Shown: positions 1 through 64,000 of the stretch, one piece after another | How positions within the stretch are numbered: the first letter of the stretch is position 1 | Layout of the letters: the number at the start of each line of letters is the position of its first letter | IMG/VR virus record: IMGVR_UViG_2751185828_000002 | Source: a virus | Taxonomy: Duplodnaviria; Caudoviricetes | Direction: 5' to 3' (one strand) | DNA: 64,000 nucleotides | Program-made: the position numbers and the translations under genes | Notes under the pieces: generated by a model | Databases searched by the model: none | What the model saw: only the letters and a program-made list of their open reading frames with translations | What the model was told of the DNA's origin: nothing

Positions 1-381
1 TTAGTCGAACACCCGCCCTGGTTGCTCGTCCCACGGCAGAGACGCCACGAAGCACAGGTCGTAGATGCTGATCGTCGAGGGCTCGCGGTGGACAACCAGC
101 CGCTCGAGCACCTCGGGCGCCAGCCACGCAAGCCGCAGGATGCGACTGACATAGCGATCGGAGAGGCCCTCGTCGGCGGCCAGATCGCTGAGCGTGGCGA
201 CGTCAGCGCGTTCCAGCCGCTGCCGCCAGCCCCATGCCCGGCCAATGGCGCGCAGGAGGTGGGGATCCTGCTCGCGGTCCATGGCGGCCTCGACATGCTT
301 CGGCGGCAGGATCCGGGGGCGACCGCCGCGACGGCGGATTTCTAGCGGGATGTGGATGCGAAGGGTCTCGGGCGCGGGCAT
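1..381 (-). CDS. Hypothetical protein coupled to the serine recombinase (C-terminal HTH-like segment)
   Basis: 126-aa ORF; TGATG overlap with the recombinase stop; typical codon usage. Confidence 0.75.
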   Translation of the reverse strand: MPAPETLRIHIPLEIRRRGGRPRILPPKHVEAAMDREQDPHLLRAIGRAWGWRQRLERADVATLSDLAADEGLSDRYVSRILRLAWLAPEVLERLVVHREPSTISIYDLCFVASLPWDEQPGRVFD

Positions 382-1703
382 CAGGCGACCTCCTTCTTCG
401 GCGGGGCCATCAGCGCAGCGATGGCGCCGAGGCCGTCGTGGCGCAGGTCAATGGCGAGGCCGGCCTCGCTCACCGTGATGCGGGCGACCAGCAGCTGGAC
501 GATGCGTGCCTGCTCGGCCGGGATGAGCGCCTTCCACAGGTCGTCGAACTGCGCCAGCGCGGCGACAACGGTGGTCTCATCGAGATCGGGGCGGTCCTTC
601 CGCACCGCCCGCGCCGTGCGCGCCGCCACCTCGGGCGTGCGCAACATGCGGCGGATCTCGCCGATCACGGCATCCTCGACCATGGCACCCGGCAGCCGCT
701 GCGGCCCGCGCAGTTCGGCCGCAGGGCGTTTCCGGATCACGTCCATCGAGGTGTAGTAGCAGTAGCGCTTGCCCTTCCGCTTGGTGTGGTGGGGCGTCAT
801 GGCGGCGCCAGTCTCGGTGAAGATCAGCCCGCGTAGGAGTGCTGGTTGTGCCGTTCGTGCCACCGCCGCCCGGGCGACGCGGTTGTTGGCCATCACGGCA
901 TGCGCCTCGTCCCACAGCTTCTGGTCGACGATAGCCGCGTGCTCGCCGGGATAGACCTCGTCCTTGTGCACGGCGAGGCCGAGGTAGACCTTGTTGTGCA
1001 GGAATTTCAGCAGGTAGCCGCGGTCGAACACTGCGCCGCGCTTGGTACGGATCCCGCGGGCGTGCAATTCCTTCAGCACCTGCGCCGTGGAGCTGGACCT
1101 CGCATAGAGGCGGAAGATCGTCCGGACCTGTTCGGCTTCGGCGGGCTCGATCACCAGCTTGCGCTCCTTGACCACATAGCCGAGTGGCACCGGACCGCCC
1201 ATCCACATACCCTTCCGCCGGGAGGCCGCAAACTTGTCGCGGATGCGCTCGCCGATCACCTCGCGTTCGAACTGGGCGAAGCTGAGCAGGATGTTCAGCG
1301 TCAGCCGCCCCATCGACGTTGTCGTGTTGAACGACTGCGTGACCGAGACGAAGGTGACGCCGTGGCGGTCGAAGATCTCGACCAGCTTCGAGAAATCCAT
1401 CAGCGCGCGGCTCAGACGGTCGATCTTGTAAACCACGACCACGTCGATCAGCCCGGCCTCGATGTCGGCGATCAGCTGTGCCAGCGCGGGGCGATCTAGC
1501 GTACCGCCCGAGAAGCCGCCATCGTCGTAGCGGTCGCGGAGCGCCACCCAGCCTACGGCGCGCTGCGAGGCGATGTAGGCCTCGCAGGCCTCGCGCTGTG
1601 CGTCGAGGCTGTTGAACTCCAAGTCGAGCCCTTCCTCGCTCGACTTGCGGGTGTAGATCGCGCAGCGCAGGCGGCGGACGGGTTCTGGCTTGGCGCGGCT
1701 CAT
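381..1703 (-). CDS. Large serine recombinase (resolvase + recombinase domains)
   Basis: CAIYTRKSS catalytic motif, YDDGGFSGGTLDRPAL, VVYKIDRLSR, QFEREVIGERI; start set to ATG 1703 (MSRAKPEP) within ORF 381..2366. Confidence 0.95.
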   Translation of the reverse strand: MSRAKPEPVRRLRCAIYTRKSSEEGLDLEFNSLDAQREACEAYIASQRAVGWVALRDRYDDGGFSGGTLDRPALAQLIADIEAGLIDVVVVYKIDRLSRALMDFSKLVEIFDRHGVTFVSVTQSFNTTTSMGRLTLNILLSFAQFEREVIGERIRDKFAASRRKGMWMGGPVPLGYVVKERKLVIEPAEAEQVRTIFRLYARSSSTAQVLKELHARGIRTKRGAVFDRGYLLKFLHNKVYLGLAVHKDEVYPGEHAAIVDQKLWDEAHAVMANNRVARAAVARTAQPALLRGLIFTETGAAMTPHHTKRKGKRYCYYTSMDVIRKRPAAELRGPQRLPGAMVEDAVIGEIRRMLRTPEVAARTARAVRKDRPDLDETTVVAALAQFDDLWKALIPAEQARIVQLLVARITVSEAGLAIDLRHDGLGAIAALMAPPKKEVA

Positions 1704-2200
1704 GGGCGGGCCTCGGCGCCATGCGCCAGCCCGAAGAACTTCCACCCGTTCCAGTGACTGCCGGTGATCGCGCGCACCGCGGCCGAGAGCGACTTGAAGC
1801 GCAGACCCTGCCATTCGAAACCTTCTGTCAGGACGGTGACGACATGCTCCTCGCCCTGCCACTCCCGCACCAACTTGGTGCCGGGGATCGGGCGGCGGGG
1901 ATCCGCGATCAGCGGACCCGGCGCGCCGGATGCGACCTCGGCCGCCAGCGCGTCCAGCGTGCGCCGCGTCGCGGGCTCGATCCCGCCATGGGCCAGTTCC
2001 TGGATGCGGTAGCCGATCCGCAGCTCCAGGTTCCCCCGGCTGGCGTTCGGCGCGGGCTCGCCGAACATGACCCGCCATTTGCCCTGCAGCTCGGGCACCG
2101 TCATGGCCTTCAGGGCGGCCAACTCGGCCAGGACGTCGATCCCCTCTGGCTGGCGTGCGAGCGCGGCCTTTGCTGCTGATTTCCTTGTATTTTTTTTCAT
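1700..2200 (-). CDS. DUF2924-family protein
   Basis: LELRIGYRIQELAHGG, GTKLVREWQG, SLSAAVRAITGSHWNGWKFFGL; 4-nt overlap with recombinase start. Confidence 0.85.
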   Translation of the reverse strand: MKKNTRKSAAKAALARQPEGIDVLAELAALKAMTVPELQGKWRVMFGEPAPNASRGNLELRIGYRIQELAHGGIEPATRRTLDALAAEVASGAPGPLIADPRRPIPGTKLVREWQGEEHVVTVLTEGFEWQGLRFKSLSAAVRAITGSHWNGWKFFGLAHGAEARP

Positions 2201-2415
2201 GCGTCGTCTCCAACTCGGTTTTGCACCTGTCTCCGACGACGGCGTCTGAGGGCGAGAATGTCCAGCGAACTGTCTCCGTCGAGCGGAGAATTCTCGTTCG
2301 TTTCCATTGGGTTCGTGCGCGCGATGGCGCTGGCGAGGATGGCGGCCAGCTCCGCCAGCCGCTCATCAGTCGTGAGCGTCTCGGCCGGCGGCGCGAAGGC
2401 GATGTCGTCTTGCAT
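2197..2415 (-). CDS. Small hypothetical protein
   Basis: 72-aa ORF overlapping the DUF2924 start by 4 nt. Confidence 0.5.
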   Translation of the reverse strand: MQDDIAFAPPAETLTTDERLAELAAILASAIARTNPMETNENSPLDGDSSLDILALRRRRRRQVQNRVGDDA

Positions 2416-2601
2416 GGGGAGCGAACCTCTTGAGGTGGCTTGCTCCGTGTTCGCCGGTTGCAGCGAGCGAATTCAAGTTAAAACAAGTGGTTGTCGTAGC
2501 GGAACGAAATTGATCGCATGAGATCGTGCGCGAGCATGCTCTCAGTTCTTCGCAGAGGGTAGAGCCTTCAGCGCACATGCCGCTCAAGCGCCATCTCAGG
2601 T

Positions 2602-3843
2602 TCAGAAGTCGTCTTCACCCGCCTCGTCGGTGTCATTGTCACCCCAGTCAAAGAATGCAAGGTCGATGTACGGCACACTTTCATCGACAATCCAGTTGAC
2701 GAGCTTGATGCCGATCTGAGGGGAGAAGAAATCAGGATTGCTTCCCGCCCTGTACTCTTGATCAAGGAGATCTAGGTGACGCTCACCAAATATACCCCAG
2801 GCAACAAAAGCTACATGATCAGCGCGGCGTTCCATAACGTCGCGAAGCGCAGGCCAAGTGAAGAACCCTTCAGTCCTGGGTGTGCAAAAGGCACGCAGAA
2901 AACGCTCGCCTTCGTTGGTGATGTCATTGAGGGAGTTTCCATGCCCCTCAGGCGAGAACTCGGAGACCATTCTAAGGAGTCTTCTTGAGATTTCTGCCAA
3001 ATCTTCGCCCTCTTGAAGTTCAAGAAGAAATCTATCCAGCCTATTGAACGAGGCGACGTTAAGCATTGTGATGTTGTAGGGCGCGAGACTCTCAGTCCAT
3101 AGATCACGCCATAGGAATGCAAATCCATGACTCCCCAAAGCATGACCCTTTGCAGCCATCGCAGACAAGGCAGATTTCATCTGTGGCAAGTGGGCACTCA
3201 GTCGGTCTCGATCGGGATTGTGTGAGTAGAGCTCATAGTCGTAGAGACATAGCTGATAACCGCCAACATGGTGTGGAGAAAGCTTCAGATCGACTTCAGC
3301 GCATCCCAAATCATCCGGAGTAACTACCTTGAGGCGAATGTCGGTGCCAACCAATTCCGGACGAAGGCAGATCAGTTTTCTTCCTCGCCAAAGGATGTCT
3401 TGAATGACATGTCGGCGCAGAAGAGTTGGCCACTCCACTGAGATTATCACGTTAACTATGTCGGAGTCCGATATGAATGGCATGTAATTATTCACCTCGG
3501 CGCAGTATGCTGAAAGTTCAGTACCTGCTTGCCGTGTCGGTCCAGATATATTCTTCAATTCAATGATTACGACGCTCTGCGTTTCTGGCGCATAAGCCAG
3601 AATATCCGGTCGGAGTATCTCTTTGGTCGAAATTGAAATGTTCTCATTTCTGGATATCACTTCCAGCATATTTAGAGATCGAAAGCAGTATTCAAAGCTT
3701 TCCAGAACCTTCTTGAATGACCAAGAGGCGTTTCTTGCAGTTCTAAAGTCAAACTCTTCTATCAGTTCAGTGAGGCCTTCTCGCTCGGCAAGCTCGCGTT
3801 CAAGCCAATCCTGCATCTCACCTTCATCGTCAAACATCTTCAT
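2602..3843 (-). CDS. AT-rich cargo protein with N-terminal PD-(D/E)XK (NucS/RecB-like) nuclease domain
   Basis: DEGEMQDWL...RPDILAY...VIIELK...QAGTELSAY; about 40-45% GC in lines counted. Confidence 0.7.
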   Translation of the reverse strand: MKMFDDEGEMQDWLERELAEREGLTELIEEFDFRTARNASWSFKKVLESFEYCFRSLNMLEVISRNENISISTKEILRPDILAYAPETQSVVIIELKNISGPTRQAGTELSAYCAEVNNYMPFISDSDIVNVIISVEWPTLLRRHVIQDILWRGRKLICLRPELVGTDIRLKVVTPDDLGCAEVDLKLSPHHVGGYQLCLYDYELYSHNPDRDRLSAHLPQMKSALSAMAAKGHALGSHGFAFLWRDLWTESLAPYNITMLNVASFNRLDRFLLELQEGEDLAEISRRLLRMVSEFSPEGHGNSLNDITNEGERFLRAFCTPRTEGFFTWPALRDVMERRADHVAFVAWGIFGERHLDLLDQEYRAGSNPDFFSPQIGIKLVNWIVDESVPYIDLAFFDWGDNDTDEAGEDDF

Positions 3844-3875
3844 CGTCGATTTTCCAACCTACTGAAACGACTTAG

Positions 3876-4607
3876 TCAGTGCCGCGTCGCCCCACGCACC
3901 AGCCGATCCGTGTCCAGCCTCAACGCCGCCCGCCACAGCGGTGTCTTCATGAACACCGCGTCCTCGAACCGATATCTGGGGTTTCCGCGCTCCTGCTGCA
4001 GAATTCCCGCCCAGCAGAGCGGGCGCAGCACCTGGATGTAGAGCTGTCCCATAACCTCGTCGTAGCGCGGGAGTGGTCCCGTCTCGGGCTCGCCGAAGAG
4101 CGCGCGGCGGAGGTAGGCGCCGGTCGCGCCATCCTCAGTCTCGACATTCAGCACGTTCAGGAACAGGTCCCAGTTGCCAAGGATCGGCGCGTCGTCGAAG
4201 CGCGACATGCTGGCGTGGTTGATCCGGAACAGGAAGAACGGGACGACCATGCCGAAGATGCGGCCGGGATGATCGACCAGCGCTTGGCCGGTTTTCGTCA
4301 GGCGGAACTCGCCCTTGTAGTGTCGGCCAAGCTTCATCGCGATCATCAGGTCGTGCAGCACCATCAGCGGGGCGAAGTCGGGCTCGTTCAGCACCTTGTT
4401 GACGGCGAAGAGGTCCGCCTCTGTGTGGCCGGGCCAGTCGAACGCGGCCGCGGCCCAGTGCACGAATAACCGCTTGAAGGCCTTGGACGGCGTCAGGGGA
4501 ATACCGCCATTCTCGCCGATCCAGGCGAAGGTCTTCTCCATGCCGCGCACCAGCGGCGAGAACGCAAGCGCCGGATCGGCATCGTCGATCTCCCGAAACG
4601 CGATCAC
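3876..4607 (-). CDS. Conserved hypothetical protein directly downstream of the repressor
   Basis: 243-aa ORF starting 1 nt after the repressor stop. Confidence 0.75.
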   Translation of the reverse strand: MIAFREIDDADPALAFSPLVRGMEKTFAWIGENGGIPLTPSKAFKRLFVHWAAAAFDWPGHTEADLFAVNKVLNEPDFAPLMVLHDLMIAMKLGRHYKGEFRLTKTGQALVDHPGRIFGMVVPFFLFRINHASMSRFDDAPILGNWDLFLNVLNVETEDGATGAYLRRALFGEPETGPLPRYDEVMGQLYIQVLRPLCWAGILQQERGNPRYRFEDAVFMKTPLWRAALRLDTDRLVRGATRH

Positions 4608-4608
4608 C

Positions 4609-5286
4609 TCAGATCTCCCGCGCGAACCAACGGATGCGGCCGACGATGTGAATCTCGTCGGCCGTTCTTTCGTACTCGGGGTAGTGCTTGTTGTCGGAGA
4701 TGACGCGCACCGCGGGCGGGTCGCTGTTCGGGATGTGCTCGAGCCGCTTGGCCACCAGCCCCATCCCGTCGTCCAGCACGAAGATTCCGGGCGGGTTGGG
4801 CGCGCGGCGGGTCATGTCGACAAGCACCGCGTCTCCGCTCAGGAGCGTCGGCGCCATGCTGTCGCCCTCCACATGCATGATGCGCAGCTGCGACGGGCTG
4901 GCCTTAAGCTTGTGGCGGACCCACGACTGGCGGAAGTGATAAACACGGCCGGGCGTGTCGCCGTCCTCGGTCACAACCGCGCCGCCGCCCATCGCGGGGC
5001 GCGGGGTGGCGTGGGCGATGGCCACGAAGGCGTCGTCGGGATTGTCCACGAAGGGGGGCGTGCCCTCGACCTCGCCGATGCCGTGGATCAGCCAGTCGCG
5101 GTCCACCTTCAGCACGCGGGCGACCTCGGCCAGCCGGTCGATGCCGGGGCGCGCGGAGCGGCCGCGCAGGATGTCGTAGACGAAGGAGCGGTTCACGCCG
5201 GCCATCTCGGCGACATGGGCAGGCGTCAGACCGAGCTGTTGGGCGCGGGCCCGCAGGCGGTCGGCCAGGGTATGCTGCTCGGTCAT
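4609..5286 (-). CDS. CI-like repressor (XRE HTH + S24 peptidase)
   Basis: N-terminal HTH (HVAEMAGVNRSFVYDILRG); VEGDSMAPT serine motif; VAKRL lysine; start ATG 5286. Confidence 0.92.
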   Translation of the reverse strand: MTEQHTLADRLRARAQQLGLTPAHVAEMAGVNRSFVYDILRGRSARPGIDRLAEVARVLKVDRDWLIHGIGEVEGTPPFVDNPDDAFVAIAHATPRPAMGGGAVVTEDGDTPGRVYHFRQSWVRHKLKASPSQLRIMHVEGDSMAPTLLSGDAVLVDMTRRAPNPPGIFVLDDGMGLVAKRLEHIPNSDPPAVRVISDNKHYPEYERTADEIHIVGRIRWFAREI

Positions 5287-5328
5287 GTTTTCCCCAAGGG
5301 TATGTGGATGAAATAGGATAAAACAGGA

Positions 5329-5368
5329 TTGATGCGGACCCGTCAAGCGATTAGAACAAAACCTAAAC
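5329..5368 (+). promoter_or_regulatory. Candidate rightward promoter (TTGATG-N17-TAGAAC) overlapped by an alphaproteobacterial LexA-like box (GAAC-N7-AAAC, 5354-5368)
   Basis: Read directly in the divergent intergenic region; one mismatch to GAAC-N7-GAAC. Confidence 0.45.
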
Positions 5369-5395
5369 AATCGCACATGGGAATCGGGGGTCCGG

Positions 5396-6079
5396 ATGGA
5401 GATCGAGAAGTCGTATTTCACCCTGCCGGAGATCCTCGAGCGCTGGTCCATGTCCGAGGCGGACCTCGTCTACCTGGCCGAGAACGACCAGCTGCGACTG
5501 TCGATCCGGGTGTTCCATCTCCCTCTGGAGTTCGGTGACTACGAGGAAACGCAGGACGGCGAGCGCTTCTCCGTCCCCTGGGAGCAGGGATGTTTCAACG
5601 GGCTGCTCGACCTGCACGTCCATGACGTGTTCCAGCTGTTCCGCCATGGCGAGGTGCGGGTCGGGCATTTCCGAACCCCGCGCGCCGACTACGCCAGTCT
5701 CTGGGGTGCGCGCGAGCAGATCACCGTGCGCAAGCGTGACGTGCTGCTAAGGCGCGAGGAACGCGATCGGTTTGAGGCGGAGACCGGATTCGCAGGCGCG
5801 GCGACAGGACCAATGCCTGGTGCCTTCCATGCCTCGGCCGACTACCAGGATGTCCGCCGCAACGGTCAGCACTTCCGGCTGGGCGCGATCCAGGCGCAGG
5901 TCGTGCGTGCGCTGCACGAGGCGGCGCGACGCGGCGAGCCCTGGCAGAGCGGCAAGGCGATCCTCGCCGCGGCGGGCTCGCGCAGCCTCAAGATGTCCGA
6001 CGTTTTCAAGTCGAAGAAGAACTGGCGCCTCCTGATCGAGTCGGACGGCCGCGGCGCCTATCGCCTGCTCGGGCTCTGA
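5396..6079 (+). CDS. Hypothetical early protein, probably DNA-binding
   Basis: 227-aa ORF divergent from the repressor; HTH-like N-terminus. Confidence 0.75.
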   Translation: MEIEKSYFTLPEILERWSMSEADLVYLAENDQLRLSIRVFHLPLEFGDYEETQDGERFSVPWEQGCFNGLLDLHVHDVFQLFRHGEVRVGHFRTPRADYASLWGAREQITVRKRDVLLRREERDRFEAETGFAGAATGPMPGAFHASADYQDVRRNGQHFRLGAIQAQVVRALHEAARRGEPWQSGKAILAAAGSRSLKMSDVFKSKKNWRLLIESDGRGAYRLLGL

Positions 6080-6088
6080 TCTCGCGCC

Positions 6089-6251
6089 ATCCCTCCCATC
6101 CGCGCGCCCTCCCGATCCCTGCGGTGGGATGCGCCGGGGGATGAGAGGGGGATGGCGATCCCCCACAGAGCCGTTCTCCCTTGGATTGAAAAGCTCCTGA
6201 CAATCCCCCTCCGCATCCCACTCCGATCCTGACGACATCCCCTCGCGGGAT
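6089..6251. repeat. Array of 10 ATCCC/GGGAT pentamers with an imperfect 19-bp inverted repeat (6124-6142 / 6203-6221)
   Basis: Copies start at 6089, 6115, 6126, 6138, 6149, 6158, 6203, 6215, 6237, 6247. Confidence 0.7.
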
Positions 6252-6285
6252 TTCGCATCGTGCTCCCGACAAACGACACCGGGAG

Positions 6286-6498
6286 ATGACGATGCAGCAG
6301 AAGACCTGCCTCACACAGAAGGAGCTCGCGCGGCGCTGGACGATCTCGCACCGCACGCTCGAGCGCTGGCGATGGGCAGGGGAAGGCCCCGCCTACATGA
6401 AACTCGGCGGCCGGGTGGTCTACCGGCTCGAGGACATCCTGGCCTTCGAGAAGGACCAGCTCACGCATACCGCCGACAGCGCGCGGGGGGCGGCATGA
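6286..6498 (+). CDS. Excisionase/AlpA-like HTH protein
   Basis: LTQKELARRWTISHRTLERWRWAGEGPAYMKLGGRVVYRLEDI. Confidence 0.85.
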   Translation: MTMQQKTCLTQKELARRWTISHRTLERWRWAGEGPAYMKLGGRVVYRLEDILAFEKDQLTHTADSARGAA

Positions 6499-6860
6499 TG
6501 GAACGCCGTTCCGCCATCCACGGCAGCCGCGTCGTGTCGATCTTCGGCGCCGCCGGTCCCGCGCTCGACGAGGTGGGGTTTTCCGCCTGGATCGCGCAGG
6601 CCGCCCCGGGCGAGGCGCTGGTCTATCACCGCGGGTTCCTCGCCGTCGACGCCACCGGGGCCGTCTCGAACCTCACGCCCGAGCGCCAGCGCACCGTGCG
6701 CGGTGTCGCGGCCGCCGCCTTTCGCGCCGCCGAGCAGCGGCTCGTCCACCTCGTGCAGGCCCGGCTCGGCCCCGACCACTTCGCCTACATCGCCGTCGCC
6801 CGGCCGAATCCCGGCCCCGCTGGCGCCGCCCTTTCGATGCGCCTCCTCGAGGCCGCCTGA
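6495..6860 (+). CDS. Hypothetical phage protein
   Basis: ATGA overlap with the previous gene; 121 aa. Confidence 0.7.
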   Translation: MMERRSAIHGSRVVSIFGAAGPALDEVGFSAWIAQAAPGEALVYHRGFLAVDATGAVSNLTPERQRTVRGVAAAAFRAAEQRLVHLVQARLGPDHFAYIAVARPNPGPAGAALSMRLLEAA

Positions 6861-6886
6861 CCCTATCCCCAATCACGGAGGCCCCC

Positions 6887-7375
6887 ATGCCATTCCCGCA
6901 GAACACCCCCAGGATCGACGAGTTGATCAACCTGCCCGCAGGCGAGATCGCCCAGCTTCCGGTCGAGCTTCTGGCCGCAATGCAGCACGAGATCGACGCT
7001 GCCGCGAAGCAGATGAAGGCCGTCACCGCGCGCTTCTCGACGGCCCTCGAGGTCCGTTACGCTGCCCGCGCCGCCGAAGCCCGCCGCGCTTGCGGCAAGG
7101 ATACCGGCACTGTCCGCCTTGCCGATGGCGATTTCACCGTGGTCGCCGATCTGCCGAAGCGTGTCGAATGGGACCAGACCCAGCTCTCCGCCATGGTCGA
7201 GCGCATCCGCGCCGCCGGCGACGACCCATCCGAATACGTCGAGATCAGCTTCAAGGTGCCCGAGCGCGCCTATGTCGCATGGCCCGAGGCGATCCGCCAA
7301 GGCTTCGAGCCCGCCCGCACCGTGAAGACCGGCACGCTGAAGATCGCGATCCTGCCGCAGGAGGACCACGCGTGA
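6887..7375 (+). CDS. Hypothetical phage protein
   Basis: GGAGG RBS; 162 aa; in operon. Confidence 0.75.
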   Translation: MPFPQNTPRIDELINLPAGEIAQLPVELLAAMQHEIDAAAKQMKAVTARFSTALEVRYAARAAEARRACGKDTGTVRLADGDFTVVADLPKRVEWDQTQLSAMVERIRAAGDDPSEYVEISFKVPERAYVAWPEAIRQGFEPARTVKTGTLKIAILPQEDHA

Positions 7376-8262
7376 GCCTCCCCATCATCACCGCCGATCA
7401 GCGGCTGGCAGAGACGCGGGGCGTCAAGGGCGTGATCTTCGGCCGCTCCGGGATCGGCAAGACCAGCCTGCTCTGGACGCTGGAAGCCTCGACCATGCTG
7501 TTCTTTGACCTCGAGGCGGGCGACCTCGCCATCGAGGGAATGCTCATCGACGTGGTTCGGCCGCGCACCTGGAAGGAGTGTCGGGACTTCGCGGTTTTCA
7601 TCGGCGGCCCGAACCCGGCGCTCCGGCCCGAACAGCCCTACAGCCAGGCGCATTTCGACGAGGTGTGCGGGCGGTTCGGAGATCCGCGCGTCCTCGCGAA
7701 ATACGACACCGTCTTCATCGATTCGATCACCGTGGCCGGACGGCTCTGCTTCCAGTGGTGCCGCGGGCAGCCGGAGGCGCATTCGGAGAAGACCGGCAAG
7801 CCGGACGTGCGCGGCGCCTACGGGCTGCACGGGCGCGAGATGATCGGCTGGCTGACCCACCTCCAGCACACGCGCGGCAAGAATGTCTGGTTCGTCGGGA
7901 TCCTCGACGAGAAGCTCGACGACTTCAATCGCAAGGTCTTCGTCCCGCAGATCGACGGCTCGAAGACCGGACTCGAGCTGCCCGGCATCGTCGATCAGGT
8001 CATCACCATGGCCAGCCTGCCAGACGAGATGAACCGGCCTCAGCGCGCCTTCGTCTGCCAGACGCTGAACCCGTGGGGCTACCCGGCCAAGGACCGCTCC
8101 GGCCGCCTCGACCTGGTCGAAGAGCCCCATCTCGGCCGGCTGATGGAGAAGATCCGCGGCCCGCTGATCCCTGCGGAACGGCGGCTGACCTATTCGCCGC
8201 CGCAGCTGCCCCCGCCGCCCGGTCCGACGGCGACCGACACCCATTCCTATCCCACCAACTGA
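7372..8262 (+). CDS. AAA_24-type ATP-binding protein (Sak4-like recombination ATPase)
   Basis: GTG start overlapping the previous stop; Walker A GRSGIGKT; VFIDSIT. Confidence 0.85.
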   Translation: MSLPIITADQRLAETRGVKGVIFGRSGIGKTSLLWTLEASTMLFFDLEAGDLAIEGMLIDVVRPRTWKECRDFAVFIGGPNPALRPEQPYSQAHFDEVCGRFGDPRVLAKYDTVFIDSITVAGRLCFQWCRGQPEAHSEKTGKPDVRGAYGLHGREMIGWLTHLQHTRGKNVWFVGILDEKLDDFNRKVFVPQIDGSKTGLELPGIVDQVITMASLPDEMNRPQRAFVCQTLNPWGYPAKDRSGRLDLVEEPHLGRLMEKIRGPLIPAERRLTYSPPQLPPPPGPTATDTHSYPTN

Positions 8263-8275
8263 AAGGACCCGAGCC

Positions 8276-8881
8276 ATGTCCGGTCTCTGGAACGATTTCA
8301 ACGACGCGCAGTCCAACACCAACATCATCCCCAAGGGCACGCTGGCCAAGGTGCGGCTGACGATCCGCCCCGGCGGCTTCGACGACCCGTCGCAGGGCTG
8401 GACCGGGGGCTATGCCACCCGCGGCTCGACCGGGGCTGTCTACCTCAACGGCGAGTTCACGGTCACCGAGGGCCAATACGCCCGGCGCAAGATCTTCACG
8501 CTGATCGGGCTCTACAGCCCCAAGGGGCCCGACTGGGCCAACATGGGTCGCAGCCTCGTGCGCGGGATGCTGAACTCGGCGCGCGGGATTTCCGACAAGG
8601 ATCAGTCCCCACAGGCGCAGGCGGCGCGGCGCATAAACGGTTTCGCCGATCTCGACGGGATCGAGTTCATCGCCCGGATCGACGTCGGCACCGACGCCAT
8701 GGGCGAGGAAAAGAACGAGATCCGCGCCGCAGTCACGCCCGACCATCGCGACTACGCGCAGGTGATGGGGCTGGCGGCGCAGCACGGCTACCAGCCGCCC
8801 GCGCAGACGGCGCCCCAGCAGGCGCCGGTCCAGCAGCGCGCGACATCGCCGGTGCCGGGCCGTCCGGCCTGGGCTGAGTAG
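8276..8881 (+). CDS. Putative single-stranded DNA-binding (DUF669-like) protein
   Basis: Position after the ATPase; Q/P-rich C-terminal tail ending PAWAE. Confidence 0.55.
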   Translation: MSGLWNDFNDAQSNTNIIPKGTLAKVRLTIRPGGFDDPSQGWTGGYATRGSTGAVYLNGEFTVTEGQYARRKIFTLIGLYSPKGPDWANMGRSLVRGMLNSARGISDKDQSPQAQAARRINGFADLDGIEFIARIDVGTDAMGEEKNEIRAAVTPDHRDYAQVMGLAAQHGYQPPAQTAPQQAPVQQRATSPVPGRPAWAE

Positions 8882-8891
8882 AGGGCGCGCG

Positions 8892-10559
8892 ATGCTCCTC
8901 CGTCCCCGCCAGAAACTCTTCGTGGAGCGCAGCCTCGCTGCGCTCTCGACTCGCGACAACACACTGGGGGTGGCGCCCACGGGTGCGGGCAAGACGATCA
9001 TGCTCTCGGCCGTCACCGGCAGGATGACCGGGGACGGCGCTAAGGCTTGCGTGCTCGTCCGCCGCGACGAGCTGACCAGCCAGAACCGGGCGAAGTTCGC
9101 CCGGGTCAATCCCGACACGGAGACATCGGTCGTCGATGCCACGACCAAGTCCTGGCACGGACAGGTCACCTTCGCCATGGCGCCGACGCTGTCGCGGGCG
9201 TCCAATCTCGCGGCGATGCCGAAGCTCGATCTGCTGGTGATCGACGAGGCGCATCACGCGGTGGCCGAGAGTTATCGCCGCATAATCGACCGGGTGCGCG
9301 ATGCCAATCCGGAGGCCCGAGTCTTCGGCGTCACGGCGACGCCGAACCGGGGCGACAGGAAGGGCCTGCGCGAGGTCTTCGACAATGTCGCCGACCAGGT
9401 CCGGCTGGGCGAGCTGATCGCCTCCGGCCATCTCGTGCCGCCGCGGACCTTCGTAATCGACGTGGGCGTGCAGGAGCAGTTGCGCGCCATCCGCAAGACC
9501 ACCGACGACTACGACATGGGCGCGGTGGCGGCGATCATGAACCGCGCGCCCATCACCGAGGAAGTGATCCGGCACTGGGAGGAAAAGGCGGGCGACCGCC
9601 AAACCGTGGTCTTCTGCTCGACCGTCGCGCACGCGGTCGACGTCGCGACCGCCTTCAATGAGGCCGGAAACCCGGCCGCCGTCGTCCTTGGCGATATGGG
9701 CTCCACTGAGCGGAAGATGGTGCTCGAAGCCTATGCGTCCGGGGAAATCCAGGTCATCGTCAATGTCGCGGTGCTGACCGAGGGCTGGGACCACCCGCCC
9801 ACCTCCTGTGTCGTGCTGCTGCGGCCAAGTTCCTGCAAATCGACCATGATCCAGATGGTCGGGCGCGGGCTGCGCACCGTCGATCCAGTCGAGCATCCCG
9901 GCGTGGTGAAGACCGACTGCATCATTCTTGATTTCGGGATATCGAGCCTGACCCACGGCACGCTGGAACAGGACGTCGATCTCGACGGCCGCGATCCGGC
10001 GCCGGGTGTGGCCCCGACCAAGACATGCCCGGAATGCGAGGCCGAAATCCCGCTCGCGTCACGTCAGTGCCCGATCTGCGGCTACGAATTCCCCGGCGGG
10101 CCCGTGACATCGCCGCTCGAGAGCGTCGTGATGTCCGAGCTCGACCTGCTGAAACGGTCGAGCTTCGTCTGGGAAGACCTCTTCGGCGACGACGCCGCGC
10201 TGATGGCCAGCGGCTTCAACGCCTGGGGCGGCGTGTTCTTCCTCGAGGGCCGCTGGCATGCCGTGGGCGGAGCCAGGGGGCTGCCGAGCTGCCTTCTCAG
10301 CGTGGGGGATCGCACCGTCTGCCTCGCGCGCGCCGACGACTGGCTGAACGCCCACGAGAGCGACGAGAGCGCCTTCAAGTCGAAGCGCTGGCTGAGCCAG
10401 GCGCCGACGGAAAAACAGCTGCAATACCTCGCGCCCGCGCTGCGTCAGGACTACGGGCTGACCCGCTACCGCGCCTCGGCGCTGATCACCTTCCAGTTCA
10501 ACCGCCGCGACATCCGGCGTCTCGTCATGTCGGCCGCGCCCGAGCGGAGGGCGGCGTGA
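8892..10559 (+). CDS. SF2 DEAD/DEAH-box helicase with zinc ribbon
   Basis: APTGAGKT, IDEAHH, GVTATPNR, QMVGRGLR, CPEC...CPICG. Confidence 0.93.
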   Translation: MLLRPRQKLFVERSLAALSTRDNTLGVAPTGAGKTIMLSAVTGRMTGDGAKACVLVRRDELTSQNRAKFARVNPDTETSVVDATTKSWHGQVTFAMAPTLSRASNLAAMPKLDLLVIDEAHHAVAESYRRIIDRVRDANPEARVFGVTATPNRGDRKGLREVFDNVADQVRLGELIASGHLVPPRTFVIDVGVQEQLRAIRKTTDDYDMGAVAAIMNRAPITEEVIRHWEEKAGDRQTVVFCSTVAHAVDVATAFNEAGNPAAVVLGDMGSTERKMVLEAYASGEIQVIVNVAVLTEGWDHPPTSCVVLLRPSSCKSTMIQMVGRGLRTVDPVEHPGVVKTDCIILDFGISSLTHGTLEQDVDLDGRDPAPGVAPTKTCPECEAEIPLASRQCPICGYEFPGGPVTSPLESVVMSELDLLKRSSFVWEDLFGDDAALMASGFNAWGGVFFLEGRWHAVGGARGLPSCLLSVGDRTVCLARADDWLNAHESDESAFKSKRWLSQAPTEKQLQYLAPALRQDYGLTRYRASALITFQFNRRDIRRLVMSAAPERRAA

Positions 10560-10984
10560 ACCATGTCGCGCAAGTCCCATCCCCGCCCGCAGAGGCTCCG
10601 GATCGACCGGGCTTTTATCGCTTCTGGCATCCGCGCCCGGTGCTCTGCGCCGTCTGCACCGCGCGCACCCGCGGCTTCGGCTGGTTCGATCCCCACCGGC
10701 CACGCCCCCACCGCACCCACCGCTGGTTCTGCTCCATGGACTGCCAGGCGGCCTTCACCCTCAAAGCCCGGAAAGGATTGAGCATGGTCGATTTCACCGA
10801 AGAGGAAATTCAGGCGCTGCCCGCCGTCATGCGCGCGCTCGCGCCCGAAATGGAGCGGATCGGCTGGGACCGGCCGCTGGGCCAGCTGACCCAGAACGAC
10901 ATGCACCGGCTGATCGTCACCACCATCGAGGCCTTCCGCGCCGAGATGGCCGAGATCGCCAGCCAGTCGGAGATCCCGTTCTGA
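10556..10984 (+). CDS. Cys-rich phage protein (DUF6511-like)
   Basis: GTG start at 10556 in the frame of ORF 10025..10984; CAVC...FCSMDC. Confidence 0.65.
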   Translation: MNHVAQVPSPPAEAPDRPGFYRFWHPRPVLCAVCTARTRGFGWFDPHRPRPHRTHRWFCSMDCQAAFTLKARKGLSMVDFTEEEIQALPAVMRALAPEMERIGWDRPLGQLTQNDMHRLIVTTIEAFRAEMAEIASQSEIPF

Positions 10985-11751
10985 TGCTGGACTTCAACAA
11001 GCGTCCATCCATGGTCGAGCGCATCAACGCGGCCGTGGACGCGGCTCTCGAGGCTGAGCGCGCGGCGACCCCGCCGCGCGACTATCTCGGGGCTTCCCGG
11101 CTTGGGCACGCCTGCGAGCGCGCGCTGCAGTTCGAATTCGCTGGCGCGCCGAAGGACGAGGGCCAGAACTTCTCCGGCCGGTCGCTCCGGATCTTCGCCA
11201 CTGGGCATCAGCTCGAGGATCTCGCCATCCGCTGGCTGCGGGCGGCGGGGCTGGACCTCTACACCCGCAAGGGCAACCGCGCGGACGGCGAGCAGTTCGG
11301 CTTCTCGGTCGCCGGGGGCCGCATCCGCGGCCATGTCGACGGGATCGTCGCCGAGGCCCCCGCGGCGCTTGGACTGCGCACCCCCGCGCTCTGGGAGTGC
11401 AAGACGATGAACGCGAAGAACTGGCGCGAGACGGTGGCCAAGGGCGTGACTGTCGCGAAGCCGGTCTATGCCGCTCAGATCGCGCTCTACCAAGCCTACA
11501 TGGAAGCGACCGTGCCGGGCATCTGCGCGAACCCGGCGCTCTTCACCGCGATCAACAAGGACACAGCCGAGCTGCACCACGAGCTGGTGCCCTTCGACGC
11601 CGATCTCGCACAGCGCATGTCGGACCGCGGCGTGCGGATCCTGCGGGCCACCGACGCGGGCGAGCTGCTCCCGCGCATCGCCGCCAATCGCGACTTCTTC
11701 GAATGCCGGTTCTGCCCGTGGGCCGAGCGCTGCTGGAGCCTGCCGGCATGA
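10984..11751 (+). CDS. Cas4/AddB-like PD-(D/E)XK exonuclease
   Basis: YLGASRLGHAC, GHVDG, WECKT, QIALY, CRFCPWAERC (four-Cys Fe-S pattern). Confidence 0.85.
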   Translation: MLDFNKRPSMVERINAAVDAALEAERAATPPRDYLGASRLGHACERALQFEFAGAPKDEGQNFSGRSLRIFATGHQLEDLAIRWLRAAGLDLYTRKGNRADGEQFGFSVAGGRIRGHVDGIVAEAPAALGLRTPALWECKTMNAKNWRETVAKGVTVAKPVYAAQIALYQAYMEATVPGICANPALFTAINKDTAELHHELVPFDADLAQRMSDRGVRILRATDAGELLPRIAANRDFFECRFCPWAERCWSLPA

Positions 11752-14039
11752 GCGACGACAACATCATCCATTTCAATCCCTGGCGGGATTTCAACGACGC
11801 GGCACCTCTGGCCGATCCCTTCGCGGTCGAACCGGACGCGGGCCAGATCGCGCGCTTCGTCGATGTGGTCTTTGGCTATTCCGACGGGCTGATCCCGGTT
11901 CGCGGTTTCGTCGACAAGGGTCAGGGCAAGGACGGCCGGCCGCACAACGTCTGGATCGACGCGGACGCCACCGCGCCCGCGAAGCTCGGCACCTTCGCCG
12001 GCTGGGCCGCGCGTGAGGGCGCGGCGGTCTATGTCATCCCCGGCACGGTCGCGGAAACGGGGCAGGCGCGCGCCGCGGACGTCCTTCAGATGCAGAGCCT
12101 CGTGGTCGATCTCGACTCGGGCGACATCCCGGCCAAGCTCGATCACCTCGTCCACCACCTAGGGCGACCGACCCTGATCGTCGAGAGCGGCGGGCGCACA
12201 CCCGAGGGCGCGACCAAGCTCCATGTCTGGTGGAAGCTGACTGAACCCGCGGAGGGCGCCGATCTCGACCGGCTCTGCGCGCTCCGCGGCGAGATCGCGC
12301 TGAAGGTGGGCGGCGACACGCATTTCCGCTCGGCCCACCAGCCGATCCGCGTGCCCGGCACCGTCTATCACAAGGGCGGGCTCACCCGGCTGGTGCAAAT
12401 CCGCGAGGCGACAGAGCTCGAGGTCGATCTCGCCGAGATGGCTGAACGCGTCGCCGACATGCCGCCCATGCCCGGCGTCGGCATGGCCACGGCGGAGACC
12501 CGCGAGAAACCCGCCATAGGCGATGTGCTGGTGACCCCGGTGCACGAGGGCGGCGCGGACGACTGGTCCCGCTTCGAGGGCGCCTCGGCCGCGATCGGCT
12601 ATTTCCTGCGGCTGGTGCACGAGGGCCGAATGCCGATGGACGAGGGCTGGACGGCGATCTGCGGCTACAACGCCGCGATGCTGCGCCCCTCCTGGCCGCT
12701 CGACCGGCTGAAGCGCGAGACGAACCGGCTGTGGGAGCTGCACATCAAGCGGCACGGGGCGCCGCTGGTCCGCCTGGACAGCGCGGCGCCTGCGCAAACG
12801 AACCTGCCGACCTTCAGCCTCGGCGCGCTGCTCGACGACACGAGCCCGATGCCCGACGACATCATCGGCCCGCGCGTTCTGACGCCGGGCGGGCTCCTGG
12901 TGCTGGGTGGCGCGCCCAAGGTGGGCAAGAGCGACCTGCTGATCGCATTGCTCGTGCACATGGCGGCGGGCGTGCCCTTCCTCGGCTTCACCCCGCCACG
13001 GCCGCTGCGGATCTTCTACCTGCAGGCCGAGATCCAGTACCACTACCTGCGCGAACGCATGCAGCAGATCGGCCTGCCGCCCAAGCTGATTGCGGCCGCG
13101 CGCGACAACCTGATCGTCACGCCGAAGCTGCGGATGCTGCTCGATGCCGAGGGCAGCGCGCGGGTGGCCGAGGCAATCAGGGCCGCGTTCCCCGACGAAC
13201 CACTCGACATCCTCTGCATCGACCCGATCCGCAATCTCTTCGACGGCGGGCCCGATGGCGGCGGCGAGAACGACAACGCCGCGATGATGTTCTTCCTGAA
13301 GGACCGGGTGGAGGTGCTGCGCGACCACGTCAACCCGGACTGCGGCGTGATCCTCGTCCACCACACCAAGAAGCTCTCGAAGCACCAGGTGAAAGAGGAC
13401 CCATTTCTCGCCCTTTCCGGCGCCAGCGCACTCAGGGGTTTCTACACGACCGGCCTGATCCTCCACCGGCCCGAGGAGGATTCGACCCAGAGGCGGTTGG
13501 AAATCGAGCTGCGCAACGGCCCCGCGCTGCCCGCGAAGCTGGTGGACAAGGTCAAGGGCAAATGGGTCGAGATCAACCCGATGAACGAGCGGCTCGTGCG
13601 CCCCGAGGTCGGCGCGAAGCATGACGCCGAGCGCGATCGCAAGCGGGACGTGATCCTCTCGATCCTGCTCGACGAGGCCGCCGAGGGGCGGCTCTACACC
13701 ATCAACCAGTTCGCCGAAGCCTTCGAGAACAAAGGCGGTCTGGGCGGCAAGGACACGATCCGCGACCGGATCGCGGTTCAAGCCACCAAGGGCGCCATCA
13801 AGTTCATCCGTGACGGCGCGCCATACGGGCTTGGGCCTTCGCGCTCGCGCTTCGGATACCTCTGCGTCGAGGGGATGGTCATGCCCACGGACGGCGAGGA
13901 TGTCGATCCGGCGACCGGCGAGGTCACCCCCGCCAGCATCGCAGTGCTGCCCACCCATTACAAATCGCCGCAGACCGGGGCGCTGCTCGAGGTCGAGAAC
14001 CCTCAGGTCTGGGTCTATCCGGAGGGGGAACGGCCATGA
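11748..14039 (+). CDS. Primase-helicase (RepB-like primase + AAA_25)
   Basis: VVDLD and HVWWKL primase motifs; GGAPKVGKS; CIDPIRN; HHTKK. Confidence 0.88.
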   Translation: MSDDNIIHFNPWRDFNDAAPLADPFAVEPDAGQIARFVDVVFGYSDGLIPVRGFVDKGQGKDGRPHNVWIDADATAPAKLGTFAGWAAREGAAVYVIPGTVAETGQARAADVLQMQSLVVDLDSGDIPAKLDHLVHHLGRPTLIVESGGRTPEGATKLHVWWKLTEPAEGADLDRLCALRGEIALKVGGDTHFRSAHQPIRVPGTVYHKGGLTRLVQIREATELEVDLAEMAERVADMPPMPGVGMATAETREKPAIGDVLVTPVHEGGADDWSRFEGASAAIGYFLRLVHEGRMPMDEGWTAICGYNAAMLRPSWPLDRLKRETNRLWELHIKRHGAPLVRLDSAAPAQTNLPTFSLGALLDDTSPMPDDIIGPRVLTPGGLLVLGGAPKVGKSDLLIALLVHMAAGVPFLGFTPPRPLRIFYLQAEIQYHYLRERMQQIGLPPKLIAAARDNLIVTPKLRMLLDAEGSARVAEAIRAAFPDEPLDILCIDPIRNLFDGGPDGGGENDNAAMMFFLKDRVEVLRDHVNPDCGVILVHHTKKLSKHQVKEDPFLALSGASALRGFYTTGLILHRPEEDSTQRRLEIELRNGPALPAKLVDKVKGKWVEINPMNERLVRPEVGAKHDAERDRKRDVILSILLDEAAEGRLYTINQFAEAFENKGGLGGKDTIRDRIAVQATKGAIKFIRDGAPYGLGPSRSRFGYLCVEGMVMPTDGEDVDPATGEVTPASIAVLPTHYKSPQTGALLEVENPQVWVYPEGERP

Positions 14040-14055
14040 TCGCCCCGGCAGATCG

Positions 14056-14400
14056 TTCTGCGCAGAATTGCGCAGGGGCCAGTTTGAACCAGATGCGGGG
14101 CCTTGCCGAAACTGCCCCGCCATCCGTTCGCGAACATGCGCAAACGCCCGCTGTGATCAGTTTCGGCCCGCTTCCGAAACTGCCCCTTCAGGATTGCGCT
14201 AGGACCGCAACGGCTACGCTGCACCCAGTTTCGGCCGGGTCAGGCGCAAGCGCACTCCCGAAACTGGAATTCCCTTTTTCTGTCAGTGTGTTGCTGCGGT
14301 TTTCCAGTTTAGGGGGTGAAACCACCCCCTACGGGGGTGGGGGAGAACGCCGCAGGCGGGTTCTCCCACGCCCACCCCCGGGGGTTCGCGCGCGTGGCTC
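14056..14400. repeat. Iteron/hairpin cluster, probable phage replication origin
   Basis: CCGAAACTG at 14106, 14174, 14258; CAGTTTCGG at 14158, 14226; palindrome TTCTGCGCAGAA 14056-14067; AGGGGGTG-aaac-CACCCCCT 14311-14330. Confidence 0.6.
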
Positions 14401-14505
14401 GTCCCCGCCCAAATCTCCCGATCCGACGACGGCGGCCCCGTACCGCCAAGCACCAGACCGCCGTCGTCTTCCACCCGAGCAGCCAACCAGAAGAGGAGAC
14501 CACCC

Positions 14506-15042
14506 ATGGCTGACCTGAATCTCGCCACACACTGCCGCGAGGCAATCCCCGATCTGCCACCCGTATCCCGATCCAACAGGTCGATGCTGGCCCTTGACCT
14601 CGGCACCGCGACGGGCTGGGCGCTGCATGGCATCGACGGGCTGATCACCTCCGGCACGGTGTCCTTCCGCCCTGGCCGGTTCGATGGCGGCGGCATGCGG
14701 TATCTCCGCTTCACCAACTGGCTGACCGAGATCGATCGGCTGTCCGGGCCCGTCGCCGCCATCTGGTTCGAGGAGGTCCGCCGCCACGCGGCCACCGACG
14801 CGGCCCATGTCTATGGCGGGCTGATGGCCACGCTGACCGCATGGGCCGAACTGCGCGGCATTCCCTACGAAGGCGTCCCGGTCGGCACGATCAAGCGCCA
14901 CGCCACCGGCAAGGGCAACGCGCCGAAGGAGGCGATGATCGCCGCGGCCCGCGCCCGCGGTTTCAGCCCCGCCGACGACAACGAGGCCGACGCCATCGCG
15001 ATCCTGCTCTGGGCGCTGGAGACCAAGGGGGGCCTGCAATGA
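14506..15042 (+). CDS. RuvC-like Holliday junction resolvase
   Basis: MLALDLGTATGWAL, IWFEEV, DNEADAIAIL acidic catalytic pattern. Confidence 0.8.
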   Translation: MADLNLATHCREAIPDLPPVSRSNRSMLALDLGTATGWALHGIDGLITSGTVSFRPGRFDGGGMRYLRFTNWLTEIDRLSGPVAAIWFEEVRRHAATDAAHVYGGLMATLTAWAELRGIPYEGVPVGTIKRHATGKGNAPKEAMIAAARARGFSPADDNEADAIAILLWALETKGGLQ

Positions 15043-15236
15043 GGCGGTTTCCCCGTGGCTATGGCGGCGAGCGCCGCAACCCCGAACAGGTCAAGCGCGA
15101 CGGCTGGAAGGAGCAACGCGTGTTCGCAGTTTCCCTTGACGACCAGAGACTTACTTGGCCTGAGCGGGAGCTGGTGCGGCAACTCGGCGAGCGTCTTTAC
15201 GGCGCGCGCCCAACACAACGAGAGGTGAGGAAATGA
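15039..15236 (+). CDS. Small hypothetical phage protein
   Basis: ATGA overlaps at both ends; 65 aa. Confidence 0.7.
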   Translation: MRRFPRGYGGERRNPEQVKRDGWKEQRVFAVSLDDQRLTWPERELVRQLGERLYGARPTQREVRK

Positions 15237-15661
15237 CCCATTGGACACCAGCCGACGTGGAGGCGCGGCTCTCCGAGGCGGGGATGATCCTGCGCCGTCT
15301 GCCGGAGCCCCGGCGCAACGGATACTTCAGCACATGGCCCGAGATCGTCCACGGATTCGCGGACAAGGTGGGCCAGGAGCCGAAGCCCATGCGCGTCTCG
15401 CCCTCGCCGCGGGACATCGCGCGGATGGAGGAGACGCTAACTTGGACGAACTGCCTCGAGCCCATCGACGGCAAGATCGTCTGGATGAAGGCGCATGACG
15501 AGCGCTGGAAGAACATCTGCTGGCACGTCGGTCTCTGCCACGCCGCTGCGCACCAGCACTGGCGCTACGGGCTGTCGCTCATCGCGCTGAACCTCAACAG
15601 GCGGCCCTTCAACCGGAAACTGCCGATCCTCGAGATCATCAAGCTTGCGCGCAGCCAGTAG
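15233..15661 (+). CDS. DUF6362-like protein, possible late-gene regulator
   Basis: 142 aa; last early gene; C-terminal HTH-like segment. Confidence 0.65.
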   Translation: MTHWTPADVEARLSEAGMILRRLPEPRRNGYFSTWPEIVHGFADKVGQEPKPMRVSPSPRDIARMEETLTWTNCLEPIDGKIVWMKAHDERWKNICWHVGLCHAAAHQHWRYGLSLIALNLNRRPFNRKLPILEIIKLARSQ

Positions 15662-16104
15662 GAAAGTCTCGTGTAGAGGGTTTTCGCGCAGACAAAAACG
15701 CCTCTCCCGGGCTAGAAAGTGGATATGCTCGGGAGAGGCGCGCGCGGCGCAGACCCGAACGAAACCATCCTTTCGTTGGTGAGGGCCGTTGGAAAAGGAA
15801 AGGCGCTGATCCTTTCCTTGCGGGCCGCTGTCCGCCCCCGCCAAGCCCTCAGCCGACTTCGCGGTTCCTTCTGCGCGACATTCGTATGCTGGCGGGCGAA
15901 GCGCGGGACTTCGCCAGCGTCAGGGTCGGATTTTTGGGAAGCCAGCCAGAATCCGGATCCACCCGCCTCCCGCACCAACCCCAATGAACGCTGGCCTTCG
16001 GGCCGGACACCCCGGATGCCGCTGGACCCCGCGTGGAGTCCAGCGCGGCATCCAGTGTCCGGAGTCCGGTCAGCATCCACCTGAACACCGGAAACCGCCC
16101 GCCC

Positions 16105-17424
16105 ATGACGCTGAGCTTCGCCCCCGAGCGGATCGAGATGTGGCCGCTGTCGCGCCTGCAGCCCTACGCGAAGAACGCGAAGGCGCACGGGCCGGACCAG
16201 GTCGCCAAGATCGCCGCCAGCATGGCCGAGTTCGGCTGGACCGTGCCGTGCCTCGTGGCAGAGGACGGCGAGCTGATTGCGGGCCATGGCCGGGTGCTGG
16301 CCGCCACGCAGCTTGGACTGACAGAGGCGCCGGTCATCGTGCTCGGGCATCTGACCGAGGCGCAGCGGCGGGCCTATCGCATCGCGGACAACAAGCTGAC
16401 CGAACTCGGCACCTGGGACGAGGCGCTGCTGTCGTCGGAACTGAACGAACTGCTGGCCGAGGATTTCGACCTGTCGCTGGTCGGCTTTTCCGACGGCGAG
16501 TTGGACAAGCTGCTGGCCTACGTCGCGGAAGACGACGGTGAAGAAGGTGGCGCCGGGGGCTCCGTGCCGCCGGTGACCATCCCCGAGCCGCCGCGCAACC
16601 CGGCGTCGCGGACGGGCGACCTGTGGATCCTCGGCGACAATCGCCTCCTGTGCGGCGACAGCACCAGCGCTGCCGACGTGCGCCGCCTGATGAACGGCGA
16701 GCGCGCGATCCTGTTCGCCACCGACCCGCCGTATCTCGTCGATTACGACGGGTCCAACCATCCGACCCGCAACAAGGACTGGTCGGCGTCCTACGGCACG
16801 ACCTGGGACGACAGTTCGCAGGGTGCGGAGCTCTACGACGGCTTCATCGCCGCCGCTGTGGCGGAAGCCATCGCCGAGGACGCCGCCTGGTACTGCTGGC
16901 ACGCCTCGCGTCGCCAGGCGATGCTCGAAGCCTGCTGGGAGAAGGCCGGGGCGTTCGTCCACCAGCAGATCATCTGGGTGAAGGACCGCGGTGTCCTGAC
17001 CCGGTCGCACTACCTCTGGAAACACGAACCCTGCTTCATGGGCTGGCGCCGTCCGAACCGTCCGCCGAAGGTGGCCGAGGAAACGCTACCGTCAACTTGG
17101 GCGCTGCCCAGCTTCGCCAAGGACGACCGACCCGACCACCCGACACCGAAGCCGCTTGACGCCTTCGGGATCCCGATGCGCCAGCACGTTGCGCGCGGCG
17201 GCCTATGCTACGAACCGTTTTCCGGCTCGGGCTCACAGATCATGGCGGGCGAGGCCAACGGCCGCCGCGTCTTCGCAATGGAGATCAGCCCCGCCTATGT
17301 CGATGTCGCCGTGGAACGCTGGCAGGCCGAGACTGGCCGCGACGCGATCCTCGAAGGCGACGGCCGGACCTTCGCCGAGGTGAAGGCCGAGCGGCTGGGC
17401 GACAAGGCCGATGCCGCCGCCTGA
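16105..17424 (+). CDS. ParB-domain + N6/N4 amino-methyltransferase fusion
   Basis: ParB N-terminus (LQPYAKNAKAH, LIAGHGRV); TDPPY; HPTPKP; YEPFSGSGS. Confidence 0.92.
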   Translation: MTLSFAPERIEMWPLSRLQPYAKNAKAHGPDQVAKIAASMAEFGWTVPCLVAEDGELIAGHGRVLAATQLGLTEAPVIVLGHLTEAQRRAYRIADNKLTELGTWDEALLSSELNELLAEDFDLSLVGFSDGELDKLLAYVAEDDGEEGGAGGSVPPVTIPEPPRNPASRTGDLWILGDNRLLCGDSTSAADVRRLMNGERAILFATDPPYLVDYDGSNHPTRNKDWSASYGTTWDDSSQGAELYDGFIAAAVAEAIAEDAAWYCWHASRRQAMLEACWEKAGAFVHQQIIWVKDRGVLTRSHYLWKHEPCFMGWRRPNRPPKVAEETLPSTWALPSFAKDDRPDHPTPKPLDAFGIPMRQHVARGGLCYEPFSGSGSQIMAGEANGRRVFAMEISPAYVDVAVERWQAETGRDAILEGDGRTFAEVKAERLGDKADAAA

Positions 17425-18407
17425 TGGCCGTCTACTACAACGATGCCGATCCCGCGGCCTGCGCCTGGCTGCGGGAACTGATCTCGGCCGGGCTCCTGCC
17501 TGCTGGCGAGGTGGACGAGCGCTCCATCCTCAAGGTGGAGCCCGCTGACCTGCGCGGCTTCGCGCAATGCCATTTCTTCGCCGGGATCGGCGGCTGGCCC
17601 TACGCCCTGCGCCTCGCAGGTGTCGCCAAGGAACTGTCCGTCTGGACCGGATCACCACCCTGCCAGCCTTTCAGCCAGGCCGGGCAGCGCAAGTGACAGG
17701 ATGATGACCGCCACCTCGCCCCGGCCTTCCTGCGTCTCGTCGCAGCCTGCCGTCCGGAGCTCGTCTTCGGCGAGCAGGTCGCGAGCGCGGCAGTGCTCGG
17801 ACCGGTTGGCAGCGCGGCTCGAACAGCGGCTGAGGATCCGGCTGGCTGGGCGTGGTTCGACGCTCTGGCGGCTGACCTGGAAGCGGCATCTTACGCCGTC
17901 GCAGCGGCCGATCTGCCGGCTGCGGGCATCGGCGCGCCGCACATCCGTCAGCGCCTGTTCTTCGGCGCAGTCGCCCTCGATCCGAGCGGGCTGGGCGACG
18001 GCCTCAGCGCGGGATCACAAGGACGGCTCGGAATGCCATGCGGTCCCGATCAACGCGCTGCTCGGCCGGCAGGTCTGGCTGGCGGGGTGGCCGGCGACGA
18101 TGGCGGGCTCGCCCGCCACGGAGCGCTACAACGCGGCCGGCAACACCGATGCGAGTCGCAGGACGGTGAAGCTGGTCGACTGGTCGACCGCGCCGACCCT
18201 GCCGGGTCCAATGCGACGGACGGCGTCTGGCGAGATCCGGACTGGCTCCTCTGCCGCGATGGGTGCTGGCGGTCCGCTGAGCCCGGAACATTCCCGCTGG
18301 CTGATGGGATACCCGGCCGCATGGGGCTCTTGCGGGGCTACGGCAATGCGATCGTGCCGCCGCTCGCGGCGGAATTCGTGACGGCGTTTCTGGAGAGCCT
18401 GCGATGA
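17424..18407 (+). pseudogene. C5-cytosine methyltransferase alpha-type chain interrupted by an in-frame TGA at 17694-17696
   Basis: FFAGIGG (I), GSPPCQPFS (IV), FGEQV (VI), GAPHIRQR (VIII), YGNAIVP (X), all in one frame; reads RK*QDDDRHL where Gly is expected. Confidence 0.85.
17701..18381 (+). CDS. Beta-type methyltransferase subunit (TRD + motif IX) nested in the +1 frame of the C5 methyltransferase gene
   Basis: ORF 17620..18381 is open throughout; PLSPEHSRWLMGYP resembles motif IX, which the main frame lacks; ATG 17701 is a guessed start. Confidence 0.65.
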   Translation: MMTATSPRPSCVSSQPAVRSSSSASRSRARQCSDRLAARLEQRLRIRLAGRGSTLWRLTWKRHLTPSQRPICRLRASARRTSVSACSSAQSPSIRAGWATASARDHKDGSECHAVPINALLGRQVWLAGWPATMAGSPATERYNAAGNTDASRRTVKLVDWSTAPTLPGPMRRTASGEIRTGSSAAMGAGGPLSPEHSRWLMGYPAAWGSCGATAMRSCRRSRRNS

Positions 18408-18628
18408 AGCAGAGCCGGGTCATGTCGATGGTCGAGGCCGTGACGAATGTCGTTGTCGGCTACGTGTTGGCCATCGGCACGCAAATCGTGGTGTTTCCGT
18501 GGTTCGGGATCGAGACGGGGCTGGCCGAGCATCTGACCATCGGCCTCGCCTTCGTCGGGGTCTCTCTGGCGCGCGGTTACCTCCTGCGACGGCTGTTCGA
18601 GGCGATCCGGATGCGGAGCGCAGAATGA
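18404..18628 (+). CDS. Small membrane protein
   Basis: Two hydrophobic segments; ATGA overlap. Confidence 0.7.
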   Translation: MKQSRVMSMVEAVTNVVVGYVLAIGTQIVVFPWFGIETGLAEHLTIGLAFVGVSLARGYLLRRLFEAIRMRSAE

Positions 18629-18632
18629 AGAA

Positions 18633-18656
18633 CCGCCGCCCGAGGGTTGGCGGCGG
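18633..18656. terminator. GC hairpin between convergent genes
   Basis: CCGCCGCC-cgagggtt-GGCGGCGG. Confidence 0.5.
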
Positions 18657-18680
18657 CATCGGTTTCTTGGGGCGCTGGCG

Positions 18681-19250
18681 TCAGTCACAGATGGCGTAGA
18701 CGCGACCTCTTCCCTCGACCTTCTCGGAGGTGATGGTCAGGCCGAGCTTCTTTTTCAGCGCACCGGACATGGCGCCCCTCGCGGTGTGCGGCAACCATCC
18801 AGTGGCCGCCACGATCTCGTCTAGGGTCGCCCCCTCGGGCGCGCGCAGCATGGCGATCAGCGTGGCCTGCTTGGTGCCCTCGCGCGGCGTGCGCGCCTTG
18901 GGCGCGGCTTCGGTTTCGGTGGCGGCCTCCGGCGCGGGCTGCTCGGTCGGCGCGTCAGTCGCGCCCACAGGCGCGGGGTTCGCGTCCTCGGTCTCGATGC
19001 CGATGGCGGCGAACCCTGCGTCGGTGGCGACCAGAGTGACTCCATGGCCGTCGCCGCTCTCGCGCCAGACGGGTTCGCCCTTGCGCACGTTGGCGTCGAC
19101 CTCCTGCAGGAAGCCCTTGGCGAGCAGCGCGCCGACCACCTTGGCGGCGGCGCCACCGCGCAGGCTCTCGGGCAGCGGCAGGGCGATGTGCTCGGGCCGC
19201 TGAGCGGCGGCGCTCAGGATCAGGGCTTGGGTGTCGGAAAGCTTGGTCAT
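18681..19250 (-). CDS. DUF3489-like protein
   Basis: MTKLSDTQALILSAAAQR; REGTKQATLIAML...TGWLPHTARGAMSGALKKKLGL. Confidence 0.8.
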   Translation of the reverse strand: MTKLSDTQALILSAAAQRPEHIALPLPESLRGGAAAKVVGALLAKGFLQEVDANVRKGEPVWRESGDGHGVTLVATDAGFAAIGIETEDANPAPVGATDAPTEQPAPEAATETEAAPKARTPREGTKQATLIAMLRAPEGATLDEIVAATGWLPHTARGAMSGALKKKLGLTITSEKVEGRGRVYAICD

Positions 19251-19340
19251 CGTCGTCTCCCGTATCGGGGCGCGCAGGATGCGGGCCCTTCTACGAGGTC
19301 GAGCCCGCCAGTCGGCGGGCAGGACCGCGAGCGGGTCGTC

Positions 19341-19565
19341 TCACTCGGCGTGTTCGCCTTCGCTGAAGGCCATGTCGGTGATCTCGCGCAGCTTGGCGCG
19401 ATAGTGGTTCAGGGTGCCGACATGGCCCCAGTTGATCTCATCGGGGCTGGTCTCGAAGTGGTCGGCGCTGAGGGCGGCGAGCCGCTCCAGCATCGCGTCG
19501 ATCTCCGTCTTCGCGGCGATGAAGGCGTCGAGGGCTTTCGTGTTGTCGGTCGCGCGGCGGGTCAT
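19341..19565 (-). CDS. Small hypothetical phage protein
   Basis: GGAG RBS; ALDAFIAAKTEIDAMLERL...INWGHVG. Confidence 0.7.
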   Translation of the reverse strand: MTRRATDNTKALDAFIAAKTEIDAMLERLAALSADHFETSPDEINWGHVGTLNHYRAKLREITDMAFSEGEHAE

Positions 19566-19626
19566 CTTGGTGGCTCCTTGGTGAGTTGCATCGCTTCTTT
19601 GAAGTGACGTTCGCTCCGCTGGCGAG

Positions 19627-19645
19627 GCTTATCAACTCGATAAGC
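19627..19645. promoter_or_regulatory. Inverted repeat GCTTATC-N5-GATAAGC in the divergent region before the terminase genes
   Basis: Perfect 7-bp arms in an AT-richer spacer. Confidence 0.45.
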
Positions 19646-19676
19646 ACATGAATCTGAATGATAATCGGAGCCGTCG

Positions 19677-20273
19677 ATGCAGGGCATGAGCGAGCGCCAG
19701 TACGCCGCCCATGTCGGGCTGTCGCGGGGCGCGATCCAGAAGGCGAAGACGGCCGAGCGGCTGGTGCTCTATCCCGACGGCAGCATCAACGCGGCCGCCA
19801 GCGACGCTAGACGGGCCGAGACAACGGACCCGTCGAAGACGAGAAAGCCGCCCGCGCCGAAGCTGAAGCCCGTCCCTGAGGCTGCCGTGGCCGCCGTCGG
19901 CGACACGCTGCGCGAACAGGGGCTGGCTGTTCCGGCGGTGGGCGGCGGCACAACCTTCCTGCAGGCCAAGACCGCGAACGAAGTGCTGAAGGCACAGGAG
20001 CGGCGCATCCGTCTGCAGAAGCTGAAGGGGGAGTTGATCGAGCGGGCCCGCGCGCTGGCGCTGGTGTTCCGGCTGGCGCGGGAGGAACGGGACACGTGGG
20101 TGACCTGGCCTGCACGAGCGGCGGCGCTAATGGCGGCCGAGCTTTCGGCCTCGTGCCGCGACGCGACAGGCTCGCAGATCACCGTGGAGCCAGCCGCGAT
20201 GCAGAAGGTCCTGGAAAAGCATGTACGCGCCCACCTCGACGAACTCGCCGAGGTCCGGCCCGACTTCCGGTGA
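19677..20273 (+). CDS. Probable terminase small subunit
   Basis: N-terminal HTH (SERQYAAHVGLSRGAIQKA); coiled coil; position before the large subunit. Confidence 0.75.
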   Translation: MQGMSERQYAAHVGLSRGAIQKAKTAERLVLYPDGSINAAASDARRAETTDPSKTRKPPAPKLKPVPEAAVAAVGDTLREQGLAVPAVGGGTTFLQAKTANEVLKAQERRIRLQKLKGELIERARALALVFRLAREERDTWVTWPARAAALMAAELSASCRDATGSQITVEPAAMQKVLEKHVRAHLDELAEVRPDFR

Positions 20274-22224
20274 TGATGACGCACTGACGGATTTCGACGG
20301 CGCGGGCGAGATCCTGCGCGCCTGGGGCAACGGGCTGCGGCCCGACCCGGATCTGACCGTCTCGGAATGGGCCGACCGGCACCGGATGCTCTCGGGCCGC
20401 GCCTCGGCCGAAGCGGGGCGGTACCGCACCGCGCGCACGCCCTACATGCGCGAGATCATGGACCGGCTCTCGCCCGGCGATCCCGCGCAGCGCGTCGTGT
20501 TCATGAAGGCGGCGCAGGTCGGCGCGACCGAGGCGGGCAACAACTGGATCGGGTTCGCCATCCACCAGGCGCCGGGGCCGATGCTGGCGGTCCAGCCGAC
20601 GGTGGAACTGGCGAAACGGAACTCGCGCCAGCGGATCGACCCGCTGATCGACGAGAGCCCGGAGTTGCGGGAGCGGGTGAAGCCCGCGCGATCCCGCGAT
20701 GCGGGCAACACCATGCTGTCGAAGGAGTTCGCGGGCGGCATCCTGATCATGACCGGGGCGAACTCGGCGGTCGGGCTGCGCTCGACCCCGGCGCGGTACA
20801 TCTTCCTCGACGAGGTCGATGCCTATCCGGCCTCGGCCGACGAGGAAGGCGATCCGGTCACGCTGGCGGAAGCCCGGTCGCTGACCTTCGCCCACCGGCG
20901 CAAGGTGCTGCTGGTCTCCACGCCGACCATCCGGGGGCTGTCGCGCATCGAGCGGGAGTTCGAGGCGTCCGACCAGCGGCGCTACTTCGTGCCGTGCCCG
21001 CATTGCGGCGCCATGCAGTGGCTGAAGTTCGACCGGCTGCGCTGGCAAAAGGGCCGCCCGGAGACGGCGGAGTATCACTGCGAGGGCTGCGACGCGGCAA
21101 TCGCGGAACACCACAAGACGGCGATGCTGGAGGGCGGCGAATGGCGGGCGACCGCCACCGCCGCCGATCCGACCACGGTCGGGTATCACCTCTCGGCGCT
21201 CTATTCGCCGATCGGCTGGCTGAGCTGGGAGCGGATCGTGCGGGCCTGGGACGCGGCACAGGGGTCGGACGAGGCGATCAAGGCGTTCCGCAACACCATC
21301 CTCGGCGAGACATGGGTCGAGACCGGGGAAGCCCCGGACTGGCAGCGGCTCTATGACCGGCGCGAGCGGTGGACATCCGGCACGGTGCCCGCGGGCGGGC
21401 TGTTCCTGACCGCCGGTGCCGACGTGCAGAAGGACCGGATCGAGGTCGATGTCTGGGCTTGGGGCCGCGGGCTCGAGTCCTGGCTCGTCGATCATGTCGT
21501 CATCGAGGGCGGGCCCGACCGGCACGACGCGTGGTCGGAGCTGACCGCGCTGCTGGACAAAAGCTGGCCGCACGAACGCGGGGCGCATCTCAGGATCGTG
21601 CGGCTCGCCATCGACACGGGCTACGAGGCCCCGGCGGTCTATTCCTGGTCGCGGGCGCAAGGCTTCGCGCAGGTGTCGCCGGTGAAGGGCGTCGAGGGGT
21701 TCAACCGCTCGAGCCCCGTGTCGGGGCCCACCTTCGTCGACGCGACCGAGGGCGGGAAACGCCTGCGGCGCGGGGCGCGGCTCTGGACCGTGGCGGTCTC
21801 GACCTTCAAGGCCGAGACCTATCGCTTCCTGCGGCTGGCGCGGCCGACCGAAGAGGAGATGGCCGACGGGGCGGTGTTCCCGCCCGGCTCGGTGCATCTG
21901 CCGTATTGGGTCGAGAACGAATGGCTGAAGCAGTTCGTCGCGGAACAGCTGGTGACGGTGCGCACCAAGCGCGGCTTCGCCCGGCTGGAATGGCAGAAGC
22001 TCCGCGAGCGCAACGAGGCGCTGGATTGCCGGGTCTATGCCCGCGCCGCCGCCTGGATCGCGGGCGCGGACCGCTGGTCTGAGGAGAAATGGCGCGACCT
22101 CGAGGATCAGCTCGGGGCCGCCCCCACCGACAGCGATCCCGCCGGGCAGATCAACCGGCCGGGACAGGCCCCGCAGGGCAAACGCCGATCCGACTGGCTC
22201 GGGCGGCGCGGAGGATGGTTTTGA
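20221..22224 (+). CDS. Terminase large subunit, lambda GpA family
   Basis: KAAQVGATE, IFLDEVD, STPT, CPHCG, LTAGADVQKDR, NEALDCRVYA. Confidence 0.95.
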   Translation: MYAPTSTNSPRSGPTSGDDDALTDFDGAGEILRAWGNGLRPDPDLTVSEWADRHRMLSGRASAEAGRYRTARTPYMREIMDRLSPGDPAQRVVFMKAAQVGATEAGNNWIGFAIHQAPGPMLAVQPTVELAKRNSRQRIDPLIDESPELRERVKPARSRDAGNTMLSKEFAGGILIMTGANSAVGLRSTPARYIFLDEVDAYPASADEEGDPVTLAEARSLTFAHRRKVLLVSTPTIRGLSRIEREFEASDQRRYFVPCPHCGAMQWLKFDRLRWQKGRPETAEYHCEGCDAAIAEHHKTAMLEGGEWRATATAADPTTVGYHLSALYSPIGWLSWERIVRAWDAAQGSDEAIKAFRNTILGETWVETGEAPDWQRLYDRRERWTSGTVPAGGLFLTAGADVQKDRIEVDVWAWGRGLESWLVDHVVIEGGPDRHDAWSELTALLDKSWPHERGAHLRIVRLAIDTGYEAPAVYSWSRAQGFAQVSPVKGVEGFNRSSPVSGPTFVDATEGGKRLRRGARLWTVAVSTFKAETYRFLRLARPTEEEMADGAVFPPGSVHLPYWVENEWLKQFVAEQLVTVRTKRGFARLEWQKLRERNEALDCRVYARAAAWIAGADRWSEEKWRDLEDQLGAAPTDSDPAGQINRPGQAPQGKRRSDWLGRRGGWF

Positions 22225-22226
22225 AC

Positions 22227-22436
22227 ATGACCGACTGGACGGAAACCGAGCTATCGGCGCTGCGCCGGGCCTATGCCAGCGGCACGACGCGCGTCAGCTA
22301 TGACGGCAAGTCGGTGGATTACGGCTCGGCTGAAGACCTGCTGGCGCGCATCCGGACCATCGAACGCGCCATCGCGGGAACGACGCGGCCGCTGCCGGTT
22401 GCCGGGCTGGCTGGCTTCTCGCGCGGGGATCGGTGA
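22227..22436 (+). CDS. gpW-like head-tail joining protein
   Basis: 69 aa between terminase and portal; RVSYDGKSVDY. Confidence 0.75.
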   Translation: MTDWTETELSALRRAYASGTTRVSYDGKSVDYGSAEDLLARIRTIERAIAGTTRPLPVAGLAGFSRGDR

Positions 22437-23990
22437 TGTCGGCGACCTGGTTCGATCATGCCATCGCCACGGTGGCGCCGCGCATGGCCGCGCGCCGCGT
22501 GATGGCGCGGCAGGCCTTCGAGACCCTGACGCGGGGCTATGACGGGGCCGCGCGTGGGCGTCGCACCGAGGGCTGGCGCGCGCCGGGATCCTCGGCCGAC
22601 ACCGAGATCGGCGTCGCCGGGGCGCTGCTTCGCGACCGGATGCGCGATCTGGTGCGCAACAACCCGCATGCGGCCAAGGCCGTGGCGGTGCTGGTGAACA
22701 ACATCATCGGCGCGGGCATCATGCCGCGCGCCGCGAGCGGCGACGACACGCTGGACCGCAAGGTCGACGCGCTCTTCGAGCGCTGGACGGCGGAGTGCGA
22801 CGCCGATGGCCAGCTCGACTTCTACGGTCTGCAGACGCTGATCTGCCGCGAGATGGTCGAGGCGGGCGAGGTGCTGGTGCGCCGCCGCCTGCGGCGATCC
22901 TCGGACGGGCTGCCGGTAACCACTGCAGTTGCAGGTGTTGGAGGCCGACTTCCTCGACGCCACCAAATCCGGCGCCATCGGCGCGGGCCGCCTCGTGCAG
23001 GGGATCGAGTTCGACCCGGTCGGCAAGCGCCGGGCCTACTGGCTCCATGCCGAACACCCTGGCGATGCCTATGGCGCATTGCAGAACGGGTTACAGAGCC
23101 GCCCGGTGCCAGCGACCGAGATCGCCCATGTCTACGAGAAGCAGCGCACGCAGGCGCGCGGCGTTCCCTGGGGCGCGCCGGTGATCCGCAGCTTGCGCGA
23201 TCTCGACGACTACGAGGTGGCCGAACTGGTCCGCAAGAAGACCGAGGCCTGTGTCACCGCCATCGTCTTCGGCGACGACGAGGCGCAGCAGGGCATTGCG
23301 CCCTCCGTGGTCGACGCCGACGGCAATCGGGTGGAGCAGTTCGAGCCGGGGCTGATCGCCTATGCGCGTGGCGGCAAGGACATCCGCTTCAACCAGCCCT
23401 CAGCCACCGGCGGCTACGGCGAATACAAGCGGGCCAGCCTGCACACCATCTCGGCCGGGTTCCGCGTGCCCTATGAATTGCTGACCGGGGACCTCAGCCA
23501 GGTCAACTATTCCTCGATCCGGGCGGGCCTCGTCGAGTTCCGCCGCCAGATCGACGCGGTGCAGTGGCAGCTCTTCATCCCGATGTTCTGCGCACCGGTC
23601 TGGCGATGGTTCACGGAAGCCGCGTGGGCAGCGGGGCAGATCCCGTCGCCCATGGTGCCGGTCGAATGGTCGCCGCCGAAGTTCGAGGCGGTCGATCCGC
23701 AGAAGGACGCGATGGCGAACCTGCTGTCGATCCGCTCTGGCACCATGACGCTGGCCGAGGTGATCGCCCGACAGGGCCGGAACCCCGACGCCGTTTTGGC
23801 CGAGATCGCCGCGACCAACGCCAAGCTCGACGCGCTGGGGCTGGTGCTCGACAGCGACCCGCGGCGCGTCACCAAGACCGGCAGCGCACAATCCAAAGAC
23901 GGGGCCAGCGATCCGGCGAACGATCCGGCCACCGACGACCCGACGGCCGGCGCGGACAATGACCCTGCGCAGGCCGACCAACAGGACTGA
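22436..23990 (+). pseudogene. Lambda-family portal protein with +1 frameshift at ~22919
   Basis: Removing one A from CCG GTA A CCA CTG CAG TTG joins ORFs 22433.. and 22929.. into DGLPVPLQLQVLEADFLD. Confidence 0.88.
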
Positions 23991-23995
23991 CCTTC

Positions 23996-26062
23996 ATGGA
24001 CACGATGATCGAACTGCCGGCCATGCGCCGGTCGGCGGAGCTTGCGCCGAACACGGCCGACGCCGACAGCCGCACCGTCGAGGTGGTCTGGTCGGCCGGT
24101 GCCCGCGTCCGCCGCGCCACCTTCTTCGGCGAGCCCTATGACGAGGAGCTGAGCCTCGATCCCGCCCATGTCCGGCTCGACCGGCTGAACGCGGGCGCGC
24201 CGTTCCTCAAGGTGCACGAGCTCGACACGCTCGATGCAGTGATCGGCTCTATCGTGCCGGGCTCGGCCCGGATCGAGAACGGCCGCGGCATCGCGCTGGT
24301 GCGCATCTCCGAGCGCGCCGATGTCGAGCCGATCTGGCGCGACATCCAGGCCGGGCACATCCGCGCGGTCTCGATCGGCTACCAGGTCCACCGCTTCGAG
24401 GTCTCGAAACCCGAGGCCGCTCGCGAACTCTGGCGCGCGGTGGACTGGACCCCGTTCGAGGTCTCCGCCGTCGCGGTCGGCGCGGACCCGGCAGCGGGCT
24501 TCCGCGCCCAGCATCCCCTTCACGACTGCGTCCTCCACCGCCGGGACGCCCCTTTCAGCACGAAAGGACCGATCCCGATGACGGACAAGACCCACACCCC
24601 GGCGAGCGACGCCGCGACCCCCGCCACCACCCAGCCGACCGACCCGGTCGAAACCGAGGACACCACCATGACCGAGCCGAAAGCGGCTGCGCCCAATCCG
24701 AAGGTCGCCGCAGTGGAAACCCGCACCCAGCCGAAGCTTCAGAATACCGATGCCCCCGCGGCGCCCGACACCGAGGCAGTCGCCACCTGCGCCCGCGAGG
24801 CGGAGCGCGACCGGGTCTCCACCATCTACGATCTCGCGGGCCGCCTGAATCTCGAGCGCGGCTTCGCCGAGGATTTGGTCAAGCGCGGCGTCAGCGTGGA
24901 CGAGTCCCGCCGCCTGATCCTCGATCAGGTCGCCGCCAAATCCGACGAGACCCAGACCTTCCCCCATGTCTCCGTGCCGCTCGGCGGCCGCGACGAGCGC
25001 ATCACCCGCCGCGACGCCGTGGCAAACGCGCTGCTGCACCGCTACAGCCCGACGCTGTTCCAGCTGGAGGACGCCGCGCGCCAGTACCGCGGAATGACCC
25101 TGCTGGAACTCGCCCGCGAAAGCCTCGGCAATGCCGGGGTCGGCACGCGCGGCCTGTCGCGTGACGAGGTGGCGACGCGGGCGCTGCATTCGACGTCCGA
25201 CTTCCCCGAGATCCTCTCGGCGGTCACCAACAAGACGCTGCGGCAGGCCTACGAGGCCTATCCCCGCACCTTCATGCTGTTCTGCCGCCAGGTGCTCGCC
25301 ACTGACTTCAAGGCGATGCACCAGGTCCAGCTCGGCGAAGCGCCCCAGCTGCTGGAAGTCGGCGAGAGCGGCGAGTTCAAGCGCGGCACGCTCGGCGAGA
25401 GCAAGGAGAGCTACAAGGTCAAGACCTATGGCCGGGTGGTCGCGATCACCCGCCAGACGCTGATCAACGACGATCTCGACGCCTTCACGCGGATCCCGGC
25501 GATGTACGGCAACTCCATCGCCCAGCTGGAGTCGGACGTGGTCTGGGGCATCATCACCGCCAACCCGGCGATGGCCGACGGCAACGCGCTCTTCCACACC
25601 ACGCACAAGAACCTCGCGGGCACCGGGGCGGCGCTGGACGTCGGCAGCGTCGGCGCGGCCCGCGCCGCGATGGCCAAGCAGACCGGGCTCGACAAGAAGA
25701 CGGTGCTGAACGTCCGCCCGGCGTTCCTGATCGTGCCCGCGTCGCTGGAACTGAAGGCCGAGCAGCTGGTCGCCCAGAACCTCGTCCCCGCCGCGACGTC
25801 CAGCGTGGTGCCGCAGTCGATCCGCACCCTCGCGCCGATCAGCGAGCCCCGGCTCGACGCGGCCAGCGAGACCGCCTGGTATCTGGCGGCAAGCCCGAAC
25901 CAGATCGACACCATCGAATACGCCTATCTCGAGGGCCAGCAGGGCGCCTACATCGAGACGCGCAACGGCTTCGATGTCGACGGCGTCGAGATCAAGTGCC
26001 GCCTCGACTTCGGCGCCAAGGCCATCGACTGGCGCGGCCTCTACAAGAACCCGGGCGCGTAA
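23996..26062 (+). CDS. Prohead protease / major capsid protein fusion
   Basis: FLKVH, VSIGY, EVSAVAVGAD protease motifs; C-terminal capsid domain ending DFGAKAIDWRGLYKNPGA. Confidence 0.92.
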   Translation: MDTMIELPAMRRSAELAPNTADADSRTVEVVWSAGARVRRATFFGEPYDEELSLDPAHVRLDRLNAGAPFLKVHELDTLDAVIGSIVPGSARIENGRGIALVRISERADVEPIWRDIQAGHIRAVSIGYQVHRFEVSKPEAARELWRAVDWTPFEVSAVAVGADPAAGFRAQHPLHDCVLHRRDAPFSTKGPIPMTDKTHTPASDAATPATTQPTDPVETEDTTMTEPKAAAPNPKVAAVETRTQPKLQNTDAPAAPDTEAVATCAREAERDRVSTIYDLAGRLNLERGFAEDLVKRGVSVDESRRLILDQVAAKSDETQTFPHVSVPLGGRDERITRRDAVANALLHRYSPTLFQLEDAARQYRGMTLLELARESLGNAGVGTRGLSRDEVATRALHSTSDFPEILSAVTNKTLRQAYEAYPRTFMLFCRQVLATDFKAMHQVQLGEAPQLLEVGESGEFKRGTLGESKESYKVKTYGRVVAITRQTLINDDLDAFTRIPAMYGNSIAQLESDVVWGIITANPAMADGNALFHTTHKNLAGTGAALDVGSVGAARAAMAKQTGLDKKTVLNVRPAFLIVPASLELKAEQLVAQNLVPAATSSVVPQSIRTLAPISEPRLDAASETAWYLAASPNQIDTIEYAYLEGQQGAYIETRNGFDVDGVEIKCRLDFGAKAIDWRGLYKNPGA

Positions 26063-26091
26063 CCCGCACCCCATCCTGAACCCTGACACGC

Positions 26092-26113
26092 GGGCGGTCC
26101 TGACGGGCCGCCC
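26092..26113 (+). terminator. Stem-loop after the capsid gene
   Basis: GGGCGGTCC-tgac-GGGCCGCCC followed by ttcgtcttt. Confidence 0.45.
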
Positions 26114-26139
26114 TTCGTCTTTCCACGAGGATTCCCATC

Positions 26140-26475
26140 ATGAAAAACTACGTCCAGCCCGGCAACACGATCACCCTGACCGCGCCCTATGCCGTCGCCT
26201 CCGGCGATGGCCTGCTCGTCGGCTCCATCTTCGGCATCGCCGCCGGAGCGGCCGCCATCGCCGAGCCCGTCGAGACGGCGCTCGTCGGCGTGTTCGACAT
26301 CACCAAGGTCGGCTCTCAGGCCTGGACCGTCGGCGCCAGGGTCTATTGGGACGACACCAACAAGCGCTGCACCACGGTCGCGACCGACAACACCCTCATC
26401 GGCTTGGCGGTCGAGGCGGTGGCGAGCGGCGCCGGCGACACCATCGGCCGGGTACGGCTGAACGCGAGCTTCTGA
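26140..26475 (+). CDS. DUF2190-like capsid decoration/cement protein
   Basis: MKNYVQPGNTITLTAP...GARVYWD. Confidence 0.8.
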   Translation: MKNYVQPGNTITLTAPYAVASGDGLLVGSIFGIAAGAAAIAEPVETALVGVFDITKVGSQAWTVGARVYWDDTNKRCTTVATDNTLIGLAVEAVASGAGDTIGRVRLNASF

Positions 26476-26786
26476 TGAGCGCCTTCGCCGCCGCCGTCGG
26501 TGCGCTCTTTGCCGATCCCAATATCGGCCGGGACGCGGTCTACATCGCCGACGGCGGCGCGCCCGTGCTGGTGCGTGCCGTCGCCCGGCGCGCGGATGCC
26601 ATATCGGACTTCGGCGATGCGCGGCTCTGGTCGGAAACCACCCGGATTGACCTGCGCGTAGCGGAGGTTGCGAACCCGCGCCCCGGCGACCGCATCGAGA
26701 TCGATGGCGACGCCTTCCTCATCCAGGGAGAGCCCGTCCGCGACCGTCAGCGGCTGGTCTGGACGGTCGATCTGAGGCCCGCGTGA
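26475..26786 (+). CDS. Head-tail joining (gpFII-like) protein
   Basis: TGATG overlap; position; 103 aa. Confidence 0.7.
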   Translation: MSAFAAAVGALFADPNIGRDAVYIADGGAPVLVRAVARRADAISDFGDARLWSETTRIDLRVAEVANPRPGDRIEIDGDAFLIQGEPVRDRQRLVWTVDLRPA

Positions 26787-27411
26787 AACTGAAGCTCGAC
26801 ATCGATCCCGACATCGTCCCGATGATGGCGGCGGAGGTGGCGGCCGGGGAGCGCGCCGTGACGGCCGCCATGCGCGAGGCCGGAACCGGGCTGAAGACCG
26901 CATGGCGGCTACAGATCACCGGCGCGGGGCTCGGGCTCCGGCTCGCCAACTCGATCCGCAGCCAGAACTTCCCGAGGTCGGGCGAGAGCCTCGACGCCGC
27001 GGCGCTGGTCTGGTCGAAGGCGCCGGTGATCGTCGGCGCGCATGACACGGGGCCGCTGATCCGGTCGAAAAGCGGCTTCTGGCTGGCGATCCCGCTGCCT
27101 GCCGCAGGCAAGTCCCTCCGAGGCGGCCGGATCACGCCCGGCGAATGGGAACGGCGACGCGGGCTGCGGCTCCGCTTCGTCTATCGCCGTAGCGGCCCGA
27201 GCCTGCTGGTGGCGGAGGGGCGGCTGAACACGAAGGGCCAGGCGGTAGTGTCGCGCTCGAAGACCAGGCGCGGCAAGGTCACCGCACCGATCTTCCGCTG
27301 GTCCCGCAGGTCAAGCTGCCGAAGCGGCTAGACCTCGCACGAGACGCGGACCGGGCATTGGACAGCGTGCCGGGGCTGATCGTGGCGAACTGGGTGGAGG
27401 AAAAGCTCTAG
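26783..27411 (+). pseudogene. Tail-completion (DUF6441-like) protein with -1 frameshift at ~27296
   Basis: Restoring one base gives IF(L)LVPQVKLPKRLDLARDADRALDSVPGLIVANWVEEKL, stop 27409-27411. Confidence 0.75.
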
Positions 27412-28010
27412 CCTCGCCTTTTCATTATGTCCGACGTGTATCCACGCTTGAGCTTCTTCGACTTTGAGAAGTAACCGATCTCTGTGTCAAACAGATCGGA
27501 AACTCTAAGAAGGTTTTCCTTCAATGTCCCGTGGCTTATCGCGGTGTCCTTGATTGTGAACATCAAGTGATAAAGGGCTGGCCAAAACACCGCCGCCGTT
27601 GTGAATGGAATATCCTCGCGCGGCCCGACCACGGAATAGCACCCTGTTTTGGGGATGATTTCCTTGGCCATGTCCTCATGAACCATCGAGCAGGCGGAGA
27701 GGAACAACCGTCGACCGCCAAGGTGTGGAGCTAAGATTTCTGCTAGCTCGTCGTAATCGATCTCGTCTTGGTTTGTCGTACACATCCCCTCAGGTTCAGC
27801 ATGTGCTGAGATATGCAAATACCGGTACCGTGACGTCCCGAAATCCAAGGCAGCTTGCTCGAACTGCTCTCTGGTCCGGACATACGAGTATCTTGGATTC
27901 TTTCCATGGAGACGTAGGACATGGGAAACGACACTGCCTTCAAATCGTCCATTCCCCTCATCGTCCGGGTCCAAGGACTCGATAATGAAAACATCTGGAA
28001 CTGTAGCCAA
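27408..28010 (-). CDS. Stand-alone caspase/CHAT-like (clan CD) cysteine protease, AT-rich moron
   Basis: YLHISAHA (His) and RLFLSACS (Cys) motifs; about 45% GC in lines counted; antisense to the tail operon. Confidence 0.7.
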   Translation of the reverse strand: MATVPDVFIIESLDPDDEGNGRFEGSVVSHVLRLHGKNPRYSYVRTREQFEQAALDFGTSRYRYLHISAHAEPEGMCTTNQDEIDYDELAEILAPHLGGRRLFLSACSMVHEDMAKEIIPKTGCYSVVGPREDIPFTTAAVFWPALYHLMFTIKDTAISHGTLKENLLRVSDLFDTEIGYFSKSKKLKRGYTSDIMKRRG

Positions 28011-28057
28011 TAGTCGCTCCTGTGCAGCTACTGTGAGTATCCTTTGGGAGCTTCTCT

Positions 28058-28477
28058 ATGGCAACCGCTCGCGAAACCATCCTCGTCGCGCTGCACACGC
28101 GGCTATCGGCACTGCCATCGACCGCACTGCGCGGTGAGGTGCTGCCCGAACGCGTCCCGGCCGAGGGCCTGCTGATCCTGCGCGACGGCGAGCCGGGTGA
28201 GCCCGAGGTGACGCTCTCGCCGCTGGTCTATCACTACCAGCACCGCGCCGAGATCGAGGCTGTCGTTCAGGGCGCCGACCTTGACGCCGCCTTTGATACG
28301 CTAACCGCCAGCATCGGCGCAGCGCTCGCCGCCGACCGAACGCTGGGCGGCCTTTGCGACTGGGTCGAGGCGGAAGCGCCAAGGCCCGTCGATCTGCCGG
28401 TCGAGGGCGCGGCGAGCCTGAAGGCCGCCGTGATCCCGGTGGTGCTGCATTATTCCACGGCCGACGCGCTGGCCTGA
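28058..28477 (+). CDS. Tail terminator-like protein
   Basis: 139 aa immediately before the tail tube gene. Confidence 0.7.
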   Translation: MATARETILVALHTRLSALPSTALRGEVLPERVPAEGLLILRDGEPGEPEVTLSPLVYHYQHRAEIEAVVQGADLDAAFDTLTASIGAALAADRTLGGLCDWVEAEAPRPVDLPVEGAASLKAAVIPVVLHYSTADALA

Positions 28478-28501
28478 CCCAACCGACCACAGGAGAACAC
28501 C

Positions 28502-29443
28502 ATGGCACGAGCCCAGGGGGCGCGGGCGCTGATGGCGCTTGCGTTCGAGACGACCTATGGAACGTCGCCCGCGAGCGGCTTCACTCGCATGCCCTTCGCC
28601 AGCTCATCGCTTGGGGCGGAGCAGCCACTGCTGAACTCCGAGCTTCTCGGCTACGGCCGCGATCCGCTGGCGCCGATCAAGGACGCGGTGACGGCGGACG
28701 GCGATGTCGTCGTGCCGCTTGATGCCGAGGCCTTTGGCTTTTGGCTGAAGGCGGCCTTCGGCGCGCCGATGACCACGGGCGCAGAGGCCCCGTTCACCCA
28801 CGAGTTCCAGTCGGGGTCCTGGACGCTGCCGAGCATGTCGATCGAGACTGGCATGCCCGAGGTGCCACGCTACGCGATGTATTCCGGCTGCGTGCTCGAC
28901 CAGATCACCTGGCAGATGCAGCGGTCTGGCCTACTGACTGCCACCGCGCGGCTGGTGGCGCAGGGTGAGACGGTGGGCACGACGACCAGCGCCGGAACGC
29001 CTGCTGCGCTGGAACTGAAGCGCTTCGGCCATTTCAACGGGTCGATCACGCGCAACGGGTCCGCCCTCGGCAACGTGGTCTCGGCCGAGATCACCTACGC
29101 CAACAACCTCGACCGGATCGAGACCATCCGCTCGGACGGGCGCATCGACGGGGCCGACCCGTCCATCGCGGCGCTCACCGGCCGGATCGAGGTGCGCTTC
29201 GCCGACCAGACGCTAGTGACGCAGGCGATCAACGGCGAGGCCTGCGAGATGGAGTTCGCCTACGTCCTGCCGTCCGGCGAAAGTTTCACCTTCACCGTGC
29301 ACGCCGTCTACCTGCCGCGCCCGCGGGTCGAGATTTCCGGGCCGCAGGGCGTGCAGGCGACCTTCGACTGGCAGGCCGCGCGCGACAGCGTCGTCGGCCG
29401 GATGTGCACCGCCACCCTCGTGAATGAAGTGGAGACGTATTGA
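28502..29443 (+). CDS. Tail tube protein
   Basis: MARAQGARALMALAFETTYG; 313 aa; position. Confidence 0.85.
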   Translation: MARAQGARALMALAFETTYGTSPASGFTRMPFASSSLGAEQPLLNSELLGYGRDPLAPIKDAVTADGDVVVPLDAEAFGFWLKAAFGAPMTTGAEAPFTHEFQSGSWTLPSMSIETGMPEVPRYAMYSGCVLDQITWQMQRSGLLTATARLVAQGETVGTTTSAGTPAALELKRFGHFNGSITRNGSALGNVVSAEITYANNLDRIETIRSDGRIDGADPSIAALTGRIEVRFADQTLVTQAINGEACEMEFAYVLPSGESFTFTVHAVYLPRPRVEISGPQGVQATFDWQAARDSVVGRMCTATLVNEVETY

Positions 29444-29898
29444 TGCTCACGCTCGACCTGACCAACGCGCCGCGCTGGCACGACGTCGCCCCCGGCGTCC
29501 GGGTGCAGCTGCGCCCGCTGACGACGGCGCTAATGGTGGCGACCCGGAGCGATCCCGCCGTCGAGGCAGTTCCGGAAGAAGCCTCGGACGAGGAACGCGC
29601 CGTCGCTTTCGCGAAGGCGCTCGCGCGGCGTGCCGTGCTCGCCTGGGACGGCATCGGGGACGCGGGTGGCAACGTGATCGACCCGAGCCCGGAGGCCATC
29701 GACGCGCTGCTCGATGTCTGGCCGATCTTCGAAGCCTTCCAGCTGACCTACGTCTCGAAGGGTCTGCTGCTGGAACAGGAAAAAAACGCCTCCGCGCTCT
29801 CGCCGAATGGTCCTTCGGCGGGGGCGAGCGCTACTGCGAAACCTGCGCACCCTACGAGGGCCGCGAGCAAGCCTGCCCGGACTGCCCGGCGCGGCTGA
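29443..29898 (+). CDS. Tail assembly chaperone (gpG-like)
   Basis: Between tube and tape measure; contains slippery A AAA AAC at 29781-29787. Confidence 0.8.
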   Translation: MLTLDLTNAPRWHDVAPGVRVQLRPLTTALMVATRSDPAVEAVPEEASDEERAVAFAKALARRAVLAWDGIGDAGGNVIDPSPEAIDALLDVWPIFEAFQLTYVSKGLLLEQEKNASALSPNGPSAGASATAKPAHPTRAASKPARTARRG

Positions 29899-30125
29899 AC
29901 CGTCCGGCAACGCCGGAGGGTTGGCAGGTCTGGGACCTTGTCGGCCGACTCGGCGGCCAACTGCGTGTCCTGCCCGGCGCGGTGATCGGCTGGGACATGT
30001 CGGCGGCGCTCGCGGTCGGTGACGCACTCGGCGTGCCGCCGCTCGCCATGGCCGAACTGCTGCCTGTCATCGAAGCGGTGATGGTCGCCAAGCTCAACGA
30101 GCAGATGGAGCACTCCCATGGCTGA
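29778..30125 (+). CDS. gpT-like extension reached by -1 programmed frameshift
   Basis: -1 frame open from GKKRLRALAEWSFGGGERYC to the tape-measure start. Confidence 0.7.
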   Translation, partial: GKKRLRALAEWSFGGGERYCETCAPYEGREQACPDCPARLNRPATPEGWQVWDLVGRLGGQLRVLPGAVIGWDMSAALAVGDALGVPPLAMAELLPVIEAVMVAKLNEQMEHSHG

Positions 30126-32536
30126 GAAGAGGGTCAGCGTCCGCCTCGCGGCCGTGGGCGGACGGCAGGTGCGCGCCGAGCTGGAAGGCGTGGGCGAGGC
30201 CGGGTCGCGCGGCTTCGGACGGCTGAGCCGGGAGATGGAGGCCGCGAACGCGAGGCTAGCGGCATTTTCCCGTCGCGTTGCCGTAGCCGCTGCCGCCGCA
30301 GTTGCAGCTGCCGCCGCGGCGGGCGTGGCGATGATCCGCTCCGGTCTGCAGACGGTCGATGCGCAGGCCAAGCTCGCCCAGTCCCTCGGCACCACCGTAG
30401 CCTCGATCCAGACGCTGGAGCGCGCGGGCGAGCTGGCTGGTGTGTCCATGTCCGGCATCGAGCAGGCGACGAAGGACCTGACGCGGCGACTCAGCCAGGC
30501 TGCCGCCGGGACCGGCCCCGCCGCGGACGCGCTGGACCGGCTCGGCCTCGCGGCCGCCGACCTGATCGCGCTGCCGCTCGACGCGCGCGTCGGCGCGATC
30601 AACGCCGCGATCGAAAGCTTCGTCCCCGTCGCGGAGCGCGCGGCCGTCGCCGGCCAGCTCTTCGGCGAGGAAGGCTCCATCGCCATGAGCCGGATCGACA
30701 CCGCGACGCTGCGTCAGGCAACGGAGGACGTCCTCGCCTTCGGCGTCGTTGTCTCGGAGCAGGACGCGGACCAGATCGAGCGGACGAACGACGCGATCTC
30801 CCGCCTCGGACTGATCTGGCGTGGGCTGTCGAACCAGCTCGCGGTCGCCGCTGCGCCTGCACTGGAAGCCGTCGCCGACGCCATGGCGGCGGTCGCCAGC
30901 CGCACCGGCCCGCTCGGCATCGCCATTCGCGGCCTCTTCGACAACATCGGCCGCCTCACAGCCTATGCCGCCACCTTCGCGGCCTTTCTCGCAGGCCGCT
31001 GGGTGGCGGGCATGGCCGCTGCGGCGCTCTCGGTCCGGGGCCTCGCCACGGCGCTGGTCGTCCTGCGCGGCGCGCTGATCCGCACCGGAATCGGGGCGCT
31101 CATCGTCGGCGCGGGCGAGCTCGTCTACCAGTTCACGCGTCTCGTCTCCGGTGCGGGTGGCTTTGGCGAGGCGATGTCGCTCCTGAAGGACCTCGCCGTC
31201 GAGGTCTGGGAGCGGATCCGCATGGGCGCGGCCGCCGCGGGTGCCGCCGCCACGGCGATGTTCTTCGACCTGAAAGCCGACGCCGCGTCGGGCATGCAGA
31301 GTGCCATCGAGAGCGTCGTCGGCTTCGGCAACACCGCCGCCAACACGTTCGAGGGCGCCTACGAGGCGATCAAGGCGATCTGGGGCCTGCTGCCCGCCGC
31401 CATCGGCGATTTGGCGTTCCAGGCGGCCAACAGCCTGGTCGACGGCGTCGAGGCGATGCTGAACGGCGTAGTCTCGCGCATCAACGGCTTCATCGGCGGG
31501 ATCAACCAAGGGCTGGAAGCGCTCGGGTCGGAGCGGCGCATCTCGCTGGTGCCCGACCTCGACCTCGGCCAGATCGAGAACCGCTTCGCGGGCGCGGCGA
31601 CCGCCGCTACCACCGCAGCACAGGCGGCCTTCGACCGGGGCCTTCGAGGACAACCCGCTCACCGCGCCCGATCTCGGTCTGACCGAGGCGGCGAACCGGG
31701 CGCTCGAATCCGCGAACCTCTATCGCGGGGCCGCGCGCGATCTGGCCGACGGCGCTCGCGCCCCGCTGGAAAGCTGGCAGGCGCTGCGCGATGCGGTGCG
31801 CGACACCGACGAGGCCAGTGCCGATGCGCTGACCGAGGCCACCGGCGCGGCCGAGCGGCTGGAGACGGCACTCGGCGATGTCGGACGCGCCGCGACCGGT
31901 GCTGGTGCGGCTGGCGGGGCTGCTGCCGCGGCGGCGGAGCCCGCGACCGAAGCCGCCGTCACCGGCTGGCAGGCAGTCACGGCGGCGCTGTCCGATTACG
32001 CCAGCAAGGCCCGCGACATCGGTGGCGACATCGGTCAGAGCCTCGTCGGAGCCTTCCAGTCGGCCGAGAACGCCGTGGGCAATTTTGTCCGGACCGGCAA
32101 GCTGAGCTTCCGCGACCTCGTCACCTCGCTGCTGGCCGATCTCGCCCAGCTCGCGGCGCGGCGGTTCATCCTCGGGCCGATCGCCAATGCGCTCTCCGGC
32201 GTGTTCTCCGGCGCGGGCGGCATTATCGCGAACGTCCTGCATGCGGGCGGGATGGTTGGATCGGGCGGACCCTCGCGGATGGTCCCGGCCATGGCCTTCG
32301 CAGCCGCGCCCCGCATGCATGGTGGCGGCATGGCCGGGCTTCGTCACGACGAGGTATCCGCGATCCTGCAGCGCGGCGAGCGGGTGTTGTCGCGCCGTGA
32401 GGCGCAGAGCTACGGCACGGGCGGCGGCGTCAACGTCACCATCATGGCGCGTGACGCCGAAAGCTTCCGGCGATCGCGAACGCAGGTCGCGGCCGACATC
32501 GCCCGCGCCGTGTCACTCGGGCGGAGGGGTATGTGA
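30118..32536 (+). pseudogene. Tape measure protein with +1 frameshift in the G-run 31637-31640
   Basis: Ala-rich helical ORF; removing one G gives AAFDRAFEDNPLTAP, in frame with ORF 31796..32536. Confidence 0.88.
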
Positions 32537-33162
32537 TGGCGTTCCACGAGGTCCGCTTCCCAGACAATATCAGCCGCGGCGCGCGGGGCGGGCCCGAGCG
32601 GCGCACGCAGATCGTCGAGCTCGCCTCTGGCGACGAGGAGCGCAACGCCAGCTGGGCCAATTCGCGCCGCCGCTACGATGTCGCCTACGGCATCCGCCGC
32701 GCCGACGATCTGGCGGCGGTGGTTGCCTTCTTCGAGGCGCGCAACGGTCGGCTGCATGGTTTCCGGTTCAAGGACTGGGGCGACCACAAGTCCTGCCTAC
32801 CGTCGGGCACGCCGTCGCCCACCGATCAGGCGATCGGCACCGGCGACGGCGCGACGACCGCCTTTCAACTGGTGAAGCGTTACGCCTCGGGCGCGCAATC
32901 CTGGACGCGCGCCATCGCCAAGCCGGTGACCGGCAGCGTGCGCATCGCGCTGGCGGGCGTCGAGCAGCCGTCCGGCTGGTCCGTCGACGCGACCACCGGC
33001 GCGGTCACCTTCGACACTGCGCCCGCGGAGGGCGTCGCCATTACCGCGGGCTACGCCTTCGACGTGCCGGTCCGCTTCGACACCGACATGCTCGACGTGA
33101 CGCTCGACCTCGAGCGGCTCGGCTCGATCACATCCATTCCTCTGCTGGAACTGCGCCGATGA
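32536..33162 (+). CDS. DUF2460 distal tail protein (GTA-like)
   Basis: MAFHEVRFP...FFEARNGRLHGFRFKDW...FDVPVRFDTD. Confidence 0.88.
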   Translation: MAFHEVRFPDNISRGARGGPERRTQIVELASGDEERNASWANSRRRYDVAYGIRRADDLAAVVAFFEARNGRLHGFRFKDWGDHKSCLPSGTPSPTDQAIGTGDGATTAFQLVKRYASGAQSWTRAIAKPVTGSVRIALAGVEQPSGWSVDATTGAVTFDTAPAEGVAITAGYAFDVPVRFDTDMLDVTLDLERLGSITSIPLLELRR

Positions 33163-34043
33163 AGACCCTCGACCCCGACCTGCAGGCTCATCTCGACGAG
33201 GGCACGACCACGCTCGCCTGGTGCTGGCGGATCGCGCGCGCCGACGGCATGAGTTTCGGCTTCACCGACCACGACCGGACGCTCACCTTCGACGGGACGG
33301 ACTTCGAACCCGAGAGCGGGCTCACCGCCTCCGAGGTGCGGTCGGGCTCGGACCTGTCCGTCGATGCTCAGGACGCTGAGGGTGTGCTGACCTCGGACCG
33401 GATCACCGAGACCGACATCCTGGACGGCCGCTGGGACAACGCCGAGGTCGAGGTCTGGCGGGTAAACTGGGCCGACTCCAGTCAGCGCGTCCTGATGCGC
33501 CGCGGGGCCATCGGCCAGATCCGGCGCGGGCGGCTGGCCTTCGTCGCCGAAGTCCGCTCGCTCGCCCATGTGCTGGGCCAGACGGTCGGGCGGACCTTCC
33601 AGGCGACCTGTGATGCCGCACTCGGCGACGCGCGCTGCGGTGTCGACCTCGAGGATCCCGCCTACAATGGCACGGGCGCGGTGATCGACCTTCTGCGCGA
33701 CCGTGCCTTCACGGCCTCGGGCCTCGGCGCCTTCGCCCCCGGCTGGTTCACCTTCGGCACGCTGGACTGGACGAGCGGCGCGAACACGGGACGGCACGCC
33801 GAGGTTTTGGGCCATGACGTCACGGATGGCGTGGCAATCCTGACCCTGCTCGAGGCGCCGGTGCGCGCGATCACCGAGGGCGACGCTTTCACCATCCGTG
33901 CGGGCTGCGACAAGCGGATGGAAACCTGCGGGGCGAAGTTCGCCAACACCGCCAACTTCCGGGGTTTCCCGCATATCCCCGGCCAGGACGCCGTGCTCCG
34001 CTATGCCACGAAGGATGGCGGGCACGAGGGTGGCGTGCTGTGA
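33159..34043 (+). CDS. DUF2163 baseplate hub protein (GTA-like)
   Basis: TTLAWCWRI, GFTDHD, GCDKRMETC...NFRGFPHIPG. Confidence 0.88.
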   Translation: MKTLDPDLQAHLDEGTTTLAWCWRIARADGMSFGFTDHDRTLTFDGTDFEPESGLTASEVRSGSDLSVDAQDAEGVLTSDRITETDILDGRWDNAEVEVWRVNWADSSQRVLMRRGAIGQIRRGRLAFVAEVRSLAHVLGQTVGRTFQATCDAALGDARCGVDLEDPAYNGTGAVIDLLRDRAFTASGLGAFAPGWFTFGTLDWTSGANTGRHAEVLGHDVTDGVAILTLLEAPVRAITEGDAFTIRAGCDKRMETCGAKFANTANFRGFPHIPGQDAVLRYATKDGGHEGGVL

Positions 34044-34489
34044 CGCAACCTCTCGCAGCGGCGGCCGACCCGGCGCGCGTCATCGCGATTGCGCGTTCCT
34101 GGCTCGGCACGCCGTATCATGATCAGGCAAGCCTAAAGGGCGTCGGCTGCGACTGCCTTGGGCTGGCCCGGGGCGTCTGGCGCGAGGTGGTGGGTCCGGA
34201 GCCGTTCCCAATCCCGACCTACAGCCGGGACTGGGGCGAGACCGGACCGCGCGAGGTGCTGGCCGAGGGCGCACGGCGCATGATGACCGAAGTGGAACCG
34301 GAGACGGCCGGACCCGGCGCGCTGGTCCTCTTTCGCATGAAGCCGCGCGCCATCGCCAAGCATGTCGGGATCCTGACCGCGCCCGACAGCTTCCTACACG
34401 CCTACGAGCGGCTCGGCGTGATCGAGGAGGCGCTCACCCAATCCTGGCGGCGGCGCATCGCCTTCGCCTTCCTGTTCCCGCAACGCTGA
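34040..34489 (+). CDS. NlpC/P60 tail peptidase
   Basis: WLGTPYHDQ, GCDCLGL, KHVGI, FLHAY. Confidence 0.9.
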   Translation: MTQPLAAAADPARVIAIARSWLGTPYHDQASLKGVGCDCLGLARGVWREVVGPEPFPIPTYSRDWGETGPREVLAEGARRMMTEVEPETAGPGALVLFRMKPRAIAKHVGILTAPDSFLHAYERLGVIEEALTQSWRRRIAFAFLFPQR

Positions 34490-34499
34490 GAGCCCCGAC

Positions 34500-37400
34500 A
34501 TGGCCACCCTCGTCCTCGGCGCCGCTGGCGCCGCCATTGGCGGCAGCATCGGCGGTGCGATCCTCGGCGTCAGCGCCGCGACCATCGGCGGCTTCATCGG
34601 CTCCAGCATCGGCTCGGTCGTCGACAGCTGGATCATCTCGTCGCTGGCGCCCACGCAGCGCATCGAGGGCGCGCGGCTCGACACGCTGCGCATCACCTCG
34701 GCCACAGAGGGCGCGGTCATGCCGCGGCTCTACGGCCGTATGCGGATGGGCGGCAACATCATCTGGGCGACGGATTTCCGCGAGGAGACGAAGACCACCA
34801 CCCAAGGCGGCGGCAAGGGCGGCGGCGGAGGAAAAGTCAAGACGACCGAGTATCTCTACTACGCCAGCTTCGCCGTGGCGCTTTGCGAGGGGCCAATCAC
34901 CGGCATCGGGCGCATCTGGGCCGACGGCAAGCCGATGGACCTCTCCGGCGTCACGTGGCGCTGGTATCCCGGCGACGAGGTGCAGAGCCCCGATCCGTTC
35001 ATCGCGGCGAAGATGGGCGCGGCGAACACGCCCGCCTATCGCGGCACGGCCTATGTCGTCTTCGAGGAGCTGGCGCTCTCCACCTACGGCAACCGCCTGC
35101 CGCAGCTCTCTTTCGAGGTGTTCCGGCCGCTCGCCGATCCCGACACCGCCGAGGGGCTGACCTGCGCCGTCACCATGATCCCGGCCTCCGGCGAGTTCAC
35201 CTATGCGACGCAGGCCATCCGCAAGACCGATGGCGGCGCGACGGTGCCCGAGAACCTGAACGCGCTGCCGGACGCCACCGACATGGAGGAGGCGCTGGAC
35301 CGGCTGCAGGCCATGGCCCCGGCGGTCGAGAGCGTCAGCCTCGTCGTAGCATGGTTCGGCAACGATCTGCGCGCGGGGTCGTGCAAGGTGCGGCCGGGCG
35401 TCGAGGTGTCGGCCAAGTCGACGACACCCACCAGCTGGTCGGTGAATGGCGTGAGCCGCGCCAATGCTTTCCTCGTCAGCCGCGACGAGCAAGACCGCCC
35501 AGTCTATGGCGGCACGCCGTCCGACTTTGCGGTGGTGCAGGCGATCCAGGAGATGAAGGCGCGCGGGCTGCGGGTCACCTTCTACCCGTTCATCCTGATG
35601 GACGTGCCGCCCGGCAACAGTCTGCCAAACCCGTATTCCGACAATGCCGCCGAGGTGGGCCAGCCTGCATTCCCCTGGCGGGGGCGGATCACCTGTTCGC
35701 CTGCAGCGGGATATGCCGGATCGGTCGACAAGACGGCGACGGCCGCAAGTCAGGTCGCGGCGCTGTTCGGCGCGGCCACACCCGCCAGCTTCAGCGTCTC
35801 GGGCGAGAGCGTCAGTTGGATCGGATCCCCCGGCGACTGGGGCCTGCGCCGTATGGTCCTGCACTACGCCCATCTCTGCGCGGCGGCGGGCGGGGTCGAC
35901 GCGTTCCTGATCGGCACTGAGATGCCGGGGCTGACGACGATCCGCGCGGGCGCTTCCACCTATCCGGCCGTGCAGGGGTATCGGGATCTGCTCGCCGATG
36001 TCCGCTCGATCCTCGGGTCCGGCACCAAGATCGGTTATGCCGCCGACTGGTCGGAGTACTTCGGGCACCAGCCGGGCGACGGCACCGGCGACGTGTTCTT
36101 CCACCTCGATCCGCTCTGGGCCGATACGGAGATCGATTTCGTCGGCATCGACAACTACATGCCGCTGTCGGACTGGCGCGACGGCTTCGAACATGCCGAC
36201 GCGGCCGAGGGCTGGCCGGCAATCTACGACCGGGCCTACCTGCAGGGGAACATCGCGGGTGGCGAAGGCTTCGACTGGTTCTATGCCAGCGCGGCGGATC
36301 GCTCCGCGCAGGTCCGCACTCCGATCACCGACGGTGCCGCCGGCAAGCCGTGGGTCTTCCGCTACAAGGACCTGCGCAGCTGGTGGTCGACCCCGCACTA
36401 CGACCGCCCGGGCGGGGTGGAGAGCGGCACGCCGACAGCGTGGACGCCAGAGTCCAAGCCGATCTGGTTCACCGAGCTGGGCTGCCCGGCCATCGACTGG
36501 GGCACGAACCAGCCCAACGTCTTCTTCGACCCGAAGTCGTCCGAGAGCTTCACGCCGTACTTCTCGCGGGGCTGGCGCGATGACGCCATCCAGCGCGCCT
36601 ATCTCGAGGCGACATATCTCTGGTGGGGCGAGGCTGCGAACAACCCGGTGTCTTCGGTCTACGGCGGCCGGATGGTGCATGTGCCCGAATGCGCCGCCTG
36701 GACCTGGGACGCGCGGCCGTACCCATTCTTTCCCGCGCTGACTGACGTCTGGACGGACGGCGCGAACTGGCGGCTCGGGCACTGGCTGACCGGGCGTCTC
36801 GGCGCGGTGTCGCTGGCCGCACTGGTGCGGCACCTCTGTCTCCGCGCCGGGCTGTCCGAGTCCCGGATCGACGTCTCCGGTCTCTGGGGCGCGGTCGAAG
36901 GCTACGCCATCACGGCGCTGGAGAGCCCGCGCGCCTCGATCACCATGCTGTCGCGGCACTTCGGCTTCGACGCCGTCGAGACCGAAGGGGTGATCCGGTT
37001 CGTGATGCGCGGCCGGGCGTCTGTCGCCACCCTAGCGCCCGACGATCTGGTCGCGGCCCGCGAGGGTGACATCCTCGAGCTCACGCGCGGCCAGGAGACG
37101 GAACTGCCGCAGGCCCTGAAATGGCAGTTCGCGCGTGCCGACGAGGATTACGACGCGGCCCTCGTCGAGGCGCGGCGCATCACCGTGGACACGACCCGGA
37201 TCGCCTCGGAATCCTTCCCGATGGCCGTGCCGCCCGAGGAGGCCGAGCGGCGCTGCCGCCGCGCGCTGATGGAGGCGTGGGTGGGCCGCGAGACGGCGGC
37301 GTTCCGATTGCCGCCCTCGCGCCTCGCGCTCGATCCGGCCGACGCGATCCGGCTCGCCCATGACGGGCGGTTGGTCGATCTGCGGCTCGTCTCCATCGCC

Positions 37401-38465
37401 GACGCCGAGGCGCGCGGCATCGAGGCGGTCCGCCAGGATCGCGCGACCTACGATCTGCCGCCCGGCGATCCGCGCGCGGCGTCGCTGACGCGCGCCGTGG
37501 TGTTCGGCGCGCCGGATGCGGTGCTGATGGACCTGCCGCAGCTGACCGAGGACCAGCCGGCGCATCGGCCCCTCATTGCGGCGCACGCGGTTCCCTGGCC
37601 GGGCGAGATGGCGGTGTTTCGCAGCCCTTCGACGGATGGCTTCGAGCTGCTTACCAGCTTCGGCACGCGGGCCCGGCTCGGCTCGCTGGTCTCGGATTTC
37701 TATGCAGGCCCCACATCGCGCTTCGACCTCGGCAATGCGCTTGTGGTCGATCTGCTGACCGGCACGCTGGAAAGCGTCACCGACCTGACGCTGTTCGGCA
37801 GCGCCAACGCGCTCGCGATCGAGAGTGCGCCCGGCGCCTGGGAGATCGTGCAGGCGGGCGTGGCCGAGCTGCTGGCGCCCGGCCGGTATCGGCTGACCCG
37901 CTTGCTGCGCGGCCAGCGCGGCACCGAGGGCACCATGGGCAATCCGGCGCCTGCTGGCGCGCGGGTCGTCATGCTGGACACCGCGCTGGCGTTCCTGCCG
38001 ATCGCCGAGGCCGATCTCGGTATCCCATGGAACTGGCGCATCGGCCCCGCGAGCCGTCCGGTCAGCGACGAGACCTATGTCGCGCAGGCCTTCACGCCCG
38101 AAGGCGTCGGGCTGCGGCCGTTCTCCGTCGCCCATGTCGAGCAACCGTGGCGCAAGCCGCGCTCGCCCGGCGATCTCACCATCCGCTGGACGCGCCGGTC
38201 CCGTGCGCTCGCGGCCGACAGCTGGGGCGGGCTTGAGGTGCCGCTGGCAGAGGAACTGGAAGCCTACGAGGTCGAGCTCCTCGACGGCGCTGCCGTGAAG
38301 CGGCTGCTGAGCACGACCACGACCAGCGCGCTCTACACCACCGCCCAGCAAACCGCCGACTGGGGCGGGCCGCTCGGGCTCGGCGACAGCCTCACCGTCC
38401 GCATCTACCAGCTCTCCGCCCTCGTCGGGCAGGGCTCACCGAAAACCGTCACGCTCACATTCTGA
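34500..38465 (+). CDS. Baseplate multidomain 'megatron' (GTA TIM-barrel-like) protein
   Basis: 1321 aa; IPASGEF, FLIGTEM, YAADWSEY, GIDNYMPL, WFTELGCP. Confidence 0.9.
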   Translation: MATLVLGAAGAAIGGSIGGAILGVSAATIGGFIGSSIGSVVDSWIISSLAPTQRIEGARLDTLRITSATEGAVMPRLYGRMRMGGNIIWATDFREETKTTTQGGGKGGGGGKVKTTEYLYYASFAVALCEGPITGIGRIWADGKPMDLSGVTWRWYPGDEVQSPDPFIAAKMGAANTPAYRGTAYVVFEELALSTYGNRLPQLSFEVFRPLADPDTAEGLTCAVTMIPASGEFTYATQAIRKTDGGATVPENLNALPDATDMEEALDRLQAMAPAVESVSLVVAWFGNDLRAGSCKVRPGVEVSAKSTTPTSWSVNGVSRANAFLVSRDEQDRPVYGGTPSDFAVVQAIQEMKARGLRVTFYPFILMDVPPGNSLPNPYSDNAAEVGQPAFPWRGRITCSPAAGYAGSVDKTATAASQVAALFGAATPASFSVSGESVSWIGSPGDWGLRRMVLHYAHLCAAAGGVDAFLIGTEMPGLTTIRAGASTYPAVQGYRDLLADVRSILGSGTKIGYAADWSEYFGHQPGDGTGDVFFHLDPLWADTEIDFVGIDNYMPLSDWRDGFEHADAAEGWPAIYDRAYLQGNIAGGEGFDWFYASAADRSAQVRTPITDGAAGKPWVFRYKDLRSWWSTPHYDRPGGVESGTPTAWTPESKPIWFTELGCPAIDWGTNQPNVFFDPKSSESFTPYFSRGWRDDAIQRAYLEATYLWWGEAANNPVSSVYGGRMVHVPECAAWTWDARPYPFFPALTDVWTDGANWRLGHWLTGRLGAVSLAALVRHLCLRAGLSESRIDVSGLWGAVEGYAITALESPRASITMLSRHFGFDAVETEGVIRFVMRGRASVATLAPDDLVAAREGDILELTRGQETELPQALKWQFARADEDYDAALVEARRITVDTTRIASESFPMAVPPEEAERRCRRALMEAWVGRETAAFRLPPSRLALDPADAIRLAHDGRLVDLRLVSIADAEARGIEAVRQDRATYDLPPGDPRAASLTRAVVFGAPDAVLMDLPQLTEDQPAHRPLIAAHAVPWPGEMAVFRSPSTDGFELLTSFGTRARLGSLVSDFYAGPTSRFDLGNALVVDLLTGTLESVTDLTLFGSANALAIESAPGAWEIVQAGVAELLAPGRYRLTRLLRGQRGTEGTMGNPAPAGARVVMLDTALAFLPIAEADLGIPWNWRIGPASRPVSDETYVAQAFTPEGVGLRPFSVAHVEQPWRKPRSPGDLTIRWTRRSRALAADSWGGLEVPLAEELEAYEVELLDGAAVKRLLSTTTTSALYTTAQQTADWGGPLGLGDSLTVRIYQLSALVGQGSPKTVTLTF

Positions 38466-38472
38466 GGACCCC

Positions 38473-39549
38473 ATGTCCGACGCCACCACCCATCTCCTGC
38501 TGCCCTACATCCTCGCGGCGCAGGCCCAGAAGCATGTCACACACAATGAGGCGCTGCGGATCCTCGACGGGCTCGTCCAGCTCTCGGTTCTCGACCGGGA
38601 CTTGACCGCGCCGCCCGGCAGCCCCGCGGATGGCAATCGCTACATCGTCGCCTCGGGCGCGACGGGCGACTGGGCGGGCTGGGACCTGAATGTCGCGCTC
38701 TGGACCGATGGCGCCTGGCTGCGCCTGCCGCCGCGGACCGGCTGGCGGGCATGGGTCGAGGACGAGGGCCTGCTGCTGGTCTACGATGGGTCTGTCTGGG
38801 TCGGCACCACGCCCGCAGCGCTGCAGAACCTCGCACTGCTGGGCCTCGGCACGACGGGGGACGCCTCGAACGCGTTCTCAGCCAAGCTCAACGCCGCGCT
38901 CTGGACGGCAAAGACCGTCGCCGAAGGCGGCACCGGCGATCTGTTCTACACCATGAACAAGGAGGCCGCGGGCGACGATCTCGGGCTGACGCTGCAGACC
39001 GGCTTTGTGACCAAGGCGCTGGTCGGCCTGTTCGGCTCGGACAGGTTCCGGCTCGCCGTCTCGGCTGACGGCAGTACCTTCTTCGACGGGCTGAGCGTCG
39101 ACAACGCGAACGGCATCGTCGATCAGCCCCGGCTGCCGCGCTTCAAGGCGTACACCAACTACGACAACTATGTCGGCGTCGGGGCCTGGACGAAGATCGG
39201 CCTCAACAACACCGACCACAACGACCAGGGCGCCTTCGACGCCGCGAACAACCACTTCGTGGCGCCGGTTGACGGCACCTACCTCTTCGGCGCGACGCTG
39301 CTCTACAAGATCAACGCCAGCGCCACGGCCCGCATGCGCGGGCGGCTCGTCCTGAACGGCACCACCGAAATCCGCGGCTCCCTCGGCGAAATCTCCGCCA
39401 CCCACGTCTCGCTCGCCACCGCGATCTGGCTGCAGACCATGGTGCCGCTGACCGCGGGCGATACCGTCGAGCTGCAGGGATATTTCCGGGTCGCGGATGG
39501 CTACTTCGCCGCCGATCACACGTCCTTCTGGGGCTGCAAGGTCGGCTGA
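38473..39549 (+). CDS. DUF2793 tail-fibre protein with C-terminal C1q-like domain
   Basis: QAQKHVTHNEALRILDGLVQL; FKAY...AFD...FVAPVDGTYLF. Confidence 0.8.
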   Translation: MSDATTHLLLPYILAAQAQKHVTHNEALRILDGLVQLSVLDRDLTAPPGSPADGNRYIVASGATGDWAGWDLNVALWTDGAWLRLPPRTGWRAWVEDEGLLLVYDGSVWVGTTPAALQNLALLGLGTTGDASNAFSAKLNAALWTAKTVAEGGTGDLFYTMNKEAAGDDLGLTLQTGFVTKALVGLFGSDRFRLAVSADGSTFFDGLSVDNANGIVDQPRLPRFKAYTNYDNYVGVGAWTKIGLNNTDHNDQGAFDAANNHFVAPVDGTYLFGATLLYKINASATARMRGRLVLNGTTEIRGSLGEISATHVSLATAIWLQTMVPLTAGDTVELQGYFRVADGYFAADHTSFWGCKVG

Positions 39550-39568
39550 GCGGCGGAAGGAGGATCCA

Positions 39569-39856
39569 ATGACACCACCCCGATCCGAGGGCTTCGTGCG
39601 CATGCCCGACGCCGAGTTCGAGGCGATCCTGACGCGGGCGGCCGAGGAAGGCGCAAAGCGTGCGCTGGCCGATGTCGGGCTCGACGGCGACGAGGCCGCG
39701 CTCGACATCCGCGACCTGCGATCCCTGGTGGATTGCATCCGGCTGGTGCGCCGCACCGCCATGCAGACCGCCGTCCGCATGATCACCACCGGCGTCATGC
39801 TGGCGCTGCTCGCGGGCATCGCCATCAAGCTGAAGATCTTCGGCGGCAGCCCGTAG
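39569..39856 (+). CDS. DUF6127-like membrane protein, possible holin
   Basis: C-terminal transmembrane helix; upstream of the endolysin. Confidence 0.6.
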   Translation: MTPPRSEGFVRMPDAEFEAILTRAAEEGAKRALADVGLDGDEAALDIRDLRSLVDCIRLVRRTAMQTAVRMITTGVMLALLAGIAIKLKIFGGSP

Positions 39857-39917
39857 CCGCGCCCCATCCCCATTCATCAGCCCGCAATGACCCGCCCTCG
39901 TGGCGGGGTGAGCCGTG

Positions 39918-39959
39918 GTCTGCCTGACAGGCAGACGGGAAGGTCCAGTGGACCTTCCC
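39918..39959. repeat. Two abutting perfect hairpins
   Basis: GTCTGCCT-gac-AGGCAGAC then GGGAAGGTCC-agt-GGACCTTCCC. Confidence 0.75.
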
Positions 39960-40015
39960 AAGCGGCGAACGCACCGAGCCCTGCGAGGGGCCGGAAACTC
40001 GTTCTGGAGGCCCCC

Positions 40016-40690
40016 ATGACCACGACTTTCCACCGCCATTGGCGCGACGTGTCCGAGAGCACCTGGCGTTGGCCGAATTTCAGCCCGGCCGAAATCGCCT
40101 GCCGGGGCACCGGCAAGCTGCTGATCAACGAACCCGCGATCGACAAGCTGCAGGCGCTGCGCGACCGGCTCGGCAAGCCGCTGATCGTCCGCTCGGCCTA
40201 CCGCAGCCCCGAGCACAACCGCGCCGTGGGCGGCGCCACCCGCTCGAAGCACCTCGACGGCGCCGCGTTCGACATCGCCATGGCGAACCACGACCCGGTG
40301 GCCTTCGAGGCGGCGGCGCGGGAGGTCGGGTTCCTCGGCTTCGGCTTCTATCCGCGCTCGGGCTTCATCCATGTCGACCTTGGGCCCGCGCGGCAGTGGG
40401 GCGAGCGCTTCCCGGTCCGGGCGACGGCATTCGCAGCCGAGACGCCGCCCGCGCGCGAGGTTTTGGCGCAGAGCCGCACCATGAAGGGTGGCGGGGCAGC
40501 TGGTGTGGCGACGCTGGGCGCAGCCGGGGTCGAGGTTGCGCAGAGCGTCCTGGCCGAGACGCAATCCGCCATTCTGCCGCTCGTGCCGTATCTCGACACG
40601 CTTCGCTGGGTGTTCATCGCCGTCGCGCTCGGCGGCATCGCAGTCACGATCTATGCCCGCCTCGACGACTGGAAGCGGGGGCGGCGATGA
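40016..40690 (+). CDS. Endolysin, peptidase M15 family, with C-terminal hydrophobic segments
   Basis: SAYRSPEHN, SKHLDGAAFD, FIHVD zinc-peptidase motifs. Confidence 0.88.
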   Translation: MTTTFHRHWRDVSESTWRWPNFSPAEIACRGTGKLLINEPAIDKLQALRDRLGKPLIVRSAYRSPEHNRAVGGATRSKHLDGAAFDIAMANHDPVAFEAAAREVGFLGFGFYPRSGFIHVDLGPARQWGERFPVRATAFAAETPPAREVLAQSRTMKGGGAAGVATLGAAGVEVAQSVLAETQSAILPLVPYLDTLRWVFIAVALGGIAVTIYARLDDWKRGRR

Positions 40691-40944
40691 TCGGCGGGCT
40701 CCTCACCGGGATCGCCGCCAGCCCGTGGATGCGGTCCGCGCTGCGCTACGGCGCCATCGCGCTCGCCGTGCTGCTGTTCCTGTTTGCGCTTCGGCGGTCC
40801 GGCGAGCGAGCGGGACGCCTCGCCGAACGCCTTGAGACAACGGAGAAGGTCAATGATGTCCAACGCCAGATGCTGGAAGCAGCGGCTCGCCGCCCTCGCG
40901 ATCACCACGAGCTTGCTGAGCGGCTGCGCGACGGTTCGTTCTGA
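40687..40944 (+). CDS. Probable inner-membrane spanin
   Basis: N-terminal TM helix followed by a coiled coil; overlaps a lipoprotein gene. Confidence 0.65.
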   Translation: MIGGLLTGIAASPWMRSALRYGAIALAVLLFLFALRRSGERAGRLAERLETTEKVNDVQRQMLEAAARRPRDHHELAERLRDGSF

Positions 40945-41104
40945 GAACGGGAGGCTGGCGACATGCCCGCCCGTGGTCGAGTATGGCAGGGAGTTCCAGG
41001 CGCGGGCGGCCGAGGAGCTGGCCTTGGTGCCACAGGGATCGGCGCTCGCGGACATGTTGAGCGACTACGCTGTCATGCGCAACCAGGCGCGGGCCTGCGG
41101 ATAG
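40853..41104 (+). CDS. Probable outer-membrane spanin lipoprotein
   Basis: Signal peptide with lipobox LLSG-C; overlaps the i-spanin in another frame. Confidence 0.7.
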   Translation: MMSNARCWKQRLAALAITTSLLSGCATVRSENGRLATCPPVVEYGREFQARAAEELALVPQGSALADMLSDYAVMRNQARACG

Positions 41105-41180
41105 CGCAGCGCGGTCAGCAAGGCCGCTCGATCACCACAGTGCTGGTTTCATGGCCCCGAAAGGGAAACGGCTCTTCCGC

Positions 41181-41645
41181 TCAGGATCGACGTGCGTTGT
41201 CGTCGCCAATCTCGATCTGAAGTTCTTCTGTTCGCAGCCAGATCGACAGGCTTTCCGTCGAGGCTTCCACCTGTTCCAGCTTCCGCAGGGCGCACTCCCA
41301 TACCGTCGCCACGCGCCACCCGTCTTCGAGGAGTCTTGTGCGAAGGGCACTGTCTCGAGCGGTGTTCGCATCGAACTTCGCCCGCCAGAACTCCCGCCGG
41401 GTTGCCGGTACGGTCGTGTAGCGGCACCCCTCGTGTCGGTGCCAGAAGCAGCCGTGCACGAAGACCACGGCGCGGTGCTTCGCAAGGACAAGGTCCGGTC
41501 GACCGTGAACCTTGCCGGAATGGAGCCGGAAGCGGAAACCGCGCGCGTGTAATGCGCGCCTGAGAGCCAGCTCGGGCTTGGTGTTCTTTCCCCTGATTCC
41601 CGACATCATCCGGGAACGGGTCTGCTGGTCCACGATATCGGTCAT
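41181..41645 (-). CDS. vsr: Very-short-patch repair endonuclease
   Basis: RSRMMSGIRGKNTKPE, RPDLV, FVHGCFWHRH, VWEC. Confidence 0.95.
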   Translation of the reverse strand: MTDIVDQQTRSRMMSGIRGKNTKPELALRRALHARGFRFRLHSGKVHGRPDLVLAKHRAVVFVHGCFWHRHEGCRYTTVPATRREFWRAKFDANTARDSALRTRLLEDGWRVATVWECALRKLEQVEASTESLSIWLRTEELQIEIGDDNARRS

Positions 41646-41712
41646 ATCCGTCCTGGTCTTCGTCCCTGAACCTGGTATACACCGGCTGAATGAAATTCGT
41701 CAGGAGCCTGAT

Positions 41713-43290
41713 TTGCCTTCCACTTTCGGCATTGTCGATCTGTTCGCCGGCCCGGGCGGACTTGGCGAGGGGTTCGCTTCCCTCGTCGAGGACGGCCATG
41801 CGCCGTTCCGGATCGGCATTTCGGTCGAGAAGGAGGCGTCGGCCCATCGGACCCTGACGCTGCGTGCTTTTCTGCGCGAGTACCGTGCACGTCATGGCGT
41901 CTTGCCGAAGGAGCTCATCGATTTCCATGCCGGGCTGGCATCCGAACCGGACTGGTCAGCCGTCGATGCCGAAGCCTGGCAGCATGCCATCGACGAAGCC
42001 CGCGCGCTTGAGCTCGGCACCAAGGCTGCGGCGACCGCCATTGATGGCGCCATCGCGACGCTGAAAGCAAAGTACGACGACACGATCCTGATCGGCGGCC
42101 CGCCCTGTCAGGCCTATTCCCTGGTGGGGCGTGTCCGTTCCAGAGGCAAGGTCGGCTACGTCCCGGAGGAGGATGCGCGGCACTACCTCTTTCGCGAGTA
42201 CATCCGGGTCCTCGACAAGCTTCGCCCGGCCGCCTTCGTTATGGAAAACGTCAAGGGCATGCTTTCGTCGACAGTCGAGAGCCGGCTTGTCTTCGAGATG
42301 CTGATGGAGGATCTGTCCTCGCTCGGCACGGGTCACGCCCATCACTACGAACTTCGTGCCGTCCGGGTCGAGGATGGCAAGGCCAGCCTGCAGGAAGCGT
42401 CACAGCCCTCGGACTTCATCGTGCGCTCCGAGGCGTTCGGAGTCCCCCAGCGTCGCCACAGGGTGATCATCGTCGGCATCCGTTCGGACCTCGCAGGACG
42501 GACCAGGGATGCGCAGATCGCTGTGTCGGGTAGAGTGCGGACCGTCCGCGATGTAATCGAAACGATGCCATCCTTGCGGAGCGGCATCAGCCGCGGGCTC
42601 GACGACGCGGCCGCCTGGCGGGAAGAAGTCGTCGGCGCCGCGAGCATGCTGGCCGGCATTTCCAAGGGGAAGGACGACCAGGCGCTCCGTGAGGCATTCC
42701 TGAGCGTTTCGGAGCGAGTGAAGGAAAATCCGCCTATCGTTCGGGCTGCGTCACGGTTGCCAGACGGCTACGGCACTTCAAACGATGAGTTGCTACAGTG
42801 GATCGAGCGACCGGAACTTCGCGCGATCGCTCAGCACGAGACGCGCGGGCACATGGCGTCGGACCTGGGCCGCTACTTGTTTGCTGCAGTGTTCGGAGCC
42901 GTCCGTGGCTGCAGCCCGAAAGCCGCCGATTTCCCTCTAGCGCTCAGCCCCGATCACCGAAACTGGCACAGCGGTGTGTTCAATGACCGCTTCCGGGTTC
43001 AGCTGGCGGACGAGGCATCGACCACGGTCACGAGCCACATCTCGAAGGATGGCCACTACTTCATTCACCCCGATCCGATCCAGTGCCGGAGCCTGACGGT
43101 TCGCGAAGCCGCCCGGCTGCAGACATTTCCTGACGATTACCTGTTTCTAGGCAACCGAACGCAGCAGTATGTCCAGGTCGGAAACGCTGTGCCGCCGCTC
43201 CTGGCACGTCAGATCGCAGCGGTTGTGCACGTCACGCTTCAAAAGCCAGCAACCCAGCGAACGAACATGTTCGTTTCAGCGAACGATTGA
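41713..43290 (+). CDS. dcm: C5-cytosine DNA methyltransferase with long variable region (525 aa)
   Basis: DLFAGPGG, GGPPCQ, ENVKG, PQRRHR, LTVREAARLQTFP, VGNAVPP; TTG start after CAGGAG. Confidence 0.95.
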   Translation: MPSTFGIVDLFAGPGGLGEGFASLVEDGHAPFRIGISVEKEASAHRTLTLRAFLREYRARHGVLPKELIDFHAGLASEPDWSAVDAEAWQHAIDEARALELGTKAAATAIDGAIATLKAKYDDTILIGGPPCQAYSLVGRVRSRGKVGYVPEEDARHYLFREYIRVLDKLRPAAFVMENVKGMLSSTVESRLVFEMLMEDLSSLGTGHAHHYELRAVRVEDGKASLQEASQPSDFIVRSEAFGVPQRRHRVIIVGIRSDLAGRTRDAQIAVSGRVRTVRDVIETMPSLRSGISRGLDDAAAWREEVVGAASMLAGISKGKDDQALREAFLSVSERVKENPPIVRAASRLPDGYGTSNDELLQWIERPELRAIAQHETRGHMASDLGRYLFAAVFGAVRGCSPKAADFPLALSPDHRNWHSGVFNDRFRVQLADEASTTVTSHISKDGHYFIHPDPIQCRSLTVREAARLQTFPDDYLFLGNRTQQYVQVGNAVPPLLARQIAAVVHVTLQKPATQRTNMFVSAND

Positions 43291-43316
43291 CAATCGTTCG
43301 CTCAGGTGAGATATAT
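43260..43316 (+). promoter_or_regulatory. Two perfect palindromes over a TTGACA -35 box; candidate operator/promoter of the Z1 operon
   Basis: AACGAACATGTTCGTT 43260-43275; AGCGAACGATTG-A-CAATCGTTCGCT 43278-43302; TTGACA 43287-43292; AT-rich GATATAT at 43310. Confidence 0.6.
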
Positions 43317-43478
43317 GGTTCGTGCCAGCATACGGCACTGTGTGTAACTCATCTGGATAGAGCGTAGGGGCGAGGCAAATCCCGAGCAGAAGCGTCGTTG
43401 GGCCCAGTCCACGGCGGGTCTGTGGAGATGTCTCTTCGACTGCGACCGCATTCCCTTCCAGATCATCGCGGAGAACCC

Positions 43479-46313
43479 ATGTCGCTCTCATCCCTTCTGA
43501 AGGACCTGCGCGTCCAATCGGGCCAATCGCTCCAGCAGGTCGCCGAAAAGGTCGGTTCGTCCAAGGCCTACCTGTCCGAGCTCGAACGCGGCGTGGCGAA
43601 GAACCCGGGCATCGACCTGCTGAAGGCGCTCGCCCACAACTACGGCGTTTCCGTTGCGACGCTGATTGGCGAAGCCGACGCGGCGCCGTTGCCCCCGCCC
43701 GTGGCCGGTCAGGTCGAGGCATGGGTAAGCAACATCCGGAAGGAGCAGGCTGCCGGGCTGGATCTCGAAACCGCGGCAAACGAGGCCCGCGCGTCCTTCG
43801 AGCGACTTCTTGGCCCGCTCGACCCGCAGCACGAGGCGAACTGGAAGGCGGCTGTCAGCGAGCTTGAAGCCGCGTTCGAGCGGAAGATCGAGTATCTTGG
43901 CAACTATTCGCTCCGCAAGCCGCGACGGCCGCACTGGTATGACGGTCCGCGCGCGGGCGATCTGCACTGGCCGAAGCTCGAGGCCTTCCTGCTGTCTCGC
44001 AAGGGCTGGTCGAAGGAGACCGTTGCGAGCATCGACGCAACATCGACCGAGGTAGTCTCGCTTCTCGAAAATCCCGCCCAGAGCGAGTTCCGGGGTCGAG
44101 GACTGGTGGTCGGCTATGTGCAGAGCGGGAAGACTGCCAACATGGAAGCGGTCATCGCCAAGGCGGTCGATGCAGGGTACCGCTTCGTGATCATCCTGAC
44201 AGGCATGACAAATTCGCTGCGAACGCAGACTCAGGATCGCATCGAGTCCGATCTGGTCGAGCGCAACAAGTACGGGTGGCACAGCCACACCACAAGCGAC
44301 TCCGACTTCCGGAAGCCGGCGAGTAAGTGGTTTTCGATTATGGACCCGGTGCAGATCGCTGCCGTGAAGAAGAATGTGGCGCCACTTGAAGCGCTTCTCG
44401 GCACGATCGAGAAGACGCCGCCAACGCACCGCGCGCGCATGCCTGTGCTTATTGTAGATGACGAATGCGATCAGGCCGGCGTCAATGCGACCGGCAGTCA
44501 GTACAACATGACGGCGATCAACGCGCTCATCCGCAAGATTCTCGCGGCACTGCCGAAGGTCCAATACGTCGGATACACGGCGACGCCCTTTGCAAACGTG
44601 CTGATCAACCCGGAGAAGCCGACCGGCGGCCTGGACGACCTATATCCCGAGGACTTCATCACGAGCCTGCCAAAGCCCGAAGGTTATTTCGGTCCGGAGA
44701 GCCTGTTCGGGCGCGACCCGATCGATGCCGATGACGAGAAACCGGAGGAGTCCGGACTCGACATGATCCGTGGGGTCGATGACGCCGAGGTAGCCCTCGT
44801 CCGTCCACCGTCAGCGAAGGACCGTTTCACCTTTGAGCCCGGCATCCCGAAATCGCTCGACAAGGCGCTTTCCTACTTCGTGCTTGCAACCGCCGCCCGC
44901 TATGTACGTGGGCAGTCGCGCCAGCACAGTTCGATGCTGGTGCACACGACGGTCTACACGCACCCGCATCACGCGCTGGCCGACAAGATCGCGGCCTGGC
45001 AGAACGGGCTCGCCAAGAAGATCTCGAAGGGCGACGAGAAGACGTTCGATCGACTTGAGAGGCTCTGGCTCGAAGAGGTGGCCAAGGTCGATGCGGGCCG
45101 CTTCGGCCTTGCGCCGACATCGTTCAGCGCGCTGAGGCCTGAGCTCGAGAAGGTCCTCGATGACATCGCGATCGTGGTCGAGAACAGCGACAGCGAGACG
45201 CGGCTCGACTACGCGTCGGGGCCGAAGAAGTACATTGTGGTCGGCGGCTCGGTGCTCGCGCGTGGTCTCACAATTGAGGGGCTGGTCGTCAGCTACTTCG
45301 TGCGCTCATCGAACCAGTACGACACCCTCCTTCAGATGGGCCGATGGTTCGGATATCGGCCCGGTTACGAGGACCTCCCGCGGATCTGGATGACCGACGA
45401 CCTGCGGACATCGTTCCGTGATCTGGCGACGGTCGAGGCCGAGATCCGGGCCGACATTCAGCAGTACCGCAAACGCGAGGTGACACCGGCGGATTTCTCG
45501 ATCCGGGTGCGACGCATTCCTGGATTGGCCATCACCGCTGCCAAGAAGATGTATGCGGCCAAGGCATGCGACGTGAGCTTCTCGGGAGAGCACATCCAGA
45601 CCATACGCTTCCCGCACCGTGACGAGGACTTTCTTCGGCACAACTGGGAGGCTGCGGCCGAGCTGGTCGATGCGGCAGCGAGCCAAGGTATCAAGCCTGC
45701 GCGGCGCGGCCGTCTGATCGAAGGCGTATCCTTCGATCTCGCCATGAAGTTTCTGGAGACTTACAGAAGTGACCAGCGCGATCTGATCTCGGGAAAGCTG
45801 TTGGAATACATCCGGCTCGAGGCGAGTCGGGCCGATCAGCCGTACGAAACCTGGAACATCGCGATCGTCGAAACAGGCGGAACCCGCCGCTCCGTTGAGC
45901 CGCTTGGTGCCTTCGGCAATGTCGGCCTCGTCAACCGGGCACGCCTCAAGGGACTGACACGCGACGGTCTCGCCGACATCAAGGCTCTGATGTCGCGGGA
46001 CGACGTGCTTATGGACGTCACCGGCTCGCCCGATGACAGGTCTTGGGACAGCGTTAAGGAATTCCGTCAGGCGCTGGTCGGTGACCGGGTTCCACTGCTG
46101 CTCCTTTACGCAATCGATGAGGCGTCGGTACCGAGGTCTGAGAAGCTGCGCGAACCCCTCGGCGCGGTGCGCGACATGCTGGGAATTGGCCTCGTTCTGC
46201 CAGAGCGGGGCGCGAAGACAAGCTATGTCCGCGTCCCGATCAACCAGGACGACGGCGACGAGGAGGACGTTCAGGCAGACATCGACGGCGATGCCGGACA
46301 GGCTGCGAAATGA
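43479..46313 (+). CDS. XRE-HTH + SF2-like ATPase + Z1-domain protein
   Basis: SLQQVAEKVGSSKAYLSELERG HTH; GYVQSGKT; LIVDDECD; LARGLTIEGL...LLQMGRWFGYRPGY. Confidence 0.9.
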   Translation: MSLSSLLKDLRVQSGQSLQQVAEKVGSSKAYLSELERGVAKNPGIDLLKALAHNYGVSVATLIGEADAAPLPPPVAGQVEAWVSNIRKEQAAGLDLETAANEARASFERLLGPLDPQHEANWKAAVSELEAAFERKIEYLGNYSLRKPRRPHWYDGPRAGDLHWPKLEAFLLSRKGWSKETVASIDATSTEVVSLLENPAQSEFRGRGLVVGYVQSGKTANMEAVIAKAVDAGYRFVIILTGMTNSLRTQTQDRIESDLVERNKYGWHSHTTSDSDFRKPASKWFSIMDPVQIAAVKKNVAPLEALLGTIEKTPPTHRARMPVLIVDDECDQAGVNATGSQYNMTAINALIRKILAALPKVQYVGYTATPFANVLINPEKPTGGLDDLYPEDFITSLPKPEGYFGPESLFGRDPIDADDEKPEESGLDMIRGVDDAEVALVRPPSAKDRFTFEPGIPKSLDKALSYFVLATAARYVRGQSRQHSSMLVHTTVYTHPHHALADKIAAWQNGLAKKISKGDEKTFDRLERLWLEEVAKVDAGRFGLAPTSFSALRPELEKVLDDIAIVVENSDSETRLDYASGPKKYIVVGGSVLARGLTIEGLVVSYFVRSSNQYDTLLQMGRWFGYRPGYEDLPRIWMTDDLRTSFRDLATVEAEIRADIQQYRKREVTPADFSIRVRRIPGLAITAAKKMYAAKACDVSFSGEHIQTIRFPHRDEDFLRHNWEAAAELVDAAASQGIKPARRGRLIEGVSFDLAMKFLETYRSDQRDLISGKLLEYIRLEASRADQPYETWNIAIVETGGTRRSVEPLGAFGNVGLVNRARLKGLTRDGLADIKALMSRDDVLMDVTGSPDDRSWDSVKEFRQALVGDRVPLLLLYAIDEASVPRSEKLREPLGAVRDMLGIGLVLPERGAKTSYVRVPINQDDGDEEDVQADIDGDAGQAAK

Positions 46314-47329
46314 CGGACGGAACCCGTGCGGGCATCGGCTGGGAACGCCTGCGGCAGGAGTCAGGTGCGCAGGCGAGTGATCTGGGCGTGCCCTCCCTGG
46401 TGCTTGACGCCTCGGCTGGCGCTGGCCCGGCCCGCCTCGCGATAGGAGCTGAGCGCGAAGCGCGGCTTCTTGTCCCGCTCGCAGCCGGTGAGCGGTTCCC
46501 GATGGTCCACGATACGCACGGTCTTGAACTCAGGGACAGCGTGCTTCTGCTGCAGGGACAGCCGGTCCGGTTCATCGATGTCGCCTGCCGCGGCGAGCGT
46601 CTCGAGGCCGTCTTCGAGAAGCTGGTCGATGAAGTCGTTCGGCGCCTGAGAGGGGGCGCCGCGCCGGCGAACGCGCTCGAGGATGCAATCACCGACTTTC
46701 GCAATCTCCTCTCGGGCGCTAACCGCGAGCGTCCTTCGATCGAAACCGCACTCGGGCTGATTGGCGAGCTCATCATCCTGAATCGGCTACTTCTTGTTGA
46801 TCCCGACGCCTGGCAACTCTGGACCGGGCCGGCTGGCGGCCGTCACGACTTCCGTGGCGGTGACCGGGCAATCGAGGTCAAGACTTCGCTTCGTGCCCAG
46901 TCCCGAATCGTGGAGGTATCTGCAATTGACCAGCTGGCAGCGCCCCCCGGTGGACATCTGCTGCTCGCGCACTGCGTGCTCGAGTATGACGGGGCTGGGC
47001 CTCTTTCGGTTGTGGGTGAGGCGACGCATGCGTGCACGATCGCAAGCGATCCTGCCGCCGTGGCCGATCGGCTCGCCCTGCTCGGATACGATCAAGCCCA
47101 GGCCGATGAGTGGTCCTCGTTCAGGTTCTCCCTGTTCTCGCAGGAGCTCTATTCGGTGACCGACGGCTTTCCGCGGCTCACCCCCGCCTCGTTTGCGGAG
47201 GGAGAACTGCCGGTCGGGGTCAGCCACTTCCGCTACCGGGTGAATCTCGATTTTGCGTCGGAGTTTCGATTCAGGCCCGCCGAGGCCGACAATGCGCTTC
47301 AGGAGATAGTGTCATGTCTAAGCCTCTGA
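46310..47329 (+). CDS. PD-(D/E)XK-motif nuclease (DUF4420/MzaD-like)
   Basis: GLIGEL, WTGP, HDF...IEVKTS. Confidence 0.85.
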   Translation: MTDGTRAGIGWERLRQESGAQASDLGVPSLVLDASAGAGPARLAIGAEREARLLVPLAAGERFPMVHDTHGLELRDSVLLLQGQPVRFIDVACRGERLEAVFEKLVDEVVRRLRGGAAPANALEDAITDFRNLLSGANRERPSIETALGLIGELIILNRLLLVDPDAWQLWTGPAGGRHDFRGGDRAIEVKTSLRAQSRIVEVSAIDQLAAPPGGHLLLAHCVLEYDGAGPLSVVGEATHACTIASDPAAVADRLALLGYDQAQADEWSSFRFSLFSQELYSVTDGFPRLTPASFAEGELPVGVSHFRYRVNLDFASEFRFRPAEADNALQEIVSCLSL

Positions 47330-49173
47330 GTCTCCATGCGGAACGCTTCGCGGCTGCAGGTGGCATGGCTGCCGACGGAATGAAGAAGCTTCTGGGCACA
47401 CCTGCGCTGTCCCTGCTGGAGACGGTGGTGAGGGAGACGGTCCAGAACAGCTGGGATGCACGGCTCGTCGAGTCCGGCGTCGGCTACAGGATTGGCTTGC
47501 GAGAGCTGCGGCCAGAGGAGGCTGCCATTCTCCGCGATGAGATTCTCGCCAAGCTCCCTCCGTCCAAGGAGTCCGCAGACCCACTGCTTGCCTACCTTTC
47601 CTCGAAGCATCCGGTCGTCATGGAGATTTCCGACTGGAGGACCCGTGGCCTCGGCGGTCCATCTCGGGCGAACGTGCTGCCGAAGCCAGGGGAGCACAAC
47701 GACTTCGTGAATTTCGTGCGCAACATGGGTGCCCGTCGTGACATGGCGGGCGGTGGCGGCACTTATGGCTACGGGAAGAGTTCGCTCTATCAGCTCAGTC
47801 GATGTGCCACGGTCCTCGTTGACTCGGTCTCGCTGACTCCTTCCGCGCGGATCGTTCACCGCTTCATTGGATGCCACTTGGGCGATGCCCACGACAGCAA
47901 GCGCCATGGCCGGCTGACCGGTCGCCACTGGTGGGGCGTGGCCGATGCCGACGACGCGGACGTGGTCGATCCGGTTACTGGTCGCAGCGCCGTTCGGCTG
48001 CGGAAGGCGCTCGGGCTTCCTGATCGGGGAGCCGACGCCACGGGAACAACGCTGGTCGTGCTCGACCCCGATCTCGAGGACCGCCCGCTCGAGGCGGTTG
48101 CGGCCGAAATCCAGGAGGCGCTTCTCTGGTACCTCTGGCCAAAGATGCTCCTCGGCGCCGATGGCCAAAGGGCCATGGCCATCGAGGTCGAACTCAACGG
48201 AGAGCTGTTGCCGCTTCCGGCACCCGAAGATTTCCCGCCACTCGACCTGTTCGTTGAGGCCTATCGCACCGTGAAGGCTGGAGGGCCAAACCTGACCAGG
48301 ATCGCTTCCGAGCGGCCCATCCAGCACCTCGGCCTCTGCTCCATCAGACGCGGCTTCAGGAGGCCTCGGCAGTTTCTCGGCGACCCCGCTGGCAGCATCA
48401 TCCCGGCCACCAGTGCGCACATAGCCCTCATGCGTCCGGTTGAACTGGTCGTGAAGTACATCGAGGGCACCCACCTGCCAAGTGACACCGTCGAATGGGC
48501 CGGGGTCTTCATCTGTGACGACGATCCCGTAGTTGAGCAAGCTTTCGCCGACGCTGAGCCACCTGCCCACGACGACTGGATCCCGGACAAGATGCCGAAG
48601 AGCTGGGCAAAGACCTTCGTGCGGGTTGCGCTGGCAAGGCTGAAGTACCTCGCGGCATCATACGCATATCCGGCTTCGTCCTCCACGTCCGGAGCATCCG
48701 AGCAGCCACCGCTTGCCAAGGCGGCCGACCTTCTCGGCAGCTGCATGCCCGCAGTCGGAGGTACGGGCGGCGGTGGCGGCGGGTCGCGCGGCCGTGGAAA
48801 TGGCCGAGGCGGCGGTGGTCGCGGCGGAGGCCGTAGCTGGCGGGTCAGCGAGCCACGTTTCGTAGCGTTGCAGGAAGGCGCTACCGGGGCCGAAGCGCTC
48901 TTCGAGATCGACGTGGACAACAATACGGAGCGGGCAATCCGCCTTACCGCCATACCTGCTCCTGTGATCGATGGTGTCTTGGCAGGTCCGGACGAGGGTG
49001 ACGTCGTCGTCACGTTCGTATGCTGGGAAGATCAGGACGGCAATCAGCTGACCACGTCGCCTGAGCTGGTCGCAACGCCGGACGAGAGCGGCAGCTATCG
49101 TGCGCGTATCATCGTGCCTGATGTTGCAGCGGCCGGAGTGCGAGTGGCGGCAGCTGAGCAGGCACCGTCATGA
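47314..49173 (+). CDS. GHKL (MORC/MutL-like) ATPase
   Basis: RETVQNSWDA (N-box), ISDWRTRGLGG, GGGTYGYGKS; Gly/Arg-rich linker before a C-terminal domain. Confidence 0.75.
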   Translation: MSKPLSLHAERFAAAGGMAADGMKKLLGTPALSLLETVVRETVQNSWDARLVESGVGYRIGLRELRPEEAAILRDEILAKLPPSKESADPLLAYLSSKHPVVMEISDWRTRGLGGPSRANVLPKPGEHNDFVNFVRNMGARRDMAGGGGTYGYGKSSLYQLSRCATVLVDSVSLTPSARIVHRFIGCHLGDAHDSKRHGRLTGRHWWGVADADDADVVDPVTGRSAVRLRKALGLPDRGADATGTTLVVLDPDLEDRPLEAVAAEIQEALLWYLWPKMLLGADGQRAMAIEVELNGELLPLPAPEDFPPLDLFVEAYRTVKAGGPNLTRIASERPIQHLGLCSIRRGFRRPRQFLGDPAGSIIPATSAHIALMRPVELVVKYIEGTHLPSDTVEWAGVFICDDDPVVEQAFADAEPPAHDDWIPDKMPKSWAKTFVRVALARLKYLAASYAYPASSSTSGASEQPPLAKAADLLGSCMPAVGGTGGGGGGSRGRGNGRGGGGRGGGRSWRVSEPRFVALQEGATGAEALFEIDVDNNTERAIRLTAIPAPVIDGVLAGPDEGDVVVTFVCWEDQDGNQLTTSPELVATPDESGSYRARIIVPDVAAAGVRVAAAEQAPS

Positions 49174-50075
49174 CGGCCATTGCCTATCCCTTCCTTCGTC
49201 CCGGCCCCGACCGGATCAGCGCCGGGCCCTGGCTCGTCACGCGTGACGGCGAACCCTGCGTCTTCGCGGACGGCCACCTCGATCACTTTGACTACTCGAC
49301 CAACCTCGAGGCAGTTCGTCATTTCAAGGTCGATGTGGAAGGGGTAGCCGCTGACACCGGGCTTAGGGCCGACGAGATCAAGCTCCTCTGCGTCGTCACT
49401 TTCGGCACCGGTGGCCGCCGCCTCCAGCGCGCGAGAAGAATTGTTACCCGGGAAGTGATCCAAGCCGGTCGCGAGGCCATTGTACTGGCGCTAGCAATCG
49501 ATGGTCGCGAGGTCTCAGAGCTCTTCGTGCTCACGACCGAAATCATCCTTCTTTCGTCGGGTACGGTTCGTCGCCGGGTCTCGCCAGTCACGACAGGTGC
49601 AAGACTTTGGCGAGACGAATTTCGCGCCGCGGTAGAACCGCTCGGTGCGCGCTTCCCGATGGAAGCCGTGAGCTTTGCGACTGTGTTCCCGACCGGCCAT
49701 GGTGATGCACTCTGGTACCTCGACTGGTCACCGCAGACCCTACACCATGACTTCGCAACGTCGGTCCGACTGCTGATCAACCTGGACAGGCCGGCCTTTG
49801 TTGAAGCCGTGCAGCAAGCGGACGAGGTCACACTGAGGATGCTAATGTGCTCGGTAACCACCCAGATGGTCAGGTCGGCCATCGATCTCGATCATTTTCC
49901 GCTGGACCAAACGGAGGCCAGTCCTTCCTCGGTGTCAGCTGTGATCGAGGCATGGGTGGAACAGGCGTTCCCCGGTCAGTCGGCGGAGGCTGTGCGGACG
50001 CTGGCACAGCATGACCCGTCACGTTTTGAACTCGCGATCGGAAGCCTCTTTGCAGGAGAGCTCGGCAATGAGTGA
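49170..50075 (+). CDS. Hypothetical protein (301 aa), no domain recognised
   Basis: ATGA overlap with the ATPase; in operon. Confidence 0.75.
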   Translation: MTAIAYPFLRPGPDRISAGPWLVTRDGEPCVFADGHLDHFDYSTNLEAVRHFKVDVEGVAADTGLRADEIKLLCVVTFGTGGRRLQRARRIVTREVIQAGREAIVLALAIDGREVSELFVLTTEIILLSSGTVRRRVSPVTTGARLWRDEFRAAVEPLGARFPMEAVSFATVFPTGHGDALWYLDWSPQTLHHDFATSVRLLINLDRPAFVEAVQQADEVTLRMLMCSVTTQMVRSAIDLDHFPLDQTEASPSSVSAVIEAWVEQAFPGQSAEAVRTLAQHDPSRFELAIGSLFAGELGNE

Positions 50076-50814
50076 GTTCCGCCTCATGCCCCGCCTCGAC
50101 AATCACGGCGTTCGGCGACTGATTAGCCTGCCGGATTTGCTGCGAACAGGCTCCATCAGCGAGCGAATGGAGGCGGCCGGCACTTCGGTCTCATATGCTT
50201 CCAGTGGCGGATCGCGAGCCGACGCGGCCGATCTGAAAGTACTCCAAGAGCAAAGCGTTGCCCTTGCCAAACGCTTCGGATTTCCGAACGAGGGTCGAGC
50301 CGCCGGCAGGGCCTCGTTCGATGCAGAATTTGCGCAGTGGCTGGTGGAGGCTCCCATCATCAGCGGCGGTGAGGCGTTGCGGGATGATGTCTGGGCATTC
50401 GTTGCATGTTGTATCGCCCCGGAGGTGGTGCTCTGGCGCTTCGAGGACGGCCACGCTGATCGCTTCCATGGTGGTCTGCGCAACACCTTCCAGCGGCTCT
50501 GGCTCCGAGCACGTTCGCTGGATCGGGGTGCAGGAGCGCCGCAACGGTGGCAACTCGTCGAGGCGCTGTCGGAGGATGCGGTGGTTCAGATTGTGGAAAG
50601 GCCATCCATCGGGGGCGACCCCATGCTCGCTCGCGCAATTGCAGAAGCTTGGCTCGCGACCGCGAACCGGATTGGTGCGCGCCGAATGGAGGATGTGACT
50701 CGCCGAGCGGTGCGAAGAATCAGGATCGACAACGAGATTACGTGCCTGGCCTCGTTGGGTGAGCCAGAGCTTGTCAGCCGACTGCAGGGATTTTTCGACG
50801 AGGCTGCGTTATGA
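50068..50814 (+). CDS. Hypothetical protein, DUF6339-like
   Basis: DDVWAF...RF...RNTFQRLWLRA; 8-nt overlap with the previous gene. Confidence 0.65.
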   Translation: MSEFRLMPRLDNHGVRRLISLPDLLRTGSISERMEAAGTSVSYASSGGSRADAADLKVLQEQSVALAKRFGFPNEGRAAGRASFDAEFAQWLVEAPIISGGEALRDDVWAFVACCIAPEVVLWRFEDGHADRFHGGLRNTFQRLWLRARSLDRGAGAPQRWQLVEALSEDAVVQIVERPSIGGDPMLARAIAEAWLATANRIGARRMEDVTRRAVRRIRIDNEITCLASLGEPELVSRLQGFFDEAAL

Positions 50815-50866
50815 CCTTCGCGGCAACAAGATTGCTGCAGGGTCAACTGAGGCCGAAGCGAAGTAG

Positions 50867-52180
50867 TCAGTAGCCCCAACCAGAGCTGACGGGGGGATCG
50901 CCAAGCGGATCTTCAAGCTCGTCGACTGCCGGGAACAGATCGCCTTCGCCCGCAAAGGATTTCGCAGCATCCAGTCCGGTTTGAAGATCAAGCTCGGCTA
51001 ACCGTGACTCTACCCACTGCAGCATCCGGCCCAGATCCGAGTCGACGGCTAGGCTGGCTTCCTGCGGCAGGCCGGAGATCCATTCGCGGATTTCGCGGGC
51101 CTCCCGACGCAGCTCAATTATCTGCCGTAGGTGAGAGAGTCGCGTCTCCTCGCGTTTGAGGCGGGCCTGTGCGAGCTGTCGCCGTTGCTGCAGGATTTTC
51201 CATTGCCTCTCGCGCTCCTCACGCTCCTCGCGGCGCACACGAATGGTCTCTAGAATGAGCTCTATGCCGGCGACTATTTCGGGGACCATCCGTTCCACGC
51301 GTTGCGTCTTGCCGTCACCCCATGTCTTCCGCAGGCCGTCCGCCCACGCATCGATCGAGAACACGAGTTCGCCGGTCCACGCGGTCACATATTCCGGCCA
51401 GGGTGGACTGCTGCCGAACGAAATGCTGTCCCAATCGTTGCGCCGAAGGGACCGTGCCCGTTTCTCTTTCCTCTTCTCCTCCCGAGCGATTTCTTCTGGG
51501 GTCGGTACGTATTTCAGCCTTCTCGTTCGTTCGAGCAGGGTGAAGCTGATCTTGTCCGCGCCCTTCTGAACGGACATCTTCTCTCCGTCCGCTGTCAGGC
51601 TCAGCCCGACTTCGTCGAGCGTCCGCGCCAACGCGTCGAGGAAAAAGCAAGCACGTTCGGCGGACGGAGCGCCGACGATCACGCCACACTGGCCTGGCGC
51701 CGTGGCGCTGAGGACGCCCTCCTTGTCCGGCTTCCTGGTCCGAAGGAATCTCACCGTTTTCGCCACCGAGGCGTGTGGGTTTTCTACCAGAGGCATTGGG
51801 GATTCTGGCGTCGCCTTGATGGTAGCAGCCCGGACTTCGCGCTCAGCCTTTCGCTTCCGGGCGAGTTCGGCGACGCTGTCAGGAAGAGCTGAGCTGGCCC
51901 CGCGGATGCTCACCTGATCGAGGCTTCGATCCCTCAGTTCAAGGAAGGGCGGCACTTTCGGTTGTTCTCCGGCTGCCACCTTGGCCCAGTACCCCCGGGG
52001 CGGTACGGGAATGCGATGACGACTGCAGGCCTTCGCGAGCCCCCGATCCGATATCCCGAATTCCTGTGCAAGCGCTGTCATCGGCTTGCTCCAGACCAGG
52101 TCGTAGAGGTCCCGACGGCTAAGTATCTGTGAAGTCAACAATTCTTGAACTCTCCGCAATACAGCTTCGCGCGGAAGCAA
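50867..52180 (-). CDS. Hypothetical protein with N-terminal HTH-like domain (start uncertain, 52141-52180)
   Basis: LYDLVWSKPMTALAQEFGISDRGLAKACSRHRIPVPPRGYWAK; 437-aa ORF. Confidence 0.75.
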   Translation of the reverse strand: MLPREAVLRRVQELLTSQILSRRDLYDLVWSKPMTALAQEFGISDRGLAKACSRHRIPVPPRGYWAKVAAGEQPKVPPFLELRDRSLDQVSIRGASSALPDSVAELARKRKAEREVRAATIKATPESPMPLVENPHASVAKTVRFLRTRKPDKEGVLSATAPGQCGVIVGAPSAERACFFLDALARTLDEVGLSLTADGEKMSVQKGADKISFTLLERTRRLKYVPTPEEIAREEKRKEKRARSLRRNDWDSISFGSSPPWPEYVTAWTGELVFSIDAWADGLRKTWGDGKTQRVERMVPEIVAGIELILETIRVRREEREERERQWKILQQRRQLAQARLKREETRLSHLRQIIELRREAREIREWISGLPQEASLAVDSDLGRMLQWVESRLAELDLQTGLDAAKSFAGEGDLFPAVDELEDPLGDPPVSSGWGY

Positions 52181-52247
52181 TATCCCGCAGCGCCGTTTTA
52201 GCTGTCATCGCGACCCGGGTGAAACTTGGAGAAGGTTGGATATCAGA

Positions 52248-52263
52248 CCCATCCCCTCCGCCA
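52248..52263 (+). other. Candidate att core resembling a tRNA-Ser 3' end
   Basis: CCCAT-CCCCTCC-G-CCA fits T-stem 3' strand, acceptor 3' strand, discriminator G and CCA; no tRNA body upstream. Confidence 0.5.
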
Positions 52264-52726
52264 GTTCTTCCTGGTGTCACGGGTTGTTGCAGCAGGGGCC
52301 CGGTCATCTGGATCGGCAAGCTGCCGGTTTTCTGCTGTAGCGCGGCGCGCATTACCAGTTGCCGGCGGCCGGACCTGCGCCATTGTCAATGGGATCAAGA
52401 TAACAAGGACGGTCAGACCTGCCGATCGGCCCGGCAGAGATCGCCGACGGCAGGCTGGCTGAGGCCGGCCAAGATCACTTTGCGCAGGCCATCTGCGCGC
52501 CACTGTCGCGCATGCCCGCTTGTGGGCGAGCCCTAAGCCTGCCTTGGCAACCTGTTGCCCGCCAGCAGGGATGGCCAGGCGGGCAGGGGCAGCGGTTGGG
52601 ATCAGCCCGCTTGCTCACCGGCCGACCGCCCTGCCGCTGCCATCGGCGCGGCGGGTGCAGCGGCGGCTTGTGGCGCGGCGGGCCGAACGAGACAAAAGCG
52701 CAAGCCGAACGGGACGGGTGGTCGGC

Positions 52727-53119
52727 TCACTTCCGGCGACCGACGCCGGCGGTCAGGATGACGGCGGTTGCGGCGACGGCGGCGGCGATGAGGCGGCGGC
52801 GGCGGTGCCAGAGCGCGGCGGCGGTGATCGCGCCGAGGGTGACGGCGCTCCAGTCCAGGATGCCGTCCCAGACCAGCGCCCACGACAGCCTGCGCTGCGG
52901 GCCTGCGGCCGTGATCAGCTGCCCGCCTTCCCAGCCGACCAGATAGGCCATGCTCAGCACGGCAACGGCGTTCCAAGCCTCGCGGATGATCCAGATCGCC
53001 ATGATCAAGGCGGTCAGCCCGGCGCCGATGGCCCAGTGTCCCATCAGGGCCGCCGCCCAGACATAGGGATCGGCCTGCGCCTCGGGGGTGGCGAACATGG
53101 CGCGGATCAGGGCGATCAT
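52727..53119 (-). CDS. Multi-pass membrane protein
   Basis: 130 aa, three to four hydrophobic segments, basic C-terminus; ATGA overlap. Confidence 0.65.
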   Translation of the reverse strand: MIALIRAMFATPEAQADPYVWAAALMGHWAIGAGLTALIMAIWIIREAWNAVAVLSMAYLVGWEGGQLITAAGPQRRLSWALVWDGILDWSAVTLGAITAAALWHRRRRLIAAAVAATAVILTAGVGRRK

Positions 53120-53925
53120 GCGCGTGCCCCTGCGGGGGCCGACAAGCTGAGCCCGTATTTGCCGGCCAAAGCCTGACGGATCACACTGATCTGCGAATCG
53201 AGGGCGGCGCTGCCGTCGGTGATCAGGGACACGATCTCAAAGACTGGCCCGGTCCAACGCGGGGATAGATTTGCCGGTTCACCACGCCCGATCACGTTGA
53301 TCAACACCTTGTCGAGGCCGATGGCGGTGCCGGCCGCGTCCGCCTCGACCCCGTTCTGCCAGGCGCGCAGACCTGACGGCAGCAACTGCACCTCGTTCAA
53401 AACCATCTGCCCGACAGCACGAGGCAGCTTTCCGGTCGTCGAGCCTGCAAGGTTGATCGTCGAGGCGACAGACCCATCCGCGAAATTGCTATGGAAGAAC
53501 CGCATCGTCCGGGCCGTTCCCCCATTGATGCTGGCCGGCCCGCCCAGGAAATAGACCTGTTGGCCGGAGGTGCGCGTCGCGACGACGAACAGGCGGACGC
53601 CGATAAGATCGGCCGGATTGGCCAGCATCAGGCTGCCGACATCCAGAGACAGCCCGCCGTTGACGATCGGAACGGCGGCATCTGCCGGGGCGGCGTCGAA
53701 CATGGCGCCGGCGCCTCCGGCATTCGGGACCGCGGTAACGTTGCCATCGGCCCCGACGGTGGCCCGCGACGCCGCGAGGTGGATCGGGACCTGACCGCGG
53801 GCAACGCCATAAAGGTCCGGGATCGTCAGCGGCCGCGTCCAGGCATAGCCGGGGCCTTTCAACGCCCTGATCTCGCCCATCGGCCCCTTGATCCGTTTGG
53901 CCCTGGTCAGGTCCAGCTTTGGCAT
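53116..53925 (-). CDS. Tail-associated beta-sandwich (LamG/ConA-like) protein
   Basis: AWQNGVE...VIGRG...WTGPVFEIV pattern; TGATG overlap. Confidence 0.55.
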   Translation of the reverse strand: MPKLDLTRAKRIKGPMGEIRALKGPGYAWTRPLTIPDLYGVARGQVPIHLAASRATVGADGNVTAVPNAGGAGAMFDAAPADAAVPIVNGGLSLDVGSLMLANPADLIGVRLFVVATRTSGQQVYFLGGPASINGGTARTMRFFHSNFADGSVASTINLAGSTTGKLPRAVGQMVLNEVQLLPSGLRAWQNGVEADAAGTAIGLDKVLINVIGRGEPANLSPRWTGPVFEIVSLITDGSAALDSQISVIRQALAGKYGLSLSAPAGARA

Positions 53926-54518
53926 CAGACCAGCACCACCAGCTGGTTCACGGCAGGCGCGGCGGCGTCATAGGCGGACTGCGTGGTCACCACGGTCACA
54001 GTCCAGCTGGTGCCGTCCTTGCCGGCGGCACCTGTGGGGCCAGCGGCGCCGGTGTCGCCCTTGTCGCCTTTGGCGCCCGTGGCACCGGTGTCGCCTTTGT
54101 CCCCCTTTGGGCCGGTCGGGCCCATAAGGCCCTGAGGACCTGCCACGCCTTGCGACCCTTGCGGTCCCTGCGGCCCGATCGGACCCGTCGCGCCGGCCGG
54201 GCCGGCCGCGCCTGTATCGCCCCTGTCGCCCTTGAGGCCGGTCGGGCCACGCGCACCGGCCGGGCCGGCCTCTCCCCGCGCCACCGTCAGGACCCCGGTC
54301 GCCGGGTCATAGCGCGTCACATCGCCGGCGACGGTCGACAGGCCGGTAATCTGCCGCACGCCGGCCAGGGCCTGGTCGCGCGCCGCCAGCAGCTGCGCGG
54401 CGGTCTCATCGAGCGCCCTGGCCGCGGCAATCGCCCCATCGATCCGGGCGCGATCCTCGGGCGACACCGTCCCCGGCGGCCCCTGAAACCCGACCTCGAT
54501 CACCTCGATATCCGCCAA
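53925..54518 (-). CDS. Collagen-like (about 30 Gly-X-Y triplets) tail-fibre protein
   Basis: [10 protein letters not shown]...GKDG; C-terminal TQSAYDAA; TTG start. Confidence 0.8.
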
Positions 54519-54520
54519 CG

Positions 54521-54820
54521 TCAGCAGCCCTTACGCACGATCAGCACCCAGTCGCCATAGGCGCGCAGCTCTCCGCCCGGCCAGCGTATCCAGAGGGCGG
54601 CATGGTAGCGACCGGACGGCAGGTCCACGCTGGCAGGGGACAGTTCGAACGCGAACCCCTGGGCGTCAGGGGCGGCGGCGATCCGCAGGCAGACCCCGGC
54701 CGCTGCGGTAATCCGCAACTCGGCCGAGGCGCCGGCCAGATCGGCCAGCGCGCCCCCGGCCACCCGCGGGGCCACCCGCCAAGTCTTGGTCTCGCCAATC
54801 GTGTAGTCGATCGCTCTCAC
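54521..54820 (-). CDS. Small tail-associated (BppU-like) protein
   Basis: GTG start overlapping the previous stop; 99 aa. Confidence 0.55.
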
Positions 54821-55386
54821 GGCCTTACTCCGAAAATCTCGTCCAGCGCCTCGTCGGTGACGCCCAATCCATAGGCTGCTGCGACGATCACGGGGTGGGT
54901 GCGGCTGATCTGGCTGTCCGTGCGCCATTTGATCCGTGCCGCCATCTGGGCATCGGCCGGCAGCGATGACATCAGCTCATCCATTCTGGCGGGGATGGCG
55001 CCCGCGGCGGCGTCCTCGGCCTCGGTAGGCGTCAGGATGCCTGCGACGACCAGCCGGATCAGCAATTCGGACTTGTCGAGCGATGCTGTCCGGCGGGCGG
55101 CAGCCAGGGCCGCTGCGGCTTGCGCGGCAATCTCGGCCGGGCTGCGAGGATCGGTCCAGGCACCTGCGTCGGCATCCCACGTGTGATGATCTGATGGGCG
55201 GGCGGGATATTCGCGGCGCGCTGCAAACTGCTGCGCGTGGACCATCGCAAGCAGGGCCGGATAATCGGGATCCAGGGGAGAGGCCAGATCAACGCGCGTC
55301 TGGCCCGGCCCGACGTCCTGGTAATACTGGATGTCGGCATCACCCAGGAAATGCGCGCCGATCACAGGGGCATCTGGTATCATCAT
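54817..55386 (-). CDS. Tail-fibre assembly-like protein
   Basis: PARPSDHHTWDADAGAW; ISRTHPVI...LDEIF; ATGA overlap. Confidence 0.65.
   Translation of the reverse strand: MMIPDAPVIGAHFLGDADIQYYQDVGPGQTRVDLASPLDPDYPALLAMVHAQQFAARREYPARPSDHHTWDADAGAWTDPRSPAEIAAQAAAALAAARRTASLDKSELLIRLVVAGILTPTEAEDAAAGAIPARMDELMSSLPADAQMAARIKWRTDSQISRTHPVIVAAAYGLGVTDEALDEIFGVRP

Positions 55387-64000: not shown

Follow-up and report, generated by a model that had tools for sequence, protein, structure and literature searches.

The seven genes at positions 41181–50814 of the window (the whole 64,000-nucleotide stretch of DNA that was analysed) are best read, with a probability of about 0.6, as an intact member of a widespread predicted defence cassette that resembles restriction-modification systems and is carried as prophage cargo in a roseobacter-group genome. 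Functionally, the locus most likely uses ATP to restrict DNA on which the host's 5mC mark is missing. All seven genes of the original prediction were found, open and intact, and the starts of three of them (dcm, the Z1 gene and the ATPase gene) were slightly revised. The architecture is not new, being already present in the literature, and the claim that the locus matched no described system failed on comparison with published gene sets. The earlier reading of a cassette that combines a linked methylase, more than one ATPase and a nuclease was upheld.

The first gene, vsr (41181–41645, minus strand), is divergent from dcm and encodes a very-short-patch T:G mismatch endonuclease, which matched PF03852 (8.3e-29), TIGR00632 (137 bits, above the cut-off of 97.85) and the PADLOC Vsr model (7e-35). 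The dcm gene (41713–43290, plus strand) encodes a C5 cytosine DNA methyltransferase of 525 aa (PF00145, 1.9e-42; TIGR00675) in which the motifs DLFAGPGGL, GGPPCQAYS, MENVKG, PQRRHR and GNAVPP were readable. The dcm reading frame is open from 41512; the lengths and alignments of homologues placed the likely start at TTG 41713, which gives a protein of the same length as theirs.

The third gene (43479–46313, plus strand) encodes a helicase-like DNA motor with an XRE-type HTH, a DEAD-like region and a Z1 domain (HTH_3, PF01381, 8.6e-11; Z1, PF10593, 4.2e-70). Its frame is open from 43398 and would yield 944 to 971 aa depending on the choice of start, the likely one being the ATG at 43479 with GGAG in front (944 aa). 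The motifs GxxxxGKT (G239 to GKT246), DDECD (354–358) and DTLxQMGRWFG are invariant, and among the PADLOC models the protein matched the REBASE-derived Helicase_II (1e-41) and MzaC (1.6e-86). The HTH fusion is a minority feature, found in one related locus (L001) but not in four others (L002 and L012–L014). Inspection of the upstream sequence revealed two palindromes at 43260–43302, one of 16 bp (43260–43275) and one perfect inverted repeat of 12+1+12 (43278–43302) with arms 100% complementary, which overlie the dcm stop codon and a TTGACA box and form a putative operator to which the HTH of the Z1 protein would bind.

The gene that follows (46310–47329, plus strand) encodes a DUF4420 protein of the PD-(D/E)XK nuclease fold (PF14390, 1.5e-42), in which residues E153, D180 and E189-x-K191 are invariant among seven homologues. 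Profiles thus bore out the motif-level identities proposed earlier for Vsr, Dcm, the HTH-Z1 protein and the nuclease, and the GHKL motifs assigned to the ATPase proved invariant in its family. The proposed overlaps between the last five genes are also real, measuring 4 nt between the Z1 and DUF4420 genes (46310–46313), 19 nt between the DUF4420 and ATPase genes (47311–47329), 4 nt between the ATPase gene and gene B (49170–49173) and 8 nt between genes B and C (50068–50075); only the junction given at 47314 had to be moved, the ATG of the ATPase gene lying at 47311.

The 620-aa ATPase (47311–49173, plus strand) contains GHKL motifs followed by a Gly/Arg-rich linker and a C-terminal domain. The residues invariant in its family are E42xxxN46xxD49A50, D108..G113LGG, G150TYGYGK156 and E416PPAH420, and the four Bergerat motifs are collinear with those of MzaB-like proteins in an alignment that was itself below significance (hhalign E 0.14). 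Sequence searches of Pfam, NCBIfam and the PDB returned no match for the protein, and for the GHKL assignment neither Pfam, the PDB nor profile-profile comparison gave anything significant; one of 30 family members matched HATPase_c, at 0.029 only. The nearest named ESM Atlas clusters, HATPase_c_3 and Sacsin (0.88–0.89), serve as a lead only. The protein is probably GHKL/paraMORC-like, an assignment made from motifs only.

A second line of comparison linked this ATPase to PDC-M33A of PADLOC, which it matched at 1.5e-10 over residues 98–170 (positions 104–169 of the model, or just 66 of 627), while intermediate relatives of the ATPase matched the same model at 1.7e-32 and 3.7e-22. Judged by these similarities, the ATPase appears to be a distant relative of PDC-M33A, and the last three genes appear to be a distant form of PDC-M33ABC.

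Protein B (301 aa; 49170–50075, plus strand) occupies the same place as PDC-M33B, to which it corresponds in position and size alone. None of the family profiles searched matched it, although it is homologous to the gene in the same position at L001 (42% identity) and L002 (30%). Its structure model (pLDDT 82) comprises an N-terminal Ig-like beta-sandwich and a C-terminal helical domain, and the structures matched were generic beta-sandwiches with Z scores of up to 8.7. Protein C (248 aa; 50068–50814, plus strand), the PDC-M33C equivalent, is an all-alpha protein assigned to the DUF6339 family through its homologues, which matched PF19866, the protein itself scoring only 13.5 bits against PF19866.4. 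Across its family, 39 columns do not vary, among them those of GEALRDDVW, GGxRNxFQRLW and ERP. The model of C was confident (pLDDT 93) and, when compared with solved structures, gave no fold match. Neither B nor C matched the PADLOC models PDC-M33B and PDC-M33C at E≤1; the Pfam family DUF6339 is nonetheless common to the family of C and to genuine PDC-M33C (3e-40). Two of the five effector proteins have no Pfam family, and another, DUF6339, has a confident model and no solved counterpart.

The closest published counterpart of the complete locus is a putative defence system listed as 'Type I' by Miller, Stern and Burstein (2022, Nat Commun 13:5731; PMC9523054, Supplementary Table 11), an unnamed computational prediction with the same gene set, matched here on sizes and families. 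The entry comprises Z1 (925 aa), a MORC-like protein (704 aa, the likeness marked as not significant), DUF4420 (298 aa), DUF6339 (231 aa), an unannotated protein (310 aa) and a cytosine methylase, and is described as 'associated with DNA repair endonucleases' (PMC9523054). Its Z1 (PF10593), DUF4420 (PF14390) and cytosine methyltransferase (PF00145) families are all encoded here, and its three additional genes correspond to the 620-aa ATPase with GHKL motifs, the 301-aa protein of no family and the 248-aa protein with PF19866 homologues. The present copy differs in the XRE HTH fused to Z1 and in its prophage cargo slot.

The class of operon had been recognised earlier still. Among restriction-modification operons with MORC or paraMORC proteins, Iyer, Abhiman and Aravind (2008; PMC2292703) distinguished a 'third type' in which a superfamily II helicase with the Z1 signature DThhQXuRhFG is combined with an E-D-ExK RE-fold nuclease and a GHKL ATPase, often together with DCM and VSR, so that this combination was not novel. 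The ExxxH motif given there for paraMORC2 is likewise invariant in the present ATPase (E416PPAH420), a likeness by motif, whereas proteins B and C are not part of the operon description in the portions of that text concerned. Type I as defined by Miller et al. is a paraMORC-type form of these predicted Z1 operons. Novelty was equally lost for the last three genes, which correspond to PDC-M33 (A, B, C), a PADLOC phage defence candidate (Payne et al., 2024, bioRxiv 10.1101/2024.01.29.577857) with the same order and sizes (an ATPase of ~620 aa, a protein of ~280–300 aa and a DUF6339 protein of ~250 aa) and an adjacent C5 methylase but, unlike the present locus, with no Z1 and no DUF4420. The same type of system has thus been flagged by comparative genomics three times, in 2008, 2022 and 2024.

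Kinship without identity, as originally proposed, was confirmed for mzaABCDE, which Miller et al. (PMC9523054) attribute to Gao et al. (2020, Science 369:1077), and for which models of MzaB to MzaD exist in PADLOC and NCBIfam. The shared components are an MzaC-like Z1 protein, an MzaD-like DUF4420 nuclease and a second ATPase. The first two are homologous proteins that fell short of the equivalog cut-offs (NF041933, 374 bits against 1500; NF041934, 62 bits against 420). The ATPase had no PADLOC match to MzaB at E≤1, and NF041932 found nothing in the genome at 1e-10. The locus has no MzaA, MzaB-type ATPase or MzaE (AIPR), its ATPase belonging to another family, and, unlike Mza, it includes B and DUF6339 in its five-gene core, which is always accompanied by dcm and usually by vsr. 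The CglI/NgoAVII systems (Zaremba, 2014, PMC4267653; Toliusis, 2018, PMC5861437) share the 5mC methylase and the DEAD-Z1 H subunit, an ATP-driven dsDNA translocase required for cleavage in CglI, and the Walker A, Walker B and Z1 features of that subunit were all found in the present protein. The CglI nuclease is an R subunit of B3 and PLD domains, which is not among the genes of the locus, where the nuclease is a DUF4420 PD-(D/E)XK protein; conversely, CglI is without the GHKL ATPase, B and C, all three of which are present here.

These comparisons raise the question of whether the locus comprises two independent systems, a CglI-like one (Dcm, Vsr, DEAD-Z1 and DUF4420) and a PDC-M33-like trio embedded in it. 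The conservation of gene order bears directly on this reading. The order Z1-DUF4420-ATPase-B-C was kept in 75 of 79 loci, and each gene junction stayed within 10 nt in 73 to 75 of these 75, the DUF4420-to-ATPase junction doing so in 73. Where at least 4 kb of sequence was available on each side (49 loci), dcm was present in every case and vsr in 45, which upheld the expectation that the last three genes would be conserved with Z1 and dcm. The whole locus shares one methylase, and in the published accounts considered Z1 plus RE-fold operons carry a MORC/paraMORC ATPase, for which the ATPase of the trio is the sole candidate here. On the other side, the ATPase-B-C trio was found elsewhere without Z1 or DUF4420, beside dcm, in some cases with vsr as well (L010, L011 and L021), or next to a different methyltransferase (L022). 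An Agrobacterium plasmid copy is listed with Z1, ATPase, B and DUF6339 while DUF4420 is missing, and PDC candidates are by definition genes embedded in other defence systems (10.1101/2024.01.29.577857). On balance, two independent systems are unlikely, and a single cassette is preferred.

As a single cassette, the locus would operate in the following way. Dcm would place the 5mC mark on host DNA, and Vsr would repair the T:G mismatches that arise from 5mC deamination. The five co-translated proteins would form an ATP-dependent machine that cuts unmarked DNA, in which the DEAD-Z1 protein may act as a dsDNA translocase by analogy with the CglI H subunit, DUF4420 would be the PD-(D/E)XK cutter, and the GHKL-like ATPase with B (which has the Ig-like domain) and C (DUF6339) would provide a second ATP-driven module. 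Elsewhere, that module might be a complete system together with a neighbouring DNA methylase gene and, in some loci, Vsr; no nuclease was recognisable in the stand-alone trio, which makes the proposed division of labour tentative. The XRE HTH of the Z1 protein, acting as a fused controller protein, probably keeps the operon repressed from the upstream palindromes. We infer the formation of a complex, the unmethylated DNA target, the role of each ATPase, the regulation and the anti-phage activity.

A more speculative proposal, which we hold only tentatively, is that the ATPase, B and DUF6339 constitute an autonomous sensor of DNA methylation that acts on DNA, in which DUF6339, of unseen fold, would serve either as a novel nuclease or to read 5mC, and that in the seven-gene form this sensor is coupled to the SF2 translocase-nuclease pair. 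If true, the combination would amount to a restriction machine with two motors, for which no characterised restriction-modification type offers a parallel.

The distribution of the cassette bears on a different alternative, in which the MutL-like ATPase, the helicase and the nuclease would aid Vsr-dependent very-short-patch repair where 5mC has deaminated and have no part in defence. A functional interaction of MutL and Vsr in E. coli is cited in Iyer et al. (2008; PMC2292703), and Miller et al. (2022; PMC9523054) remarked on the association with repair endonucleases. Occurrence was nevertheless sporadic: an exact-pattern scan found relatives of the ATPase in at least 497 of 185,579 species genomes, and a strong full-length match was obtained in four of 401 sampled Pseudomonadota, the present genome included. 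Carriage on a prophage island here and on plasmids elsewhere argues further against a repair accessory, as does the lack of vsr in four of the 49 complete loci, dcm being absent from none; this explanation is very improbable. The loci that keep the five-gene order came from Alpha-, Beta- and Gammaproteobacteria, Acidobacteriota, Nitrospinota, Nitrospira, Actinomycetes, Gemmatimonadales and Verrucomicrobiia; the system was not found in the 50,697 phage records searched, which counts against the preferred reading. This type of system is common, with relatives of its ATPase in many phyla, and moves on prophages and plasmids.

The predicted cargo slot after the lysis genes was confirmed, with an M15 endolysin at 39887–40690 and tail genes upstream. 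The cassette lies in a lower-GC island just beyond the endolysin, GC content falling from ~0.70 to 0.61–0.65 across 41–52 kb. The host is a roseobacter-group genome, in which the cassette is cargo at the end of the prophage. Two other assemblies contain copies of the island (41176–52280) at 97% identity, but for the prophage genes next to it the figure is only 86–89%, so that its edges are sharp breaks in identity. Mobility of the cassette stands among the established points, with the gene identities, the catalytic motifs and the conservation of the set.

Such selfish behaviour as a mobile unit, with sharp breaks at the edges, would also suit an abortive-infection or addiction module that attacks host DNA or arrests growth once methylation or the complex is upset, as phage anti-restriction proteins or cassette loss might do. 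The related Mza and Miller Type II systems have an AIPR 'abortive infection' protein (PMC9523054; PMC2292703). Here, the absence of AIPR noted at the outset held in Pfam scans of eight genes of the locus and of the scanned flanking ORFs, and no other known suicide effector was found in the scans of the locus; constant pairing with a methylase and Vsr is just what would be required of a restriction system that marks its own DNA. Such a module is accordingly improbable, and restriction remains the preferred reading.

The same island contains an ORF of 437 aa (50867–52180, minus strand) with no family or profile match, which was missing from every related locus tested and is a passenger outside the conserved system; the copy of the cassette in Loktanella stops at 50818. 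RNA libraries of three studies yielded contigs that match parts of the five-gene operon at ≥95% identity, evidence that is weak given possible carry-over of DNA. Because it is intact, compact (9.7 kb), clearly bounded and equipped with its own putative regulator, the cassette would be a practical one to test first by experiment.

The seven genes of the locus (41181-50814) were all found to be open reading frames, sited in the window between two sets of tail genes, which confirmed the seven-gene observation of the original prediction. They encode Vsr, Dcm, a protein with HTH and Z1 domains, DUF4420, a 620-aa ATPase, a 301-aa protein (B) and a 248-aa protein (C). The four gene overlaps that had been described were also real, the third with its start at 47311 rather than at 47314. 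Gene starts were revised for dcm (TTG 41713, giving 525 aa, the same as in its homologues), the Z1 gene (ATG 43479, with GGAG upstream) and the ATPase gene (ATG 47311). Family assignments were firm for Vsr, Dcm, HTH+Z1 and DUF4420. A Pfam scan of the locus proteins did not find the PF19191 and PF19192 domains, which are reportedly described in a 2020 paper on paraMORC two-component systems. The Dcm motifs FxGxG, PCQ, ENV, QRR and GN were visible, and in comparison with seven homologues DUF4420 retained E153, D180 and E189-x-K191, while Walker A (G239..GKT246), Walker B (DDECD) and DTLxQMGRWFG were invariant in the Z1 protein. The last of these is the DThhQXuRhFG motif by which Iyer et al. 2008 (PMC2292703) defined Z1.

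The operons described by Iyer et al. 2008 (PMC2292703) combine a Z1-type SFII helicase, an E-D-ExK RE-fold protein and a MORC/paraMORC ATPase, with DCM and VSR frequent among them. The closest published description was the "Type I" system of Miller et al. 2022 (PMC9523054), which comprises Z1 (925 aa), DUF4420 (298 aa) and DUF6339 (231 aa) proteins, a 704-aa protein whose match to MORC is non-significant, an unannotated 310-aa protein and a cytosine methylase, with repair endonucleases associated. By protein families and sizes, the window locus is this system. The novelty implied by the original prediction, which had matched the genes to no named system, was therefore mistaken, as the gene set had already been published; its reading was nevertheless right in kind, in that the locus is methylase-linked, is predicted to be ATP-driven, multi-subunit and restriction-like, and is not the mzaABCDE (Mza) system. 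According to its authors, the function and mechanism of "Type I" remain to be determined (Miller et al. 2022, PMC9523054). In the restriction-modification system CglI, DEAD-Z1 is a translocase of double-stranded DNA that is needed for cleavage (Toliusis et al. 2018, PMC5861437), and from the protein families and CglI we infer that the locus would act by a restriction-type mechanism. A paper on Vibrio cholerae WASA was also considered as a source and set aside as unrelated (WonAB, Shedu).

Three neighbourhoods retrieved by identity contained the same five-gene operon (Z1-DUF4420-ATPase-B-C) with dcm and vsr. When one genome per species was scanned, relatives of the ATPase appeared in 497 of 185,579 genomes; 79 loci were kept, and their ORFs were compared with profiles of the seven proteins. 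These loci were distributed over Alpha-, Beta- and Gammaproteobacteria, Acidobacteriota, Nitrospinota, Nitrospira, Actinomycetes, Gemmatimonadales and Verrucomicrobiia. The five genes lay on one strand and in the same order in 75 of the 79, the rest being mostly interrupted by contig ends, and the gene junctions were 10 nt or less in 73-75 of the ordered loci. Where at least 4 kb was available on both sides, dcm was present in every case (49/49) and vsr in nearly all (45/49), in variable positions on either side of the operon and in either orientation. Copies were also plasmid-borne, on an Agrobacterium conjugative plasmid and a Synechococcus plasmid. The last three genes, for which a lack of conservation with Z1 and dcm had been named as counter-evidence, therefore belong to a strongly conserved set. 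The gene table, itself incomplete, of the related locus on Agrobacterium salinitolerans pAtCFBP5507a (6249-12433) lists Z1, ATPase, B and DUF6339 and does not list DUF4420, dcm or vsr; the surrounding defence island also encodes an HNH endonuclease, a DEAD/DEAH box helicase, an ATP-binding protein and a protein that carries an EcoRII N-terminal effector-binding domain.

The ATPase had no sequence match in Pfam, NCBIfam, PHROG or PDB, and its single match was a partial one (1.5e-10) to PADLOC PDC-M33A, of the candidate three-gene system PDC-M33. Distant relatives of the ATPase matched PDC-M33A better (1.7e-32 and 3.7e-22) and were encoded in shorter loci. One of these related loci, L010, has the order vsr, ATPase, 304 aa, 238 aa (a weak DUF6339) and dcm; another, L011, has vsr, dcm and ATPase followed by proteins of 270 and 281 aa. 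A genuine PDC-M33 locus (L021) reads dcm, M33A, M33B, M33C, its M33C matching Pfam DUF6339 at 3e-40, and in a fourth (L022, 6823-13153) the ATPase-B-C trio stands beside a PAPS-reductase-like gene and one for a methyltransferase other than Dcm. Z1 and DUF4420 were absent from all four. Because relatives of the trio occur without Z1 or DUF4420, the window locus joins two parts, a Z1/DUF4420 pair that is Mza-like and a trio that resembles PDC-M33, and dcm and vsr accompany them. The PDC systems were identified by "guilt by embedding" and are untested candidates (Payne et al. 2024, bioRxiv 10.1101/2024.01.29.577857). In L022 the place of Dcm is taken by a TRAM/RNA-uracil-methyltransferase-like protein (PADLOC mad2, 4e-22), and a gene for an ATP-dependent DNA ligase lies close to the trio. 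Judging by L022, the trio may also operate with modifications that are not 5mC.

The ATPase family retains ExxxNxxDA, D..GLGG, GTYGYGK and, further downstream, GT. In an hhalign run with an enlarged N-terminal profile of 111 sequences, these four motifs aligned sensibly, and in the same order, with their four Bergerat counterparts in MzaB-like proteins, at a non-significant E of 0.14. Alignments of the family by hhalign to 12 MzaB-like proteins, and to the genome's best HATPase_c_3 (PF13589) match, which we take to be MutL, were not significant, and the ATPase profile found nothing meaningful among PDB sequences (best E 0.47). A Pfam scan of 30 homologues returned one weak HATPase_c match; the nearest named ESM Atlas clusters to the N-terminal part were HATPase_c_3 and Sacsin (0.88-0.89), which serve as a lead only. 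From the order of the motifs, the non-significant profile score and the ESM Atlas lead, the protein is therefore labelled as probably GHKL. The family alignment also contained an invariant EPPAH; paraMORC2 has an ExxxH motif (Iyer et al. 2008, PMC2292703). The homologues formed more than 1,400 clusters, every one unnamed.

Protein B had no family match, and its profile matched no PDB sequence. Its predicted model (pLDDT 82) has an Ig-like beta-sandwich at the N terminus and a helical domain at the C terminus, and fold searches returned generic Ig-like beta-sandwich matches only, including the Pycsar AGS-C domain (Z 8.3); no function was drawn from them. Homologues of protein C have PF19866 (DUF6339), although the window's own C scored below threshold against an older version of that model. 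In the family alignment 39 columns are invariant, with many charged residues among them, and the predicted structure is all-alpha (pLDDT 93, pTM 0.88). Foldseek against PDB gave no convincing solved structure for this model (best E 0.066), and in a wide VIA-align search the best Z, 6.5, covered the last three helices only and was within the chance range for helical models. The C profile found nothing meaningful among PDB sequences (best E 0.63). In hhalign, the B and C profiles were not significantly similar to single proteins at the PDC-M33B/C positions, and four distant proteins at the B/C positions were too divergent for useful alignment.

Two palindromes with CGAAC/GTTCG half-sites in common, one of 16 bp and the other perfect and 25 bp long, occupy 43260-43302, where they cover the stop codon of dcm as well as a TTGACA box, and the XRE HTH of the Z1 protein lies just downstream. 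By sequence, they look like a putative controller-protein operator. The HTH-Z1 fusion was present in a related locus of Tistlia (L001) and not in L002 or L012-L014. A promoter and terminator scan returned sites no more numerous than in shuffled sequence. RNA-library contigs from three studies covered parts of the five-gene operon at an identity of at least 95%, which is compatible with, and no proof of, its transcription. RNA contigs covered 41377-42884, which comprises part of vsr and the greater part of dcm, in 0/4 runs; this does not imply silence.

The GC content of the window is about 0.68-0.72 and drops to 0.61-0.65 at about 41-52 kb. On the plus strand, this low-GC island is preceded by genes for a tail protein (phrog_4271, 34500-38465), a DUF2793 fibre (38473-39549) and an M15 peptidase endolysin (39887-40690). 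The second set of tail genes (55383-61939) belongs to a minus-strand module (53925-61939) that faces the end of the first prophage and encodes a 1725-aa Phage-tail_3/fn3 protein along with a collagen-repeat protein and a tail-tip fibre; the island therefore lies between two convergent phage-derived regions. Copies of the island (41176-52280) in Roseobacter sp. HKCCA0434 and a MAG match it at 96.9-97.6% identity, and the adjoining tail and lysis genes of these records are only 86-89% identical, which suggests that a cargo cassette was exchanged recently among related prophages. Sharp identity breaks fall at 41176 and 52263-52280. Because the stretch shared with Loktanella atrilutea (41037-50818) stops just past DUF6339, the mobile unit is the seven genes. 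The island also contains a 437-aa ORF (50867-52180, minus strand) that belongs to no known family and converges on the operon; it was not present at other loci and is a passenger, and its C-terminal half is Arg/Glu-rich and coiled-coil-like. A tblastn search of 50,697 phage records with the ATPase returned no match, and megablast of the tail and lysis region a single short one. Inside the tail operon, a 200-aa ORF (27408-28010, minus strand) was observed where GC falls to 0.59.
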